The notes beneath the pieces are model-generated. The model worked only from the letters and a program-made list of their open reading frames with translations, ran no database searches and had not been told where the DNA came from. 64,000 bases of DNA, taken from Asterionella formosa. Lineage: Eukaryota. The translations under genes were made by a program, and so were the position numbers. The DNA lies in the NCBI GenBank assembly GCA_002256025.1, contig NKIB01010224.1, positions 1 through 64,000 on the forward strand, in the 5' to 3' direction. Numbering within the stretch: the stretch's first letter is position 1; the number at the start of each line of letters is the position of its first letter. Below, piece by piece: positions 1 through 64,000 of the stretch.

Positions 1-35
1 AAGAAATTTACTTAGGTCCATTATAAGGGAAATCT

Positions 36-118
36 CTTCATTGTCCTGGGCCCCCCTTAAGTAAAATCAGTCAAATTCAGTCACGGCAGTGTACATTGGG
101 GGGTCCAGGACAATGAAG
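36..118. repeat. 21-bp inverted repeat (hairpin or MITE-like)
   Basis: cttcattgtcctgggcccccc (36-56) pairs with ggggggtccaggacaatgaag (98-118), with one mismatch. Confidence 0.7.
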
Positions 119-121
119 TAT

Positions 122-1115
122 ACGGTAGTCAAGGTTTCGTTTATGTAAAATCATACGAGGAATGTAATACGGGGATATCCCGTTCTTTGCCGGAAAGGAA
201 TTCAGTTTCTTTGCAGATTCTGTCACTAGAATCTTACTCATCAGTCGTGGCAAATGTTTGAAAGGTAATCGCGCGCACGCATTCTTTAATCACTCGATTA
301 TTTCGCTCCGCTTCAGGAACCTGTTCTTGTGGGTTTGCGTAGTTCATAGTGACTTGAAATTCATTGGAAATTTGTTCCATCAAAGGTCGAAACTCGTTGT
401 CACATTGGATTGTTGTAATTTTAAATCCTCCAGTATTATAAACACAGAATACCTGAGTCAAAGCATCTCGATAGACATCAGCTCTCTGACTCTTGACCCA
501 TTGTGCTGTCCTATACATAATGTTTCGAGAAATTGCTGTGAGAAATGATTGTCCATTCACTTTCATTCCTGCTTTGACTATCCGAGGTAGTAGTTATAGT
601 CATGACCTGACTTCTTGATGGTGTGAGAAGCATTATTGCTCCCTCCCTTGGCTTGAAACTTGCCCTTGGCCTGAGCCTTCTTGGTAAACTTTCCTTATCC
701 ACTCATGATGCGCCTTGTGCAACTTCTTCAGACTCTGGATGGTCTGGACCCTCAGATCTTGTCTCCAGACTCTCAGCGGTCCAGCTGTTGTTGATTGTAA
801 TATTATGGCTCTTCCTGGCCAGCTAATTCTACTAAAACTGTTGAAATTGCATCCCGAAGCACTCTATTGCTTTCTTGTAGCCTGCAAGGACACGTCAGGG
901 ACCAAATAGGCTGTAGATATGAACAACGATGTTGCAGTAATCGATTGTAATCATTCCTAAGAGTTTTAGTAGAATTATGGGTTTTACTGGTGATGTAGAT
1001 TGTTTTCGAATTAAGAGTTTTCTCTGGTACCGTATTCTTTTTTGATTCATTCGATTCAATATGTAGAAGGTAATTCATACCGGGATTTTTCTTTCCTAAA
1101 ATAATTTCTCCAACA
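122..1115 (-). mobile_element. Degenerate, internally deleted Ty1/Copia (diatom CoDi-like) retrotransposon fragment
   Basis: The minus-strand integrase core reads KITTIQCDNEFRPL...NYANPQEQVPEAERNNRVIKECVRA. It continues after a frameshift as PFKHLPRLMSKILVTESAKKLNSFPAKNGISPYYIPRMILHKRNLDY. A possible LTR start TGTTGG lies at 1115 on the minus strand. Stops and frameshifts occur throughout. Confidence 0.75.
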
Positions 1116-1253
1116 CCATACACCGGAGTCGAATCGTTCTCGGAAATAGTAACGTCAAGGTTATAGCGAGATTCTTTGATCCTATCCAGTACTCCTACCG
1201 TCTGGTTTCATCACCCCGATCATCTGTTGGAACGCACAGCCCGCTTCGACGCC

Positions 1254-1901
1254 ATGTCCTATCCTCACAACGGAGACGATTCGGGTGATGAGAATTACGC
1301 AAAAGGAAGTTATCGGTCCAATAGTTGGCTTGCGGACGCCATGCTTCAGCAAAGCGGATCAACGGCTGAGGATTTAGAGCAATTTTTCGGAGCGAGCGGA
1401 GACATCAATGATCCCTATGGATTCGACGATGATGAAGTCCTAGAACAGTATCGTATCATGGCCCAGCATGAGGCCATTTCCCGTGTCAAGGAGAATACTG
1501 GGTTCGACATGGTAGAATACAATAAAAAAAAGAAGATGCAGGGTGAAGATTCCATGACTCAAAAGGGTCTCTTTGATGACGGTAAAAAGTCAAAGACGCG
1601 TCTCCCTGAACCCAAGCTCATTGTGTCTGGTAATATTAGTGCGCCAAAGCCGGAAGAACCGCCTCTACCTCTTCCAAAGCTTCGTACTCGATTCATGTCG
1701 CAGAAGCTCGACCGTGTGCCAGAAATTTGTCCCGGCGTGTTGATGCGAGGAACACCCACCACATTGGCTAGCATGCCTCCAGATGAGCATATTGTTCGAT
1801 GTGTGAACTGTCGTTCTCAACTGAGGGTCAAGATATTGGCCAGTCTGGTTAGTTGCCCTGAGTGCAGTACTGTGAGTTCCGCTAGCAGTACGAGACGCTA
1901 G
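1254..1901 (+). CDS. Hypothetical protein with a C-terminal CxxC...CxxC zinc ribbon (LSD1-like spacing)
   Basis: Open frame from ATG 1254. It has an acidic N-terminus and ends VRCVNCRSQLRV...LVSCPECSTV. Confidence 0.7.
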   Translation: MSYPHNGDDSGDENYAKGSYRSNSWLADAMLQQSGSTAEDLEQFFGASGDINDPYGFDDDEVLEQYRIMAQHEAISRVKENTGFDMVEYNKKKKMQGEDSMTQKGLFDDGKKSKTRLPEPKLIVSGNISAPKPEEPPLPLPKLRTRFMSQKLDRVPEICPGVLMRGTPTTLASMPPDEHIVRCVNCRSQLRVKILASLVSCPECSTVSSASSTRR

Positions 1902-2096
1902 CATTGTCTTTGCTGGTGGAACAGAACTTACTACCATGGAGAATATATCAGCGGCACTAGAACGTAATATTTGAGTCGATGAAATTATGAGAAACAGGCC
2001 AACATAATTGCAATTAGTAGCTCGCTATCGCATGTAAAACCATGGCTGAAGGCATAGTCGTGATAGCCACGAGACAAAAGCGTACATTGGAAAACA

Positions 2097-2516
2097 TCAT
2101 GGCATTTTGTCGAGAGCTCGATTGAATCCACCCTTTCGATTCATGTATTGTCGATATTTTCTGGCTTTATTCTTAGCAGCTGCTCCCCTTGCTGCACCTT
2201 TGTGGTTGTCTTCCACAGGTTCTCCCTTGGTACTTCCAAATCCCGAAAACCCCATTAACTGCGCCATCGCATCATCTTCGTCGTCATCTTCCTTTGGTTC
2301 CTTCGGGAACACCTCGTCGTCTTCCTCGTCTAGTTTCTGTTCTTCGTCAGCCCGAAGTCGTGACATGCGTTCTCGTCGGGCAACTTCTTGAAGTCTTTTG
2401 ATTTCTTCATCGTCGATTGGCGATCGGCTTCGCGATCGATCTCTTGTTGAGTAGTGATGTGACGATCTGTAATGTCTCTTTTCATCATCTTCGTATTTCC
2501 TGCGCCGTTCTGACAT
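2097..2516 (-). CDS. SNRNP27: U4/U6.U5 tri-snRNP 27 kDa protein
   Basis: RS-rich N-terminus and the conserved C-terminus [11 protein letters not shown]...[17 protein letters not shown]. The likely ATG is at 2516. Confidence 0.9.
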
Positions 2517-2990
2517 TTGACTGTAACACTTGCTCGCTTCGATAAAGGCAGTATGGAATTTGAGTAGCTGAGAGAGAGCAGAAAGTCGATCGGAGGGAGC
2601 GACTACTATACAGCTTGCGAATTCATGGGGATTCACTGCATGCATTGTCTTCAATCCTCGCGCTTGGACAGGCGAGACAAAGTAAGTACCGTATAGAGCA
2701 GTACGGAAATTTGTATTAGACTGGTAGAAATTGCCTAATAAGAGAAGACAAAGGCTATATATCTGAGAATAGTTGAATACATGTTACTTTCACTAATTTT
2801 AGGATAAGTAAAATTTAATATGACATTGTAATATATTTATGCGAATACCGGTATATATGAAAACTTGTTTTCGTCACCAGTCACACCAGCTCACTTTTTC
2901 ACCACCACGAGGGTTTGCTATTGATCCAGTAATAAATATTTTGACATTTCTCGAACCAACGCTCCCTCTCGAAGTTTCATTCGACACAAG

Positions 2991-3850
2991 ATGATGGTTA
3001 TTCAAGTACTTTCCCTGTTCTACAGCGTCACCTTCGCCAGTGGCTTCTTGCCAAGCTTGCGTGTCAAAGGATTTCACTATCCTTTGCGTTGGCCGTTGGG
3101 CGGAAGTGTCGCTGAGAAAGTCCTTGAAAATCCGAAGTGGCCAACCGAATGGCCGTACTCCGAGGACGACTTCTACCGCCAAGACGAGTCCAACGATGGC
3201 ATATTTTACGGCCAAGCGAGATTGTGAGTGTTTTCAAAGATCACTGTGTCATGCCCTCAAAGCTCGATACTGCTTGCTAACTTGTTCAAGTAATCATCAG
3301 GGTCTACCACATCGACGATCTCGCTGTAAGGGCTTTAACCGAGTACTACGCCGCGAATATCAAGGATGGTGAAGATGTCTTAGACATTTGCTCTTCATGG
3401 GTGAGTCATTACCCAAAGGACTGGAAAGGTGGCAACGTTGTTGGTTTGGGCATGAACGAATATGAGTTGTCACAAAATCCTCAATTGTCATCATTTGTCG
3501 TGAAAGACTTGAACGTAGACCCTACTTTCCCTTTCGAGGATGCTTCTTTCGACAAGGTAACATGTGTGGTGAGTGTTGACTATTTGAATAAACCCAAGGA
3601 AATCTTTAGCGAGATTGGTCGGGTCCTTCGTCCTGGCGGGGAATGTATGTTGGCAATGAGCAATAGGTGCTTCCCCACTAAAGCGTTTCGGATCTGGCTC
3701 CAGACTAATGACCTTGAACACATTTTCATTGCTGGATCCTTTTTTCACTATTCTGGTTTGTTTGGTCCTCCCTCTTGCGACGATATCAGCCCATCTCCCG
3801 GAAGGAGTGACCCCCTTTTCATTGTGAAGGCAAAGCGAAAGAGTAACTAG
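2991..3850 (+). CDS. Plastid-targeted class I SAM-dependent methyltransferase (Methyltransf_11-like)
   Basis: Signal peptide plus an ASG-FLP cleavage motif. Intron 3224-3300 (GT..AG) joins FYGQARL to VYHIDD. Motifs: VLDICSSWVSHYP, GLGMNEYEL, SFDKVTCVVSVDYL, RVLRPGG, SNRCFPTKA. Confidence 0.88.
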
Positions 3851-3991
3851 ATGCCCTTACCATACTGCTGTGAATGGCTTGATTATAAGCATTAATATCA
3901 GTATCTAAAGCAGAGACTCGAAATGGAGTAATAAAAACTGTCAGATGTTACTAAATGTGTCTATTACTATGACAGTAGAAAGAAAATAGTT

Positions 3992-6900
3992 TCAATACTC
4001 TCCAGCTGTGAAACCTGAACATGTTGCCAAATGATCAACTTTTGTTCCCTTGGAGGTGAAACCCACCTTAATTTTCAACATCAGATTCTTGGTGCCAAGC
4101 ATAGAATTTGTTACCGTGATGGTTTGCGTCACTGTCTTATTGTTACCACCAGTTTGAGGCACTGTCGTCGATGTCGGTGGCTGCATTTCCATGTGTACAT
4201 ACTTGGGTACTGCAACCTGCATGCTGAGCCCGTACAGAGGAGCATCCGTTGTGTTTTTAAATTGCGCGACCAATACAGATTTTTGCTTGTTCCAGGTATC
4301 AGGTTTAGTGCATTGAAACTCGACTGAGAGACCTTGGTGGCTGAAACCTTGAATAATGACTGGGCCGGTAACAGGTGCTGTGGTAATTGGATTTGACATA
4401 GCGGTTGTAGCACTCGGAATCTGCGGCTGCGGTGGAGGAGCACCAAAGAGATCCATTGGATTGACAGAAGCAGGGGCACCTTGTATTGTAGTAGTAAATG
4501 GAGCTGCAACTGGAGGAGTGCCAAATAGATCCATCGGGTTGACAGCTTGCTGAACGGGCATAGCGGTAAATGGATCGAATCCGCCAGATGCTGCAGGAGT
4601 GGCTGAGGGGGGCGCCGAAAAGATGTCCGAGAGCAGATCAACGTCACTCCTTGGTGCGTCTGTCGGTTTTGCTATGGAACTTCCTCCATTTTGCTGTGCA
4701 GGTGGAACAACGGGGGCACTCCCAAAAATATCACTTAGGTCCAACAAGTCACCTCCACCGCGTCCCGAGTTAGATATGGCTCTCGGTTCTCTCGCGGCGC
4801 CAACATGGTTTTCACCGAAGAAGTCATCGGATGCTTGCTTCTTCTTCATAACCTTGAGGTCGACGACAGGCATTCTTGCAAGAGCATCTTTTGCCGCCTG
4901 AACTACAACTGCACTAACTGAGCCAGAATTTTCAGATACTCCAAATAGATCGTCCGTAGCTGCGACAGGCGGAGTACCTGCAATTCCCTTCGCGGTATTT
5001 AGCAGCGCGTCGTATTCGCACGACCGCAGCTGCATCTCCAAGGAATGATTTCCCTTGTGCTTCTTTAGTAGCCCTTGCAGTTTGGCGACAGTGGCAGAGT
5101 CTCCTTGATTAGCAAATCTATCGCTGAGTTTTGCATAACAGGTCAATGCACGTTCTTTCACTTCGGGTGGACAAGAATGCTTCATCGTGACTTCTTCCAC
5201 CGTTGCGACAATTGTGGCGGGATCTAGAGCCATGAAGGAGATAGGAACCGCTACGTTTGCAGCTTCAGCAGTAGCACGCGTCGTAGCAGTGTAAGTGTAG
5301 GAATTCAATAAAAGATCTCCATATTCACCAATACACCATACACCGACAGTAAGCAATCCACGCTGGGTACCATCATCATCCCGGATAGCCTTGAGAAGCT
5401 TGTGTGTAGCATACGCTTGCAGGTCTTCTGAGGAGCGAGAGATGTATACTATAGTCGCACTTTGCACTTCCCTACTCGTTTCTCTACCGGCAATAGTGAG
5501 CATGGTAATGAGTGTGTCGACTCGCCATCTATCTTCGGGGCTAAAGCGATCAACAACCCGAAGAATACGGGTACAGATTCCACCACGGTGTTCACGAGGA
5601 CACAGTACAAGGTAGTTCAAAAGTTCTGCAGTCAAGTCCTCGACGTTTTCGTCGTTAACAAGGTGGTAGATGAGTTCCAAGGCACGTTGACGAATGCTGA
5701 CATCTGGGTCCTTTAGACAGTCGACGACGGTTGTCCGATGACGTTGAAGAGCAGATGCTGCCGAATTCGCGTTGTCGGCGCCAGTCGCGAGTTCGTCCCT
5801 GCCAGCAACAATGCACTTAGCCAGTGTGTTGAGGGCAACGTATCGAATATTGTTGTCGCGGTTTAAGAGGAAACGACCCAAGATGTTAACAGCTAAGACG
5901 CGCAAGGAATCTTCGCTTTCAATAGCCATGATGGTCTGAACACATTCATACAAAATGGCATTTCCGGCATTCTTGGAAGTCTCCGTGTTTGTGGCAACCT
6001 GAGCCAAGACATCGTTCATTTCCTCCGAGGCTGCCTCGTTTCCGGTACCCAAAAGGCGGAAGACGGTCAAAATTTGAACCTGAAGGAAAGGATCCGAGAT
6101 TCCTCCTACGTCATATTCGGGTGCATATCCTAGGCTAAGCAAATTGCGGAGCAGCTTGACCAAGACAGGAACCAATCGCAAGAATGCCTGTCGACACGGG
6201 GTCTCCGAAAGATTCTCGTATCCTTCCTCCTCGGCAGTTTCCCCATCCACAATGAGCACTTGAGTCATGAGTTCAACCACCGTGATCAAGACTCCGTGAC
6301 TCTTATCCTTCAGCAACGTGACGACGCGTTCCACAAAATCTTCCACCATGTCTGGACACTTTGTGAGACACCGAGACATGGCCAGACATGCCTTCTTCCT
6401 TAGATAGGGATTGGGTGATTTGAGGTGTTTGTCCACCTCGGGAGCCAAATCACGCGACATGTCCGCAGTGGCAAGATTTCCAATAGCGCAAAGGGCGAGA
6501 CCAGCGACAAATCTGTTTTCAGAGTTCATGTCATTCTTGAGTGAGTTCGTAGCAAGCATCAGCACATCTGCGTCCTCTGAAAGTAGAAGCATCATGCCGA
6601 GATATCCGATGCGCTTCTCGGGAAAGTGGGGAGAGGCGGTCAGCTTCATGCATTCCAGTTGGCCAAAGTGAGTCGGATAGCCTGTGTCGGAATTTAAAAG
6701 GTCAGTGAAGTTAGAATACAGAAACAGAACTAATTACGAGGTCCAGACATGCAGTAATAGTGTCAAGCCCTATCACCCAAGATCCATTGAAAGCTCCATT
6801 CCATTCCATCTCAATTTTTCGTCTCCTTTTCCGTGCCCAGTTTTCGTTGCACAATAGCGACTCACCAAGCATATGCATGAAGAGCAGCTTGGCCACATTC

Positions 6901-7037
6901 CGGTGCCGGAAATGTTCTTGCTCCTCGCGAATCGCAGTCCGGATCATTGCTGACTCCTTGGCGATGACCGCTCGCTCTTCCGAAGCCGTCTTGCAAGCGC
7001 GAACCTTGCGGATCAGATCTCTGAGTTTCATCGACAT
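3992..7037 (-). CDS. AP1G: AP-1 adaptor complex gamma subunit
   Basis: N-terminus MSMKLRDLIRKVRACKTASEERAVIAKESA. Intron 6682-6865 joins HMLG to YPTHFG. Adaptin trunk (EKRIGYLG, DPFLQVQIL, NNIRYVALNTL), hinge with LLDL and DLF motifs, and a C-terminal ear domain. Confidence 0.95.
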
Positions 7038-8349
7038 GGCGAGGGATTGTAGGAGGTTCAAGCGAACAAAAGCGGGTTGAGGTTGGGCTTCTTGGCAAAA
7101 GGCAGCACTCCAACGCCGATCAACGCAATTATTATAGTGTTTGTAATTGCTCTATGCTGTTCCCTTGCTTATAATACTCCTACCGGTAGTCTACTGTATT
7201 ATTATGGCCTCTACTATCATTGCCTCGAAAACCTCGTACGCGTTTCTACGTTTGATTACCTATGTAGTAAAAAAGACTTAATACTACCGGGGCGCCCTGC
7301 TACCAGGTACCAGTAGAACTCATGTCGTAGTGACTGTGCCTGTTCGCACGTCGCAAGTCAAAAGTTTTATGCGTCGTCATCATGCATTATGGTTTGGCCC
7401 CGCCTTTTTATTAACCCTAAACTACTTGTTGGTATGGAACAAGGAATTTCTTGGTGTTCAATCGAAACACTAACGAAAATAATTCTGCGAAATATTCATT
7501 CACAAGACTTATACATCAATAATTACTTGTAGTCTGTAACAACAGATTCCTATTCAAATATTTTGGCAACTACTAAAAATCCAGATGGGGTCATCTTTTC
7601 AGATGTCAATTCTTGCTAAATACTGGTGAGCATTAGATGCCTACAATATTATTTATGTAGGCATGATCACTTTAACATCAAGAGTGACCTTCTGCTGGCA
7701 AGAAGCATCAGTTATTTATATTAAAATATTAGTAAAATTCAGACCATTTTTGAACTCTGAAGTGAACAGACTGCAACCTTAATGTAAACATGCATGGCTG
7801 AGGTTGACAGAAACCTCAAGATACAGATGCATATCTAGTAGCTAGATGTCAGTAGACACCTTGCTCTGGTGGAGTCATCTGTAAAAGCTATCATCTAAAC
7901 ATCTGTTCATCAGGCCTTGCTTAACCCTAGCTAGTGTGGAGTCCTAGAAAATTGCTAGGTTCGTTAAATTGTCAAACATCTCTTTTATGGCTGCCGACTA
8001 GCTACTGCAATGATAGTGGTACTATGTGCAGAAGCAGTCGTCGTCCCCCTAGCACCCCCTCCACATCATTCTGTGCTTCATTTCGACTGTGTTCGATTTA
8101 TGAAGGAGAATAAAAGTGTTGGTGGAAGCCACTCCTGGCCACTGGGGTTGTTGTTGGATCCAGCATGATCATAGCACTGGAGTCCCAGCCATGCTGAGGC
8201 CAGCATGATCCTTCGATGATCAAACCCAAAGTGTTCACAGTTGAATGGAAATGCTTGGGTTATTGGAAGCTCACCACACAAGTCGATGATGTGATGATGA
8301 TATTTTTGATACACAAAAACCAGTATTTCCCTGGGAGGTACCACTTAAA

Positions 8350-10340
8350 AACTGTTGTGGCTGCAGACGAAGTCAAGGAAATGGCTGAAATACAATCTCC
8401 AATATTAGCAACGATGGGGATCGTTAAAGCAGAAACAACAACAGAGATATCTGAAATTAGAAAGAGTTAAAAAGTTTGGGGAATGGCTTAGTGGTTAGCA
8501 CACCTGTTGTGGTGGCAGGTTCGAGTCCTGCATTCTCCACCTGTCTTTTTCATGTAGTCCCTACTAGGGTTCCGGGGATGCGGCTGACAGACAGTTCCTG
8601 TTGTACCGTACAGACGAATAAAACCGGTACTAATTATGTCCATTTATTCATTTATTTGGGCATGAGTGCGATAAGTGGATAGCCTCAACGTACTATAAGA
8701 TTTGATTGACAGTTTTTTTAGAAAGAGGTAAAAAGTTTGTTATTGACAAACGCAATGTGTGATATGATTTTGTTGGAAGAGATTGGTTGCAAGAGTTAAA
8801 AATTGATATTTGCTATTGCGATAAAACAATGAAAATGGAAGGAAGCCGAGTTTTATTGAAAAAGAAAGCTGAGAAACCGAGTTTTTACATCAATAATGAT
8901 CATTCTGATGAAAACTAGATGAGATTTATTTGGAAGAAATCAAGGAGACGAAATATGAGCAACTTGCTTTGGATGACGTGATTGTCCTACAAAAACATCT
9001 AAACAAAAGTCAAATGATGCAATTCTTTTGATATAAACGTCTAAAAATTGGAGTTTCGCAAGCACCAGACCTTTGTCAAGAAATCATGGAAAGTATTTAA
9101 AAGATGTACCGGATGTCGAAGTATTTTTGGATGACACTGTCATATTTTCTCTAGATTATTTGTCACATATGAAAACAATTGCAATTGTTCTACACCGTCT
9201 ACAGGCAAATGTATTTACAGTCAATCCTCTTAAATGTGCTTGTGCATTTAAAGAAACAGATTGGCTTGGTTATTGGCTAACACCAACAGATTTGCGTCCA
9301 TGGTCCAAAAAGATCCAAGTTATCCAATGCATTCAGCCACCAACAATTATCAAACAACTACGACGTTTTATCGGTGCAGTGAATTATTATCGAGATATGT
9401 GGACCAAAAGTGCACATTTGTTATCAAAAGTCACCGTCTTAGCAGGAAAAAAGAAGTTTGAATGGACAGACAGACATCAAAAACCTTTTGAACGCATCAA
9501 CGCTGTTATAGCATAAGACTCTTTGCTTCGCTATCCCGATCATAACAAACCCTTCCATATTTATACAGATGCATCTGATTTTCAGATGGGAGCGGTAATA
9601 ATGTAGGAAAATCACCCTGTTATTTATTTTTCGCGCGAATTGAATCCTGCGCAACACAATTATTCTACAATTGAAAAAGAACTGTTGTCCATTGTCGAAG
9701 TTCTGCTTGAATTTCCTCCTATGCTATATTGTTGTGATATCACCATTTTTACTGACCACAAAAATTTTTGACTTTTCCTAATCTTACCACGCAACGGGTC
9801 CTCCTTTGGCGAGTTTTTTTAATCGAAGAAAATGGTCCAAATTTTGTGGATGTTAAGGGACAATATTATTGCAGATTTTTTCAGCCGAACCACCTCTCAG
9901 AAGAGAAGGAAGCACCAGGTCCATATGGACCAGCACACACATATGATGTGGATGATTTACAGTATATGGACAGTGATGATTTTATGCTTCTACCAATTCT
10001 TACTCTATAGTGCTGTGTGATCAAGTGTTTCGAGAGTGTTATTTGTCTGAAGTAACAAGATTAGGTGAATAATTTGATTTCAACAAGCAATGCTGAGAAT
10101 TTTATACTCAGCTGCGCGAACAGATGGAAAACTATGAGCAAAGCTGCGAAACATGTAAAAATAAATAAACTGCTGGGTCGTGGATATGGACATCTCAGCC
10201 ACTCCATTAGAAGCACTCCTTGTTGCACCATGGTTTGAAGTAGCGATTGACACAGTCGGACATTGGGACATGGAATTGGCTAACCGTGAGACGCGAAAAT
10301 TGTATGCTTCAACAATGATTGATACAGTTATTTAGCTGGC
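8350..10340 (+). mobile_element. Degenerate Ty3/Gypsy pol remnant (protease-RT-RNase H-integrase order)
   Basis: Protease-like DMIL.GRDWLQELKIDI at ~8760. RT: VFLDD...FTVNPLKC...WLGYWLT...KQLRRFIGAVNYYRDMW. RNase H: FHIYTDASDFQMGAV*...[14 protein letters not shown]...IFTDHKN. Integrase: APWFEVAIDTVGHW. Many stops and frameshifts; boundaries are approximate. Confidence 0.85.
8478..8717 (+). mobile_element. tRNA-derived SINE-like insertion with 21-bp target-site duplication
   Basis: tRNA-like head at 8478-8539 with A box TGGCTTAGTGG (8484-8494) and B box GGTTCGAGTCC (8518-8528). The element ends in a T-run. It is flanked by direct repeats ttagaaagag(t/g)taaaaagttt at 8457-8477 and 8718-8738. 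Confidence 0.7.
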
Positions 10341-12045
10341 AGGCAAATGTACATAACACTAGCTAAATACAGCAAAATTGCCACGTGTTGTTGAAGAGAA
10401 AGGGCAGTTACCCCTAGTAGCAAAAAACTCTCTAAATCTAAGCCTTGCAAAATACTGCATTTCGAGATTTCATACTTCTTTGAGATAATCTGCATGGGGA
10501 ATGCGGTGCCCTCAGTAGAAGTCATTTCCCAGGATCAACGGTATATTTCAATAAAAAGAGAAAGGGGAAAGGAAACTAATCCTGCAATTGATTGTATTAC
10601 TCTACAATTTCTGTGCCTGCAAAGAAAGTTGGTTAGAACCAAATTGCTTCTGTTCATATTCCTTATTTGCATTGGAATGCAAATGAATATTCGGTACTAT
10701 AAGAGGTAAAATTTAGTTTTATGTCTTACTTTAAATTAATTGAAACTTATTCATTGTCACCAGTTTCATCATTATCAATCAATCATTGACTCACAACATC
10801 CAGAGAACCTCCTGCTGCAGAGGGGGAATCTCTGAAATTTGCTGGTGATTTTAATTCAGTTGTTGTCTGCATCGTGCCTCATAATGGTACTCAGCTTTGA
10901 TGAAGATGAAGGTTGAAGAGTATTCAGACCCTGCACTGATTGCTGTATTGATTGCATATTTGATGCTAGCATTCATGGAGTGTGTCATTGCCTGCATGGG
11001 TTCAATTCCAGTATTGGAAGTTGTCGGTATTCATGTCCCATGGCTTAACATTGTTGAAATGATTAACATGATTATCATGTTTCATTGCTGTTGTCGTTGA
11101 TGATTTTGCGTGTGTTGTTGCTAAATCATCTATTGTTGCAATGGCACAACTGGCTGTATGGACAAAAGCAATGTTGCTTGTTTAGATTGGTAGATACCAT
11201 GTTTGACCTCAGCCAGAGTGCCACCATAGGTCAGGGAACTCTTCCTGCATTTCAATTAATGGAACAAGCTGAACTAGCATAATTTCGGACCAGAGCACGG
11301 CAGTTGCTGTGTCAGTAGTTTTCGCTCCATAGCAACTTCATTGTTGTCTTGAGTGACTTAGTACTACTAGCAGTCAAGTGTCATAAAATCATCATCCACA
11401 TTATTGTCTCCTATCCCAAGTTTTGCTAAATCAATCTCTCCACTTGCATCAGCTCTCTCTTAGAATTTACGAAATATTTGTTTGCTGTATCTAACCCTCA
11501 GCTGGTGTGTTCTTGGGTCACCAGTTGGTTTTTGAACTTTATGCAATGGAAAATTTGAGCTGAATTGAAGCTCCAGTTTTGTCTTTATCTACAAACTGGA
11601 GTTTCCAAATTTGGTCAAAACAAAACATGAATTTTGGATCCCAAATGGGTGCAAAGATTTCTGTAATAAAACATAAGCACAATTATTTTTGTGACAACAA
11701 ATCACTCCCACTAATTTCGGTGCACAACATACAAAATTTGTATATTCAGCATTTACCAGTACTTCGAAAAATTATTTCAGTAAAAATTGTACCTTGTACT
11801 AAATTAGTGCTGGCAAGAACTTTTATTATGCTCCGTGATCAAATGTTCGACCTAGTGACGGATGTAATCAAGCAAGACAATGGAGCCTAAAGGGCAAACA
11901 ATGGAAGGATAGACAGCTTGGTCCTATACAGTCACATTCTAATACTGTACGCCTTGATATATCTCTTAATTATGTCTCTTTGTCTCCAAAATGGGGACTC
12001 CACAACAGCATTTCATTCCTTCAATTCAAAACTTGCTGCAAACGC

Positions 12046-13463
12046 TTATCGGTTCTTTGCCATGCGCCATGGGGCATGTTGGCTAAACACAGGAACAAAC
12101 TTATTGATCTCATCCTTCTGAGCCTGTAAGATGCACTCAGTGATCCAAACCAGGTTACGAATCTCCTGTTCCTTGAGCTTGACGTAAGCGTAAAAGACAG
12201 TAAAGTGCATTTGACCTTCAAAGGCTAGTTCCAGCATTTGGACGTCGCGCTCATAGAAGGCGTCATCGATAGACTTTTCACCAGCTCCAGCAGCATGCAC
12301 ATTCCAGATGGACGAGTACTGAGGAAAGAGTTCCAAAACACGGCCAAGCTCGTCTTCGTCAGACACATCCGCCAACATGGCGGTACCGGCGGGATACAAG
12401 TACCCGCAAGCAGGGTAGAGGCGCTTGCGATCAGACGAGCGCATGGCTGGCTCATTGAGAGGAGTGCCAAACGAGTTAAGAGTAATGTTGATGGCGTTAG
12501 TGTCTGCACGGACGTTGAGAAGCTGACCCATCATGGTGGCAGTATCACCACCAAGTTTGGCGACAAACTGGGAAAAGTCCTCAAGCCAGAACTTGATGAG
12601 GGAAGATTTGATAATCTCAATCTCAACTTCCTCAAGAACATTTCGGCTGTCACCACCGTGTACCGATGATTCCTGCAAGAACTGGGAAAAGTAAGGGCCA
12701 ACTGGAGTGTCAACGAGGACGGTCTGGTAAAGATCGGCGTATCCTCGCGCAGTGTTCTCGAAAGTGGGAATGCTACGCATGGTGGACTCCTTGAACATAC
12801 CAAGGGGGTGGCACTGAGCGATAAGCTCGTTGATGTCCCGGCCAGAAAGGGTTCCCTTGAGCAATAGCATAACATTTTCGATCATGTATTCGTAGGTGAT
12901 GAAATCCAAGAAAGTAGCAAGGGGCTCCACAGATTGCGTTCGCAAGTACTGGAACTCAGTGACAAGCTGGAAGCATTGAGCAGAACGTGTTAGAAATTAA
13001 AATGGAAAAATGGATCGTTTCACATCCGCTCAGGATAATTGAACAGCGACGCTATAGCATTCGTCAACAAATCACAGAGACGAAAGCTCTGCGTAATCGT
13101 AAACGTCTCACACGCTTTCGTCCTTGTGACCTACTGCGGAATCAGACCAGCGCAGCTGCACAGGTAGCCATCTTCAGTAAAGTCCGCATATTTCTATCAG
13201 TTTTCAGACCGTACCTTGTCAATAGCAGCCTTCTGGAGCTGATTGGGAGTAATGGAGTTAGTATCCGCCAAAGTCTCACCGTAATCGGTCTCGGTAAGGT
13301 TGAGTCGGACGTCGTCAAGAGTTTCGCACTGCGTCAAGTGGTGGTAATCCGAATCTGCCAGAAAGGACGAGCGCATTCCTCTCACGAGCGCTTCAGGAAA
13401 GCCGTGGAGAATGTTGAAGGTAGCCATGCTACCGGCATCGCTCTTGGGGGCTGGAGTCGTCAT
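12046..13463 (-). CDS. VMA6: V-type H+-ATPase V0 subunit d
   Basis: FNILHGFPEALVRGMRSSFL...LTQCETLDDVRLNL. Intron 12967-13214. YEYMIENVMLLLKG, CHPLGMF, YAYVKLKEQEIRNLVWITECI. Confidence 0.95.
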
Positions 13464-14451
13464 GGTTCTAGCCTGGTCCTTTCGAAACAACAAGGCTAAA
13501 CGATTTGCAACAGTCAAACAGCGCTACAGAAACATTTGTCTGCTTCGACAAGCGAGAGTACCCATATATATGTTATGTATATATTTTATATTCTGCGAAC
13601 TGCTGCTTGGGTAGGCGAGCTCGGTCCAATGCAAGCTGATCTGTCGTACATATCTAGAAGACAGTGAGTGTGGCATAACTAGATGAATATTGAAAATTCA
13701 TACCGGTATATGAATATTCATATGAACATATGGACGAACAAAAAGAAATGATGATCAAAGAAACGATATTTGGTACGTACCCGTATGCCATTTTTATACA
13801 GGACCCGCCCAAAGACCTCCTACTGGTACGTCTGTGGATCCACCAGATTAAATACCCTGGTAGCAGGTACCGGTACCTGTTACCAGTAATCAAATGTACT
13901 GGCATGGCGTGCGCCGACTACATTCTGGTCCTGATACCGGGAGCAGAAATAGGAGTACCACAGTACCAGGTACTCCGCCGAAATACAGGTAAGTTGGAGC
14001 CTCAAAAGATGATAGAAGGTTGATTTGTTCGTTCTCGGCCAGAATCGTTTTTACCTGCTGATCCTCATTGATACACCTATCGGTGTACTTGTGATTTTCA
14101 GAGCAACCACTGCCATCACATTGACATAATGGAGTGCTATCCATTTTTGTCGTTCATGTTCACGTTGCCGTCGACAGCAATGTACGGCCTAGCCTAGGAA
14201 TATCGCAATGCTTATTAAACTAAGCAGAACAGCAAGAAAAGCTTTGCAGGATCAAAAAAATTTAAAGACAGAACTGAGGTCCCCCACCACATGCTCTTGA
14301 TGCCATGACAAAATTCCACGTCAATATACAACGAAATGCAATCACATCTAAAATCATTTAAGATTTAATCTTGTTTTACTCGAAAAATCATTCTTGCAAA
14401 ATATCAACAGGAACTATTGTAGCATAACTCAACGAAGAAACTGCTTCACTT

Positions 14452-15953
14452 CTAATCTGATCCTAAGAACCCAGATCGCCGCAGATTCTGCCATTATTTG
14501 AAGCATGAAAAGGGTTAGGTCATGTTAATCCCGTGAGGATACATAAAAACACACCAGAACGTACGTCTGTCATTATGATAGTTCGTGTTGAATCAAGGAC
14601 GAACTCCATATTATTGGTGTCAGTTGCACATGTTACGTGGATGAAAGAGTCGTTAAATTCGTCATCGATCAAACAGTCCTTAAACTTCTGAATGAAGTAA
14701 AGAACCCCATGATCAAAGTCTTTTGGAGGGCCAGCGTAGTCGTAGAACGGTCGTTGTGCTGCGATATCACTGAACAAAATTTTTTCCGCGAAGATATCCT
14801 TTTTATTCAAGAATAGCATAATGGATGTATTAGCAAACGCCCGATTGTTACAGACGGATCGGAACAATTCCAGAGTCTCGACCATTCTGTTGGTTCGTTT
14901 CGATTCAGCTAGTGTCTGATCGAACTCGGAGAGAGCAGCGACGAAAATGACAGCATCCACGTTATCGAAACAGTCGATCCATTTACGCCTTTCTGATCGC
15001 TGCCCACCAACATCATACATTTCAAAATCAATACCGTCAATACGGTATCGCTCCATAACTACTTGCGTAGTTCTCACACGAGCAAGCAGGATGTCTTGAG
15101 TTGTGGGTTTAAAGGATGGCGATGCGATTCGCATAATATCCTGAAAGTATTCCTTGTGGCCATCAATTACGTTGACTGCTGCACGTTTTGACCACACTTC
15201 TTTCATTGTCTTTGACTAAGTTTGCGCATGAGGAGAATAAGTTTGTTAGTAACGAGACACTATAAAATGCACAATTCAAGTCGATTGATATTCCTCTTAG
15301 ATAGAACCGTCGATCTAGCTGAAACTGACCTGCCAGAGGATCCGGATAGCATGAACGTGTTGCAAGAACTGCTTGGCGTCGTTATTCGCCGCCAGTCCTG
15401 CGCGAGGACTTTGACCAACCCAGTCACGAGTAACCGTATCGTTACCTCCGTTCTGGAGTGCGCCTTCTGGCATACTAGCAGTGTTATCCACAATATTGGC
15501 GATGAGCTCCTCATAGGCCTCCCAAGGGGTCATGTTTGGAGCGCCGTCTTCCGGTTCCGGAGCGGGCTCTTTTCGAAGGGCATCTTCAAGCTCGAGATGT
15601 CGCAAGTGGCTACAAAGCTTCCTCGTTGCGACAATCACATTCGATCGAATCACGACTCCGTACATTCGCAAGTCGTCTTCGGGCCTCGGGGCACCGTGCA
15701 GAATACGCATTTGTTTGAATACGGTACTCTTTCCAGATTCACCAGCACCCAGGAGAAGGAGCTTGACTTTGCCCTCCTCCTGTTGTCGTGCTCGATCCAA
15801 GTCTCGATCGATACCACCTGATTTTGCTAGTTCAGCTGGGTCGTCGATAACAACGGACCTGCGGCCAACTGGTTGGTCGTAGGGGCTGTTGCTGACTGCA
15901 ACTTGAGGCGGCGAAGGCGACGCTGCCCCCTCAGTGGATGAACCGCAACCCAT
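14452..15953 (-). CDS. Heterotrimeric G protein alpha subunit
   Basis: MGCGSS lipidation motif, KLLLLGAGESGKST, DILLARVRT, DVGGQRSERRKWI, LFLNKKD, TCATDT. Introns at 15216-15329 and 14488-14564. The last exon reads NLRRSGFLGSD*. Confidence 0.95.
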
Positions 15954-16869
15954 TCGATTTTGGGGGTCTCACCGAAGAGGAAGGAGGCGAATCTGGGACT
16001 ATTCAATGAAATGCAATGAAGATATCAAACGTTGCAGCTTAGCTGCCAACAACGATGGTTCAGAATACAGGTACCGGTATACTTTTTATTGACTTAACTC
16101 CCGGTATACGTATGAAATACAGGTCCAGTAGAGCAACTCTAGTCGCAATGGTACCTGGTACTGGGGAAGATGCAGTAGGTAAGGCAAAAAAAGGAAAGCC
16201 AATCAAGCAAGGGATGATCAGCACAGAAAAAGGAAGGGCAATAAGAACGCAGATATAGATATACATTCACAAGGAACAAGATATAAAGGCACTTACCTTT
16301 ATAGGAACCCAAGTTTCGGGAGGGGAGGGGAGTGAAGTGTGGCCTATCGACCGTCTCGGTTTCGTCAATGGATTTCTTTCCTTTGCTTCCGTTTGTCCAC
16401 AACACAACAAGTTGGCTTCTCAATAGGAAGACAATGGACTAACAACAACAAGGGCGATCGAAGACCGAGTGACGTTGATGTTGCCGTTTTGTTTATGCGT
16501 CGGCACGCAACGTTCTCACTTAGTCAAGCCACAAATATGGCACATGTAGTACCGGTAAACTTGGGTACATGTACGTGCTCCAGAATCCAGACAATAGCAT
16601 ATGTAGCAGGACCAAAGTATCGTTCATTTAACAAGCGGTACCAGGTACCAGGTACGGAAAACATGTACCAAATGCCAAGCACCGGTGTTTACAGATGAGA
16701 AATCTAAGATATGGTTCCTGGATTTGAACCCCTAGCTCGAGGTAGGGTTAAAAGAATAATATTGATTCATTCTAATCAAACAAGTACCGGTAGTTTCCAA
16801 GGGCAGAATAAAGAAGTATATCACTAATTGGAGCTTTCACCATTGAACACCTTTTCCATATCATGCTTA

Positions 16870-17900
16870 GAACATTTCCACCACATCAACCAAATACCAA
16901 AGCCAATTGCAGTTGAAAATATCAATACACATCACTTGGCCAAGAATTTTAAAATCAGAAGTCGAAAATTTCATATTTTTTCCCATTGCATCAACCAAAT
17001 CCTAAAATAGTCAAATCTCGCACCTAAAATTTTTGCCAATAGAAATAGAGCTAAATTGTAGTCGAGCATGTATCACTCTTAATTCATGAAGCAGCCGCAT
17101 GCATACCTTATTCTTACACAGCTAGCAATATGCCTATCTGGTACAGCCCATCAAAAACTACTACAGCTATGTACATGAATATTGGTCATAGAGAATTGTG
17201 GCTTTACGTGATTATTTATACACTGCAACAATGAGCAACAACAGTGACTTGTCAGATGATGATCATTTCTTCCACTTCTGCAATATGTGGAAGCAAAGCG
17301 AGAAGGCCAAGCAAGAAAGAAGAAAAAAGGGAGGAGGATTGAAGGTGGGAATGGCGTTCAATCTCAATCGTTTTTGGACAGACTACAATAAGCTTTTGAA
17401 TAAAGATTATTTTGGTGAAAACCCGATTTACTCAACAACAATTTTCAGGAGGCGCTTCCTGATGAGCTGGTCATTGTCTGATAAGATTCTTGTTGATTTG
17501 TTTGCTTCGTATTTGTACTTTTCTCGGAAGAAGGATGCCTAGGTTTACTGTGATTTTCGCCACACCAAAAACAACACTCAACAATCTGCAACACTTCTGT
17601 AATGCAATAATCAATAGGTATGGAACAGAGAATCTTAGAGTTCCGAGGACCAAAGAGGACCTTGAGATGATTCAAACAGAGGATCATTTCAAGGAAAAGA
17701 ATGAGTGGTGACTATTCCTTTGTAATCTGCGGTTGATTGTAGCTAGGCTTTGGTTCTGGCATGCATGGCTTGGAATGCCGGTGGACCCTTCTCCATTTTT
17801 CCATAATTTGTCAGTTGGAAGGACTCTGAAAGTAAACTTTGCCATCGACAAACAACAACACAATCTGGGGTATTATTTGGTTGATAAAATCTTCCCAAAT
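16870..17900 (+). mobile_element. Eroded PIF/Harbinger element, related to the copy at 39510-42351
   Basis: TTA followed by GAACATTTCCACCACATCAACCAAATACCAAAGCC, a variant of the left TIR. The transposase remnant reads MSNNSDLSDDD...KDYFGENPIYSTTIFRRRFLM...RLWFWHAWLGMP...HNLGYYLVDKIFP, with deletions. The right boundary is not resolved and may extend to ~18900. Confidence 0.8.
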
Positions 17901-19309
17901 TGTCACACCACTCCGGGTACTGCTCTGCTGAATTTTACGCCCCCACCATGGTGTCTTCGGTCAAGGCAGCATGCGCTGCTGCCCCTCCGAGTAATCCTCC
18001 TATGGACAGCAACAATAACCGCTTTGCTCCTGTCAATACTCGACAAAAGAAAGCGCCCGAATGCACAAACCAGAACTCCAAGCTTGACATCTGCCTGGGC
18101 ATGAATGCCTACTATACTATTAGGCGCCTCCAACCATCCTGCCTGGCCCTTGCTTCCCTCATCTTCTTTCACTCATTTCACTCATCACTCTCTCTGTCGC
18201 TATCATGCGAAACAAGAAGAAGTACTCTTTCCAGCTGCAATCATCCACTCCCCCCATTACAGTGTCATTTCTTATTTATCATCTCCACTCACATATCTTT
18301 GCTGATCCTACCTTGACTTACTCTGCATGGCCTCCAGCCAATGGATTCCATCAGATGTGCTCTAACCTTGTTCTGCTTACTACATTTCATTCTGACAATC
18401 AACTGCCAGGATTCTCAATTCAAATTCATCAAAATGGCAATAAACATTGCCAAAAATGCTTTCTGTGTCTCCCAAGACCCTTCTCTCTTGCTCTCTTATT
18501 ATGTCTTGGTCGAGCTACACTCCTCATAGTGATCCCGGATTTTCATTTCAAAACAATTCTCCAAAAATGTTTGTGCAGTTTTAATATTTGCTAACTATTA
18601 ATTGATTGGCCTTCCCATCTGCTCGCTTTTCCCTCTTCTGTTCTACACATCACTCCTAACCCTCTAACAGCCCAAGAATGGGCTCCTTGCCCTTGCTCAC
18701 AATCTCTAGCTATGGTTGTTTTACCTCCAATCTGCAACCCCAAAGAGTTCTGTGATGGACTCTCCCTCTTTTGTCATTCCCTTAGAGGCCATATGGGCCC
18801 TAGTGCAACTCCAAGTACTCCATTAGATTCAAGTTTCAATATAAGCATACTTAAGATTTATTTGCCTACTTTGGTCAGTGCTGCTCATCACTTCTAGTCA
18901 CGATGTTGCTGGAAGGGAGGTGAAAATGAGGACACTGACGTCACTTCTCATTTAATTTATTGATATTGTTAGTTTTGTTCAGCTAGTGTACTAGCTCACC
19001 AGATTGCTGTGGTGAACCAATAAACCATCAAAATATTAAATGCTGCAACATACACACACATATTTATATATAAGTACTTCTCCACAGAAAGGTGTAGTGA
19101 TGCAGCACTGGCCTGCAGATTAAAACAGAAACAGTATACAGGAGCCATGCTTCTATTTCATCCCAACTAGAAAAAAACTACATGTCAACTCCACACCTTG
19201 AGAATCATTGCTAAATCACTAAAGGTAAAACTGATTGACAAATGTACAATGCCAGAGGGTAATGCACACAAATGCACAATACTAACCAGGCGTTTGCATC
19301 AGCCCACGC

Positions 19310-19867
19310 TTATATAACAGCGTCCTTCATTTCGACATCACCAGTAATAACCTCAAGATGTGGTGGCGTCTTTAGGTATGGGATGAAGTAACGAGTTGTC
19401 GTACATGTTACGCCTGTCAAATCATTTGTGATGGTCAGATCCTGCACCATTATGGACCTATCTTGCTCTTGCAACAAATTCTTTGTTTCCACAACCTTGG
19501 CCAATCCATTTAACGACTGAAGTGAGGATTGAATACATAAATGACCTGGGTGATCCGACATGGCCAACGATTTCTTTTCTCTGTTGCCCGGTGGCAACAA
19601 AACAACGTGTTCCACCCCCAGCTCGAGTTCGACCGTGATGTCAGCGTTTACCCTCGATCGCTTGACTATCTCGACGCTGTCTTTGTCCATAGTAATGGTG
19701 AGAAACGTATCAAATTCCGCTTCTCCCTTGTCATGAGCCTCCAAGGCGAGCTCATTGACACCCATTGTTTCGAGGTAAGATCTCATGGAGGGATTTCCCC
19801 TACCCCTGTCCAAAATCCAACAGCCGTTTAGCGACGATCGTTTCATGCTCGGATCATCGTCTGACAT
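19310..19867 (-). CDS. Hypothetical protein, possibly calycin/FABP-like beta-barrel
   Basis: Intact 185-aa ORF. The N-terminal LNGCWILDR...SMRSYLETMGVN resembles the FABP GxW...Y(L/M)xxxGV start. Confidence 0.6.
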   Translation of the reverse strand: MSDDDPSMKRSSLNGCWILDRGRGNPSMRSYLETMGVNELALEAHDKGEAEFDTFLTITMDKDSVEIVKRSRVNADITVELELGVEHVVLLPPGNREKKSLAMSDHPGHLCIQSSLQSLNGLAKVVETKNLLQEQDRSIMVQDLTITNDLTGVTCTTTRYFIPYLKTPPHLEVITGDVEMKDAVI

Positions 19868-20769
19868 GGTGGCAACTGATGGCTGGACGCTAGAAAAGTT
19901 GGCGAATATACCGTACCGGTAGTTGACTTCGCTTTATTGACAAATCATGGAGGCGAAGCACTTTGTCGACCCGATGACACGAGTAAGAATGCATAAAAAG
20001 AACTGCTATATATTTTTGTACGTACCTGTCCTCCATGTACAAATTGAGCTTAAGGCATGTATCGTATTGTCTACATAGATAGGGGTGCCAGGTACCGGTA
20101 GTCTACCGTAGAGTGTTGTGTATGTATAGCTGTACTCCGCTACCTATGTGCATGTGAGGTGACTTCAAACAAGTACCAGATACATGGTTCTACCGGTACT
20201 GGGTACACATTGTAAGTTTGTACGACATCAACATTTTGCCGCCCCGACTTTGGCTGCTGTGGCACATAAATATACTGATAGGAATTCGAGTAGTCCGACT
20301 AAGTTTACCTTTTACCACTTGCTTGCCTCTTTCGTCATCACGCTCACTCTTTTTCACTCAGGTGTGTAGTTGATTTGTTCGACCATGGCGGCATCGAAAG
20401 CAATGACTCTCCACTCGATGCAATGTCTTTTGGCGTATAATGTTGAGATCGGAAGACCCGAGGTGTTTTGAGAGAAGAAAGTGGAACTTCGTCATGGTGC
20501 AGGTTGGTGGTCACAGCCACATAACCTATTTTGATCGCGCAATTCAGATTCCTGCAGCCAGTGTCCAGCATGTCAGAGGCATGTATGGATGGTCAATGGA
20601 CATGAGAATTGATGGAAAGGAGACATGCTTGTTTGTTTACGCACCCAAGTTTTCTGCATTTGTTTAAATTTCAGGACGCTTGAGTTTCTTTTCATCAATC
20701 ATTAACCTTCGTTTCGATTGACTTACCCTGCAACTTTCTCGCCCATTTTTGCCAGATTATATTGTTACA

Positions 20770-20958
20770 ATGGCTGAAACTCGCAAACCAAACAAACTAT
20801 ACGCCACTGCCCCAAAGGGATACGGAAAAGGAGCCCGTCCATGTGTTGTTACCGGACGCCTGGGAGGTCAGGGACTAGTCCGCAAGTATGGAATTAATAT
20901 GAAGCGTCAGGTGTTCCGTGAGCGCGCAATTGACATGGGATGGGTGAAGTACAGCTAA
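20770..20958 (+). CDS. RPS29: 40S ribosomal protein S29 (uS14)
   Basis: PKGYGKGARPCVVT...GLVRKYGINMKRQVFRERAIDMGWVKY matches the S29 pattern apart from the cysteines. Confidence 0.9.
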   Translation: MAETRKPNKLYATAPKGYGKGARPCVVTGRLGGQGLVRKYGINMKRQVFRERAIDMGWVKYS

Positions 20959-21334
20959 AATCTAAGTCATTTGGTTGAAACTAGAAAATGTGTTTGATTT
21001 CCTACAGTTGGACTATTTTAAAAGTTGCCGTTTTTACCGTAAGCTTCATTCATAATTGCAAAATGGTTCGTTCCAAACAGAAAGGTTTTGGCCTGGCAAC
21101 AGTGGTATCTTGGTACCCGACCATTGGAACTCATGGTGCACCATACTTTCAGAATGGTCCAGGTATCCGGACCTTGTATTTGTGGTTTTGGCAAAAGAAA
21201 AGGCGCCAACAGCAAAGCATAGATTCAGGTAAAGCAGCGTTCCAGGGATTGAGCGTTAAAGAGAGAAAAAATAAGCCGCTTCTGACAGCTCATGTAGAAT
21301 TTGGTGCTTTTGAAATTCTTGCTACTCCAACAAC

Positions 21335-22513
21335 TCATGACGTTTTCTTCGTTTTCAATAAGGATCCATCTGCAAGGATGCGAAAAACATTTTTGGCGTA
21401 AATAGCGTTTGGCTTGCTATTTGCCAGGTGAGCTTCTACTTGCTTAGCTGCATTGAGCTGCGACCGCCTCAACAAGTTGATTGTCGAATGAGGTGTCCAT
21501 CGAACTGCATCATTTGCTCGGGCAATTTCATATGGATCTGGTAACTTCGTTGTCTCCGAGCTCATTGCATTGATGAAACCATTCACCATCGATGCAGGGA
21601 GAGCATGGCCAGGAAGGACCTTGTCATGACCAATGGCAGCAGCCTCATATTTAGGATGAAACCAGGCCCGGCCAATGACAGAGTCAGCTCCAGAAATTTT
21701 GACAGATGGTTCAATCAAATTATCACACAAATCAGCAAAGTCTAGAAAGCTGTCGTCGTAAGATGATGGAACAACGAGGAGTACAGTAGACAACTCATCT
21801 TCCGGGGTAGTGGCAATCTGCGATACACATTCCCAAAATGCTGAAGCAGCAGATGCGGCTCGACAGGGATATCCAATACCAGATTGAGCATGACGAACAA
21901 TCACGGGACCTTCTCTGACTTTTGCCAGCTCCAAACCGACGGCTCCTCGTTGCAGCGAGACTGTATGTGGACAAAGTTTCAATCTGCAAAGAGTGCCGGT
22001 CACCCATCGTTCTGTCGCTGAAATCTTTCTTTGCTGTTGTGCACCAGACAAAGTAAGCTCATTTTCTGCCGTCATATGTCTCCATGAAAGTTCCAGCTTT
22101 GTGGCAGGCACTTGAGGCCAAGATGCTGTGGCTACATGGACCCCTCCTAGCTTGTCGGAGTTGGCGACAATCACAGTCGCTAAACCCTCCAAAATAGCGG
22201 CAGATTCCAGTGTTGGAAACCATAATGTTTTGCTTCTTATTTGACCGGTTTTTCCATTGTTAAGCTCTTGGAATATACGGGTTGCTAGCTCGTATCCTTC
22301 GTTTGCATTTATCTCCCAGAAGCAAGCGCCACTTGAAGCCAGTTCACAGTCTTTCTTCAGCGCATGTTCTTGTCCCAATCCCAATCGAACGGCTGGTGGT
22401 AATGTTAAGCATTTCGTGATGAATCTAGGATGGTTGGAGGCTAAGACGTGCAGAAATGGTGCAAACAATACGAACAGCATTAAAATCCCAAACGAATCTT
22501 GAACGATTCCCAT
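21335..22513 (-). CDS. Hypothetical protein with N-terminal signal and a DUF1415-like C-terminal domain
   Basis: Hydrophobic N-terminus. Motifs WV...LKLCPHT, TVLLVVP, WFHPKY, RWTPHSTINLLR, IYAKN resemble DUF1415. Confidence 0.65.
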   Translation of the reverse strand: MGIVQDSFGILMLFVLFAPFLHVLASNHPRFITKCLTLPPAVRLGLGQEHALKKDCELASSGACFWEINANEGYELATRIFQELNNGKTGQIRSKTLWFPTLESAAILEGLATVIVANSDKLGGVHVATASWPQVPATKLELSWRHMTAENELTLSGAQQQRKISATERWVTGTLCRLKLCPHTVSLQRGAVGLELAKVREGPVIVRHAQSGIGYPCRAASAASAFWECVSQIATTPEDELSTVLLVVPSSYDDSFLDFADLCDNLIEPSVKISGADSVIGRAWFHPKYEAAAIGHDKVLPGHALPASMVNGFINAMSSETTKLPDPYEIARANDAVRWTPHSTINLLRRSQLNAAKQVEAHLANSKPNAIYAKNVFRILADGSLLKTKKTS

Positions 22514-22652
22514 CCTCAGGATGGTGAAGTAATACGATGTATTACCGATGACATACCGATACCTGGTTGTCAACTGGCCGATGCTCAAATGATCACTTAA
22601 CTACCGGTACCTGGTACCGGTATAGAAAACTACCGGCACCAGGTAACGGGTA

Positions 22653-22753
22653 CCAGCAAGTTGCGGTCATTTGTTGGCTGGCTAAAATACAATTTAATAT
22701 AGGATAAAGGCAGCTAAAGTTTTAGTTTCAGCACAATTACCTCAACTTGCAGG
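22653..22753. mobile_element. TA-flanked ~100-bp MITE, copy 1
   Basis: TA-CCAGCAAGTTGCGGTCA...TACCTCAACTTGCAGG-TA. Its reverse complement aligns along its length with 61829-61923. Confidence 0.7.
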
Positions 22754-23212
22754 TACCAGTACTAGGTACCGGTCCTTCTGTACTAACTAAGACCCTGCAA
22801 CTCGTAGCTGGTGGTAACAGGTACCATCACCTACTTATAGCTCGTAGGCTACATGTCTAAATACTACGTATGGCACACAACACAGTACCAGGGTACCTGG
22901 TACCAGTACCTAATATTTACGACGAGGACTGTACCGGGTAATAGGTAAACGGAACCCCTACAGCATTGCCAAGGCCGCTGATGTTGTTGGGACGCCAACA
23001 GGATAGTAGGAACATTCATAACATCCCGCCCCTTGGCTACCGGATTCGCGTCCAAGAAGTCCTCATTTTGTGATCCAACACCATTGCAACCTATACGTCA
23101 ACGACAGGACAACCGTTTCAGCAGAGCGTTTCAGCAGAGCCTTCCAGCAGACTCATTTTTTGTTTTCCTAAATCATCCATTAGTTGTTCTTGAGGTCAAA
23201 CACATCATTGCC

Positions 23213-24964
23213 ATGCTCGACGGTGTAGCAGCAGTACGAGAGTACATTGACCGTATGGTCACGGGAGATGGAAAGTGTAGCGGAATGAAGGTTCTGCTGT
23301 TGGATGCTTCCACTACCCAAATCGTTTCGTGCGTATATTCGCAAACAGAGATCATGACTAAGGAAATCTATTTGGTTTCGAGACTTGATGATCAATCGAA
23401 TCCGCAGCTGCAGAACGGAAACAGTTCGATAGATGAGAAGACGAGTCATTTGAAAGCTGTTGTCTTTGTGAGACCTACGGAGGTCAATGTCGGATTATTG
23501 GTCCGGGAGTTGGCTAGGCCAAGATTTAATGAATATCACGTATTTTTTAGCGGCGTGCTAACTGGTGGACTCTTGCGCTTGTTGGCTGAGAACGATCCTT
23601 TAGAAAAGATGCGACAGCTGCAAGAATTCTATGCGGATTTTGTACCGATCAATGAGGATCTATTGACATTGCAATGTAGACACACGTTGGCTATGACAGT
23701 TTCTGCGGGAACCTCGTTTGCCCGCGATTACGCTCACCTCTATGAGCGCAATCTTAGAGGTCTTCAGGCAATGCTTCTTGCTTTGAAAAGGCAACCTTCA
23801 GCTATCCGATATTCGCGATCATCAAAAGTCGCAGAACAGCTGGCCAAGGATATCGTGGACGAAGCAAAGAGCGATCAAATCTTCCATTTCAGGAGATCGA
23901 ATCAGGGAGGCTTGCTCTTGCTAATTATTGATCGCAAGGACGACCCAGTTACGCCTCTTCTGTCTCAATGGACTTATCAGGCAATGGTGCACGAACTTTT
24001 GGGTTTGAACAATCATCGCGTTATCATGAAAGGTGCACCGAATGTTCCCAAAGAACTCGAAGAAGTGGTGCTGAGTGCCAATCAGGATACTTTTTTTCGG
24101 GAGAATAGACACAAAAATTTTGGTGAGCTTGGCGAAGCTATTCAAAAGATGTTGCAAGAGTACCAACGCCAAACCCAACAAAACAGTCCTTCTAACCTAA
24201 ACACAATTGAAGACATGCAAAATTTCATGGACAAATTCCCTGAACTTCGAGTCCGTTCGCACAACGTGTCAAAGCATGTTGCTATTATGGGGGAGCTTGC
24301 TCGACTTGTGGACGTCTGCTCCTTGATGGATGTATCTCAGTTCGAGCAAGAGTTGGCCTGTGCAGATGATCATAGTTCGCATGTTCGTGAACTCATGGAA
24401 AAACTCAATTCCCCGTCAGTCAAAATACCAGACAAGCTACGTCTCGGAATGCTGTATGCATTAAGGTATGAAAATTCAGGAAATCTACATGCAATGAAGG
24501 CTGCCATGACAAGAGGTGGCGTTCCTTCCGATATGGTGGACTTGGTCAATACCATGCTCCGATATGCCGGCTCAAAAGTTCGCGGACCAGGTCTCTACGG
24601 AGACGGTTCTGGTAACCTCATGACGAAAATGACCAAGAATTTCATGACAACTGTTCAGGGAGTCAGTAACGTCTATTCGCAACATGTTCCTGTGTTGATT
24701 GATACAATTAACGCTGCTGCGAAGGGAAAACTCAAGACCGAAACTCATCCGTTCGTTGAAGGCGGGTCCCGAGGTCCCCAACCCGAGTTAATTGTTCCAG
24801 AAGAGATTCTTGTTTTCGTTGCTGGTGGAGTCTCGTACGAAGAGGCTACAAAAGTAAGTGACTTCAACGAAGCAAACTCGGGTAAAATCCGCGTCATATT
24901 GGGAGGAAGTACCGTCCACAACAGTACAAGCTTTTTGGATGAACTAAAGGCGTTGCCAGTGTAA
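23213..24964 (+). CDS. VPS45: Sec1/Munc18-family protein Vps45
   Basis: GMKVLLLD, HLKAVVFVRPT, QEFYADF, DRKDDPVTPLLSQWTYQAMVHELLG, NVSKHV, ILGGSTVHNSTSFL. Confidence 0.93.
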   Translation: MLDGVAAVREYIDRMVTGDGKCSGMKVLLLDASTTQIVSCVYSQTEIMTKEIYLVSRLDDQSNPQLQNGNSSIDEKTSHLKAVVFVRPTEVNVGLLVRELARPRFNEYHVFFSGVLTGGLLRLLAENDPLEKMRQLQEFYADFVPINEDLLTLQCRHTLAMTVSAGTSFARDYAHLYERNLRGLQAMLLALKRQPSAIRYSRSSKVAEQLAKDIVDEAKSDQIFHFRRSNQGGLLLLIIDRKDDPVTPLLSQWTYQAMVHELLGLNNHRVIMKGAPNVPKELEEVVLSANQDTFFRENRHKNFGELGEAIQKMLQEYQRQTQQNSPSNLNTIEDMQNFMDKFPELRVRSHNVSKHVAIMGELARLVDVCSLMDVSQFEQELACADDHSSHVRELMEKLNSPSVKIPDKLRLGMLYALRYENSGNLHAMKAAMTRGGVPSDMVDLVNTMLRYAGSKVRGPGLYGDGSGNLMTKMTKNFMTTVQGVSNVYSQHVPVLIDTINAAAKGKLKTETHPFVEGGSRGPQPELIVPEEILVFVAGGVSYEEATKVSDFNEANSGKIRVILGGSTVHNSTSFLDELKALPV

Positions 24965-26324
24965 ATTATTTTAGTAGAATGGAAACTGACAGCAAATACG
25001 TGCAGCTCGAGATATTTCTACGAATCAGTGCAGCCGCTTCGAGTAGGTATTGATGAGTGCTGGTGACCAAAAGCAATGCAACTATATGCACATAGTATTC
25101 ATTTGCTTCCATTGATCTCAGTGGTCTCCTATTGCTTTTTTTATTGCACAATTAGCGACGAATCCTGTGTACAATATGAGTCATAATATTTTTGCTGGTC
25201 ATTGGAAATTTGCTATTCCTACCCTTTCTACTTGTCCCTACCCTTCACAACCATAGTATCAATGACTGAATCGGATTTCTTCGAGGCGTTTGTTGATGAA
25301 GTCTTTCCAAAGAAATTTATGACTTCCCTTCGTGATGGGAGCTACTAGGCTTCTGTCTCACTTTCTGTTGCTGCTCCATCTTCATTGAGTTACCTGGTTT
25401 GATGTTTTCTAGATTAAGAATTGCAGAACCAAAGAATTATGCTAAAGTTCATTCAAAGCAATGGAATGCATAGTGGTAGAAATCAGGTATTCTGTTAACC
25501 TATGAAAATTCTAAGGGAATTCAATCTTGGCATGTGCTATATTCTTACAGGATTCGAAACTGGGTATCTCATCTGCACATAAAGGGCTTGAACCTGATCC
25601 TGTAGGAACTACATGTGGCAACTTTGTAATTTTTAGGAAGGTTCCCATTATAGAGTGATAGAAGTGTTAGTCCTTGTAACTTTTCCCTTACCCAAGAATT
25701 GGAATAAGTATTTGCCGGTACACAGTCGTACCTGGAACTAGATGTAGCAAACTTACCGCAACTTGCATGGAGATAACAAGTAGAACAATTGTGAATATTC
25801 AATGCTATCTGCAATGCATATATACCTTTCCTTCATTGAAAAATTGATTACTAAGAACATTCTCCATTCGAATATTTACCTTGGTTTGCTGATAAACCAG
25901 TAATTCTTGGCAATCAATGCTGTTCAAATTCTCACAGCATTTCAATACGGGATTTTGGCTGGAATATTAATCAAGATTGATTAGTTCGACTGAACTAAAA
26001 TGCACGCAGTACTAAATCTTGACAACATTATACTCTCTGTATGCACGATGCGACGACCGGTCTATATTTTTATGATCGTAGATCGGCAGTTCCCACGTGT
26101 TCTTTGGGTTGAAGTTACCGCTGTTTTTATGTTCTTTCCTGCCGCCATTCGAATGGGTCATGTGTGGTGATGAGAACCCAAATATCGCATCATCATGTGA
26201 CATGTGTTCACTAAATCAATCAAACAAGAAGCGGTTTGACATCAAGACGAAAAACCCTTCTTTGTAGAATAATAGGGTCACAACAACAAAAACAAAATTT
26301 GACAACAAAGAAGTATACAACACC

Positions 26325-27369
26325 ATGTTACGATCATTGGCATCCCCTCGAGTCAAAATGATGGCCCTTCAAGCTATTCAAGTGCGAGCACTTTCTTCGC
26401 CTGGTGCTGATCCACTTCATTTGATGGTCACTGAGTGCAAGCGACGAAATCTTTGCGACGAAACAGGATATCGACTACCAGGAGTTCACTGGACGCTTTC
26501 GGTTGCCGCCACTGCAGAAGATCCTCTGCAGGTCAGATGATCGAAAATATATGCTCGCAACCATTTTTGCTACATCATATACTCACTTAGATATCTATTG
26601 TCCTCCGCCATTTTCCTTTTTATGCAGGCTCCATTCTTGCGTACGATTGGAATTCAACGCATCTCAGAAAATGGGATTGATTTTGTAGTTAAGAAGGGTT
26701 CAGGATGCTCGAAGACATTTGTTTCTGGTCGTCCTATAAGTGTCCTTCACTTGAAAGGGAAATATGTAGCTGGTGAAATTGTCGAACAGTGGCGCGCCGA
26801 AGGGCATTGTGAGAAGATTCCTTTGGCGGAGGTGATTGACGTAATCCCAAGCTACACATTAAACGCTATGATAGCAACAAAAAGACTAGAGCAAGAGATC
26901 GAAATGAAGTTTAATTCTGACGTAAGTTTTGAGATATGCATCATTTCGAGCTGCCATGGTTTTTAGCACCCTGTGTTGGCTCATGCACTCTTCCTCTAAC
27001 GTGAATTTTCAAGCCCCAACAGGATCGGCTAACTATTATGGACAATTCGCATGTTCATGAAGTTGTTCAATCCACGAGAATGGAACTAGAAGCAAAAACA
27101 ATTGACAAGGAAGAGTTTGAAATAGCTATTCGAGTACGTTGTACAGTGTGCTGTTCGCTATGAAATTATAGAATCAAGTTCCTCACAATCCTCATCCCAT
27201 CAAAACTCCAATGAATTAGGCCTATCGTTTCCGCCCTGATCGCATGGAACGAATGACTGGAGGACCAGAGACAATTTTGTGGGATCGTTGGGAATGGCGC
27301 CGAGCCTCTGGAAACTGTCCCGAGGGAAGTACGATTTGGGACCCCCCTACACATCTCATGCCTCATTAG
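26325..27369 (+). CDS. Pyridoxamine 5'-phosphate oxidase-like (FMN split-barrel) protein, probably mitochondrial
   Basis: Four exons with GT-AG introns at 26532-26627, 26922-27022 and 27134-27219 give one open frame. Motifs: PFLRTIGI, EQWRAEG, AYRFRPDRMERMTGG...WDRWEW...W...LMP. The N-terminus is Arg/Ser-rich and ends RALSS. Confidence 0.65.
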
Positions 27370-27552
27370 ATTATCATCATGGCTTTGTTTTTGAATGCAA
27401 AAACTCGCCATACGCTTCTCATAGTGTGACTCATTTGTTCATGACTATGACTGTTGAAATGTTGAAAACTTGTGAGAAAGTGAGAATGATACATGTAGCG
27501 TAATCCTTATTTCATTCTACGTTATCTGTTCAATTGCACAAAGTGCTCGAAA

Positions 27553-28270
27553 TTAAGTAGGACGGCATTGTGGATTTGATGACTTGCGCCATCGTTCGTC
27601 CAGTGCGTTCATGTTGCAATGGAAGATGGGTTTGCCTATTTTTCCATTAACAAAGTTATGCTGCTCGCATAGCCACATGGACAGGTCTTCTCTTGACTTG
27701 ACTCTGATGCGTCGATTGTGTTGGGCGTGTGGGTTAGCAAATTGCAACAAAATGGAAGGAATCTATTTGAAACAGTGAGTGTTCAACACCAGTTGCACAT
27801 ACTTTACCGGTGCTGCCTTGAGGTTTTCTTGAAAATCTGCAGCACAATAAGAACAAGGATAGAATCTTGCTAATGCGCCGATAAAGTTAGTCATCATGCT
27901 TTGATCTTGACTTGACGGTGTGTCGGGATACCAAGCCGCCTTTGAGACGGGCGCTGTGTGAGAACGGACTGATTTTGGTTCAGGGATACGACACACAAAA
28001 CACGCAGTTTCAATAGAAAATTTAGAAAATTCCCAAGCCACTCACCATAGTATGCAGCAGTGTCCATGAGCATCGTCCCAGTTGAGCTGTATTTACTGGA
28101 CAATTGACTTCCTTCTTGACAAAGTTAGGCTGTCTCTTGTTCCCAACGTCCGCCACGTTCATCAATCCAGTTTTGGCCATAGCATCTTTGACATCATCAC
28201 ATGCTGGCCGATCACAATCATCTCCACCATATGGCATGGATGGCATAGCCGGTCTGTTCTTGTTGGACAT
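27553..28270 (-). CDS. ERV1: FAD-linked sulfhydryl oxidase Erv1/ALR
   Basis: CP..AQLGRCSWTLLHTM joined to AAWYP, then FYPCSYCA and WLCEQHNFVNGKIGKPIFHC...LDERW. Introns at 27940-28045 and 27704-27802. Confidence 0.92.
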
Positions 28271-28647
28271 GGCGGTGAATTGTTGGTCTATAGTTCTGGG
28301 TCCGATAGGCGTTGTCAAGTTCACATCACCCAGATTCTTTTCCTACGCTGTCGTCGTGCGTTCGAACGAGAGAATTACCTACCGGCACGTATCTGTGAAT
28401 ACCGGTAGTCAAACGAGTCCCGGTACTGGAGTAGTTTTATAACCCACCCGGCGGTACTTTTGTCTGATTGTTGCTTTTTATAATGACCATCATAGCATCG
28501 CAGCACTGAGTTTGCTATTTTGAATCGAGATTCCTTCGCCTATACCGTGACTATATTTGTAACAATCCCAGTACCGTACGGTAGCGACATTACCATTGCT
28601 GCACTCTGCATGGTCGAATCTTCCGCTACAACTCTTGTTGCCTTGCT

Positions 28648-30174
28648 ATGAATAGTGACAACGAGTTCGTCGTCGCCGCCCTCAGTGTTCCTTTGCTAGA
28701 CGACGTTATGAGTAACGATCCCAATGACCGGAACGATGGCCCACCCTACGACTCTGACTCGTGGAATTCAGCACAAATCATGGCCATGTTGTCCAACTTT
28801 TCGACCTCGTTCAATGTGGTCAACATCTCGTTGGTTCTTCCCATGCTGAGCATTCTGTATCCAGGAAATTCTCAAGACTCTGCTGCATGTGCTTCCTCGC
28901 TGCTGGCAGGTATGATGGTGGGACAGTTGCTTGGAGGAGCACTCGGTGACGGACCGCTGGGGCGATTGGGGGCCTTGAGATTAGTCATGGCCCTTCAAAT
29001 TGGGGCATCTCTGGCGTCTTCGCTTGTGACAGGTGCTCACGTATACATGCTCTTGGCCATGACGAGATTCGTTCTGGGCGTTGGGGCCGGTGGCGTGTAC
29101 CCATTGGCAGCCGTACTGTCGGCGGAACAACTGGGGTCGGACAAGAGTCCAAAAGGCAAGCTACAGCAGCTCAATCGCGTGGTATTAACCTTTTCTATGC
29201 AAGGACTTGGATTCTTGGCAGTTCCTATGATAGCATTGCCGTTACTGCAGTTCACGGACGAATCACAATTAGATATAGTGTGGCGAGTGATTTTAGGATT
29301 TGGCAGCGTGCCGGGAATTATCCTAATGGGTCTTCAATGGAGACTGTATCGACGAACCGACATGGAGGTGCTACCACAATTAGAAGAAGATCTCAGCGAA
29401 AATGTGCAAAACAATCAAGACAACCAAGTTGCATTTGTAATCTCAGGCGGTAAAGACGATGCTGATCCAAGTCACGATGAGGATGGAACACTTGACGACG
29501 AGGATGTCATTGATTCTGAACTTAGCCAAACTCTCTGGATGTCATTGAAAAACGAACCGCAACTTTGCAACAAATTATTGGGAACGGCAGGAACGTGGTT
29601 TTTATTTGATGTTTTATTTTATGGCAACACGCTCTTCCAACCGATTGTCATGGAGGCTACTTTTGGTGGTAAGGTCGTTGATAAACATGATGAATTAAAG
29701 AAGGCAGCAACAGACTCATTAATTTTGGCACTGATTGCTTTGCCCGGATATGTGGTTTCTGCTTTAGTTATTGGAAAGAGGTTGTGTTACGTGCAACAAA
29801 CACCTAGATACGTGCAACTTCAGGGCTTTTTTGCCATGGCCTTGCTTTACGCAATAATTGGTTCATATTGGGCATACTTGAAAACAGTGCCAAGTCTGCT
29901 TGTACTGATCTATGGTATGACATTTTTCTTTGCCAACTACGGACCTAACACTACAACGTTTGTTTTTCCATCCCTTGTTTATTCCCATGAATGTCGGTCG
30001 ACACTGAATGGGGTGGCAGCGGCTGCTGGCAAGGCAGGAGCACTACTGGGAGCAACATTGTTTGCTCCTGCAGCGGATACTTTGGGAGATAGCGATGTGA
30101 TGCTAATTTGTTCCGCCATTTCTGTTGTTGCATTTGGTTTCACATATTGCTTTGCTCGAATGCCTAATGCTTGA
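28648..30174 (+). CDS. MFS transporter of the PHT1/Pho84 phosphate transporter family (divergent)
   Basis: GQLLGGALGD..LGR, RFVLGVGAGGVYPLAAVLSAE, FSMQG, WRVILGFG, TWFLFDVLFYG, FFFANYGPNTTTFVFP, RSTLNGVAAAAGKAGA. Confidence 0.85.
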   Translation: MNSDNEFVVAALSVPLLDDVMSNDPNDRNDGPPYDSDSWNSAQIMAMLSNFSTSFNVVNISLVLPMLSILYPGNSQDSAACASSLLAGMMVGQLLGGALGDGPLGRLGALRLVMALQIGASLASSLVTGAHVYMLLAMTRFVLGVGAGGVYPLAAVLSAEQLGSDKSPKGKLQQLNRVVLTFSMQGLGFLAVPMIALPLLQFTDESQLDIVWRVILGFGSVPGIILMGLQWRLYRRTDMEVLPQLEEDLSENVQNNQDNQVAFVISGGKDDADPSHDEDGTLDDEDVIDSELSQTLWMSLKNEPQLCNKLLGTAGTWFLFDVLFYGNTLFQPIVMEATFGGKVVDKHDELKKAATDSLILALIALPGYVVSALVIGKRLCYVQQTPRYVQLQGFFAMALLYAIIGSYWAYLKTVPSLLVLIYGMTFFFANYGPNTTTFVFPSLVYSHECRSTLNGVAAAAGKAGALLGATLFAPAADTLGDSDVMLICSAISVVAFGFTYCFARMPNA

Positions 30175-31489
30175 GCTTTGGAATCTGCAAGACCCACCGA
30201 GCAAGTGATATAATGTAAGGAATGGGGTTCTGTAACTACTAATACTGTACTATAACTTGAATGTTGTTGCATAGAGGAAGTAAACGGCAATAAAACTGTC
30301 ATGAGAAAATACTTGCTAATTTCTTAAACTTGTATCATCTTCCAAGTTGCTCTTAATTGATACTCCTATATTCTTGTATGCAGTAACAGCTCAGAAATCC
30401 AGCCTAACTACATTGCCATCACTATCTACAACTCCTGCTGCTGCCACTATAGTTCAAATCGGACCATACTGGATTTTATTCTGCTACAATTCATACATCA
30501 ATGGTTTGTTTCACTACATTTTGTTTCTATGAGGAGCTTTGTTGCTGTCCGCAACAGCAAACTCTCAATAATTTGGTCTTGAGGAAGTGGCTGTGCTAGG
30601 TGGCAGTTCACGAAATCGTTGCTGCCAATATCATTTGTATAACTGTCATGGTGTTTTTGATGGCGGGTAGTATGATGGGATTGACGCATTTGATTCGGAA
30701 CTTGTGGGCGAGTTCTGTAAAGTTGAAAGTCATGCTACCTATCCTTGAGCTGACAGTTCTATAGGGAATTCAGCCTTCTGGAGTGAAATTCTATCCTCTC
30801 CCCAAGATGATTTCAAAGAGTTTTATGGTGTCATTATTATGAAGTGTGACGGAATGGTTGAGATTCAGGAATAGCTAGCTAGCAGTCATCCATAGTACCA
30901 GAGTTAGTTATTCCAAAGATGGAAGAAATAGTAAGAGGTAATGTTTCAATTGGTGGAGACTTGTTAGGCTCAACAATTTACCTCGTTGTTGAAATTTGGC
31001 TTGCAAGTCTTTATTTGTAGCTATTATGAAGAGCTAATAAACTAGTATAAAGGACAACATTAAAAAAAATAGAAAAAAGCCGAATATATACCACCTCATG
31101 TCTTTAAGAGTTTGAAACAATATATGTACTAGGAGGTGCATTGAAGTCCAAAATACCATTGAAATGATTAAAACATTTCGAATGGAATCTTGTCATTCAA
31201 AATTAGCTAATAAAAATTTTCTGTTCCAGGGAATTTCGGCAACCCTAAGCAATATTTTAATTGTTATCTCACATAGGGTTGAAACGCAGGATATTCGGTA
31301 GACTATCGGTATTTTATATTCCAATCAACCATATATAAAAGAAATAGCAATAACAATATATATATAAATTTCCAACAATGCACTCGGTTTGCACTACTTT
31401 ATATGGCGTCACACACATCATTTATCGCACATCAGAACGCCGACCTCGGCTAGTCTACCGTATAGCAGATCCACTATTGTACCATCAAG

Positions 31490-31993
31490 ATGCCAGAAAC
31501 ACGCTTCCATGTTGGTATGACATGGTAAGAGGCGAACACAAAGTAGACGATTGAGTTTACAACAGAGTTTGATGATCGCAAGCAAGTGTCTCGTTTCTTT
31601 GAACGCGTACACCTGACTGAATTGATTTATAAACCCGAAATGGAGCTATCGTGGAACGGAAATTGTGTCATGCTGTACCGGTATACTAATCATTGAAACT
31701 TTGTTTGTTTCAATAACGAAAAATAGCGAAGGATGCGCTGCAGCAATTAAGAGAATTCTTGGCAAGGTTGATGGAGTGACAGATGTTCAGACAGATGTCG
31801 CTGCCAAATCAGTGGTGGTTCAACATGTCGAGTCAGTGTCTCCTCAAGACATGAACGAAAAACTGCAAAAGGTATGACGGGTGTGCATGTTTCATTAAAC
31901 CCGGATATTTTGCGATCTTTGATAGGAACTAAACAATTCTTCTCCATTTTCTAGTGGTCGGCGGCTAGTGGGAAGTCAGTGGAGTTGATTTGA
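31490..31993 (+). CDS. ATX1: Copper chaperone Atx1/ATOX1 (HMA domain)
   Basis: Spliced product MPETRFHVGMTCEGCAAAIKRILGKVDGV...KLQKWSAASGKSVELI. Introns at 31525-31726 and 31872-31954; the first splits the MTCEGC motif. Confidence 0.9.
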
Positions 31994-32199
31994 TTTGGAC
32001 TATCATATCATGTGCCTGCACATTGATGTATACATTATGACTCGTAATACATAGGTATGGTTGGATCGATGTTCACTTCAGCAACAATTTTAATCTTGAA
32101 TTCAGATTGAATAGAATACTAGATCGGATCGACCTATGCGTGTTGGGACATATATATTACAGGGAAACAGAAGCACAATCCATGGATACTTTTCTTGAT

Positions 32200-33050
32200 T
32201 AACTACCGGTACCAGTTTGCTGTTATGGAGAGCCTAAAACCAGTATTGATGTTGGACTATTCGGTGGTTCCGTTCCCATTGTCATAATAGGCAGCTAGAA
32301 TTCGTGAACTGAGGAGGACGTAAAAGGAGTGGTGCATGAAAGACTACAGTACGTTCCTCTCACATCGTGTGTGCTGCTACGGGTACCTGGTACCAGGTAG
32401 CCACCGGTACAGTAGGGAGTATCATGAGAGTCTTCATCTCCTACTGTATGTACCGTTAGGATTGTTGTTCTACTTAAGAGATTCGTCGTCCTCCTCATTA
32501 TGATAATTGTGGTACCAGGTACCAGGTACCTGCAAGTTGCGGTCATCTTGCTGAACAAGAAGTCGAATGTTAACGACGGTTCTTACTATAAGGAAACGCA
32601 AATAAATTTCAAATTTACCACAACTTGCTGGAATACGGGAGGGTTCATGAGCGAGGAAGTACCAGGTACCACGTAGACCCGGTACCTATTTATTCAGGCC
32701 AATTAGTACCGGTAGACTGGTTGTATTTGTACCGGTCGGAGGTACCGTAGGCATGTCTTGCGCGCATCACGCACGATGTAAACCGGTACCAGGTACGATA
32801 TATGTTTCACAGTTGCTCTACCCAGACTATTTTTCCAACATTTTACCTAGTACCTGATACTGGTACTGTTATACCGGTACCACCCCCGCTATCCTCCTGG
32901 TAGTAGAACAGTACCTGGTACCAGTACTCCTACCAGGTATAGCTGTTGCTCCCACCCTCAGGGACGGTTTGTTCCAGGTACCAGGTACCTGGCAGTATGT
33001 ACAGTGCTGGTAGTATGTACAGTGCTGGTACCAGGTACCAGGTACTCTGT
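32200..33050. repeat. Dense patch of GGTACC / TACCGGTA / (TACCAGG)n motifs upstream of SEC24
   Basis: Examples: ggtaccaggtaccaggtacc (~32511-32530), ggtaccaggtacctgg (~32977) and ggtaccaggtaccaggtac (~33027). An 18-bp tandem duplication agtatgtacagtgctggt lies at ~32994-33029. Confidence 0.7.
32529..32631. mobile_element. ~100-bp MITE, copy 2 (same TIR family, divergent interior)
   Basis: TA-CCTGCAAGTTGCGGTCA...TACCACAACTTGCTGG. Confidence 0.6.
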
Positions 33051-33125
33051 GCTAGCAGTGGACGCGACGATCTTTCGACATAGATCTGTTGGCATTGTCG
33101 AAGCGACGAGTCATCGGCATTGACC

Positions 33126-36100
33126 ATGAGCGGTTTTCCACCCCCGCCGAACCAAGGCTTCCCTCCGCCCCCTGGCCATGCGCACTTTCCGCCGCCCCCG
33201 GGGTCATCAGCGGGCAGCAGCAGTCAAGGCCTACCTCCGGCTCCAGGCGGAATTCAGCGCCCCCCTCCCCCAGGAAGCTTCGCTCCTCCGCCAGCCCCCA
33301 ATGCGCATCCGCTGAATGCCGGCATGCACGGCATGTCTTTGCAAGGAAGAAGCGCTCCTCCGCCACCTGGACAACCCGCTGCTTCGCATCCACTTATGTT
33401 GTAAGTATCGACCATTTTACTTTTTCAACATCGAATTGATGAATTCCAAGAGGTCACCAGTCGTGATTTTTGTTGCATAGGACTGCATGCTTTCGTTTCG
33501 CCTGTCCTAACTCTACTTTGCAGCAAGCCCCTTCCAGCTTCAGGTCAAGGTTTTGCTCCTCCAGGATCAGGGTTTCAGGCGCCACCTGCCCCTGGTCAGC
33601 CAGCGATGTTTCAGCAGCCCCCTGCTCCTGGTCCTCCAGGGATGTTCCAGCCAGCACCGCCCCCTGCCGGTCAAGGGTTTGCTCCTCCTCCACCTGGACA
33701 ACCTCCGATGGTCGGACAACTTGCGCCTCAGGGTGCGTCTTCTCCCTTTTTCGCTTCTCAGCCAACACCTGCGCAGATGCAGCGTATTGTTCAGCCTAAT
33801 TTGCAAGCTGCTGCTCCTGGCATGCAAGGTGGGGGTCAACAGGGATTCCCAGAAAACGTTGATTTCTCGATTCAGATTCCGCAGCGTCTCTGCCGCTTTA
33901 CAGCTGGTAAAATTCCCCAGAATGCTACTATGCAAGCACAGGCCAAAATTCCAATCGGGGGAGTCCTTCGCCCCATGGCTCCTTGCGATGAAGAGGATGA
34001 TGTTGATGTAGTCCAGCCGGGAAATTCAGGTATCATCCGTTGTAAGAGATGTCGAACTTACATCAATGCATTTGTGACTTGGCTTGAGAATGGCCGTCGG
34101 TGGCGTTGTAATATTTGTGCCATGCTCAACGAGACACCTTCAACGTATTTCTGTCATTTGGATGAAGCTGGCTTGCGCCGTGACCGCGATCAGCGTCCCG
34201 AGTTGAGCAAAGGAGTCGTGGAGTTTATTGCTCCTGCCGAATACATGGTTCGTCCGCCTCAGGAGCCATCCTACTTTTTCTTGATTGATGTCACTGCGAC
34301 TGCGGTACGAAGTGGAATGTTGAACGCAACTGCCAATGCTATTCGAGACTCGTTGGATGATTTGCCAGGAGGTGGTCGCACTAAAATTGGTTTCATTACT
34401 TACGACAATTCGGTACATTACTACAATCTGGCTCCGGACCTCTCAGCACCTCAAATGATGGTGGTTTCGGACCTAAAAGAGCTTTTTGTCCCACTACCCG
34501 AACATTTGTTAGTTAACTTGAAGGAGTCGCGATCCGTGGTTGATTCTTTTTTGGATAGTTTACCAGAGATGTTTGCCAAGAACCCAGTAGTATCTCAGTC
34601 TTGTTTGGGTCCTGCTCTGAAGGCCGCCTTTACGGTCATGAAGCAGATTGGTGGAAAGATGTGTGTATTCCAGTCGATCATGCCCAATTTAGGTGATGGA
34701 GCACTTCGTCCAAGAGAAAACCCAAGCTTGATGGGGACTCCTAACGAAGTGAAACTTCTACATCCAGATGTCACATGGTATAATGAAACGGCTGTTGAGT
34801 TCAGCAGACAACAGATCAGTGTTGAAATGTTTTTGTTCCCTTATCAGTACATGGACTTCTCCGCTTTGAGCGAATTGCCAAAGCTCACTGCGGGTACGCT
34901 AAGGTCATACATTGGTTTTAACCTTGAGACCGATGGACCTCGTTTCGAGAGCGAACTCGTTAAAACTCTTACCCAAAATACAGCATTTGAAGCAGTAATG
35001 CGCATTCGTTGTACCAAGGGTATGCGAATCACCAATTTTTACGGAAATTTCTTTATTAGAGGAACTGACTTGCTCGCTCTTCCAAACTGTACACCGGATT
35101 CCGTCTTTGGGTTCGACCTGGCTCACGAAGAACAAGCCATGACTGGCTCGTATGTGACTGTCCAAGCTGCTCTCCTGTACACCAGCAGTGATGGTCAGCG
35201 TCGTATTCGAGTGTTGACGCAAGCTTTGCCTGTTACTTCCATTGCGAATGACTTGGTTGCTTCTGTCGACACGGAAGCTGTATGCAACTTACTGTCCAAG
35301 CAAGCTGTGGACATCAGCAGTAAGGCTAGCATTGACAATGCGCGAATGAGATTACAGCAGACTTGTATTGACATACTTCGTTATGCCAAGGGTGGTGACA
35401 AGCGGATAGTTTCGGGATATGCAGTGCCCTCTGCTCCAGGCCAAAACAGTGGTGGAGACGATGGCAAGATTCCTGATAATTTGGCACTTTTGCCTCTTTA
35501 CACGCTGGCATTGATGAAGAATGTTGCTTTCCGGGGAGGTACTGATGTACATCCAGACGAGCGCGTACAAGCACTGTACACTTTGAATAGCTTATGGGTT
35601 GATCAATGCCGTGACTTCATCTATCCCAAGATGTTTTCCATTCATGACATGAGCAGCAGTGTTGGACTCTCGATCGATGAAAATAGTGATCAAACGGCAG
35701 GGAGAGATAACATCTTACTTCCTCAAGCGGTTAACTTGAGTGTTGAAAGGCTAACGAGTGATGGCATCTTTCTATTGGATAACGGCTTGAGTATGGATCT
35801 ATGGGTTGGAAGGCAAGCACATCCCAACATTCTGAATTCATTGTTTGGAACTCCCACTCTTGAAAATATTGATATGAATACGGTCAAGGTTCTAACCAGC
35901 GGAGATGATTTCACAAACCGGTTTGCTGCTGTTGCGGAAGCCCTTCGGAACAAGGTTGATGAACAATTTGTGATCGCTCCTAAGGTCAATATTATCCGAG
36001 AAGGTGACACTCACATGGAAGCCCGATTCTTCTGGAATCTCATCGAGGATAGAGCGTCATTCCAGGGTGGAACACACAGCTACAGTGAGTTCATGCAGTT

Positions 36101-36647
36101 TGTCAATAATCCTTCCAGTAGTCCAGTCGGGGCCCCGCCTCCCCCGGCTCCTGGTGGGGCAAGAAGTATGGCCCCACCAGGGCCACCTGGAATGGTACGA
36201 GGTCCAGTTCCTTCCGGTCCGCCTGGTGGGTTCGTGCCTCCAGGACCGCCAGGACCAGGTGGATTTGTTCCGCCTTCTCAGGGCGGACCTCCTCCAGGAC
36301 ATGGACCTCCTTCAGGTCCGCCACGGCCAGTGGCGATGCCTCCTCAGCAAGTCAGGCAACCGCCTGCCCCAAACAGTGCGCCTCCAACCTATGGACAACA
36401 GCAACAGTATGGGCAAGCTCCTGTTCCACCGCAGCAACAGCAATATGGAATGCCTCCGCCTGGTCCACTCCAACAGCAATATGGTATGCCTCCTCCTCCT
36501 CCAGGCCCGCCTCAACAGCACCATGGTCGACCACCGCCTCCAGGTCAGGCTGCACCATCCGGTCCACCTCCACAATACGGTATGCCCCCTCCTCCGCAAC
36601 GTGGCATGCCCCCTCCTCCACCGCCAGGAGGCCAGTATCATCGATAG
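33126..36647 (+). CDS. SEC24: COPII coat subunit Sec24 with Pro-rich N- and C-terminal extensions
   Basis: Intron 33401-33523. Zinc finger IIRCKRCRTYIN...WRCNIC, RPELSKG.VEFIAP.EYMVRPP, FEAVMRIRCT, QAALLYTSSDGQRRIRV, and gelsolin-like domain ending LIEDR. Confidence 0.95.
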
Positions 36648-36808
36648 AAGCACACGTCATCCATTGCAACTGTAGTGTCAAGAAATCCTAAATTATTGAA
36701 CTTCTAGATTGATTGATTGATTATTTTTCAACTCCTCCAGTGTATTATGAACGCAGTTGAAGAGTAATTGACTTGCATGTAGTATCTATAGTAGGGATTG
36801 CTTCCCTC

Positions 36809-38168
36809 TTAGAATATGCGACCCTGAATGTTGACCGGATCGTGTCCATCGCCTTCGTAAATAATATCCATGGGCTGGCTGTCATTGTCCAATGATCGTC
36901 TCCCTGCCTCCAGAATCGCTGTTCCTTGAATTGTTGTATGCACCGTGGCCAACGATCCATCGTCAAAGTCGCCCGCAGTTGCCATTCCAGCATTAATTTC
37001 TCGGCAAGCATCGATGAAGTTTTCAAAAGATTTGACACCATATGCGGACTGCCCCGAGAACTTGCCATTTGTGGGTGTGTATTTCATGAAGAGCGGATTA
37101 ACGGACGCAAACGGTGTGTCATCCAAGGCGACAGTGCACCCACGGTGAGCTTGATCGACGTTAATTTCTCCTTTTGTCCCCATCAAAAAGAACCGTTGCT
37201 GAGAATGGACATCTGCCTTGGGAGCAACCCAAGACGAAGTATAAACTGCACATCCAAGCGACTTATCGTTCAAATTCTCCCACTGAACCGTCAATGTAAT
37301 ACTGTCTTCTGTATTCATCCCACGAGCCTTGGCCACTCCTGTTGAACTGGTACCCGTCACTCGAATAGGTCTGGCAATTCCAGCAAGTGTCCATTCTGAA
37401 AAATCGACATGATGTGAATTCAAATAGTAAGAAATATCAGACGACTTGCCCGCCCATGCCTTGAAAGTATCAAGCTGATGTTTTGGTTGCGACATGTAGG
37501 CATACATGTACTGAAAATTTCCCAACGTCAATCGAGCTCTGTCACGCGCATCTGCATAAAATGGATCCAATCGTTTGTGGACTTCCACTCCAACCAAAAC
37601 GCCCTTGCTCGCTGCGGCTTGGGCAAGCTTTTGGTGGTCCTCCAATGTTTGCACAATGGGCTTGGTTACCATTACGTGCATCCCGCGTTCAATGCACGTC
37701 ATTGCAATGTCAAAGTGAGTATCGTCAGGAGTAAAAATCACCGCCACATCGCCGGGAACAAACGCGCCGATGGCGACTTCATATGCCTTCGGGTTGACTT
37801 CATCGTCGGCAGGAAAGGTGTCGCAGGTCAAATCCATATCTGCGTATACATCTCCAATGTTCTTCTGCATGTGTGTGCGAATTCCCGGAAACTTCTTGCC
37901 CTGTTTGTTTCGGGGAGATACGATGAATAAAGGCACCAAATGTGAGGGTGAACAGATTTTCACGCTGTTCCCAGAGTATCCTACCAAGGCCACTTACATT
38001 GACACCGCACATTCCGACTCGGCCAACCTTGGATCGCCGGCGAAGATCAAACATAGTCAGCGCAACCACTCCGGCTCCCTTGTCACTATCCGCAGCAGCG
38101 CCACCGACATAGCCAGTGGTGTACTCTCCAGTTCCAACCATCAACACGTTAACTCTGTTGTCGGACAT
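36809..38168 (-). CDS. Gfo/Idh/MocA-family NAD(P)-dependent oxidoreductase (D-galacturonate reductase-like)
   Basis: [56 protein letters not shown]. Intron 37901-37997. Confidence 0.85.
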
Positions 38169-38612
38169 TTTCGGTCTATTGTTTTATGTGACGAATAATA
38201 ACGAGCAAAAGTTGTGTGAACATCCACTGAGTCTGCTAAATCTTGTTCTACATATTTGCTACTGGAGTACCTGCTAGTACCGGTACGTGTGCCTGCCTAA
38301 TTGATCCTATTCCAAATTGACTCCAGAATGAGTTGCTACTTCCTAGTGTGGCATACAGTGACCAATTAAGATACAAAATCTTAGTTTCACTTTGATTGCT
38401 AGTCATGACGGCTCCTACCACAACCAATTTAAGGCACCAGCTAAAGCTGCACTTTGGGATTCTCAGGGCCCTGGTTTCGCAAAATGTCTTGGCCAAAAGT
38501 CATTCCCACCTTTTTCACAGACTGTTCTGATGCACTTGCCCATCAGTACTATTTGTGACAGGCAGGACCAAACCTTGAAGCCAATGAAAGTGCATTTCAT
38601 GCTTTGAATTAA

Positions 38613-39356
38613 TCAATCTTTGATCCACTCAATGATTGCTTCGATAGCAGCCTTATCATTTGTTGGGAGGGAATGACCTCCAGAATGGCTGCATACAGTG
38701 ATGTTGCAGCCTGCTAGTTCCATGCATTTCCTAACTCGTTCTTGCCCATCCACAGGATTTATCGTATCTCGTTCACCCATGACAAACATGACTCGAGGAG
38801 CTGAGTCCAACTTGAGTGATCCCAGCTCATTCGAGTAAGGATTTGGCCAAGCTACGCCATTGAGAAGGTATCGTGCATTCGAATGTGAAGGAATGAGGTT
38901 TAATGCAAGCAGTGCAGTAACTAGAATCGCTCCCTGAGAATGCGCCAGTACGACATCTACTTTCGCTCTTTCGAAGGCACCCAGTACCATTGCTGCGCTT
39001 TCGTCAAAGCCGCAGTACTTCTTCGCGGTGGACGAGCGTTCCTCGGGCCCGTATGTCCACCAGGAGAACCCATTTCCGTTTGGAATGGGGGCATCCATGG
39101 ATATAAGCTCGACTCTGATGTTCTTCTCAGTCAGGGACAATTCAATCGGAGCAATGCTTGAGAGGAATTCGCGCTGATTTCCGCCACTTCCATGCAGTGT
39201 CAGGATTCGAATGATTCTGTCGTCTGCAGCATTTGTGGTGCTCATGAATCTGGCAGAAGAAGCCGTCGTTCTTGACACTAAGGCAGAGGATCTTGAAAAT
39301 AGGAGAGTCGCAGCAGGAACAATCAGTACTTGTATCGCTCGGCGAAATGTGGTCAT
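38613..39356 (-). CDS. FSH1-family serine hydrolase with N-terminal targeting peptide
   Basis: ILTLHGSGGN, nucleophile elbow AHSQGA, VMGERD, and HSGGH. The N-terminus is signal/transit-like. Confidence 0.85.
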   Translation of the reverse strand: MTTFRRAIQVLIVPAATLLFSRSSALVSRTTASSARFMSTTNAADDRIIRILTLHGSGGNQREFLSSIAPIELSLTEKNIRVELISMDAPIPNGNGFSWWTYGPEERSSTAKKYCGFDESAAMVLGAFERAKVDVVLAHSQGAILVTALLALNLIPSHSNARYLLNGVAWPNPYSNELGSLKLDSAPRVMFVMGERDTINPVDGQERVRKCMELAGCNITVCSHSGGHSLPTNDKAAIEAIIEWIKD

Positions 39357-39750
39357 TGGAATAGAAGTTTCGCCAAAGTTGAATGAATTAACTCGACATC
39401 GTCAATGGCTGAGAATAATGAAAATAAATTAGTTGAAATGGCGTCCTTCCTCAGCACGGTTTTTCGGCCAAACAACTCTGAATTTCTCAGTTCATCAGGC
39501 CGTTGCTAAGAGCATCTCCACCGCATCGACCAAATACCAAAGCCAAACGCAGTTGAAAATATCAAAACACGTCACTTGGCCGAGAAATTTTTTATCAATA
39601 GAATCGAAATTTTCATATTTCTTTCCACCGCATCGACCAAATAGTCAAATCAAATAGAAATAGAGTTATATTTTCTTCATATGTGTATCGTTGATATAGT
39701 GGTACGTACTACCGGGTATGTACATAGCTATATAAACACAAAATGAAACA

Positions 39751-41036
39751 ATGAGCAATGATACGGACTCATCTGATGATGATCGCCTCTACCATTTCCG
39801 CAAGATGCATCGTCAACAAACAAGTGAGAATGATGCAAAGAAAATAGAAAATAGGAGAGGAGGTTCCAAGGTTGGCAAGGCTACTAACGTGAATCGCTTT
39901 CGTGCAAAGTATGATAAGCTGTTGAAGGACAACTATTTTGGCGCGAATCCAATCTACTCTCCTGCACATTTCAGGAGGCGCTTCCAGATGCATTGCTCCT
40001 TATTGCTTTGAAAAGATTCTTGAAGAATTGGTTGAGGCAAATCCATACTTTGAACAGAAGAAAGATGCCTTGCTTGGGTCTGGTCGGTTTTTCGCCACAT
40101 CAAAAGTTAACCTCAGCACTTCGAATGTTGGCTTACAGATCTTCGGCAGATCAGCTGGATGACCTCACAAGAATGGCTGAATCGACTACACTCCACAACC
40201 TAAAAGTGTTTTGTAACTCAATAATCAGCAGGTATGGAACAGAATATTTGCGAGCTCCTACTAAGGATGACATGGAAACGGTTTTACGTCTACATGAAGC
40301 AAAGGGTTGGCCAGGACTTCTTGGTTCATTGGATGTGATGCAGTGGGAATGGAAGAATTGTCCCAAGGCACACAGAGGAGCGTTTCAAGGAAAAGATGGA
40401 GTGGCTACTGTTGCTTTGGAAGCTGCAGTTGATTGTAGACTTTGGTTCTACCATGCATGGTTTGGAATGCCAGGTGCTAACAACGATCTCAATATTTTGG
40501 ATCGTTCTCCGTTTTTCTGGGATTTGACAGCTAGAAGGACTCCTGCCGTCAACTTCACAATCAACACCAAAGAACACAATCTAGGTTACTATTGGGTTGA
40601 TGGCATCTATCCAGAGTGGCACATTTTTGTCAAAACAATTTCGGAACCACAAGGTGCAAAGCGTGCACATTTTTCAATGGTTCAAGATGCCCAACGCAAA
40701 GACGTAGAGCGAGCATTTGGTGTGCTACAAGCAAGGTGGAGGATCCTGGCGCTTCTGTGCAAACTTTGGTCAGTGGGTGCAATGAATCATGTCATCATTG
40801 CATGTATCATACTACACAACATGTTTATAGAAGATGAGTGGGATACAAAAGACACAAACAAATATTTATTTGATAATATTCAGGATGGCCTTTTGGTTGA
40901 CAATGTGAATCACGACAATGTGCATGCTTTTCTAGATTTCAAAGTAATTCGAATGAACTACATGAATGAAGGTGAGCACTATCAATTGCGAAATGATTTG
41001 ATTGAGCATTTGTGGACTCGAAATGAGGATAAATAA
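39751..41036 (+). pseudogene. Harbinger DDE transposase, frameshifted
   Basis: FRRRF, GFSPHQKLTSALRMLAY, GWPGLLGSLDVMQWEWKNCP, NNDLNIL, YWVDGIYP, RKDVERAFGVLQARW. The 5' part is spread over three frames, with shifts near 40005 and 40072. Confidence 0.9.
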
Positions 41037-41144
41037 AATATAGTATTTTATTTATATTAAATTAAACAATCTATTGACTCTTATAATGTAAATCAGAAAC
41101 AATGAAATGATACTGCTAGCAGAGTAATTAATAACCAAATTATT

Positions 41145-41952
41145 TTAAAACTCTAGTTGTTCAGTTTTTAGAATCGATTCATCATCATCAGTACATGCTA
41201 ATGGAGAAGTTGAAACATCTACTTCAGCAGAACTGCTAAACTCCACTTTTTTGGGGGCCTTTTTGGCTGCCGGTTTCCCAATCACAGCATCTATCTCCTC
41301 CATTGCTTCTTGTGCCTTCATGGCAAACCACCTTTTTGCTTCTGCTGATTCACTATTCATTGAAAATATCTTGAATAGAAACTCATCACGTTGAGTTTTC
41401 ACCTTTCTTTCAAGCATCATACCATGCTTCTGCTCAATGACAAGCTGAGCATTTCCAACATGCTTTTCATTCTTGGCGGCTTTTCCCCCATGGGACGCAA
41501 CTCATAATTCAAATCATCGAGCTTCAATTTTGAATGATCCCGAACATATCGCAGCCACCCTTCTACTTCGGGGCCTCCTTTAAAATGTGCCAGCACCCTT
41601 CGAAAATAAATTCATTGCCTAGCATTTTCCCTTTTCCTTCCAATTTAAATAGCTCCATAGCTTCTTCAATGTATTTATCCTCCGTTTATCCAGATTTTGG
41701 AACACTTGTCACCTATGCAAAAAGGCTGCAGAACTTTGTGACGTCTTGATTTATCGTTCCCCATCGAGCTGTGCATGCTGTTGACGTCCGCTCCTTGCCA
41801 TCCGGGATGAGACCTACATAAATCTCAAACACCCGGCCCCAAAACTTGCTTGCCTTCTGACCAGTCCCAGTGATTGAGTCTTCACTGGCTGCAACCCAGG
41901 ACCGAGCAAGCGCCTCATCCTCTTCTTTCTCCCACGTAACACCTGAACCCAT
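41145..41952 (-). pseudogene. Harbinger Myb/SANT-like (NAM-associated) partner gene, disrupted
   Basis: WEKEEDEALARSWVAASEDSITGTGQKASKFWGRV...RWGTINQDVTKF, FIFEGCWHILKGGPK*, and RPMGGKAAK. Several in-frame stops. Confidence 0.85.
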
Positions 41953-44828
41953 ACTGACAAGGTTAAATAAATTATGCGTATATTTATGAGTCAACACCAA
42001 ACACACACGCTGATGGTTGTATTTTTACTAGTCTACATGAAGATTGTAGTACCGAAAATGTATTGCAACTATTTATGCACTCATTAAACCATAAACATTA
42101 GGTTGCCGGTGCAAGCCACAATCTAAACCAATAGAAATGCTTCTTTTATTTGGCTACGGTCGGAGTCTAATCGACCAAATAGCTGATATTTGGTCGATAA
42201 GGGGGTCATCCTCGAACAAGACCAAAGCATATTTGGTCTTGGTCGATGCAGTGGCTAATTTTTGCTTTTTCGACCAACACAACACATCATGATGTGTAAT
42301 GACTCCCAACTGCAATTGGCTTGGTATTTGGTTGATGCGGTGGAGATGCTCTAACCGTGGAGCAAAACCAAAACCCAATTTTTTTCTGGATTTCTGGGTT
42401 TTGGTCTTGGTCAGACTGACGCAAAAACGATGCAATCGATTTTTTGGAAATTTTAAAAGTTTTGTCAACCACCCAGCCAATAGCTAACTAACTGTGATGT
42501 CAGACGACAAAAATATAATAAACAAAGGATTGTGTCATTGAGAATGGCAAGAAAGAATCAGCAGGCTGTACATCAGCTCAAAAATTGGTCTCATAGGAAC
42601 GAGCGAAGTGTCAGTCATCCTGATATGTAAATTGATTGCTTTACTGGAAGCAGAGGCCAGCTGAAAGTTGACTCATCAGTAGAAGCAGCAAAACTGGCTT
42701 TATTGGAAGATTTGGTTAATGATTCAATTGTGAGAAATGCATTTTTCGGTCTCAGGCAATCTACTGCGTGCACTTCTTGTGATCGGGTGAAAGGTCTTCT
42801 GCAACAACAGGCCAGATACCCATTTGAACTTATAATGTTTGCAAACATCCAAAACAAGCTTGACATGTAACTACATTCAAAGTAGTCAATACGGAATCCT
42901 ACGTTTAGGTAACTTTGGAAAAAGTTACCTAAACATAATGCATTTGGATAACTTATTGGGATATGGTCACAGAATTCCCTAAACATACTGATAGCATCAT
43001 TTTTAGGGTTGCCAAAACCAAACACCTTTTTGTTGGCGTTTTGGTCAACCATTACTAGCAATGGCCTCATTACCAGTTTATAATTTAACACTTGATACCT
43101 AGCACTTCATGGCGTGCTTCCAGCTAAGGAGGTTTGTGGTAGTACAGTAACAGTTACATACCATGTTGGAACAGGCAGTGGTCTGCACGTTGTTCTGGTG
43201 ACAGTAGGGCTCACTCTCTGATTCTGTTGCTATCACCAGAGTTTTGAGCCGCGCTTTTGTTGATTGCTGCTCTAGAGGAGGACTGATAATCTTGTGGAGC
43301 ACATGGTGGTTGGATCAAGAGGGAGAAGAAATTTTTACTATTTTACAACTGATCTGATGGATAACTTCGATTTTAGCGCTCTTTTGGGTGATGCACCTCC
43401 GCAATTTCCGGCGGAGCTTTTAATCGAGAAACCGCCCTCAGGTACCCCTCAGTCCGAAGGTCCGGCCCTTTGGTTCATTCTAGTGGGAGGGGTTAGGGGG
43501 GGGGGGCGAGGGGATCAGAATGTAAGATGGTGGATTTAGTGGAAGCAGGACTGTTTTCGTTGGACTGGTGTTGGGGATTGCTAAGTACATAGAAAACGCC
43601 ATCAATTCACTTTTTAAAACGTCTTTAGGATCACTAACTGGTGATATTGGGTTTATGCTAATATTATTCTTCCATACTGGGAAACTTCACAATGTGGGAA
43701 AACGGCTTAAAGCAAGCAAATTACTAAGGACCGGTAAGGATGGCCCAAAGCAAAAGTAAGCGAAAGCAAGCAAAAACTAAGCAATCATGATTACTTTGAT
43801 TTATTCTCTTCAAACTAAAAGTCATTCTCCCTTACTTTTGCTTTTTTTGTTTCGTGCGTCCCCTCTATTGCCCACCAGGTCATTCTTGTCATTCTCTTTT
43901 TTAGCCATTTGCCCTTGTTTTGACATTTCCGCGCTTGCTTAGTCAAGATAATTAGCATAAAACCTATATCACTAACAAGTCATGATACTGTCGATTCAAC
44001 GAGAGAATTGATGACATTATCTTTTTAGTTTTTTAAGCGCTTATCTGTGTTGCATTGTCTATTTTGGCAAAATTACTGCAACTTGCTGTATCAGCATTTG
44101 CAAAATCGGCTTTTAGTACTGTGAGAAATAACTAAATAAATTAACGAGCATTCTTTTCTGGAAAAAATATTTTGTACGGCAGGTGCCGAATAATATAGCT
44201 AAAGTTTTGTGCTTGCCCAGAGTTGCGACCAGCTGCCCATCCATGTCGAGTGTCACATCAGCCTCCCTTTAGAGGTTGTGTAGCAAGCAATCGACAATGC
44301 ATGATGTTATTCTGGTGTCATATCCTTCATCTACTGCCTATTGGTTAGTGAAGGGTCAACGAAAGGGGTCTGGAACAAACTAGGGGGCAAGACTCAATGA
44401 AAAACGCGCCTAAAAATTGAGACCAGGTTCACCTATTTCTAGAATACTTAATACCTAAATTCTATACACCATTCGATTCGGAATAATTATTTTAGTATGA
44501 GGGGTTGTTAGCCAGAGAAGCATTGGAGCTTTTGCTTCATGAAAGCTAACATGATAAAGTTTGGTTGCATCTATACAGAAACAGAGCAAATACTTAATTA
44601 TACCTGAAACAGGGCTCCAGATATCATGATGTACAAAGTGGTTCTTTGAGTTTTGGGGGAAAATTGTGAGACTGAAAAGCAATTTTTTAGTCACAAAACT
44701 GGAATAAAATTTATTTAAATATAAAAATATAGAAAACTTGCAATCGCCCTTTGGGAAACTTCCAGCCACAATAGCAGCGAATATCCAAATTCTTCATGGG
44801 CAAATGTGTGACTCAGGTAACTTGCCTA

Positions 44829-45512
44829 TTACAGTATTTTTGGCTTTTTCAGGCAGAGAATGTGAAAATGGTCGATGTCGGGTAATGACTTTAAATGAGG
44901 TGGATTTCTCCAGCATAGAAAATCCACCACATCTCCATACATATCTTCCAAGTCTCGTTTGGCTTGATTGATGTCGTCGTCGTTGACATCCTCGCAAAGC
45001 TTCCAGAGGCACCAATGCTCAATGTCATTAGCAAAATAATAAGGGAAGTCGTTGGGCTTGAGCGCCTTTCTTACCTCTTTGACTTCAGACAAAGATGGGT
45101 GGGCTTCCCAAAGAGTTGCATTGCGGCCATCGTGGTCTTTGTTTTCAATGAGGTGCTTGTTAAAGTCAAACTTCGACACCAAAATGTGATCATACACTGA
45201 TTTCCATTCTTTCAGTAGTTCATCTCTGTAGATAATATAGATGCGTTGCTGTTCCACCGACCTGCTTAGTTTGGCCAAATTAAATTCGTCACGAATGATT
45301 TTCATCAAAGCTGGCCATGTGAAGGGCTCGGACGCGTACCCATACTCTCGCGGCGGAATCTTAACTTCGTTTAGATTGGACAGATTCCGAATCTCCGACG
45401 GACTCATGAAGAGCAAAGGCTGACTTCTAGCGAGAGACTTCCGGATGAAAGCGGCAAGGATGAATGTGATGGTGAAAGGCAAGTTGATGCAAGTCCCCTT
45501 GTACACCTTCAT
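44829..45512 (-). CDS. DUF3605 / Gig1-like protein
   Basis: LAKLSRS, LKPNDFPYYFANDIEHWCLW, WRNPPHLKSLPDIDHFHIL. Confidence 0.8.
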   Translation of the reverse strand: MKVYKGTCINLPFTITFILAAFIRKSLARSQPLLFMSPSEIRNLSNLNEVKIPPREYGYASEPFTWPALMKIIRDEFNLAKLSRSVEQQRIYIIYRDELLKEWKSVYDHILVSKFDFNKHLIENKDHDGRNATLWEAHPSLSEVKEVRKALKPNDFPYYFANDIEHWCLWKLCEDVNDDDINQAKRDLEDMYGDVVDFLCWRNPPHLKSLPDIDHFHILCLKKPKIL

Positions 45513-45859
45513 TTTGGAAGTTCCGTAGTGTAAGTCCTGATTATTCGACAGTCATTAAATAATGGTGCCAATACATATATAGATATATATTACGGTAATA
45601 ATTATATCACTTGGTACCAGGTACCTAGTGGAAGCACCCGGTACCGTGTGCGTAGGACCGGAAGGGATATCCAACTGGGTACCGGTACTGTATGTTCACG
45701 GTGCTCGAAATAGCTAGGAAGATTGACTCGAACGGATGCGCCTGTTGGGCGTAAAATCTTCATATTCTCGTCACGGGACTAAATAACTCGTAGCAAATAA
45801 TGGTCTGTACCTGTGGTAGATGATTCATTTATTTCAATTTTGTTGACTGGGGGCTGTGG

Positions 45860-46140
45860 TGTACAGTAGTGTTCATGACATTTCTTTGCCGAGTTGCTTC
45901 TTAGGCCATAATTTCCTTTGTCAATTACCAGTTTTGCTCCAGGGTTACGAAACTCTTGTCCCACCACTACGTGCACCAACTCTCTGATTTTGCCATATAG
46001 GAATGCATTCCCGGTGCCTTCTGTGCATATGTCCAGATTATTTATAGTAACAATGAAGAAACGCATGAGCACTGTATCCTTTCCTACCACTAGAAAACAA
46101 TGATGAACACTGGAGTTCAAAACTAGATGACTACTGGATG
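45860..46140 (-). mobile_element. Ty1/Copia reverse-transcriptase fragment
   Basis: NNLDICTEGTGNAFLYGKIRELVHVVVGQEF...KLVIDKGNYGLRSNSAKKCHEH resembles the diatom Copia RT segment (D.GNAFL...E.VY..AG.EF...LIIDK.LYGL). Confidence 0.65.
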
Positions 46141-46300
46141 CTGGCAATTTAGAAGTGCTCCCTAGAACATTATCCTGGAAAGAAAAGCAAACTAGCTAGC
46201 TCACCATGTTGCTTAATTCGAATTCCAAAAAGTTCAAGAACACCATGGCGCTATGTAACATTTCCCTCTAAAGAATTACAATAATAATCGAGTCAAAGTA

Positions 46301-49300
46301 TTAGTCTATTATAACATAAATATGTTTCATGACAATTCCACTTGTTGCATTCGCCCTTTGTATCGCTTCATTTGATGCAATCACCGCAATTGAGGGATCT
46401 TCCAAGTTAGCCATGTGTTTAATAAACTCCACAAAGTCAATGCGAGATGTATTCAAAATCTGGTCTCGCCACAATTGACGGATGTCCGACGTTTCCTCTC
46501 GGATATACTCTATCAAGAAATCCCAACCAATCTTGTTCGGTTGAGGTGCAGATCCGTCCAATTCAGCAATTGTTCCAATGATGGCATGAATGGCCTCATC
46601 TGGAAGAGTTTCAGTTGTCAGAATGCTCTGGCCCAAGAAAACACTGGCTTGATCATAAATGTCTAGCGTTCTCCCAATGTGTGGATCACGATAACTCATA
46701 AATTTAATTGTTCCACTTCGAAATTCAATGTGACAGTGGACATCAGTAGCACCTCCCTGTTTACTAATATAGTCATGTAAGTAACCATCTTCCAAATACT
46801 TTGACACGACAGATGCCGCACCATCAATTGGCTCCCAAATTGCATATAATTGACCTCCTTTTCCGACGTGGGAGATAGTTTCTGGGTATTCAATCCCTTC
46901 ATCAACAACAGGGGCCATCACAGTTTGCTCCTGTCGAATCTGCGGGACCCACGGATGAACATACGTGGATGGATGCTGGAATCGTGTCGATCGATCATTA
47001 TCTGGAATAATATCCTTGAGAAACACCATGATAGACGACTGCGCTGCATTTAAAAGATCAGCCTCACCCGTAAGGCTGATGACCATTCCATTTCGGTTTC
47101 CTTCTACAATTGCATTTCTGACCTGGTCAAGCTTGACAACGAAGTCCGCCCAGTCGCCCTTTGCATCATCTCGAGCTTGGATCAAATATTGAAGGCTTGA
47201 AATTCCCTCAAGGCGTTCGCGAATCAATCCTTTCTTTGAGTACCGAGCTTCAATTCGACGACCAACGAATTCATCGCCATTTTTCCCCAATTTTTCAGTC
47301 AGCTTTTCAATCATATCCTCAAGAATTTCAATAGTCTTGGCTTGGTTGAACTTGGCACCAAACCAGATAATTTGACCAAGCAACTCGAAATATTGTGAAA
47401 GGCTATCTGCGAGGCACTTGCCTCGGAAGAAGAACTTGGTCGCGAAGTGTGACTCGTCGGTGACAAGGAAAGATTTCCAGTCGGATCCTGCTGGTCGAAC
47501 CTCTTCAACCATGATTTCAGTAAAAATGCCTCCAGAATCCTTGCCGATGGCGTTGGCAAGTTGATCTTCCCTCCAGAGCTTGGTTCCGGTCTCCAAAAAC
47601 AGTCTTGAGATCAGTGGTAGAAGGGGCATATTATAAAATTCCACATTTCCTAGATCCAATCCAAAATCGACATATAAAATTCCGAAGCTTGATTTAACAT
47701 TGGTCTCCGCAACCAAAATGTTTTCCAACACGCGTAATTTAATCTTGTTTGGACGAGTTACTGGATCGATGTCGTCGAGTGTTAAATGAGGAATAGTATT
47801 AATGACAGCGGGTGTATCGGCTGTATTTTGTTTAAGAATCATGCAATCGGTCTCGTCAAGTAGAGCAGAGAAATCTTCAGCTTTTATATTCTGACTGATT
47901 CGATCAATGCGAGCTTGATCAGCCTTAAGTTGGCCTTCAACATAGTGATTATCTGGGAAGAGTTGCACAATGACTTTGTGTCCATTATCTATTAAATGAT
48001 CTCGAAGCAATGTTATAAAGAATTGAGACCCATTTTGCTTGATCTCGGCAACCAGGGCTCCAATGGCGTCCGAAAAGGTAAATGCATCCTCTGGACCTCG
48101 GCCATCATATGTCCACTTTGTCAAGGCCATGAACATGATGGAAATTCCTCGAGGCTGTACACCAGTTGCATGGTCTTTCAGTTGAAGTAAAACAGAGTTA
48201 AAAGCTGCTGAAATTTCATCAGTGCGGAAGCCTGCAGTCTGGTTTATCTCGGCCAATGTGTCTGTAATAATGCCTTCGACTTTTTTCACGTCGCCGCGTC
48301 CCACGCCTTTCATACCAACGCTAAATGTCCATTGCATGAGGTCAGTATTAAGGCCCCCACCAATTACTTCTCTGCCTTTTCCTGAAGTTTCTAACCTATT
48401 GCGCAGAATTCCTGTCGGCGATTCAATCAACATGTAATTCAACATTCGCCAGGCAATTTCAGTCTTTGCATCCATCACGCGATCGTTGATTAGCCACGAC
48501 ATCATGACACGATAGTCACCATTTTCCAACGTAGATGCGTACTCGTGAATCTCGCGCGGACTATTTTCCTTATTGATCTTGTCTTGCCATTTCGGAGACG
48601 AGTTTTCTCTTACATCTTCGTTCAAGTCGTAGGCGCTGACGTAATCGTCTACCTGTTTCAGTCCTTCAGTGACATCCTCAAGCGGACCATACAAAAATAC
48701 CTGAGCATTGGAAGGATGATAAAACTTTTGATGGTATTCAATCAAGGAGGCTCGCGTCACAGATACGATTTCCTCAGGCAATCCGCTGTTATCATAGTTG
48801 TATTGTGTGTCTGGAAAGAGAGCGCGATGAGCATACTTATGAATGCTTAAATCAGGATCCGAATATGCCCCTTTTTGTGTTTCTAACACTACCCCATTGA
48901 AGCGGTATTGTGCTTCTTTGTTTGGATACTTCTGGTAGCGCTTCTCGAGGCGCCAACCTTCCTGCCTAAAGATCCAACTTCCGTGCTCCTGAAGGATGCT
49001 GGGGTCAAAAACTGCGTCCAGATTCACAGCAATTAGGTTTGAGAAGTCCTTCGAATTCCTTGAAGCACAAGTGTACACAGTACGGTCCCCAAAGATAAAC
49101 TGTTTGAGATAAGTCTGTAGCGAACCGCGTCGGAGTTCATCGAAGGGATCCTTCAACGGGAATTTTTTAGAGCCATCCAACACAGAACGCATCAATATGT
49201 GAGCAACTCCATTATCCGATTCGGGCAGAGTCCGAAAGGATATTCCAAATACGGAATCCTGTTCGATATCGTCAGGAACCAGTGTCATTACTTCGGTGTA

Positions 49301-49654
49301 AGTCTTCTTGTGATAGTAGACTACAAGGTCAGCCTGGATCTCAGGTAAGTGTGTGGCTGAAATCACAGAATAACCGCTGTGGTCGATTACAGATTCATCG
49401 GCGGATCCTTTTGAATAAGAGGGAGGCTTCGAAAATAAGGCGACTACGAGGATGACTACAGTGAGAATACCGAATCCAATCAGGACTCTGCAGTTTCGGG
49501 TTTCTCGCTTCCGGTGTAATCTTTCGTACTCTTCTGCCGTTGGAAAGCGATGAATTATATCAGGTAGAGAATGATGATTCGAGATTTCATTCATGTCTAT
49601 GCCATAGTCGTGCGGGGTCGGCAAGAGATCAGTGGGATGTGGACGTGTAGACAT
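46301..49654 (-). CDS. Membrane-anchored, catalytically degenerate presequence protease (M16C/PreP) homologue, paralogue A
   Basis: Intronless 1117-aa ORF. TM segment VLIGFGILTVVILVVALF follows a basic stretch. PreP-like motifs: FGISFRT, GVAHILMRSVLDGS, LDAVF, FRQEGW, YHQKFYHPSNA, FSVGMKG, SYRDP. Confidence 0.9.
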   Translation of the reverse strand: MSTRPHPTDLLPTPHDYGIDMNEISNHHSLPDIIHRFPTAEEYERLHRKRETRNCRVLIGFGILTVVILVVALFSKPPSYSKGSADESVIDHSGYSVISATHLPEIQADLVVYYHKKTYTEVMTLVPDDIEQDSVFGISFRTLPESDNGVAHILMRSVLDGSKKFPLKDPFDELRRGSLQTYLKQFIFGDRTVYTCASRNSKDFSNLIAVNLDAVFDPSILQEHGSWIFRQEGWRLEKRYQKYPNKEAQYRFNGVVLETQKGAYSDPDLSIHKYAHRALFPDTQYNYDNSGLPEEIVSVTRASLIEYHQKFYHPSNAQVFLYGPLEDVTEGLKQVDDYVSAYDLNEDVRENSSPKWQDKINKENSPREIHEYASTLENGDYRVMMSWLINDRVMDAKTEIAWRMLNYMLIESPTGILRNRLETSGKGREVIGGGLNTDLMQWTFSVGMKGVGRGDVKKVEGIITDTLAEINQTAGFRTDEISAAFNSVLLQLKDHATGVQPRGISIMFMALTKWTYDGRGPEDAFTFSDAIGALVAEIKQNGSQFFITLLRDHLIDNGHKVIVQLFPDNHYVEGQLKADQARIDRISQNIKAEDFSALLDETDCMILKQNTADTPAVINTIPHLTLDDIDPVTRPNKIKLRVLENILVAETNVKSSFGILYVDFGLDLGNVEFYNMPLLPLISRLFLETGTKLWREDQLANAIGKDSGGIFTEIMVEEVRPAGSDWKSFLVTDESHFATKFFFRGKCLADSLSQYFELLGQIIWFGAKFNQAKTIEILEDMIEKLTEKLGKNGDEFVGRRIEARYSKKGLIRERLEGISSLQYLIQARDDAKGDWADFVVKLDQVRNAIVEGNRNGMVISLTGEADLLNAAQSSIMVFLKDIIPDNDRSTRFQHPSTYVHPWVPQIRQEQTVMAPVVDEGIEYPETISHVGKGGQLYAIWEPIDGAASVVSKYLEDGYLHDYISKQGGATDVHCHIEFRSGTIKFMSYRDPHIGRTLDIYDQASVFLGQSILTTETLPDEAIHAIIGTIAELDGSAPQPNKIGWDFLIEYIREETSDIRQLWRDQILNTSRIDFVEFIKHMANLEDPSIAVIASNEAIQRANATSGIVMKHIYVIID

Positions 49655-50169
49655 GCTAGGATTCGACTTCAGGGGCGATGCACAATGATAGCATGGGACT
49701 ACTTCTCAAATGAGTTTGTTTTATGATTGCTCATGTTTACAACCGTACACAAGTACGGAGTTTATAATACCGATAGACTCTCCTATGCATATTGACATGA
49801 TACAAAGGTAGTGAACAGGTTGACCCCTAAACGGGTAACGGTACCTGGTACTGTCAATATTATATCCCACCGGGTATAATATTATATGTTAGTCGTCCGT
49901 TGACAATAATGCCGGTTATCATACTAATACTCATACATATTTATAAAATAGACATTCTATGTACACACCTACACAGTACTCATACATATTTAACGGTCCC
50001 TGGCATAAACTTCACCGATATACCGGTACTAGGTACTTTCGGCTTTTGTTTTAGCGGAATGAGAAGGGGAGTCATACGCTATACATAGAGCCATATGTAC
50101 AGGTAGTCGTACTGATATTATCATCCGTGAATGATTATTCCCTTGTACTCTACATGGTACCTGGTACCA

Positions 50170-50213
50170 GTTGAGCAGGACGGATCATAATGACCCGTCC
50201 AGTCCTGCTCAAC
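50170..50213. repeat. Stem-loop ~30 nt upstream of the paralogue B start codon
   Basis: gttgagcaggac (50170-50181) pairs perfectly with gtcctgctcaac (50202-50213). There is alternative inner pairing ggacgg.tcat/atga.ccgtcc. Confidence 0.65.
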
Positions 50214-50244
50214 GCCCCATAAATGAACCGGAATTGTGCCGACC

Positions 50245-53200
50245 ATGCTTAAGCGTCCCACTGACCTCCTGCCGTCGCCGCCGGATTATGGCATCGACAT
50301 TAATGATATCGCAAGTCATCACTCGTTGCCTGATATGATCCATCGCTTCCCAACGGCGGCAGAATATGAAAGATTACACCAGAAGCGGCGTGAAACTCGA
50401 AAAAGAAGAATTGTTGTCGCCGTATGCGTTCTCGTGGCAGCTGTCTTCATTGCCGCCTTCTTTCCAAATAGGTCTAGCGGTAGCACCTATGGCTCCGCTG
50501 CCGACTCTGTCATCGAACACAGCGAGTATACTGTGGTTTCAGCTACCTATCTAGATGAAATCCAGGCAGACCTAGTTGTCTACTTTCACAAGAAGACACT
50601 GACAGAAGTTATGACTCTTGTTCCCGACGATGCACAACAGGATTCCGTCTTTGGGATGTCCTTTAGAACTCTACCGGAATCGGATAACGGAGCTGCTCAT
50701 GTGTTGATGCGTTCTGTGCTGGACGGCTCTAAAAAATTCCCCTTGAAGGATCCTTTTGAAGAACTTCGGCGCGGGTCGCTCCAGACCTACCTCAAGCAAT
50801 TCGTCTTTGGGGACCGCACGGTGTACGCTTGCGCTTCGCGAAACTCGAAGGACTTTGCAAATATCATCGATGTATATTTGGACGCTGTATTTAACCCAAA
50901 CGTCGTGAGTGACAGCGGTAATTGGATCTTTCGGCAGGAGGCTTGGCGACTCGAAAAATACGGCCATAGCAACCCCCACAGCAACGATCAAACGCATCAC
51001 TTCAATGGAGCTGCGCTGCAAATTCAAAAGGGTGCCTACTCAGATCCAGATGTCAGTATTCATAAGTATGCTCATCGTGCTCTTTTTGCTGACACGCAAT
51101 ACAAGTATGACAACTCTGGAACACCGGCTGGAATCTTGACTTTGACAAGAAATGGGTTGATTGACTATCACAAGAAGTATTATCATCCTACTAATGCTCA
51201 GATATTTTTGTATGGTAATGTTGGGGATGTTAATGAAGGAATGAATCAGGTGGACGACTATATCAGCGCCTACGAAGCGCAACAAGATATCAGGGATCAA
51301 TCGGTTCCTCAATGGCAAAACAAGGTCTTTCAAGACGCACCACGAGAACTTCATGATTATGCATCCTCGGTCGCAAATGGTGACCATCATGTGATGATGT
51401 CTTGGTTGATCAATGAGAATCAGTTGGATGCAAAAACTGAAATTGCCTGGCGAATGCTGAACTATTTATTGATTCAATCACCGACAAGTATTCTGCGCAA
51501 GGTGTTGGAATATTCTGGCGCTGGAAGAGAAGTCATTGGAGGCGGTCTCAAAAGCGATCTTTTGCAGTGGACTTTCAATGTTGGTATGAAGGGCGTTAGA
51601 AGCGACGATGTTGAAACAGTCGAAGATATCATCACAGATGCTTTGAACGAGATTTTGCAAAATGGAGGCTTTAACGACGAAGAACTTCAAGCAGCTTTCA
51701 ACTCTGTTGAATTCCAACTTACAGACCACGCCACTGGTATAGTTCCTCGAGGTATTTCTTTCATGTTTGCGGCCTTTGCAAAGTGGACTTATGATGGCCA
51801 CCTCCCAGCTGATGCCTTTCAATTTTCGTCGGGGATTGATGAAATAATCAATGAAGTCTCCAAGAATGGAAATCAACTTTTTACGACGCTAATCAAAGAG
51901 AATTTGATTGAGAACAATCAAAAAGTTATCGTTGAGCTTTCCCCGGATACCAAATATGTAGTCAAGCAGTTGAAGGGAGACCAAGACCGAGTAGACCTCC
52001 TTCGTCAAAGTTTGTCAGACCAGGAGTTCTTCGCCATTGTCGACGAGACTGGGGAAATGAGCCTTAAACAGAAAATGGACGACCCTCCCGCTGTCGTTGA
52101 TACTATTCCTCATTTGGCCATCAGCGATATCGAACCGAAAACTCGTGCAAATACCATAAAGTTGTCCATCGCCGAGAATATTTTGGTGGCAGAAACCAAC
52201 ATTGAATCTAGCTTTGGAATTCTGTACATCGATTTTGGATTGGATTTGGGAAATGTAGATTTTCCTGATCTTCATCTTTTGCCACTGTTGTCAAGACTGT
52301 TTCTGGAGACTGGAACTAAGCTTTGGACAGAAGATCAAGTGAGCAACGCTATCGGCAAAAGTTCCGGCGGAATCTATACCAAGATCCTAGTTGAAGGGGT
52401 CCGAGCAAAAGGATCAGACTGGGCGTCATTCGTTGTAACTGACGAGTCGCACTTCGTTACAAAGCTTTTCTTCCGAGGCAAGTGTCTGGCAGAAAACCTA
52501 CCGCAATATTTTGAGTTGCTTGCTCAGATTATCTGGTATGGTGCTGATTTGAATCAAGCCAGGACAATTGAAATCATGGATGATATGATTGAAAAATTAA
52601 CGGAACTTATAGGAAAGAGTGGTGATGACTTCGTCGCTCGTCGAATTGAAGGTCGCTACTCAAACTATGGGTTCATTCGTGAACGCCTTGAGGGAATTAC
52701 AAATCTACAAATGCTAAGTGACGCACGCAATACGGCTGTAAACGATTGGGCGAATTTCAAGAACAGACTTAACACCATGAGAAAAACAATTGTGGAAGGG
52801 CACCGAAATGGAATGGTCCTCAGTATGACAGGTGAACAAGATCGATTGATATCTGCGAAGTCAGTTATATCAAGTTTCCTCAAGGATACTGTCCCAGATA
52901 ACAAAAGTGCGACTCCGTTCTCGCATCCATCCATAGATGAACATCCTTGGGTCCCCATCATAAGAAATGCAGGCTTATCCCCAAAGTCGAACGAAGGGAT
53001 TGAGTACCCATTACCTATCTCCCACGTCGGAAAGGGAGCCAAATTGTATGAAGTCTGGGAGGCAATCGATGGCGCAGCATCTGTCGTTTCCAAGTATTTA
53101 GAAGACGGTTACTTGCGCGAAATGATTACTCTCCAGGGTGGTGCTGCTAGTGTCCACTGTCACATTGACTTTCAAAGTGGAACGTTGAAACTTTTTAGTT

Positions 53201-53589
53201 ACCGTGATCCACATATTGCGAAAACGCTTGATGTTTTCAATAAAGCAAGTGTCGTCTTGGGCGAGAGAGTTCTCACAAGTGATACTCTTCCAGCTGAGGC
53301 CATTCATGCTGTCATAGGAACAATCGCCGAACTAGATGGATCATCGCCTCAACCTGACAAGATTGGCTGGGATTTCTTGATTGAGTACATGCGAGAAGAA
53401 ACGTCAGATGTTCGTCAACTCTGGAGGGACCAGATCTTGAATACGTCTCATATTGACTTTGTGGAGTACATTGAACACTTGGCTAACTGGGCACAGCCAA
53501 CAATTGCAGTGATTGCATCAAATGAAGCAATACAGGATGCAAATACAACCCGTGGAATTGAGCTGCAACAAGTAAAAATTTTAGTTTGA
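50245..53589 (+). CDS. Membrane-anchored, catalytically degenerate presequence protease (M16C/PreP) homologue, paralogue B
   Basis: Intronless ORF collinear with paralogue A. TM segment IVVAVCVLVAAVFIAAFF follows RRETRKRR. Motifs: GAAHVLMRSVLDGS, VYLDAVF, YHKKYYHPTNA, SYRDP. Confidence 0.9.
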   Translation: MLKRPTDLLPSPPDYGIDINDIASHHSLPDMIHRFPTAAEYERLHQKRRETRKRRIVVAVCVLVAAVFIAAFFPNRSSGSTYGSAADSVIEHSEYTVVSATYLDEIQADLVVYFHKKTLTEVMTLVPDDAQQDSVFGMSFRTLPESDNGAAHVLMRSVLDGSKKFPLKDPFEELRRGSLQTYLKQFVFGDRTVYACASRNSKDFANIIDVYLDAVFNPNVVSDSGNWIFRQEAWRLEKYGHSNPHSNDQTHHFNGAALQIQKGAYSDPDVSIHKYAHRALFADTQYKYDNSGTPAGILTLTRNGLIDYHKKYYHPTNAQIFLYGNVGDVNEGMNQVDDYISAYEAQQDIRDQSVPQWQNKVFQDAPRELHDYASSVANGDHHVMMSWLINENQLDAKTEIAWRMLNYLLIQSPTSILRKVLEYSGAGREVIGGGLKSDLLQWTFNVGMKGVRSDDVETVEDIITDALNEILQNGGFNDEELQAAFNSVEFQLTDHATGIVPRGISFMFAAFAKWTYDGHLPADAFQFSSGIDEIINEVSKNGNQLFTTLIKENLIENNQKVIVELSPDTKYVVKQLKGDQDRVDLLRQSLSDQEFFAIVDETGEMSLKQKMDDPPAVVDTIPHLAISDIEPKTRANTIKLSIAENILVAETNIESSFGILYIDFGLDLGNVDFPDLHLLPLLSRLFLETGTKLWTEDQVSNAIGKSSGGIYTKILVEGVRAKGSDWASFVVTDESHFVTKLFFRGKCLAENLPQYFELLAQIIWYGADLNQARTIEIMDDMIEKLTELIGKSGDDFVARRIEGRYSNYGFIRERLEGITNLQMLSDARNTAVNDWANFKNRLNTMRKTIVEGHRNGMVLSMTGEQDRLISAKSVISSFLKDTVPDNKSATPFSHPSIDEHPWVPIIRNAGLSPKSNEGIEYPLPISHVGKGAKLYEVWEAIDGAASVVSKYLEDGYLREMITLQGGAASVHCHIDFQSGTLKLFSYRDPHIAKTLDVFNKASVVLGERVLTSDTLPAEAIHAVIGTIAELDGSSPQPDKIGWDFLIEYMREETSDVRQLWRDQILNTSHIDFVEYIEHLANWAQPTIAVIASNEAIQDANTTRGIELQQVKILV

Positions 53590-53912
53590 TTAATGCAGCA
53601 GAGTGTTTGGGCTAACAGAGTCTACAAGGTGCAATATATGTACATTTGATAACGATTTAGGGGTGATCTTAACAGAGATGCAATTATACTTCTTTTGTAT
53701 CTTAAGGTTGTGGCCCCACAGTTACACATTGCAAGGTCTGTATTTCCCAAAATATTTTTGATGCACCTCAATCCACACATTACATACAACTAAATAAAAT
53801 AGTTAAAAAGTAAAGTTAGCTTTCACCAAAACCACCACTTTGCATATGCTTAGATACAGTCATTGGTCAACTTAAGGGTATGTTCTTTCCTCAGATATGG
53901 TAAGGACCTCAT

Positions 53913-54036
53913 TTCTGGAGAGAAACTGCAGTTATGTATTGTACATTTGTAACTATCCCATAGATAGTCAAAAAAGGGGCTATGAAGCTTTAATAATTAT
54001 CTGTGATACATAACTGCAGTTTCTCTGGCTCCAGAA
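53913..54036. repeat. Perfect 21-bp inverted repeat (MITE-like)
   Basis: agagaaactgcagttatgtat (53919-53939) pairs with atacataactgcagtttctct (54006-54026), with outer ttctggag/ctccagaa pairing. Confidence 0.75.
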
Positions 54037-55115
54037 GTTAACTCCTGACATTATAGGGTACATGGCTATCTATTTTAATCTTCGTGAAACCCCACAGATG
54101 TAGAGCAATCCTTCTCCAAAAAGTCAACCTGATCAGCTTTTTCAACAGTTGCCAAATGTATTGGAATCAGAATTTTTATGTGCAAAAGCATTCTTGTATA
54201 CATACGAGTCTTGTGTAGGTATGTTTGCCTGCATTATTCTCTGTCTGAAAAGATTCCATGGTAGTAAGCTCCTGCATCACTACAAATATTCTGATTGGTT
54301 GAATTGAATGTATTCACCTGCTCCAGATTGGCTGAGTCTCCCGATCTTGTAAAATCACGCCAGCCACACCTGAACCACTTGTATTAAATGTACTGTATAG
54401 TAGTAAGTAAAATCAGTACTAGTTTTCCCATCATCATGAACCAAGATTGCATACCGGTATCATTATGCACTGATAAACTGGTATATATAAGCCTTTGGGC
54501 TAAAGAAATTCTAGGTCCAGGTATTTAGATTCAATATAAACATATAAATATCATTTCTTTTGTTTGAACAAGACCCATGATTGTTCACACCAATTTACTA
54601 CTGATTTATATATGCTGTATTTTGGCATGAAGTATTACAATATCTACATTCATCAACAAAGAAATAATACAAATGTGTAAATATCATTTGTGTTTGTTTG
54701 AAATGGAACTCTATCAATCTGGTGCTGATTACTATTCAATTTAAATATTGAAACAGAAACTTGAATCATGGGAATTCAAATAAACAAACTCTCTGATCCA
54801 TGCCGATTTTACAACCCTAGTGATGCTTTGCTCCAAACTAGGGTTAAGAAAAATGAACCTTCGCAGCGACACATTTTTCGTACTAGTTCTACGTGACCCA
54901 CTTCATATTTATTTTGGATGATGAAACCAGCCGTATGTTTTGTTAGAGCCATACTGTACTTTATCGTACTACACACATACCGGTATACCAGTAAATTACG
55001 ATGTAACCTCACATACCGGTTCTGGTACTGGTAATAGTCCATGAAATAGCAAAAGATGATGATGTACAGTTGTCGATCATTACATCAGGATAGAAGTGCA
55101 AAAACACTCCCTAAA

Positions 55116-55990
55116 ATGATGCCTATGCTATTTATATTCTTTCAGTTGTTGCTAGGATTTGCTTCTGGATGCTTTGTATTGCCTTCAAGGACTGACAAAA
55201 ATGTGGTTGAACTCGTCGGTGCCACTTCGCGACGGAATATTTTCAGCATGTTAATTGGCGCTCCCTTGATAGTACTCATACCACAGCAGGTCGAGGCCAA
55301 GGACGAGTTATTCAAAACCAATCCATTGACTAATGGGGTTCTGGAACAGGTGAGAGTAGTGCATTAGATCGACAGCCGCGATTGATGTTTATCGCATTCT
55401 TACTCTTGACCAAATACGTTCACGTACGTCCTCACTAGATTCGAATATGGGACCAAGCGTCTGCGGACAATCTGAAATACGGGGGCGAGCTAGCACCAGG
55501 TGATGCTGGAAACAAAGGCAAAGTGGATCAATACCCAAAGCTACTGGTTCCCATTCTAGAAATAGTGCGCGATATCGACACTGTCAACACCCTGGTACGT
55601 GATCGATCAAGTTGGAGCAAAGTCCAGCAAATTCTATCGGATTCCAAGTACGAAAAATTGGCATTTAAAAAGATTTTCAATGCTTATGGCGACAATATCT
55701 ATTATAGCGATCCTGAACGAGCCAATGTTTACCTTGGTGGCGGGGCAACCCCTCGCAATGAACAGTCGTTGGCGTATTTGCTTCGCAATGACATGTTGAC
55801 GAATATTGAATATTTGCAGGCCGAAGTGACATACTTGCTCCGGGATACCACTCCGGAATCCGAAAAAGAGAAACCCGACGATTTGTTCATGTACAGTAAG
55901 GCAGCCAAGGGGGCAATGGACAAATATATGGAGTTGGTGCCTCCGGGCGATTTGGTACAGGCAATGAGGCAAATGCAGGCAGGCAATTAG
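55116..55990 (+). CDS. Uncharacterised plastid protein, probably thylakoid lumen (tripartite presequence)
   Basis: Signal peptide ending ASGC-FVLP, a short transit peptide, then a twin-arginine signal SRRNIFSMLIGAPLIVLIPQQVEA. Intron 55350-55438 joins to the 55523-55990 ORF in frame. Confidence 0.75.
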
Positions 55991-56165
55991 TTGTTCAGTG
56001 GTAGAATATCCAGATGATCGGAAACTTACCCGCTAATGAGTGGTTCGGAAATAAATCATCGTATGATTAGAACTTATATTGTGTACTTGGGTCGCCTAGC
56101 TTTATAGGCCATAATGACCTCCAATGTGTATATTCCCGTTTTAATAAATGTTATTGTTGCTTGAT

Positions 56166-56749
56166 TTAATCATTGATTCTTTTCATCGTATCAGAAATCA
56201 TTTGAAGAATCTCATCCAAGGCCGCTTCACTAAATCTCTTCAAGGACGGTATTAGCGTCAGAGGCTCATCCGGCTTGCTGTCTGCCGCCATTAAGTTCAT
56301 CAAGGCTGCAACTTCAAAGGGGTGAAGTTCAATTTCTTGGCCTTCATCAGTTTCCTTCCGAAAGGTTGTCAAGGCGCTGAAGAAATTTTTGTGAGCGGAT
56401 TTCCAATAAATTGTTAGCTTGAAACATTTAAATTTTGATTTACGACTTTGTACAATTAAAACACACAAACAGATCGACACACGCACTCTTGAAGATTATC
56501 GAGCTCATCTACAAGCTCTTGATGCTCCTTTTCTGGATTTGTCATGGTATTGAAGCGCTCTGCGTATTTCTGTGTCTTGCGATAGACCTCGTTCAACTCT
56601 TCATCCTTGCTCACTGCGGACTGAGCCGATGCTTGTAGAATAATGGCCACTTGAGCGTTGGACAGGATGTGAATGTCAGAAAATTCAGGGTCAAATTGTA
56701 GTTCGGCGGCGTTTTCGTTGACGCCATTTGATGCTTCAGAGTCCATCAT
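56166..56749 (-). CDS. RPB4: RNA polymerase II subunit RPB4
   Basis: ENAAELQFDPEF...LSNAQVAIIL...VYRKTQKYAERF...LHPFEVAALMNL...LIPSL. Intron 56377-56486. Confidence 0.85.
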
Positions 56750-57199
56750 TGTGTGGATATATATTTGATGTATGAGATTGTAGATGTGATGACGGCCAAA
56801 GTCAAAGTCCAGAGACAACAGAGCGAACAAAGCCAATTGTGAAATACATCATATCGGGAACATCATTGTCCTATGTATTTTAGACGTACACATCTATTCA
56901 TCACTATGAAGATAAGCACCGGTAAACCGGCATACCAGTACATGATGTATGTAGGGTGTAGACTCTACCAGGTACCTGGTACCAGGATAAATAACGGTCC
57001 ATACAAGTACTGCGTGGTGTATTGCACTGGGAATTCTGTGTGGGCATGATTTGATTGGCACCAATGAAACCATAAAAATAAAAAACTCATTTTGAATTTC
57101 TTGGCGGCTGCCGTCGCCGCTCTTTGCTTGATTGTTGATTAAGTATACCGGTAGTGATCTTAGTTATCGAACTGATCAATTATCCAAAGTCCTATCGCT

Positions 57200-59611
57200 A
57201 TGATCACTTCCGATAGCGACGAGGACTTCGCTTTGTCTAGCTTGAAGAAGAAGGACAAGAAGGACGCTGCTAAGAAGAAGGACGTCGCGAAGAAGAAGGA
57301 CGTCGCTAAGAAGAAGGACGTCGCTAAGAAGAAAGACGTCGCCAAGAGGAAGGACGTTGTCAAGAAGAAGGTCACCGCTGTCCCTAAGAAAACTAACTCG
57401 AAGAATGTGGCCAAACCTGATCCAGCTCCATCATCGTCTGTCACCAAGAAGCGCAAGAACGGCGACAGCGTCATCACATCGTCTCCCATCAAGAAAGTGA
57501 AAGTCGAAGGCACCCTTGCAAAGGAGCTCAAGAAAATGGAAAAGGCAGAACGCCTACAATATGCAATGCAAGCATTTCTCTGGTGGAACGCGGAGGAACT
57601 GCCCGAGGGATATCAGTGGAATACCATGGAACACGCCGGGGTTTCCTTTCCCGAGCCTTACGTGCCGCACAATATCAAGATGAAATATGATGGCAAGGAA
57701 ATAACCTTGACTCCAGTGCAAGAGGAAGCGTGAGTTATCTATTAGGCAATGTGGCACAATTATTATTGCGAGCATGATCTTTGCTCACAACTACAACGCA
57801 CCTTTTCCAACAGCATGACGTTCTATGCAGCAATGGACCCCGACGGCATGCACCTGGGCAATCCAAAGACAAGCAAAATATTTACCAAAAACTTCTTTGC
57901 AGATTTCAAGGCCACACTTGGCAAGAGTCATGTCATCAAAGATATCAGCAAATGCGACTTCGAACCCGTTCGAAAACACTTAAACGAACAAAAGATTGTC
58001 CGCAACGTCATTACTGACGTTCAGAAGAAGGCGAACAAGGACGACCGCAATCAAGTCTTGTTCAAGTTTGGGTACGCGGTGGTCGACGGACACCTGGAAA
58101 AGGTGGGAAACTACAACATGGAACCACCTGGGGCATTTAGAGGACGAGGAGAGCATCCAAAGATGGGCAAGCTCAAGTCGAGGGTCAACCCAGAACAAGT
58201 GGCATTGAATGTGTCCGAGTGTGCGCCAGTTCCCCGCTGTCCTGTCCCAGGACATTCATGGGGAGACCTGCGACATGATCCCCAAGTCCAGTGGTTAGCC
58301 CAGTGGAAGGAGAATATCAATAATCAAGTCAAGTATATGCAGTTGGCAGCACAGTCGTCGTTCAAAGGGAAGTCGGACCGGAGCAAGTATAACAAAGCAG
58401 CAGTCTTGTGCGAAAAGGTGATTCATGTAAGAGCAGCCACTCGAAAGTCTTTGAAGAGCAAGGACACGGAAGAACGTCAGTTGGCAACAGCTGTGTGGGT
58501 GATTGACAGGTTGGCTCTTCGTGTAGGTGGGGAAAAAGACACGGAAGAAGAAGCCGATACAGTTGGTTGCTGTTCTCTGCGTGTTGAGCACATGCAGTTT
58601 GACCCGAATGATGAAGGAGGCGACAACAAGGAAATTGAATTGAAGTTTTTAGGTAAGGATTCCATGTTGTACCAGCAAACGATTGACTTTGGGGCAGCAC
58701 TGTACAACGATAACAATGGGATGGGAAAGCAAGTCTACGATAATTTCAAGGGGTTTTGCAAGAGCAAGAAGAAATCAGAACAAATATTTGACAAGATCAA
58801 TCCATCCATATTGAATGTGCACTTGAAGCAGTTTATGGATGGATTGACGGCCAAGGTGTTCCGTACATACAATGCCTCGAAAACTCTACAAGATGAGTTA
58901 AAGAAAACCGAGGAGAAGAAATCCTGGCGATCGTTGACCGTTCCCGAAAAGGTGATTGCATACAATAACGCCAATCGAGAAGTTGCCATTCTTTGTAACC
59001 ATCAACGATCAGTGAGTAAGGCACAAGAAACCCAACTGGATTTGATTGGGAAGAAGCTATCCACCCTTAAGAAACAAAAGAAGCAATTGAAGATTATTCT
59101 CAAGGGCATTAACTCCGGCGAGAAGCCGAAGATTCCAATTAAGATGTCTGAAGCAGAAATGATTGAAAAGGCAAATAAGGCAGTGTTTAAGGCCAAAGAG
59201 ATGAAGGAACAAGCAAAGACGAACGAGGAGAAGATCAAAGCTACAGAACAAGATATGAAGGCGAAGCAGATGAAGCGAGACCTCAACGATCAGAAGTTCA
59301 ATCAAGCACACTTGTGGGAAAAAGAACCATCTGCAGATCAAGTCGTTAAGCGACTTCAAAACTGGACGGCCAAGATCACCAAGATGGAAATGGATCTCAA
59401 GCACAAACACGATAATAAAGAGGTTTCTTTGGGAACTTCCAAAATCAACTATATGGATCCTCGTATTTCCGTTGCTTGGTGTAAACGAAACGAAGTGCCC
59501 ATTGAAAAAATCTTTTCGAAAACGCTTCGCGACAAGTTCAATTGGGCTATGGCGGTATCGCCGGACTGGGAATTCAATGCCAATGTCGCCAAGCAACCAA
59601 AACTAGAATAG
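57200..59611 (+). CDS. TOP1: DNA topoisomerase I (type IB)
   Basis: [75 protein letters not shown], catalytic SKINYMDPR. Intron 57730-57813. Confidence 0.96.
57257..57370 (+). repeat. 18-bp coding minisatellite encoding (KKKDVA)n in TOP1
   Basis: aagaagaaggacgtcgct-type units repeated about six times. Confidence 0.85.
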
Positions 59612-59880
59612 GTAGCAAATTTAGAAAAGTGTGTTTAATACCCTTTCGCTTGAAATCAAACGCGCACAAAATGACTAGAGCAAAGAAGTCGATTTAGAAC
59701 TGAATTTTCTCGTCGCAACCTATTTTCTTCAACACTAGCACTATCGTCACCACGAATTTTTCAAAACGTACAGGATGCTATGATCAAATATCACGTGTAG
59801 TCTACATTGCATCCTATCGACACAAAAATTCAGTGCATCCAGCTCTTAGGGGGGTTCGTCATCCTCGAAAGTTCATCTTG

Positions 59881-61439
59881 CTACACCATGCCCAAACCTC
59901 GAGGTTGCAGTATCATAGCTATTGAGATGGTCAATGTAAGCCATATCGAAAGCCAACTATCCCCTCCTCCAGCTGCAGAATATGCATATGGATTCCCAGC
60001 TCCATGTGAATATGGGTAACCTGAATTTCCCTCTTGGTCATATCGTCTCTGCGGTTGGTTTCCTCCCGATCCTGGGAGATTACGTGCATAATTATCGGTG
60101 GTCGTGTCCATCATTGTATTAGATGCGAACGACGATGAAATTCCTGGTATTCCGTTGCCTCCTGTGCTAGTCGTTCCCATTCCGTTTCCTCCCATGCCAT
60201 TCGGTCCCGTTGAAATACCACCAGGTTGAGCTTGCATTCCTGATGCTCCTGTTGAGTATCTTGTGGTGCCTGCCATCGTCGAAGAAATTGAACCCGAAGT
60301 GGATGATAACAATCCCATTGTCGTCGACGGAGAATCAAAGCTGGTTGGAGTCAATTCATTGTCGCTCAAAACAATCCCGTCCTGATTGTATGATGTTAGC
60401 ACAGCATGGTGACTTCAGCTTGCATTTCAAATGTAATGTTGCCTTACCTTGTCACAATAGACCCACGTATTCGGTACAAAGTGCATTCCAGCTATATCCA
60501 ACGTACTCCCTTTGGAACCACTCGTTGCCCTGCCTTTTTTCGGATAGGCTCCGATTGCTTTCACTCCGATATCTACCGTTTGTATGTCTGCCGCGTTCTG
60601 AATTACACCGTGAACAATCACTCCTTTCCATCCTGCCATTTTCGCGCTATCGACAGCAGTTTTCGTCAAGATGGCGCTGTGCATGTTACCACCACCCTCA
60701 ATCACCAATACCTTGTTGGTGCCTGAAACTAATATTAGATGCGTAAGGAGGTCCAATTATTTAATCGCAAGAGTTTCTCACCTGGAGATTGCAACACTTT
60801 CTCAACAACTCCTGACCCTTCTACTGCTGATAAGGTTTCAACTTGACCATAAAATCCCAAAACACCACCATAGTCCTTGAATATAGCAGCATCAACTACG
60901 CGTACTTCATTACCAAATTGATTCACCAAATCAGCAGTAGCTCGGCATGGGCCATTGCACATGACTGGACCGGATGCAGCACCAGCAGTGAATCGGCTTA
61001 CTGAACCAGCGCCATAATCTGAAGCAGCCGCCAGGCCGGTACCACTTGCCATACCTCCGCTACTAGAATCAGCGGATCCTCTACTGAAGAAAGAACTGCT
61101 ACTGCCAGTTCCGTAGGGTGACGATCCTGTAGTTCCGTAGGGTGACGATCCTGTAGTTCCGTACGATCCAGTCGCTTGATAAGGGTATCTGAAATTTGAT
61201 GCGCTAGACGGGGTACTTCTTGAAGTCCCGAACCAAGAATCTCCAGCCGTTAATCCTCCATTTTTCATGGTCTGCACTCCTCTTCGAGCACTTCTTAAGG
61301 TCATGAACATAGCAATTCCTGCCAGAAACAACAACGGCTTTCGTAAGGCGCCACCGAAGGATCCCAAAAAGTCGGAAACAGATTCAAGGCAAATTTCGAT
61401 GTTGATCCGTGTCCTTTCAAAAAAGAAGGAGCGAGACAT
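59881..61439 (-). CDS. RraA/MenG-like domain protein flanked by Gly/Ser-rich linkers and two hydrophobic segments
   Basis: Introns 60723-60781 and 60382-60447 give one frame. It reads ATADL...FKDYGG...FYGQVET...LQSPGTNKVLVIEGGG...GWKGVIVHG...DIGVKAIGAYPKK...FVPNTWVYCDKDGIVLS. Hydrophobic segments are LLFLAGIAMFMTL and WLSIWLTLTISIAMIL. Confidence 0.8.
61108..61170 (-). repeat. 21-bp coding tandem repeat (SPYGTTG-type units)
   Basis: agttccgtagggtgacgatcct unit repeated about three times. Confidence 0.7.
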
Positions 61440-61828
61440 GGTGAATGGAAGGATGATTGATAGTGAACAAGGGCAAGAAAGAAGAGTGGGATAATGAATG
61501 TACACTTCAAGAAGGGACCACGATCGAGTAATAGTAGTAGACCAGAATGACCCACAGAAATTAGAAACTCTATCATTTGCTTGATGCTGGATGCCTGAGA
61601 ATAAAATAGCCTGTTCCACAGCATATATGAGCATGACATCAAGTACAGACTAACGGTATTATACCGGTATATTTCATATTATGGTTTTACTGTGGCTGGG
61701 GGTATTGGCACAAGAGATCCATGTATGTCGTAGCTAAAAGCTATTCTGATATTCTCCAGTGGTCATTCACAGCACCTCCCCAAATTCCCATCATACACAA
61801 GGTATCTCTTTCACTGGTAATAGGTGTA

Positions 61829-61923
61829 CCTGCAAGTTGCGGTAATTCTGCTGAAAATAAATACTTAGCTATCTTTATTCTACATTGAATTGTTTATTTG
61901 AAAAAATGACTTCAGCTTGCTGG
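61829..61923. mobile_element. TA-flanked ~95-bp MITE, copy 3
   Basis: TA-CCTGCAAGTTGCGGTAAT...ATGACTTCAGCTTGCTGG-TA. The interior is homologous to the reverse complement of 22653-22753. Confidence 0.7.
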
Positions 61924-64000
61924 TAACCTGGCAGGTCCGGTAGCGCACGTTTTATGCGCACCTTTTCAGTTTCGACGCACTCCAATGGATCTAATGTCTG
62001 CTGGACAAGATAGACTTGCTGGTCATTCCAGTCTCTCTTCTTTCTTCAATGTTATACTATTATCATTCATTAAATCAAACTCGTGTTCTGATCATCGAAA
62101 TCGTGTTCACCTACTACTCCTGGTAATGGTATTCAGGAACTGTATGACAATTTGCTACTGGAATTCACCAATCAGTAGCTACCTTCTAGTCATAGTCAGC
62201 AGTTTCTAGTTGTAGTCAGCAAATTCTCATCGCTTTCAGCAGATTTCTAGTCGTATCGCTCAGCAATCATAAACAAAAGATTCATTTTGAAAATTTTAAT
62301 CGACTATTAATCGACATTCAAACGAAATTTCATTTGACCTACAGATTACTGTAGTGTAGTGTGCTGCGTTCTGTAAAAGTGTCACATCTGTTCATAACTT
62401 TGTCGTTTTGAAGTGTGCATCATCATCTAAACTACATCAAGCAATGCATAGTTTGGCAACTTCAATTTTCGTTCTCAATATTAGTTTTATTACAATTATT
62501 TTTGTAGGATTGTATTATTAATGTGTGTTAGATATATTTACCAGATACCATAGCATCATTTTCATTTTCCATGGAGAATTTTTTTCTTTTCGACAGGTCA
62601 AGGCAGAGATAGCATGATGCAGGATTCTCCAGCTGCGCTCAAGAAAAAATCAAGAACTACACTGTAGTGTTTTATATCTGTAGTAGCTAGCTTGTTGATC
62701 AGTTAGTATGCCAGACAATTTTTCATCTACTTTACAAACAGATATGAAACATTGAGAAAATAATACCTAGGAAAGGGTGCAGTAGCTCAAAATGCAAAAT
62801 AATACCATAACTTATTTGACTTTTATGTATGTACTTCATTTCGTGGGGGTTCATATTCATATGGAATCTTGATTAAGTCATTTCGAAGTTACCTATAGAT
62901 ATACACAATTACATGCAACAATATGTTGCTTTTTCCTTAGGGGACTTTGATGCTAAAATGCAAATTCTAATTCCCCCAACCAATGGTTTGTGCATTTTCA
63001 GACACTTTCATGCTCAAAAATTGTATTCTTTCTTGTGGACAAACAGAGGCTATCCCCATAGTGATGTATATGGTTTACTATGCATATAGGGTTGCCAGTA
63101 TCCTTGATCATATTTTTTTCCTGTAGACCTTGGTACCAGGGTACTTCCGCTCAGTATTTTGTAATGTCAGGGCATTATTTTTCGGCTTCACTTGGATGTA
63201 GCATGACAGTTTGTAGTCCATCCATGAAACTGACTGTCACCTCATTGAATGTAAAGTCGCACATTTCTATCAACCCTCTGATGCCAAAAGCTTTGCTCAT
63301 TTTCCATACCATGCATGGACTTGAGGCAATCATCATAATTGAGGTAAGGCTGCATCCAGAGTGCTTGTAGCTTCCTATCTTTTTCTTGAGTGAACAGCAG
63401 CAACACCATGGGTTTGTGACCATATTCCAATGGATAGTGCTTGGCAGTGATTGTTGCCATAATTTATAAAGTATGCTTGAATCTCACCATCACCATTGAA
63501 ATCCTGTGACAGTGAGTATGGTATGCCTTGATAGGAGAAGCATTAGAAGAGATCTTTCAGCATGGTTTGGGCGGTGTTTGGTTGATACATTACCGCGTTG
63601 CGACGGCTTTGTCAGAAGCACTTTCAAGGATGAACAGCAATTTTTCTTGAAGAATTTGGTTGCAAACCAAATGACAACAGTGTTGATTATGTCTTTGGTG
63701 GCATTATTTCAAAAGCCACAGCAATGTAGATAGAATCGACAGACTGGCTGGTTTTGATTCTCCAGATCCTGTTCCATTGATGCAAGCAAGCCCAAACAAG
63801 GTTTGATTTTTGGCAAGGGTTTCAAAAAACTTGATTCAATGATGGTAAGTGCCTTGGTGTATCTGTTTGTGTTGTGCAACAGGTTCCTAGTAGCATTTGT
63901 TTGTGTAGTAGGTGGCAAGCATGAGCTCCAGCATGAGTAGCAACAATGGCAGCAGCTCTTCGTAGTACCTTGAATCAGAATCAGATGTCATGCTGCTGTT

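What the first reader, a model, noticed from the sequence alone, without database searches (positions are those of the whole stretch)
46301..53589. Head-to-head pair of membrane-anchored, catalytically dead presequence-protease (M16C) homologues
Seen: two intact, intronless ~1115-aa paralogues are divergently arranged about 590 bp apart. In both, the M16 zinc motif HxxEH reads HILMR or HVLMR. The distal zinc-ligand segment (normally GVVxNEMKG) reads GVVLETQKG or GAALQIQKG. The usual NAFT reads KQFI or KQFV. The C-terminal substrate-binding Arg/Tyr pair (VRxxGGAYG) reads ISKQGGATD or ITLQGGAAS. Each lacks an organellar transit peptide. Instead each has a conserved ~55-aa tail (PTDLLP, DYGID, EYERL), a basic cluster and one TM helix. 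Known: PreP/Cym1/falcilysin are soluble zinc peptidases that enclose peptides in a clamshell chamber. Inference: these are type II membrane pseudoproteases that display a non-cutting peptide-capture chamber in the secretory lumen or at the cell surface. They could act as receptors, chaperones or cargo adaptors, possibly as a co-expressed pair. YERL and DLL could be adaptor-complex sorting signals. Both copies have stayed open while diverging, which suggests selection on a new function.
Basis: partly seen in the sequence, partly recalled or inferred. Interest (0 to 1): 0.85.

Follow-up and report, generated by a model that had tools for sequence, protein, structure and literature searches.

The report
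Membrane-anchored dead presequence-protease pair in a diatom
Two neighbouring, expressed genes encode membrane-tethered copies of an organelle peptide-shredding enzyme that have lost every catalytic residue yet are strongly conserved, so the enzyme's closed chamber has probably been reused for binding rather than cutting.

Summary
Two intronless ORFs lie head to head, 590 bp apart: 46301-49654(-), 1117 aa, and 50245-53589(+), 1114 aa. They are 66% identical and are full-length M16C (PreP/falcilysin) homologues. The AF2 model has pLDDT 88.8 and TM 0.91 to AtPreP1. HxxEH reads HILMR/HVLMR, and the distal Glu, the NAFT strand and the R/Y pair are all replaced. Each has one 19-20-residue hydrophobic helix after a conserved 55-aa tail and a basic cluster, which predicts a type II anchor.

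Both copies are transcribed as separate unspliced mRNAs. They are under purifying selection (dN/dS 0.20), strongest at the pseudo-active site (0.03) and in the tail (0.12).

The clade extends beyond this genome. Diatoms have a normal plastid-type PreP plus a sister lineage of TM-anchored M16C proteins. Most of that lineage is catalytically intact, and two nested subclades are dead. So the anchor came before the loss of catalysis.

Function is inferred: a non-cutting, membrane-tethered peptide-binding chamber. The receptor and sorting-signal ideas remain speculative. The searched literature describes no such protein. This is a new variant of a known kind.

The parts
46301..49654 (-). winA: CDS of a 1117-aa TM-anchored M16C pseudopeptidase (stop codon included)
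   Evidence: RNA contigs cover 46271-49614 and 46352-49699.
50245..53589 (+). winB: CDS of the 1114-aa paralogue. ATG at 50245; an in-frame GTG at 50236 is listed under table 11.
   Evidence: The public protein P0003 starts at the same Met. RNA contigs cover 50265-53742 and 50306-53694.
49655..50244 (.). 590-bp divergent spacer, presumably a shared or bidirectional promoter region. It holds two copies of the window-wide GGTACCTGGTAC motif (49840, 50156) and a perfect 12-nt inverted repeat (50170-50181 / 50202-50213).
   Evidence: No RNA contig bridges it; depth is 0 at 49965-50255 in 4 of 4 runs.
49487..49654 (-). winA N-terminal tail, aa 1-56 (PTDLLP, DYGID, HHSLPD-IHRFPTAEEYERL, basic cluster). 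Predicted cytosolic.
   Evidence: Codons 1-50 are 77% identical to winB with omega 0.12. Residues 1-39 have pLDDT below 50.
49430..49486 (-). winA signal-anchor/TM helix, aa 57-75
   Evidence: Kyte-Doolittle 2.88, the only peak above 1.6 in the protein. K/R count is 6 in the 15 residues before and 2 after. AF2 helix 40-74.
49187..49201 (-). winA HILMR, aa 152-156, in place of HxxEH
   Evidence: The surrounding aa 140-200 have omega 0.03.
49094..49105 (-). winA KQFI, aa 184-187, in place of NAFT (active-site beta-strand)
48869..48895 (-). winA GVVLETQKG, aa 254-262. T259 replaces the distal zinc-ligand Glu; Q260 replaces Met.
46742..46768 (-). winA ISKQGGATD, aa 963-971, in place of the R/Y pair (VRxxGGAYG)
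50245..50409 (+). winB N-terminal tail, aa 1-55
50410..50466 (+). winB signal-anchor/TM helix, aa 56-74
   Evidence: Kyte-Doolittle 2.96. K/R count is 8 before and 1 after. Coordinates.
50698..50712 (+). winB HVLMR, aa 152-156
51007..51033 (+). winB GAALQIQKG, aa 255-263 (the distal Glu position is Ile)
53125..53151 (+). winB ITLQGGAAS, aa 961-969 (R/Y pair replaced by T and A)

Best explanation
winA and winB are single-pass type II membrane pseudopeptidases of a diatom.

Architecture. A conserved but disordered N-terminal tail of about 55 aa and a basic cluster stay on the cytosolic side. A 19-20-residue signal-anchor helix spans the membrane. A stalk of only about 10-20 residues holds a complete four-domain M16C (PreP/falcilysin) clamshell on the luminal or extracellular side.

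The chamber is kept but cannot hydrolyse. The catalytic Glu, two of the three zinc ligands, the NAFT-strand Asn/Thr and the R/Y pair from the other half are all replaced.

Origin. The lineage arose from the diatom's own plastid-type PreP. It first became membrane-anchored, most simply by turning the ER signal peptide into an uncleaved signal anchor with an added tail. It then lost catalysis in a sublineage. In this genome it duplicated in inverted orientation.

Most likely function. The remodelled site, which is the most constrained part of the protein, binds extended peptides or unfolded segments inside the closing chamber without cutting them. The conserved tail links this binding to cytosolic trafficking or signalling machinery.

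What is shown: the fold, the residue losses, the hydrophobic helix and its charge bias, purifying selection, transcription, and phylogenetic origin.
What is inferred: topology, compartment, loss of activity, peptide binding and the role of the tail.
For: Fold. Full-length match to AtPreP1, E 2e-150. Pfam M16C_assoc, PreP_C and Peptidase_M16_C. AF2 pLDDT 88.8 and pTM 0.85. Foldseek 2fge_A TM(target) 0.91, and partially closed falcilysin 8wyt TM(query) 0.85.

Dead site. 172 columns are at least 85% conserved in 48 intact M16C. Of these, 108 are kept in at least 75% of 8 dead1 proteins and 24 are changed. The changed set includes every 100%-conserved catalytic or substrate position: E80, H81, N109, T112, E177, M178, and the R, Y and G of the R/Y motif.

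Anchor. There is one hydrophobic peak per protein. More K/R precede than follow the helix in 23 of 24 TM-clade members. AF2 predicts a continuous helix at 40-74.

Selection. Nei-Gojobori dN/dS is 0.20 (bootstrap 0.16-0.24), with dS 1.12. By region it is 0.03 at aa 140-200, 0.12 in the tail and 0.64 in the TM.

Expression. 20 of 22 listed runs hold the stretch; 19 are RNA runs, from 17 studies. In 4 of 4 runs laid, from 3 studies and including polyA libraries, each gene is covered by its own colinear contig. The spacer and outer flanks are uncovered.

Origin. Canonical diatom PrePs (6 rows) keep HILEH, NEMKG and RVxGGAYG and have a signal peptide plus an AF motif. They are sister (SH-aLRT 100) to the TM-anchored clade (22 rows, 96). 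The dead clades nest inside that clade (100).
Against: No experiment or localisation predictor was available. Topology rests on hydrophobicity and the positive-inside rule.

The active-site region is also the best-conserved part of active M16C enzymes. Its low omega may therefore partly reflect structural constraint rather than a new binding function.

Cysteine and N-glycosylation sequon counts do not distinguish the TM clade from organellar PrePs, so nothing independently supports luminal exposure.

The first zinc-ligand His is retained in 7 of 8 dead1 proteins, so some metal or ligand binding is not excluded.

No ligand, partner or phenotype is known.

Whether this genome also has an active TM-anchored paralogue could not be checked, because no genome is held.

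Head-to-head pairing was not seen in any other locus. Only 9 metagenome loci were recovered, and none is a close relative.
Confidence: 0.5

Rival explanations
1. Regulatory partner. The dead copies work with, or against, a catalytically intact TM-anchored M16C paralogue in the same membrane. They might hand over or withhold substrates, or stabilise or traffic the active enzyme, as alpha-MPP does for beta-MPP or as inactive rhomboid homologues do for their clients.
For: Catalytically intact TM-anchored relatives are common in diatoms. Of 24 TM-clade sequences examined, 12 are intact, and L001 is a further one. The nearest of these are P0008, P0011, P0162 and L001. alpha-MPP carries HxxDR, a similar decay of the motif (PMC11266112, passages).
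Against: M16A and M16C enzymes are described as monomers that already contain their own inactive half (PMC12731061, passages). It is unknown whether this organism has an active anchored paralogue. No interaction was tested.
Confidence: 0.15
2. Organellar pseudopeptidase. The hydrophobic segment is part of an unusual import or anchoring signal. The protein would sit in a plastid envelope membrane, the periplastidial compartment or a mitochondrial membrane, rather than in the general secretory pathway or at the cell surface.
For: The lineage descends from plastid-type diatom PreP. In winB the end of the helix reads AAFFP, which is reminiscent of the ASAFAP cleavage motif of diatom plastid presequences (motif from PMC4329603, abstract in the listing). 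A short Ser/Gly-rich stretch follows.
Against: The helix starts 28-143 residues from the N-terminus in the 24 clade members, and is 19-20 uncharged residues long in winA and winB. This is unlike the N-terminal signal peptides of the 7 canonical diatom PrePs printed. The preceding tail is acidic and conserved (omega 0.12), which a cleaved pre-region would not need. The AFFP-like string is absent from winA, P0002 and P0004.
Confidence: 0.15
3. Still an enzyme. It would hydrolyse peptides, or act on another substrate, using the retained His152 and new residues (Met155, Arg156, Gln260).
For: His152 is kept in 7 of 8 dead1 proteins. Gln260 is invariant in 8 of 8 and Met155 is present in 7 of 8. Bovine core I, with a modified motif, is reported to keep low activity (PMC12731061, passages).
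Against: The general base, two of the three metal ligands and the R/Y pair are lost together. The Pfam catalytic-domain model no longer reaches threshold. The dead2 subclade keeps different residues from dead1 (VVVER, YIVEK, HVVSQ, TITEY), so no common alternative site is evident.
Confidence: 0.05
4. Functionless relics: a duplicated gene pair on its way to pseudogenisation.
For: Catalytic residues are lost. The close clade is rare in public data: four 90%-identity clusters at 65-68% mutual identity.
Against: Both frames are open over about 1115 codons at dS 1.12, with dN/dS 0.20. Both are transcribed in 4 of 4 RNA runs laid. Dead-clade relatives exist as transcripts of Thalassionema nitzschioides and Stauroneis constricta.
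Confidence: 0.02

Closest known systems
Presequence protease (AtPreP1/2, human PreP/PITRM1, yeast Cym1), MEROPS M16C
   Same: Same four-domain clamshell with a long helical hinge. Full-length homology (E 2e-150) and TM 0.91 to 2fge. Same Pfam domains. The lineage descends from the diatom's own PreP.
   Different: PreP is a soluble, zinc-dependent organellar peptidase with HILEH, a distal Glu and the R/Y pair (PMC12731061, passages). Here all of these except the first His are replaced. The targeting peptide is replaced by a conserved tail plus one TM helix.
Falcilysin (Plasmodium falciparum M16C)
   Same: An M16C enzyme of an organism with a red-derived complex plastid that is routed through the endomembrane system. 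It is reported in the digestive vacuole, apicoplast and mitochondrion (PMC12731061, passages). The model superposes at TM(query) 0.85 on 8wyt.
   Different: Falcilysin is active (HILEH...E) and not described as TM-anchored. Sequence identity is only 23%. It was not placed in my trees.
Uncharacterised TM-anchored but catalytically intact diatom M16C paralogues (e.g. Thalassiosira profunda P0017, Chaetoceros P0023, Proboscia alata P0126, P0008, P0011, locus L001)
   Same: Same clade. Same layout of hydrophilic tail, basic cluster, one helix and M16C domain.
   Different: They keep HxLEH, S/NEMKG and RxxNGAYG. Their tails are unrelated in sequence to the PTDLLP...EYERL tail. I found no publication on them.
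alpha-MPP and cytochrome bc1 core proteins (M16B pseudopeptidases)
   Same: M16 homologues that lost HxxEH (alpha-MPP: HxxDR) and the R/Y pair, yet keep a role in holding the substrate (PMC11266112; PMC12731061; PMC9291397; passages in each case).
   Different: Those are ~50-kDa subunits that act with an active partner inside mitochondria and use a glycine-rich loop. Here a whole single-chain M16C is dead and membrane-anchored.
Transferrin receptor 1 (recalled from memory; not tested here)
   Same: As I recall it, a type II membrane protein whose ectodomain is a peptidase-like fold without activity. It serves as a receptor, and its N-terminal cytosolic tail carries a YxxPhi endocytosis signal. 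This is an analogy of design only.
   Different: Unrelated peptidase family (M28-like) and a dimeric animal protein. No homology is claimed.

Membership tests
MEROPS M16C (PreP/falcilysin) homologue | Pfam M16C_assoc, PreP_C and Peptidase_M16_C above gathering scores | tested here: met
   A scores 96.8, 98.2 and 56.4 bits; B scores 100.8, 86.9 and 64.2 bits.
MEROPS M16C (PreP/falcilysin) homologue | Single chain of about 1000 aa forming a four-domain clamshell with a long helical hinge | tested here: met
   AF2 pLDDT 88.8. Foldseek 2fge_A E 1.6e-78 with TM(target) 0.91, aligned over 1034 columns.
Active M16C peptidase (PreP) | HxxEH zinc-binding/catalytic motif in domain 1 | tested here: not met
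   HILMR and HVLMR. PF00675 is absent in A and below cut-off in B.
Active M16C peptidase (PreP) | Distal Glu zinc ligand (E177 of chain 2fge_A, in NEMKG) | tested here: not met
   T259 in A and Ile in B. This position is 100% Glu in the 48 intact sequences.
Active M16C peptidase (PreP) | R/Y pair in domain 4 that completes the active site | tested here: not met
   S964/T970 in A and T/A in B. The role of the pair is taken from PMC12731061 (passages).
Active M16C peptidase (PreP) | N-terminal organellar targeting peptide and a soluble mature enzyme | tested here: not met
   The tail is acidic and conserved and is followed by a 19-20-residue helix. All 7 canonical diatom PrePs printed have an N-terminal signal peptide plus an AF motif. 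Localisation itself cannot be tested here.
Pseudopeptidase retained by selection | Purifying selection despite loss of catalytic residues | tested here: met
   dN/dS 0.20 (bootstrap 0.16-0.24), and 0.03 at aa 140-200.
Pseudopeptidase retained by selection | Transcribed | tested here: met
   Separate colinear RNA contigs for each gene in 4 of 4 runs. The spacer and flanks are uncovered.
Pseudopeptidase retained by selection | No zinc binding and no peptidase activity | not testable with these tools
   Needs purified ectodomain, metal analysis and peptide assays.
Type II (signal-anchor) single-pass membrane protein | One internal hydrophobic segment long enough to span a bilayer, and no other | tested here: met
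   Kyte-Doolittle 2.88 and 2.96 over 19 residues, the only peaks above 1.6. AF2 helix 40-74.
Type II (signal-anchor) single-pass membrane protein | Positive-inside charge bias placing the N-terminus in the cytosol | tested here: met
   K/R in the 15 residues before versus after the helix is 6 vs 2 in A and 8 vs 1 in B. The count is higher before the helix in 23 of 24 clade members.
Type II (signal-anchor) single-pass membrane protein | Experimentally determined topology and compartment | not testable with these tools
   No predictor or experiment was available. Cysteine and sequon counts are uninformative.
alpha-MPP / bc1 core-type M16B pseudopeptidase | ~50-kDa two-domain subunit that pairs with a separate active subunit | tested here: not met
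   Single-chain, four-domain M16C architecture. A glycine-rich loop was not looked for.

The most novel reading that the evidence does not exclude
Diatoms have turned their transit-peptide-degrading 'peptidasome' into a family of membrane receptors. The dead, membrane-tethered PreP chamber would capture specific extended peptides in an endomembrane lumen or at the cell surface. The closest candidates to its ancestral specificity are transit-peptide-like segments of plastid precursors crossing the ER-derived outer compartment; extracellular signalling peptides are another possibility. The conserved cytosolic tail (EY[DE], YxxPhi in some members) would report or sort the loaded receptor, much as the peptidase-like transferrin receptor does. 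Catalysis may even have been abandoned twice in the anchored lineage, since the dead1 and dead2 subclades show different loss patterns.
Probability: 0.15. Interest if true: 0.85.

Novelty: new variant of a known kind. Interest (0 to 1): 0.65.

Why it matters
M16C enzymes are described as soluble organellar (or parasite vacuolar) peptidases. The M16 reviews I read in passages list only M16B subunits, namely alpha-MPP and the bc1 core proteins, as inactive members. The 2025 review never uses the word 'transmembrane'.

This finding gives a clean, stepwise case of neofunctionalisation inside one algal group: organellar enzyme, then membrane-anchored enzyme, then membrane-anchored pseudoenzyme. Selection is concentrated on the remodelled site and on a disordered tail. 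The case offers three things:
1. A natural non-cutting peptide-trapping chamber for studying substrate capture by M16 clamshells.
2. A new, unstudied family of diatom membrane proteins, both active and dead.
3. Candidates for peptide recognition in the complex endomembrane and plastid-import system of diatoms, where luminal receptors are poorly known (my own knowledge).

The value is limited by the lack of any functional or localisation data.

Tried and rejected
- Whole-genome search for a canonical PreP or an active anchored paralogue in the same organism: no genome is held.
- Conservation of the head-to-head pair elsewhere: the single metagenome scan returned 9 loci, none closer than 41% identity. 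L001/L002 hold one intact anchored gene, not a pair.
- Extra M16C fragments, or an extended inverted duplication: tblastn of winA on the window finds only the two genes. The downstream flanks and the spacer halves are no more alike than shuffles.
- One loss of catalysis versus two: the N-half tree puts the intact L001 gene beside dead2 (SH-aLRT 94, unstarred). The AU test does not reject dead1+dead2 as one clade (lnL difference 2.33, p 0.42). This is unresolved.
- Relationship of winA, winB, P0002 and P0004: a near-star at 65-68% identity. The (A,B) grouping has only 75/82 support. I cannot say whether P0002 and P0004 are orthologues or further paralogues.
- Luminal signatures: conserved cysteines and N-x-S/T counts do not separate the groups.
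- ESM Atlas search with the tail plus TM (aa 1-80): no usable hit.
- Earlier findings of this scan: none.
- Literature: nine searches found nothing on TM-anchored or wholly inactive M16C, or on diatom PreP paralogues. Most subscription journals are not covered.
- Ranking the two genes by RNA depth: not done, because contig depth cannot rank genes.
- Complex prediction for an A-B pair: not attempted. The two chains exceed the 1000-residue limit, and I make no binding claim.
- A 26-nt unmatched 5' end on one X3 contig before 50277: a single contig, treated as an assembly or strain artefact.

Full report
OBSERVATION. The window holds two long ORFs at the stated place. One is 46301-49654 on the minus strand (1117 aa, called winA here). 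The other is on the plus strand, ending at 53589. Table 11 starts it at a GTG (50236). With the standard code and ATG starts it begins at 50245, giving 1114 aa (winB). The spacer is then 590 bp. The proteins are 66% identical (733/1113). Both reach Pfam thresholds for M16C_assoc, PreP_C and Peptidase_M16_C. The catalytic-domain model PF00675 is missed in winA and below cut-off in winB. Against solved structures the best match is Arabidopsis PreP1 (2fge), E 2e-150, aligned from residue 85 to 1103. No further M16C fragment is in the window, and only the coding parts of the two genes are alike.

ANATOMY. The alignment to chain 2fge_A printed has HILQH at 77-81; that the Q at 80 is the crystallised E80Q mutant is recalled. 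In that alignment:
- winA H152 corresponds to H77, M155 to the catalytic Glu80 and R156 to H81.
- K184/I187 correspond to N109/T112 of the NAFT strand.
- T259 corresponds to the distal ligand E177.
- S964 and T970 correspond to the R and Y of VRVSGGAYG. I recall these as R848/Y854.
The role of the R/Y pair in completing the active site is stated in the M16 review PMC12731061 (passages read).

In a 60-sequence alignment, 172 columns are at least 85% conserved among 48 catalytically intact M16C proteins. Of these, 108 are kept in at least 75% of the 8 close dead relatives and 24 are changed. The changed set contains every 100%-conserved catalytic or substrate-contact position. So the scaffold is kept and the chemistry is removed.

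An AlphaFold2 model of winA, built with that alignment, is confident (mean pLDDT 88.8, pTM 0.85). Residues 1-39 are disordered, one long helix runs from 40 to 74, and a low-confidence linker spans 75-81. The four-domain body follows. Foldseek places it on closed AtPreP1 (TM 0.91 normalised to the target) and on partially closed falcilysin (TM 0.85 normalised to the query). It fits the open forms less well (0.69-0.74).

TOPOLOGY. Each protein has a single hydrophobic peak (Kyte-Doolittle 2.9 over 19 residues): aa 57-75 in winA and 56-74 in winB. In the 15 residues before the helix, K/R number 6 (winA) and 8 (winB). In the 15 after, they number 2 and 1. By the positive-inside rule (established knowledge) this predicts N-in/C-out, which is a type II signal anchor. 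The M16C body starts only about 10-20 residues after the helix. The segment is too long and too far from the N-terminus for a typical cleaved signal peptide. The tail before it is acidic and conserved. By contrast, all 7 canonical diatom PrePs I printed carry an N-terminal signal peptide followed by an AF motif. This is the ASAFAP-type plastid signal (PMC4329603, abstract seen in the listing). Topology and compartment remain inferences. Cysteine and sequon counts gave no independent support.

SELECTION AND EXPRESSION. Nei-Gojobori estimates between the copies are dS 1.12, dN 0.227 and dN/dS 0.20 (bootstrap over codons 0.16-0.24). dS is near saturation, which if anything inflates the ratio. By region:

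| Region | dN/dS | aa identity |
|---|---|---|
| pseudo-active-site block, aa 140-200 | 0.03 | 92% |
| disordered tail, aa 1-50 | 0.12 | 77% |
| basic cluster plus TM helix, aa 51-76 | 0.64 | 27% |

Of 22 public runs listed for the stretch, 20 hold it or part of it. Ten hold at least half of its words, 19 are RNA runs, and they come from 17 studies, mostly lake or freshwater metatranscriptomes. I laid 4 runs from 3 studies, two of them polyA libraries. In each, every gene is covered by its own contig, colinear with the DNA and without joints or indels. winA is covered at 46271-49614 or 46352-49699. winB is covered at 50265-53742, 50306-53694, or in pieces. The middle of the spacer and both outer flanks have no cover. 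The genes are therefore intronless, separately transcribed and expressed. Contig depth cannot rank them.

RELATIVES AND ORIGIN. A full scan of 1.84 billion representatives gave 5991 hits. I examined 107 rows for the motif columns: the window pair, P0002-P0025, P0070, P0102 and P0121-P0199. Seven are gapped at HxxEH, 85 have HxxEH and 15 do not. The 15 fall into two groups.
- dead1: winA, winB, P0002, P0003 (a near-identical copy of winB), P0004, P0005, P0006, P0007, P0121, P0122 and P0133. Their motifs are HxxM[RHK], HVLQR, NVLLN and NVLMK.
- dead2: P0102, P0125, P0128 and P0130. Their motifs are VVVER, YIVEK, HVVSQ and TITEY.
Thirteen of the 15 have the N-terminal helix. P0125 is truncated, and none was found in P0122.

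Many further relatives have the same tail-helix layout but keep HxLEH, S/NEMKG and RxxNGAYG. Named members of the anchored clade are all diatoms, 6 of 6: Thalassiosira profunda, Thalassiosira sp., Chaetoceros, Proboscia alata, Thalassionema nitzschioides and Stauroneis constricta. The two named dead-clade members are both pennates.

I chose rows for the trees myself. Fragments under about 900 aa were left out. One search used N-terminal halves so that the fragments and L001 could be included.
- 59 rows: dead1+dead2 form one group (SH-aLRT 100) inside a 24-row group (99) that otherwise holds 11 anchored intact proteins and P0123. Two other proteins that I had labelled anchored fell outside this group: P0126, which joins the anchored clade, and P0159 from Chara braunii.
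- 41 rows, with canonical diatom PrePs found by a third search: the six canonical diatom PrePs (Cylindrotheca, Odontella, Stephanocyclus, Nitzschia, Mayamaea, Attheya) form a clade (100). It is sister (100) to the anchored clade (22 rows, 96). Other ochrophyte PrePs lie outside.
So the anchored lineage is a diatom-internal duplicate of the organellar PreP. The anchor precedes the loss of catalysis.

In the N-half tree, two intact sequences (L001 and P0162) fall within the 16-row group (99) that holds both dead clades, and L001 sits beside dead2 (94). An AU test does not reject a single dead clade (p 0.42). One loss and two losses both remain possible. The different loss patterns are what suggest two: dead1 drops the Glu and the second His, while dead2 drops the first His but mostly keeps the Glu and the Arg.

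winA, winB, P0002 and P0004 are nearly equidistant (65-68% identity) with weak resolution. The inverted duplication is old, and its relation to P0002 and P0004 is open.

MECHANISM. My best-supported reading has confidence about 0.5 for the whole chain. It is about 0.9 for 'catalytically dead but selected', about 0.75 for 'type II anchor' and about 0.4 for 'binds peptides without cutting'. In this reading, a membrane-tethered PreP chamber closes on extended peptides but cannot hydrolyse them. A conserved, disordered cytosolic tail provides short linear motifs for sorting or signalling.

The strongest constraint falls on the helix-strand block that in active M16 enzymes carries the metal site and the substrate-pairing strand. 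This fits retained binding. It is not proof, because the same block is also the most conserved part of active enzymes.

The simplest route to the anchor is conversion of the ancestral ER signal peptide of the bipartite plastid presequence into an uncleaved signal anchor (inference).

Across 9 dead1 tails, the conserved core next to the basic cluster is [E/D]-Y-[D/E] (8 of 9). A YxxPhi reading holds in 5 of 9. DLL occurs only in winA, winB and P0002 (P0004 has NLL), and does not fit the acidic dileucine consensus as I recall it.

Four rivals are scored in their own section: partner of an intact anchored paralogue, an organellar location with an unusual signal, residual or new catalysis, and decay.

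COMPARISON AND NOVELTY. As a fold and a lineage these proteins are M16C. As enzymes they fail three tested defining features (HxxEH, the distal Glu, the R/Y pair) as well as the soluble organellar layout. They should be filed as non-peptidase M16C homologues.

The known inactive M16 members in the reviews I read are alpha-MPP (HxxDR, a similar decay) and the bc1 core proteins. These are two-domain M16B subunits (PMC11266112; PMC12731061; PMC9291397; passages only). The 2025 review contains no 'transmembrane' or 'membrane-anchored'. The evolutionary survey of targeting-peptide peptidases mentions neither diatoms nor transmembrane forms. Nine full-text searches found nothing on such proteins. 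Subscription-only papers are not covered, and I read no supplements.

I rate this a new variant of a known kind. It is interesting for M16 enzymology and for diatom cell biology, but it has no functional data.

Noticed in passing
window 7300, 13860-13974, 16150-16656, 20085, 22606-22904, 32382-33046, 45613, 49840, 50156, 56965-56983: The partly palindromic 12-mer GGTACCTGGTAC (up to 1 mismatch) occurs 43 times, counting both strands and overlaps, against 0.04 expected (0 of 100 shuffles reach this count). All but one of the sites (20085, not placed) lie upstream of ORF starts: adaptin, V-ATPase d, G-alpha, Sec1, Sec24, DUF3605, both M16C genes and topoisomerase I. It is not a tandem array. It is a candidate genome-wide promoter element or dispersed repeat.
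   Followed up: partly
window 23213-24964 (+) and loci L001 188-2050, L002 451-2313: The window's Sec1-family gene is 65% identical to the Sec1-family gene that lies head to head with an intact TM-anchored M16C gene in metagenome loci L001/L002. This looks like remnant microsynteny between Sec1 and the anchored M16C locus. In the window the two are 21 kb apart.
   Followed up: partly
window 3992-6649(-), 12046-12885(-), 14520-15953(-), 23213-24964(+), 28648-30174(+), 33606-36647(+): The neighbourhood is rich in membrane-traffic genes: an adaptin large subunit, V-ATPase subunit d, a G-alpha (two ORFs, probably split by an intron), Sec1, an MFS transporter and Sec24. This is probably coincidental, and no link to the M16C pair was tested.
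   Followed up: no
window 40065-41036 (+): ORF with Plant_tran/DDE_Tnp_4 domains, i.e. a PIF/Harbinger-type transposase (E 4.6e-75), 5 kb from the pair.
   Followed up: no
window 57200-57733 and 57749-59611 (+): Eukaryotic topoisomerase I is split over two adjacent ORFs, presumably by a short intron or a frame change near 57733-57749. An 18-nt tandem repeat (6.4 copies) lies at 57257-57371 inside the first ORF.
   Followed up: no
window 50170-50181 / 50202-50213: A perfect 12-nt inverted repeat (GTTGAGCAGGAC / GTCCTGCTCAAC) with a 20-nt loop lies 32-75 nt upstream of the winB ATG.
   Followed up: no
window 50277: One RNA contig of run X3 carries 26 unmatched letters before position 50277, 32 nt inside the winB ORF (table 7). 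The other runs start at 50265 or 50306 without a loose end. It may be a strain variant or an assembly artefact.
   Followed up: no
alignment column of winA residue 160: The Cys of the SVLCGS block is present in 31 of 35 non-anchored M16C proteins. It is absent from all 12 dead-clade proteins, where it is Asp in the window pair, and from 6 of 13 intact anchored ones.
   Followed up: no
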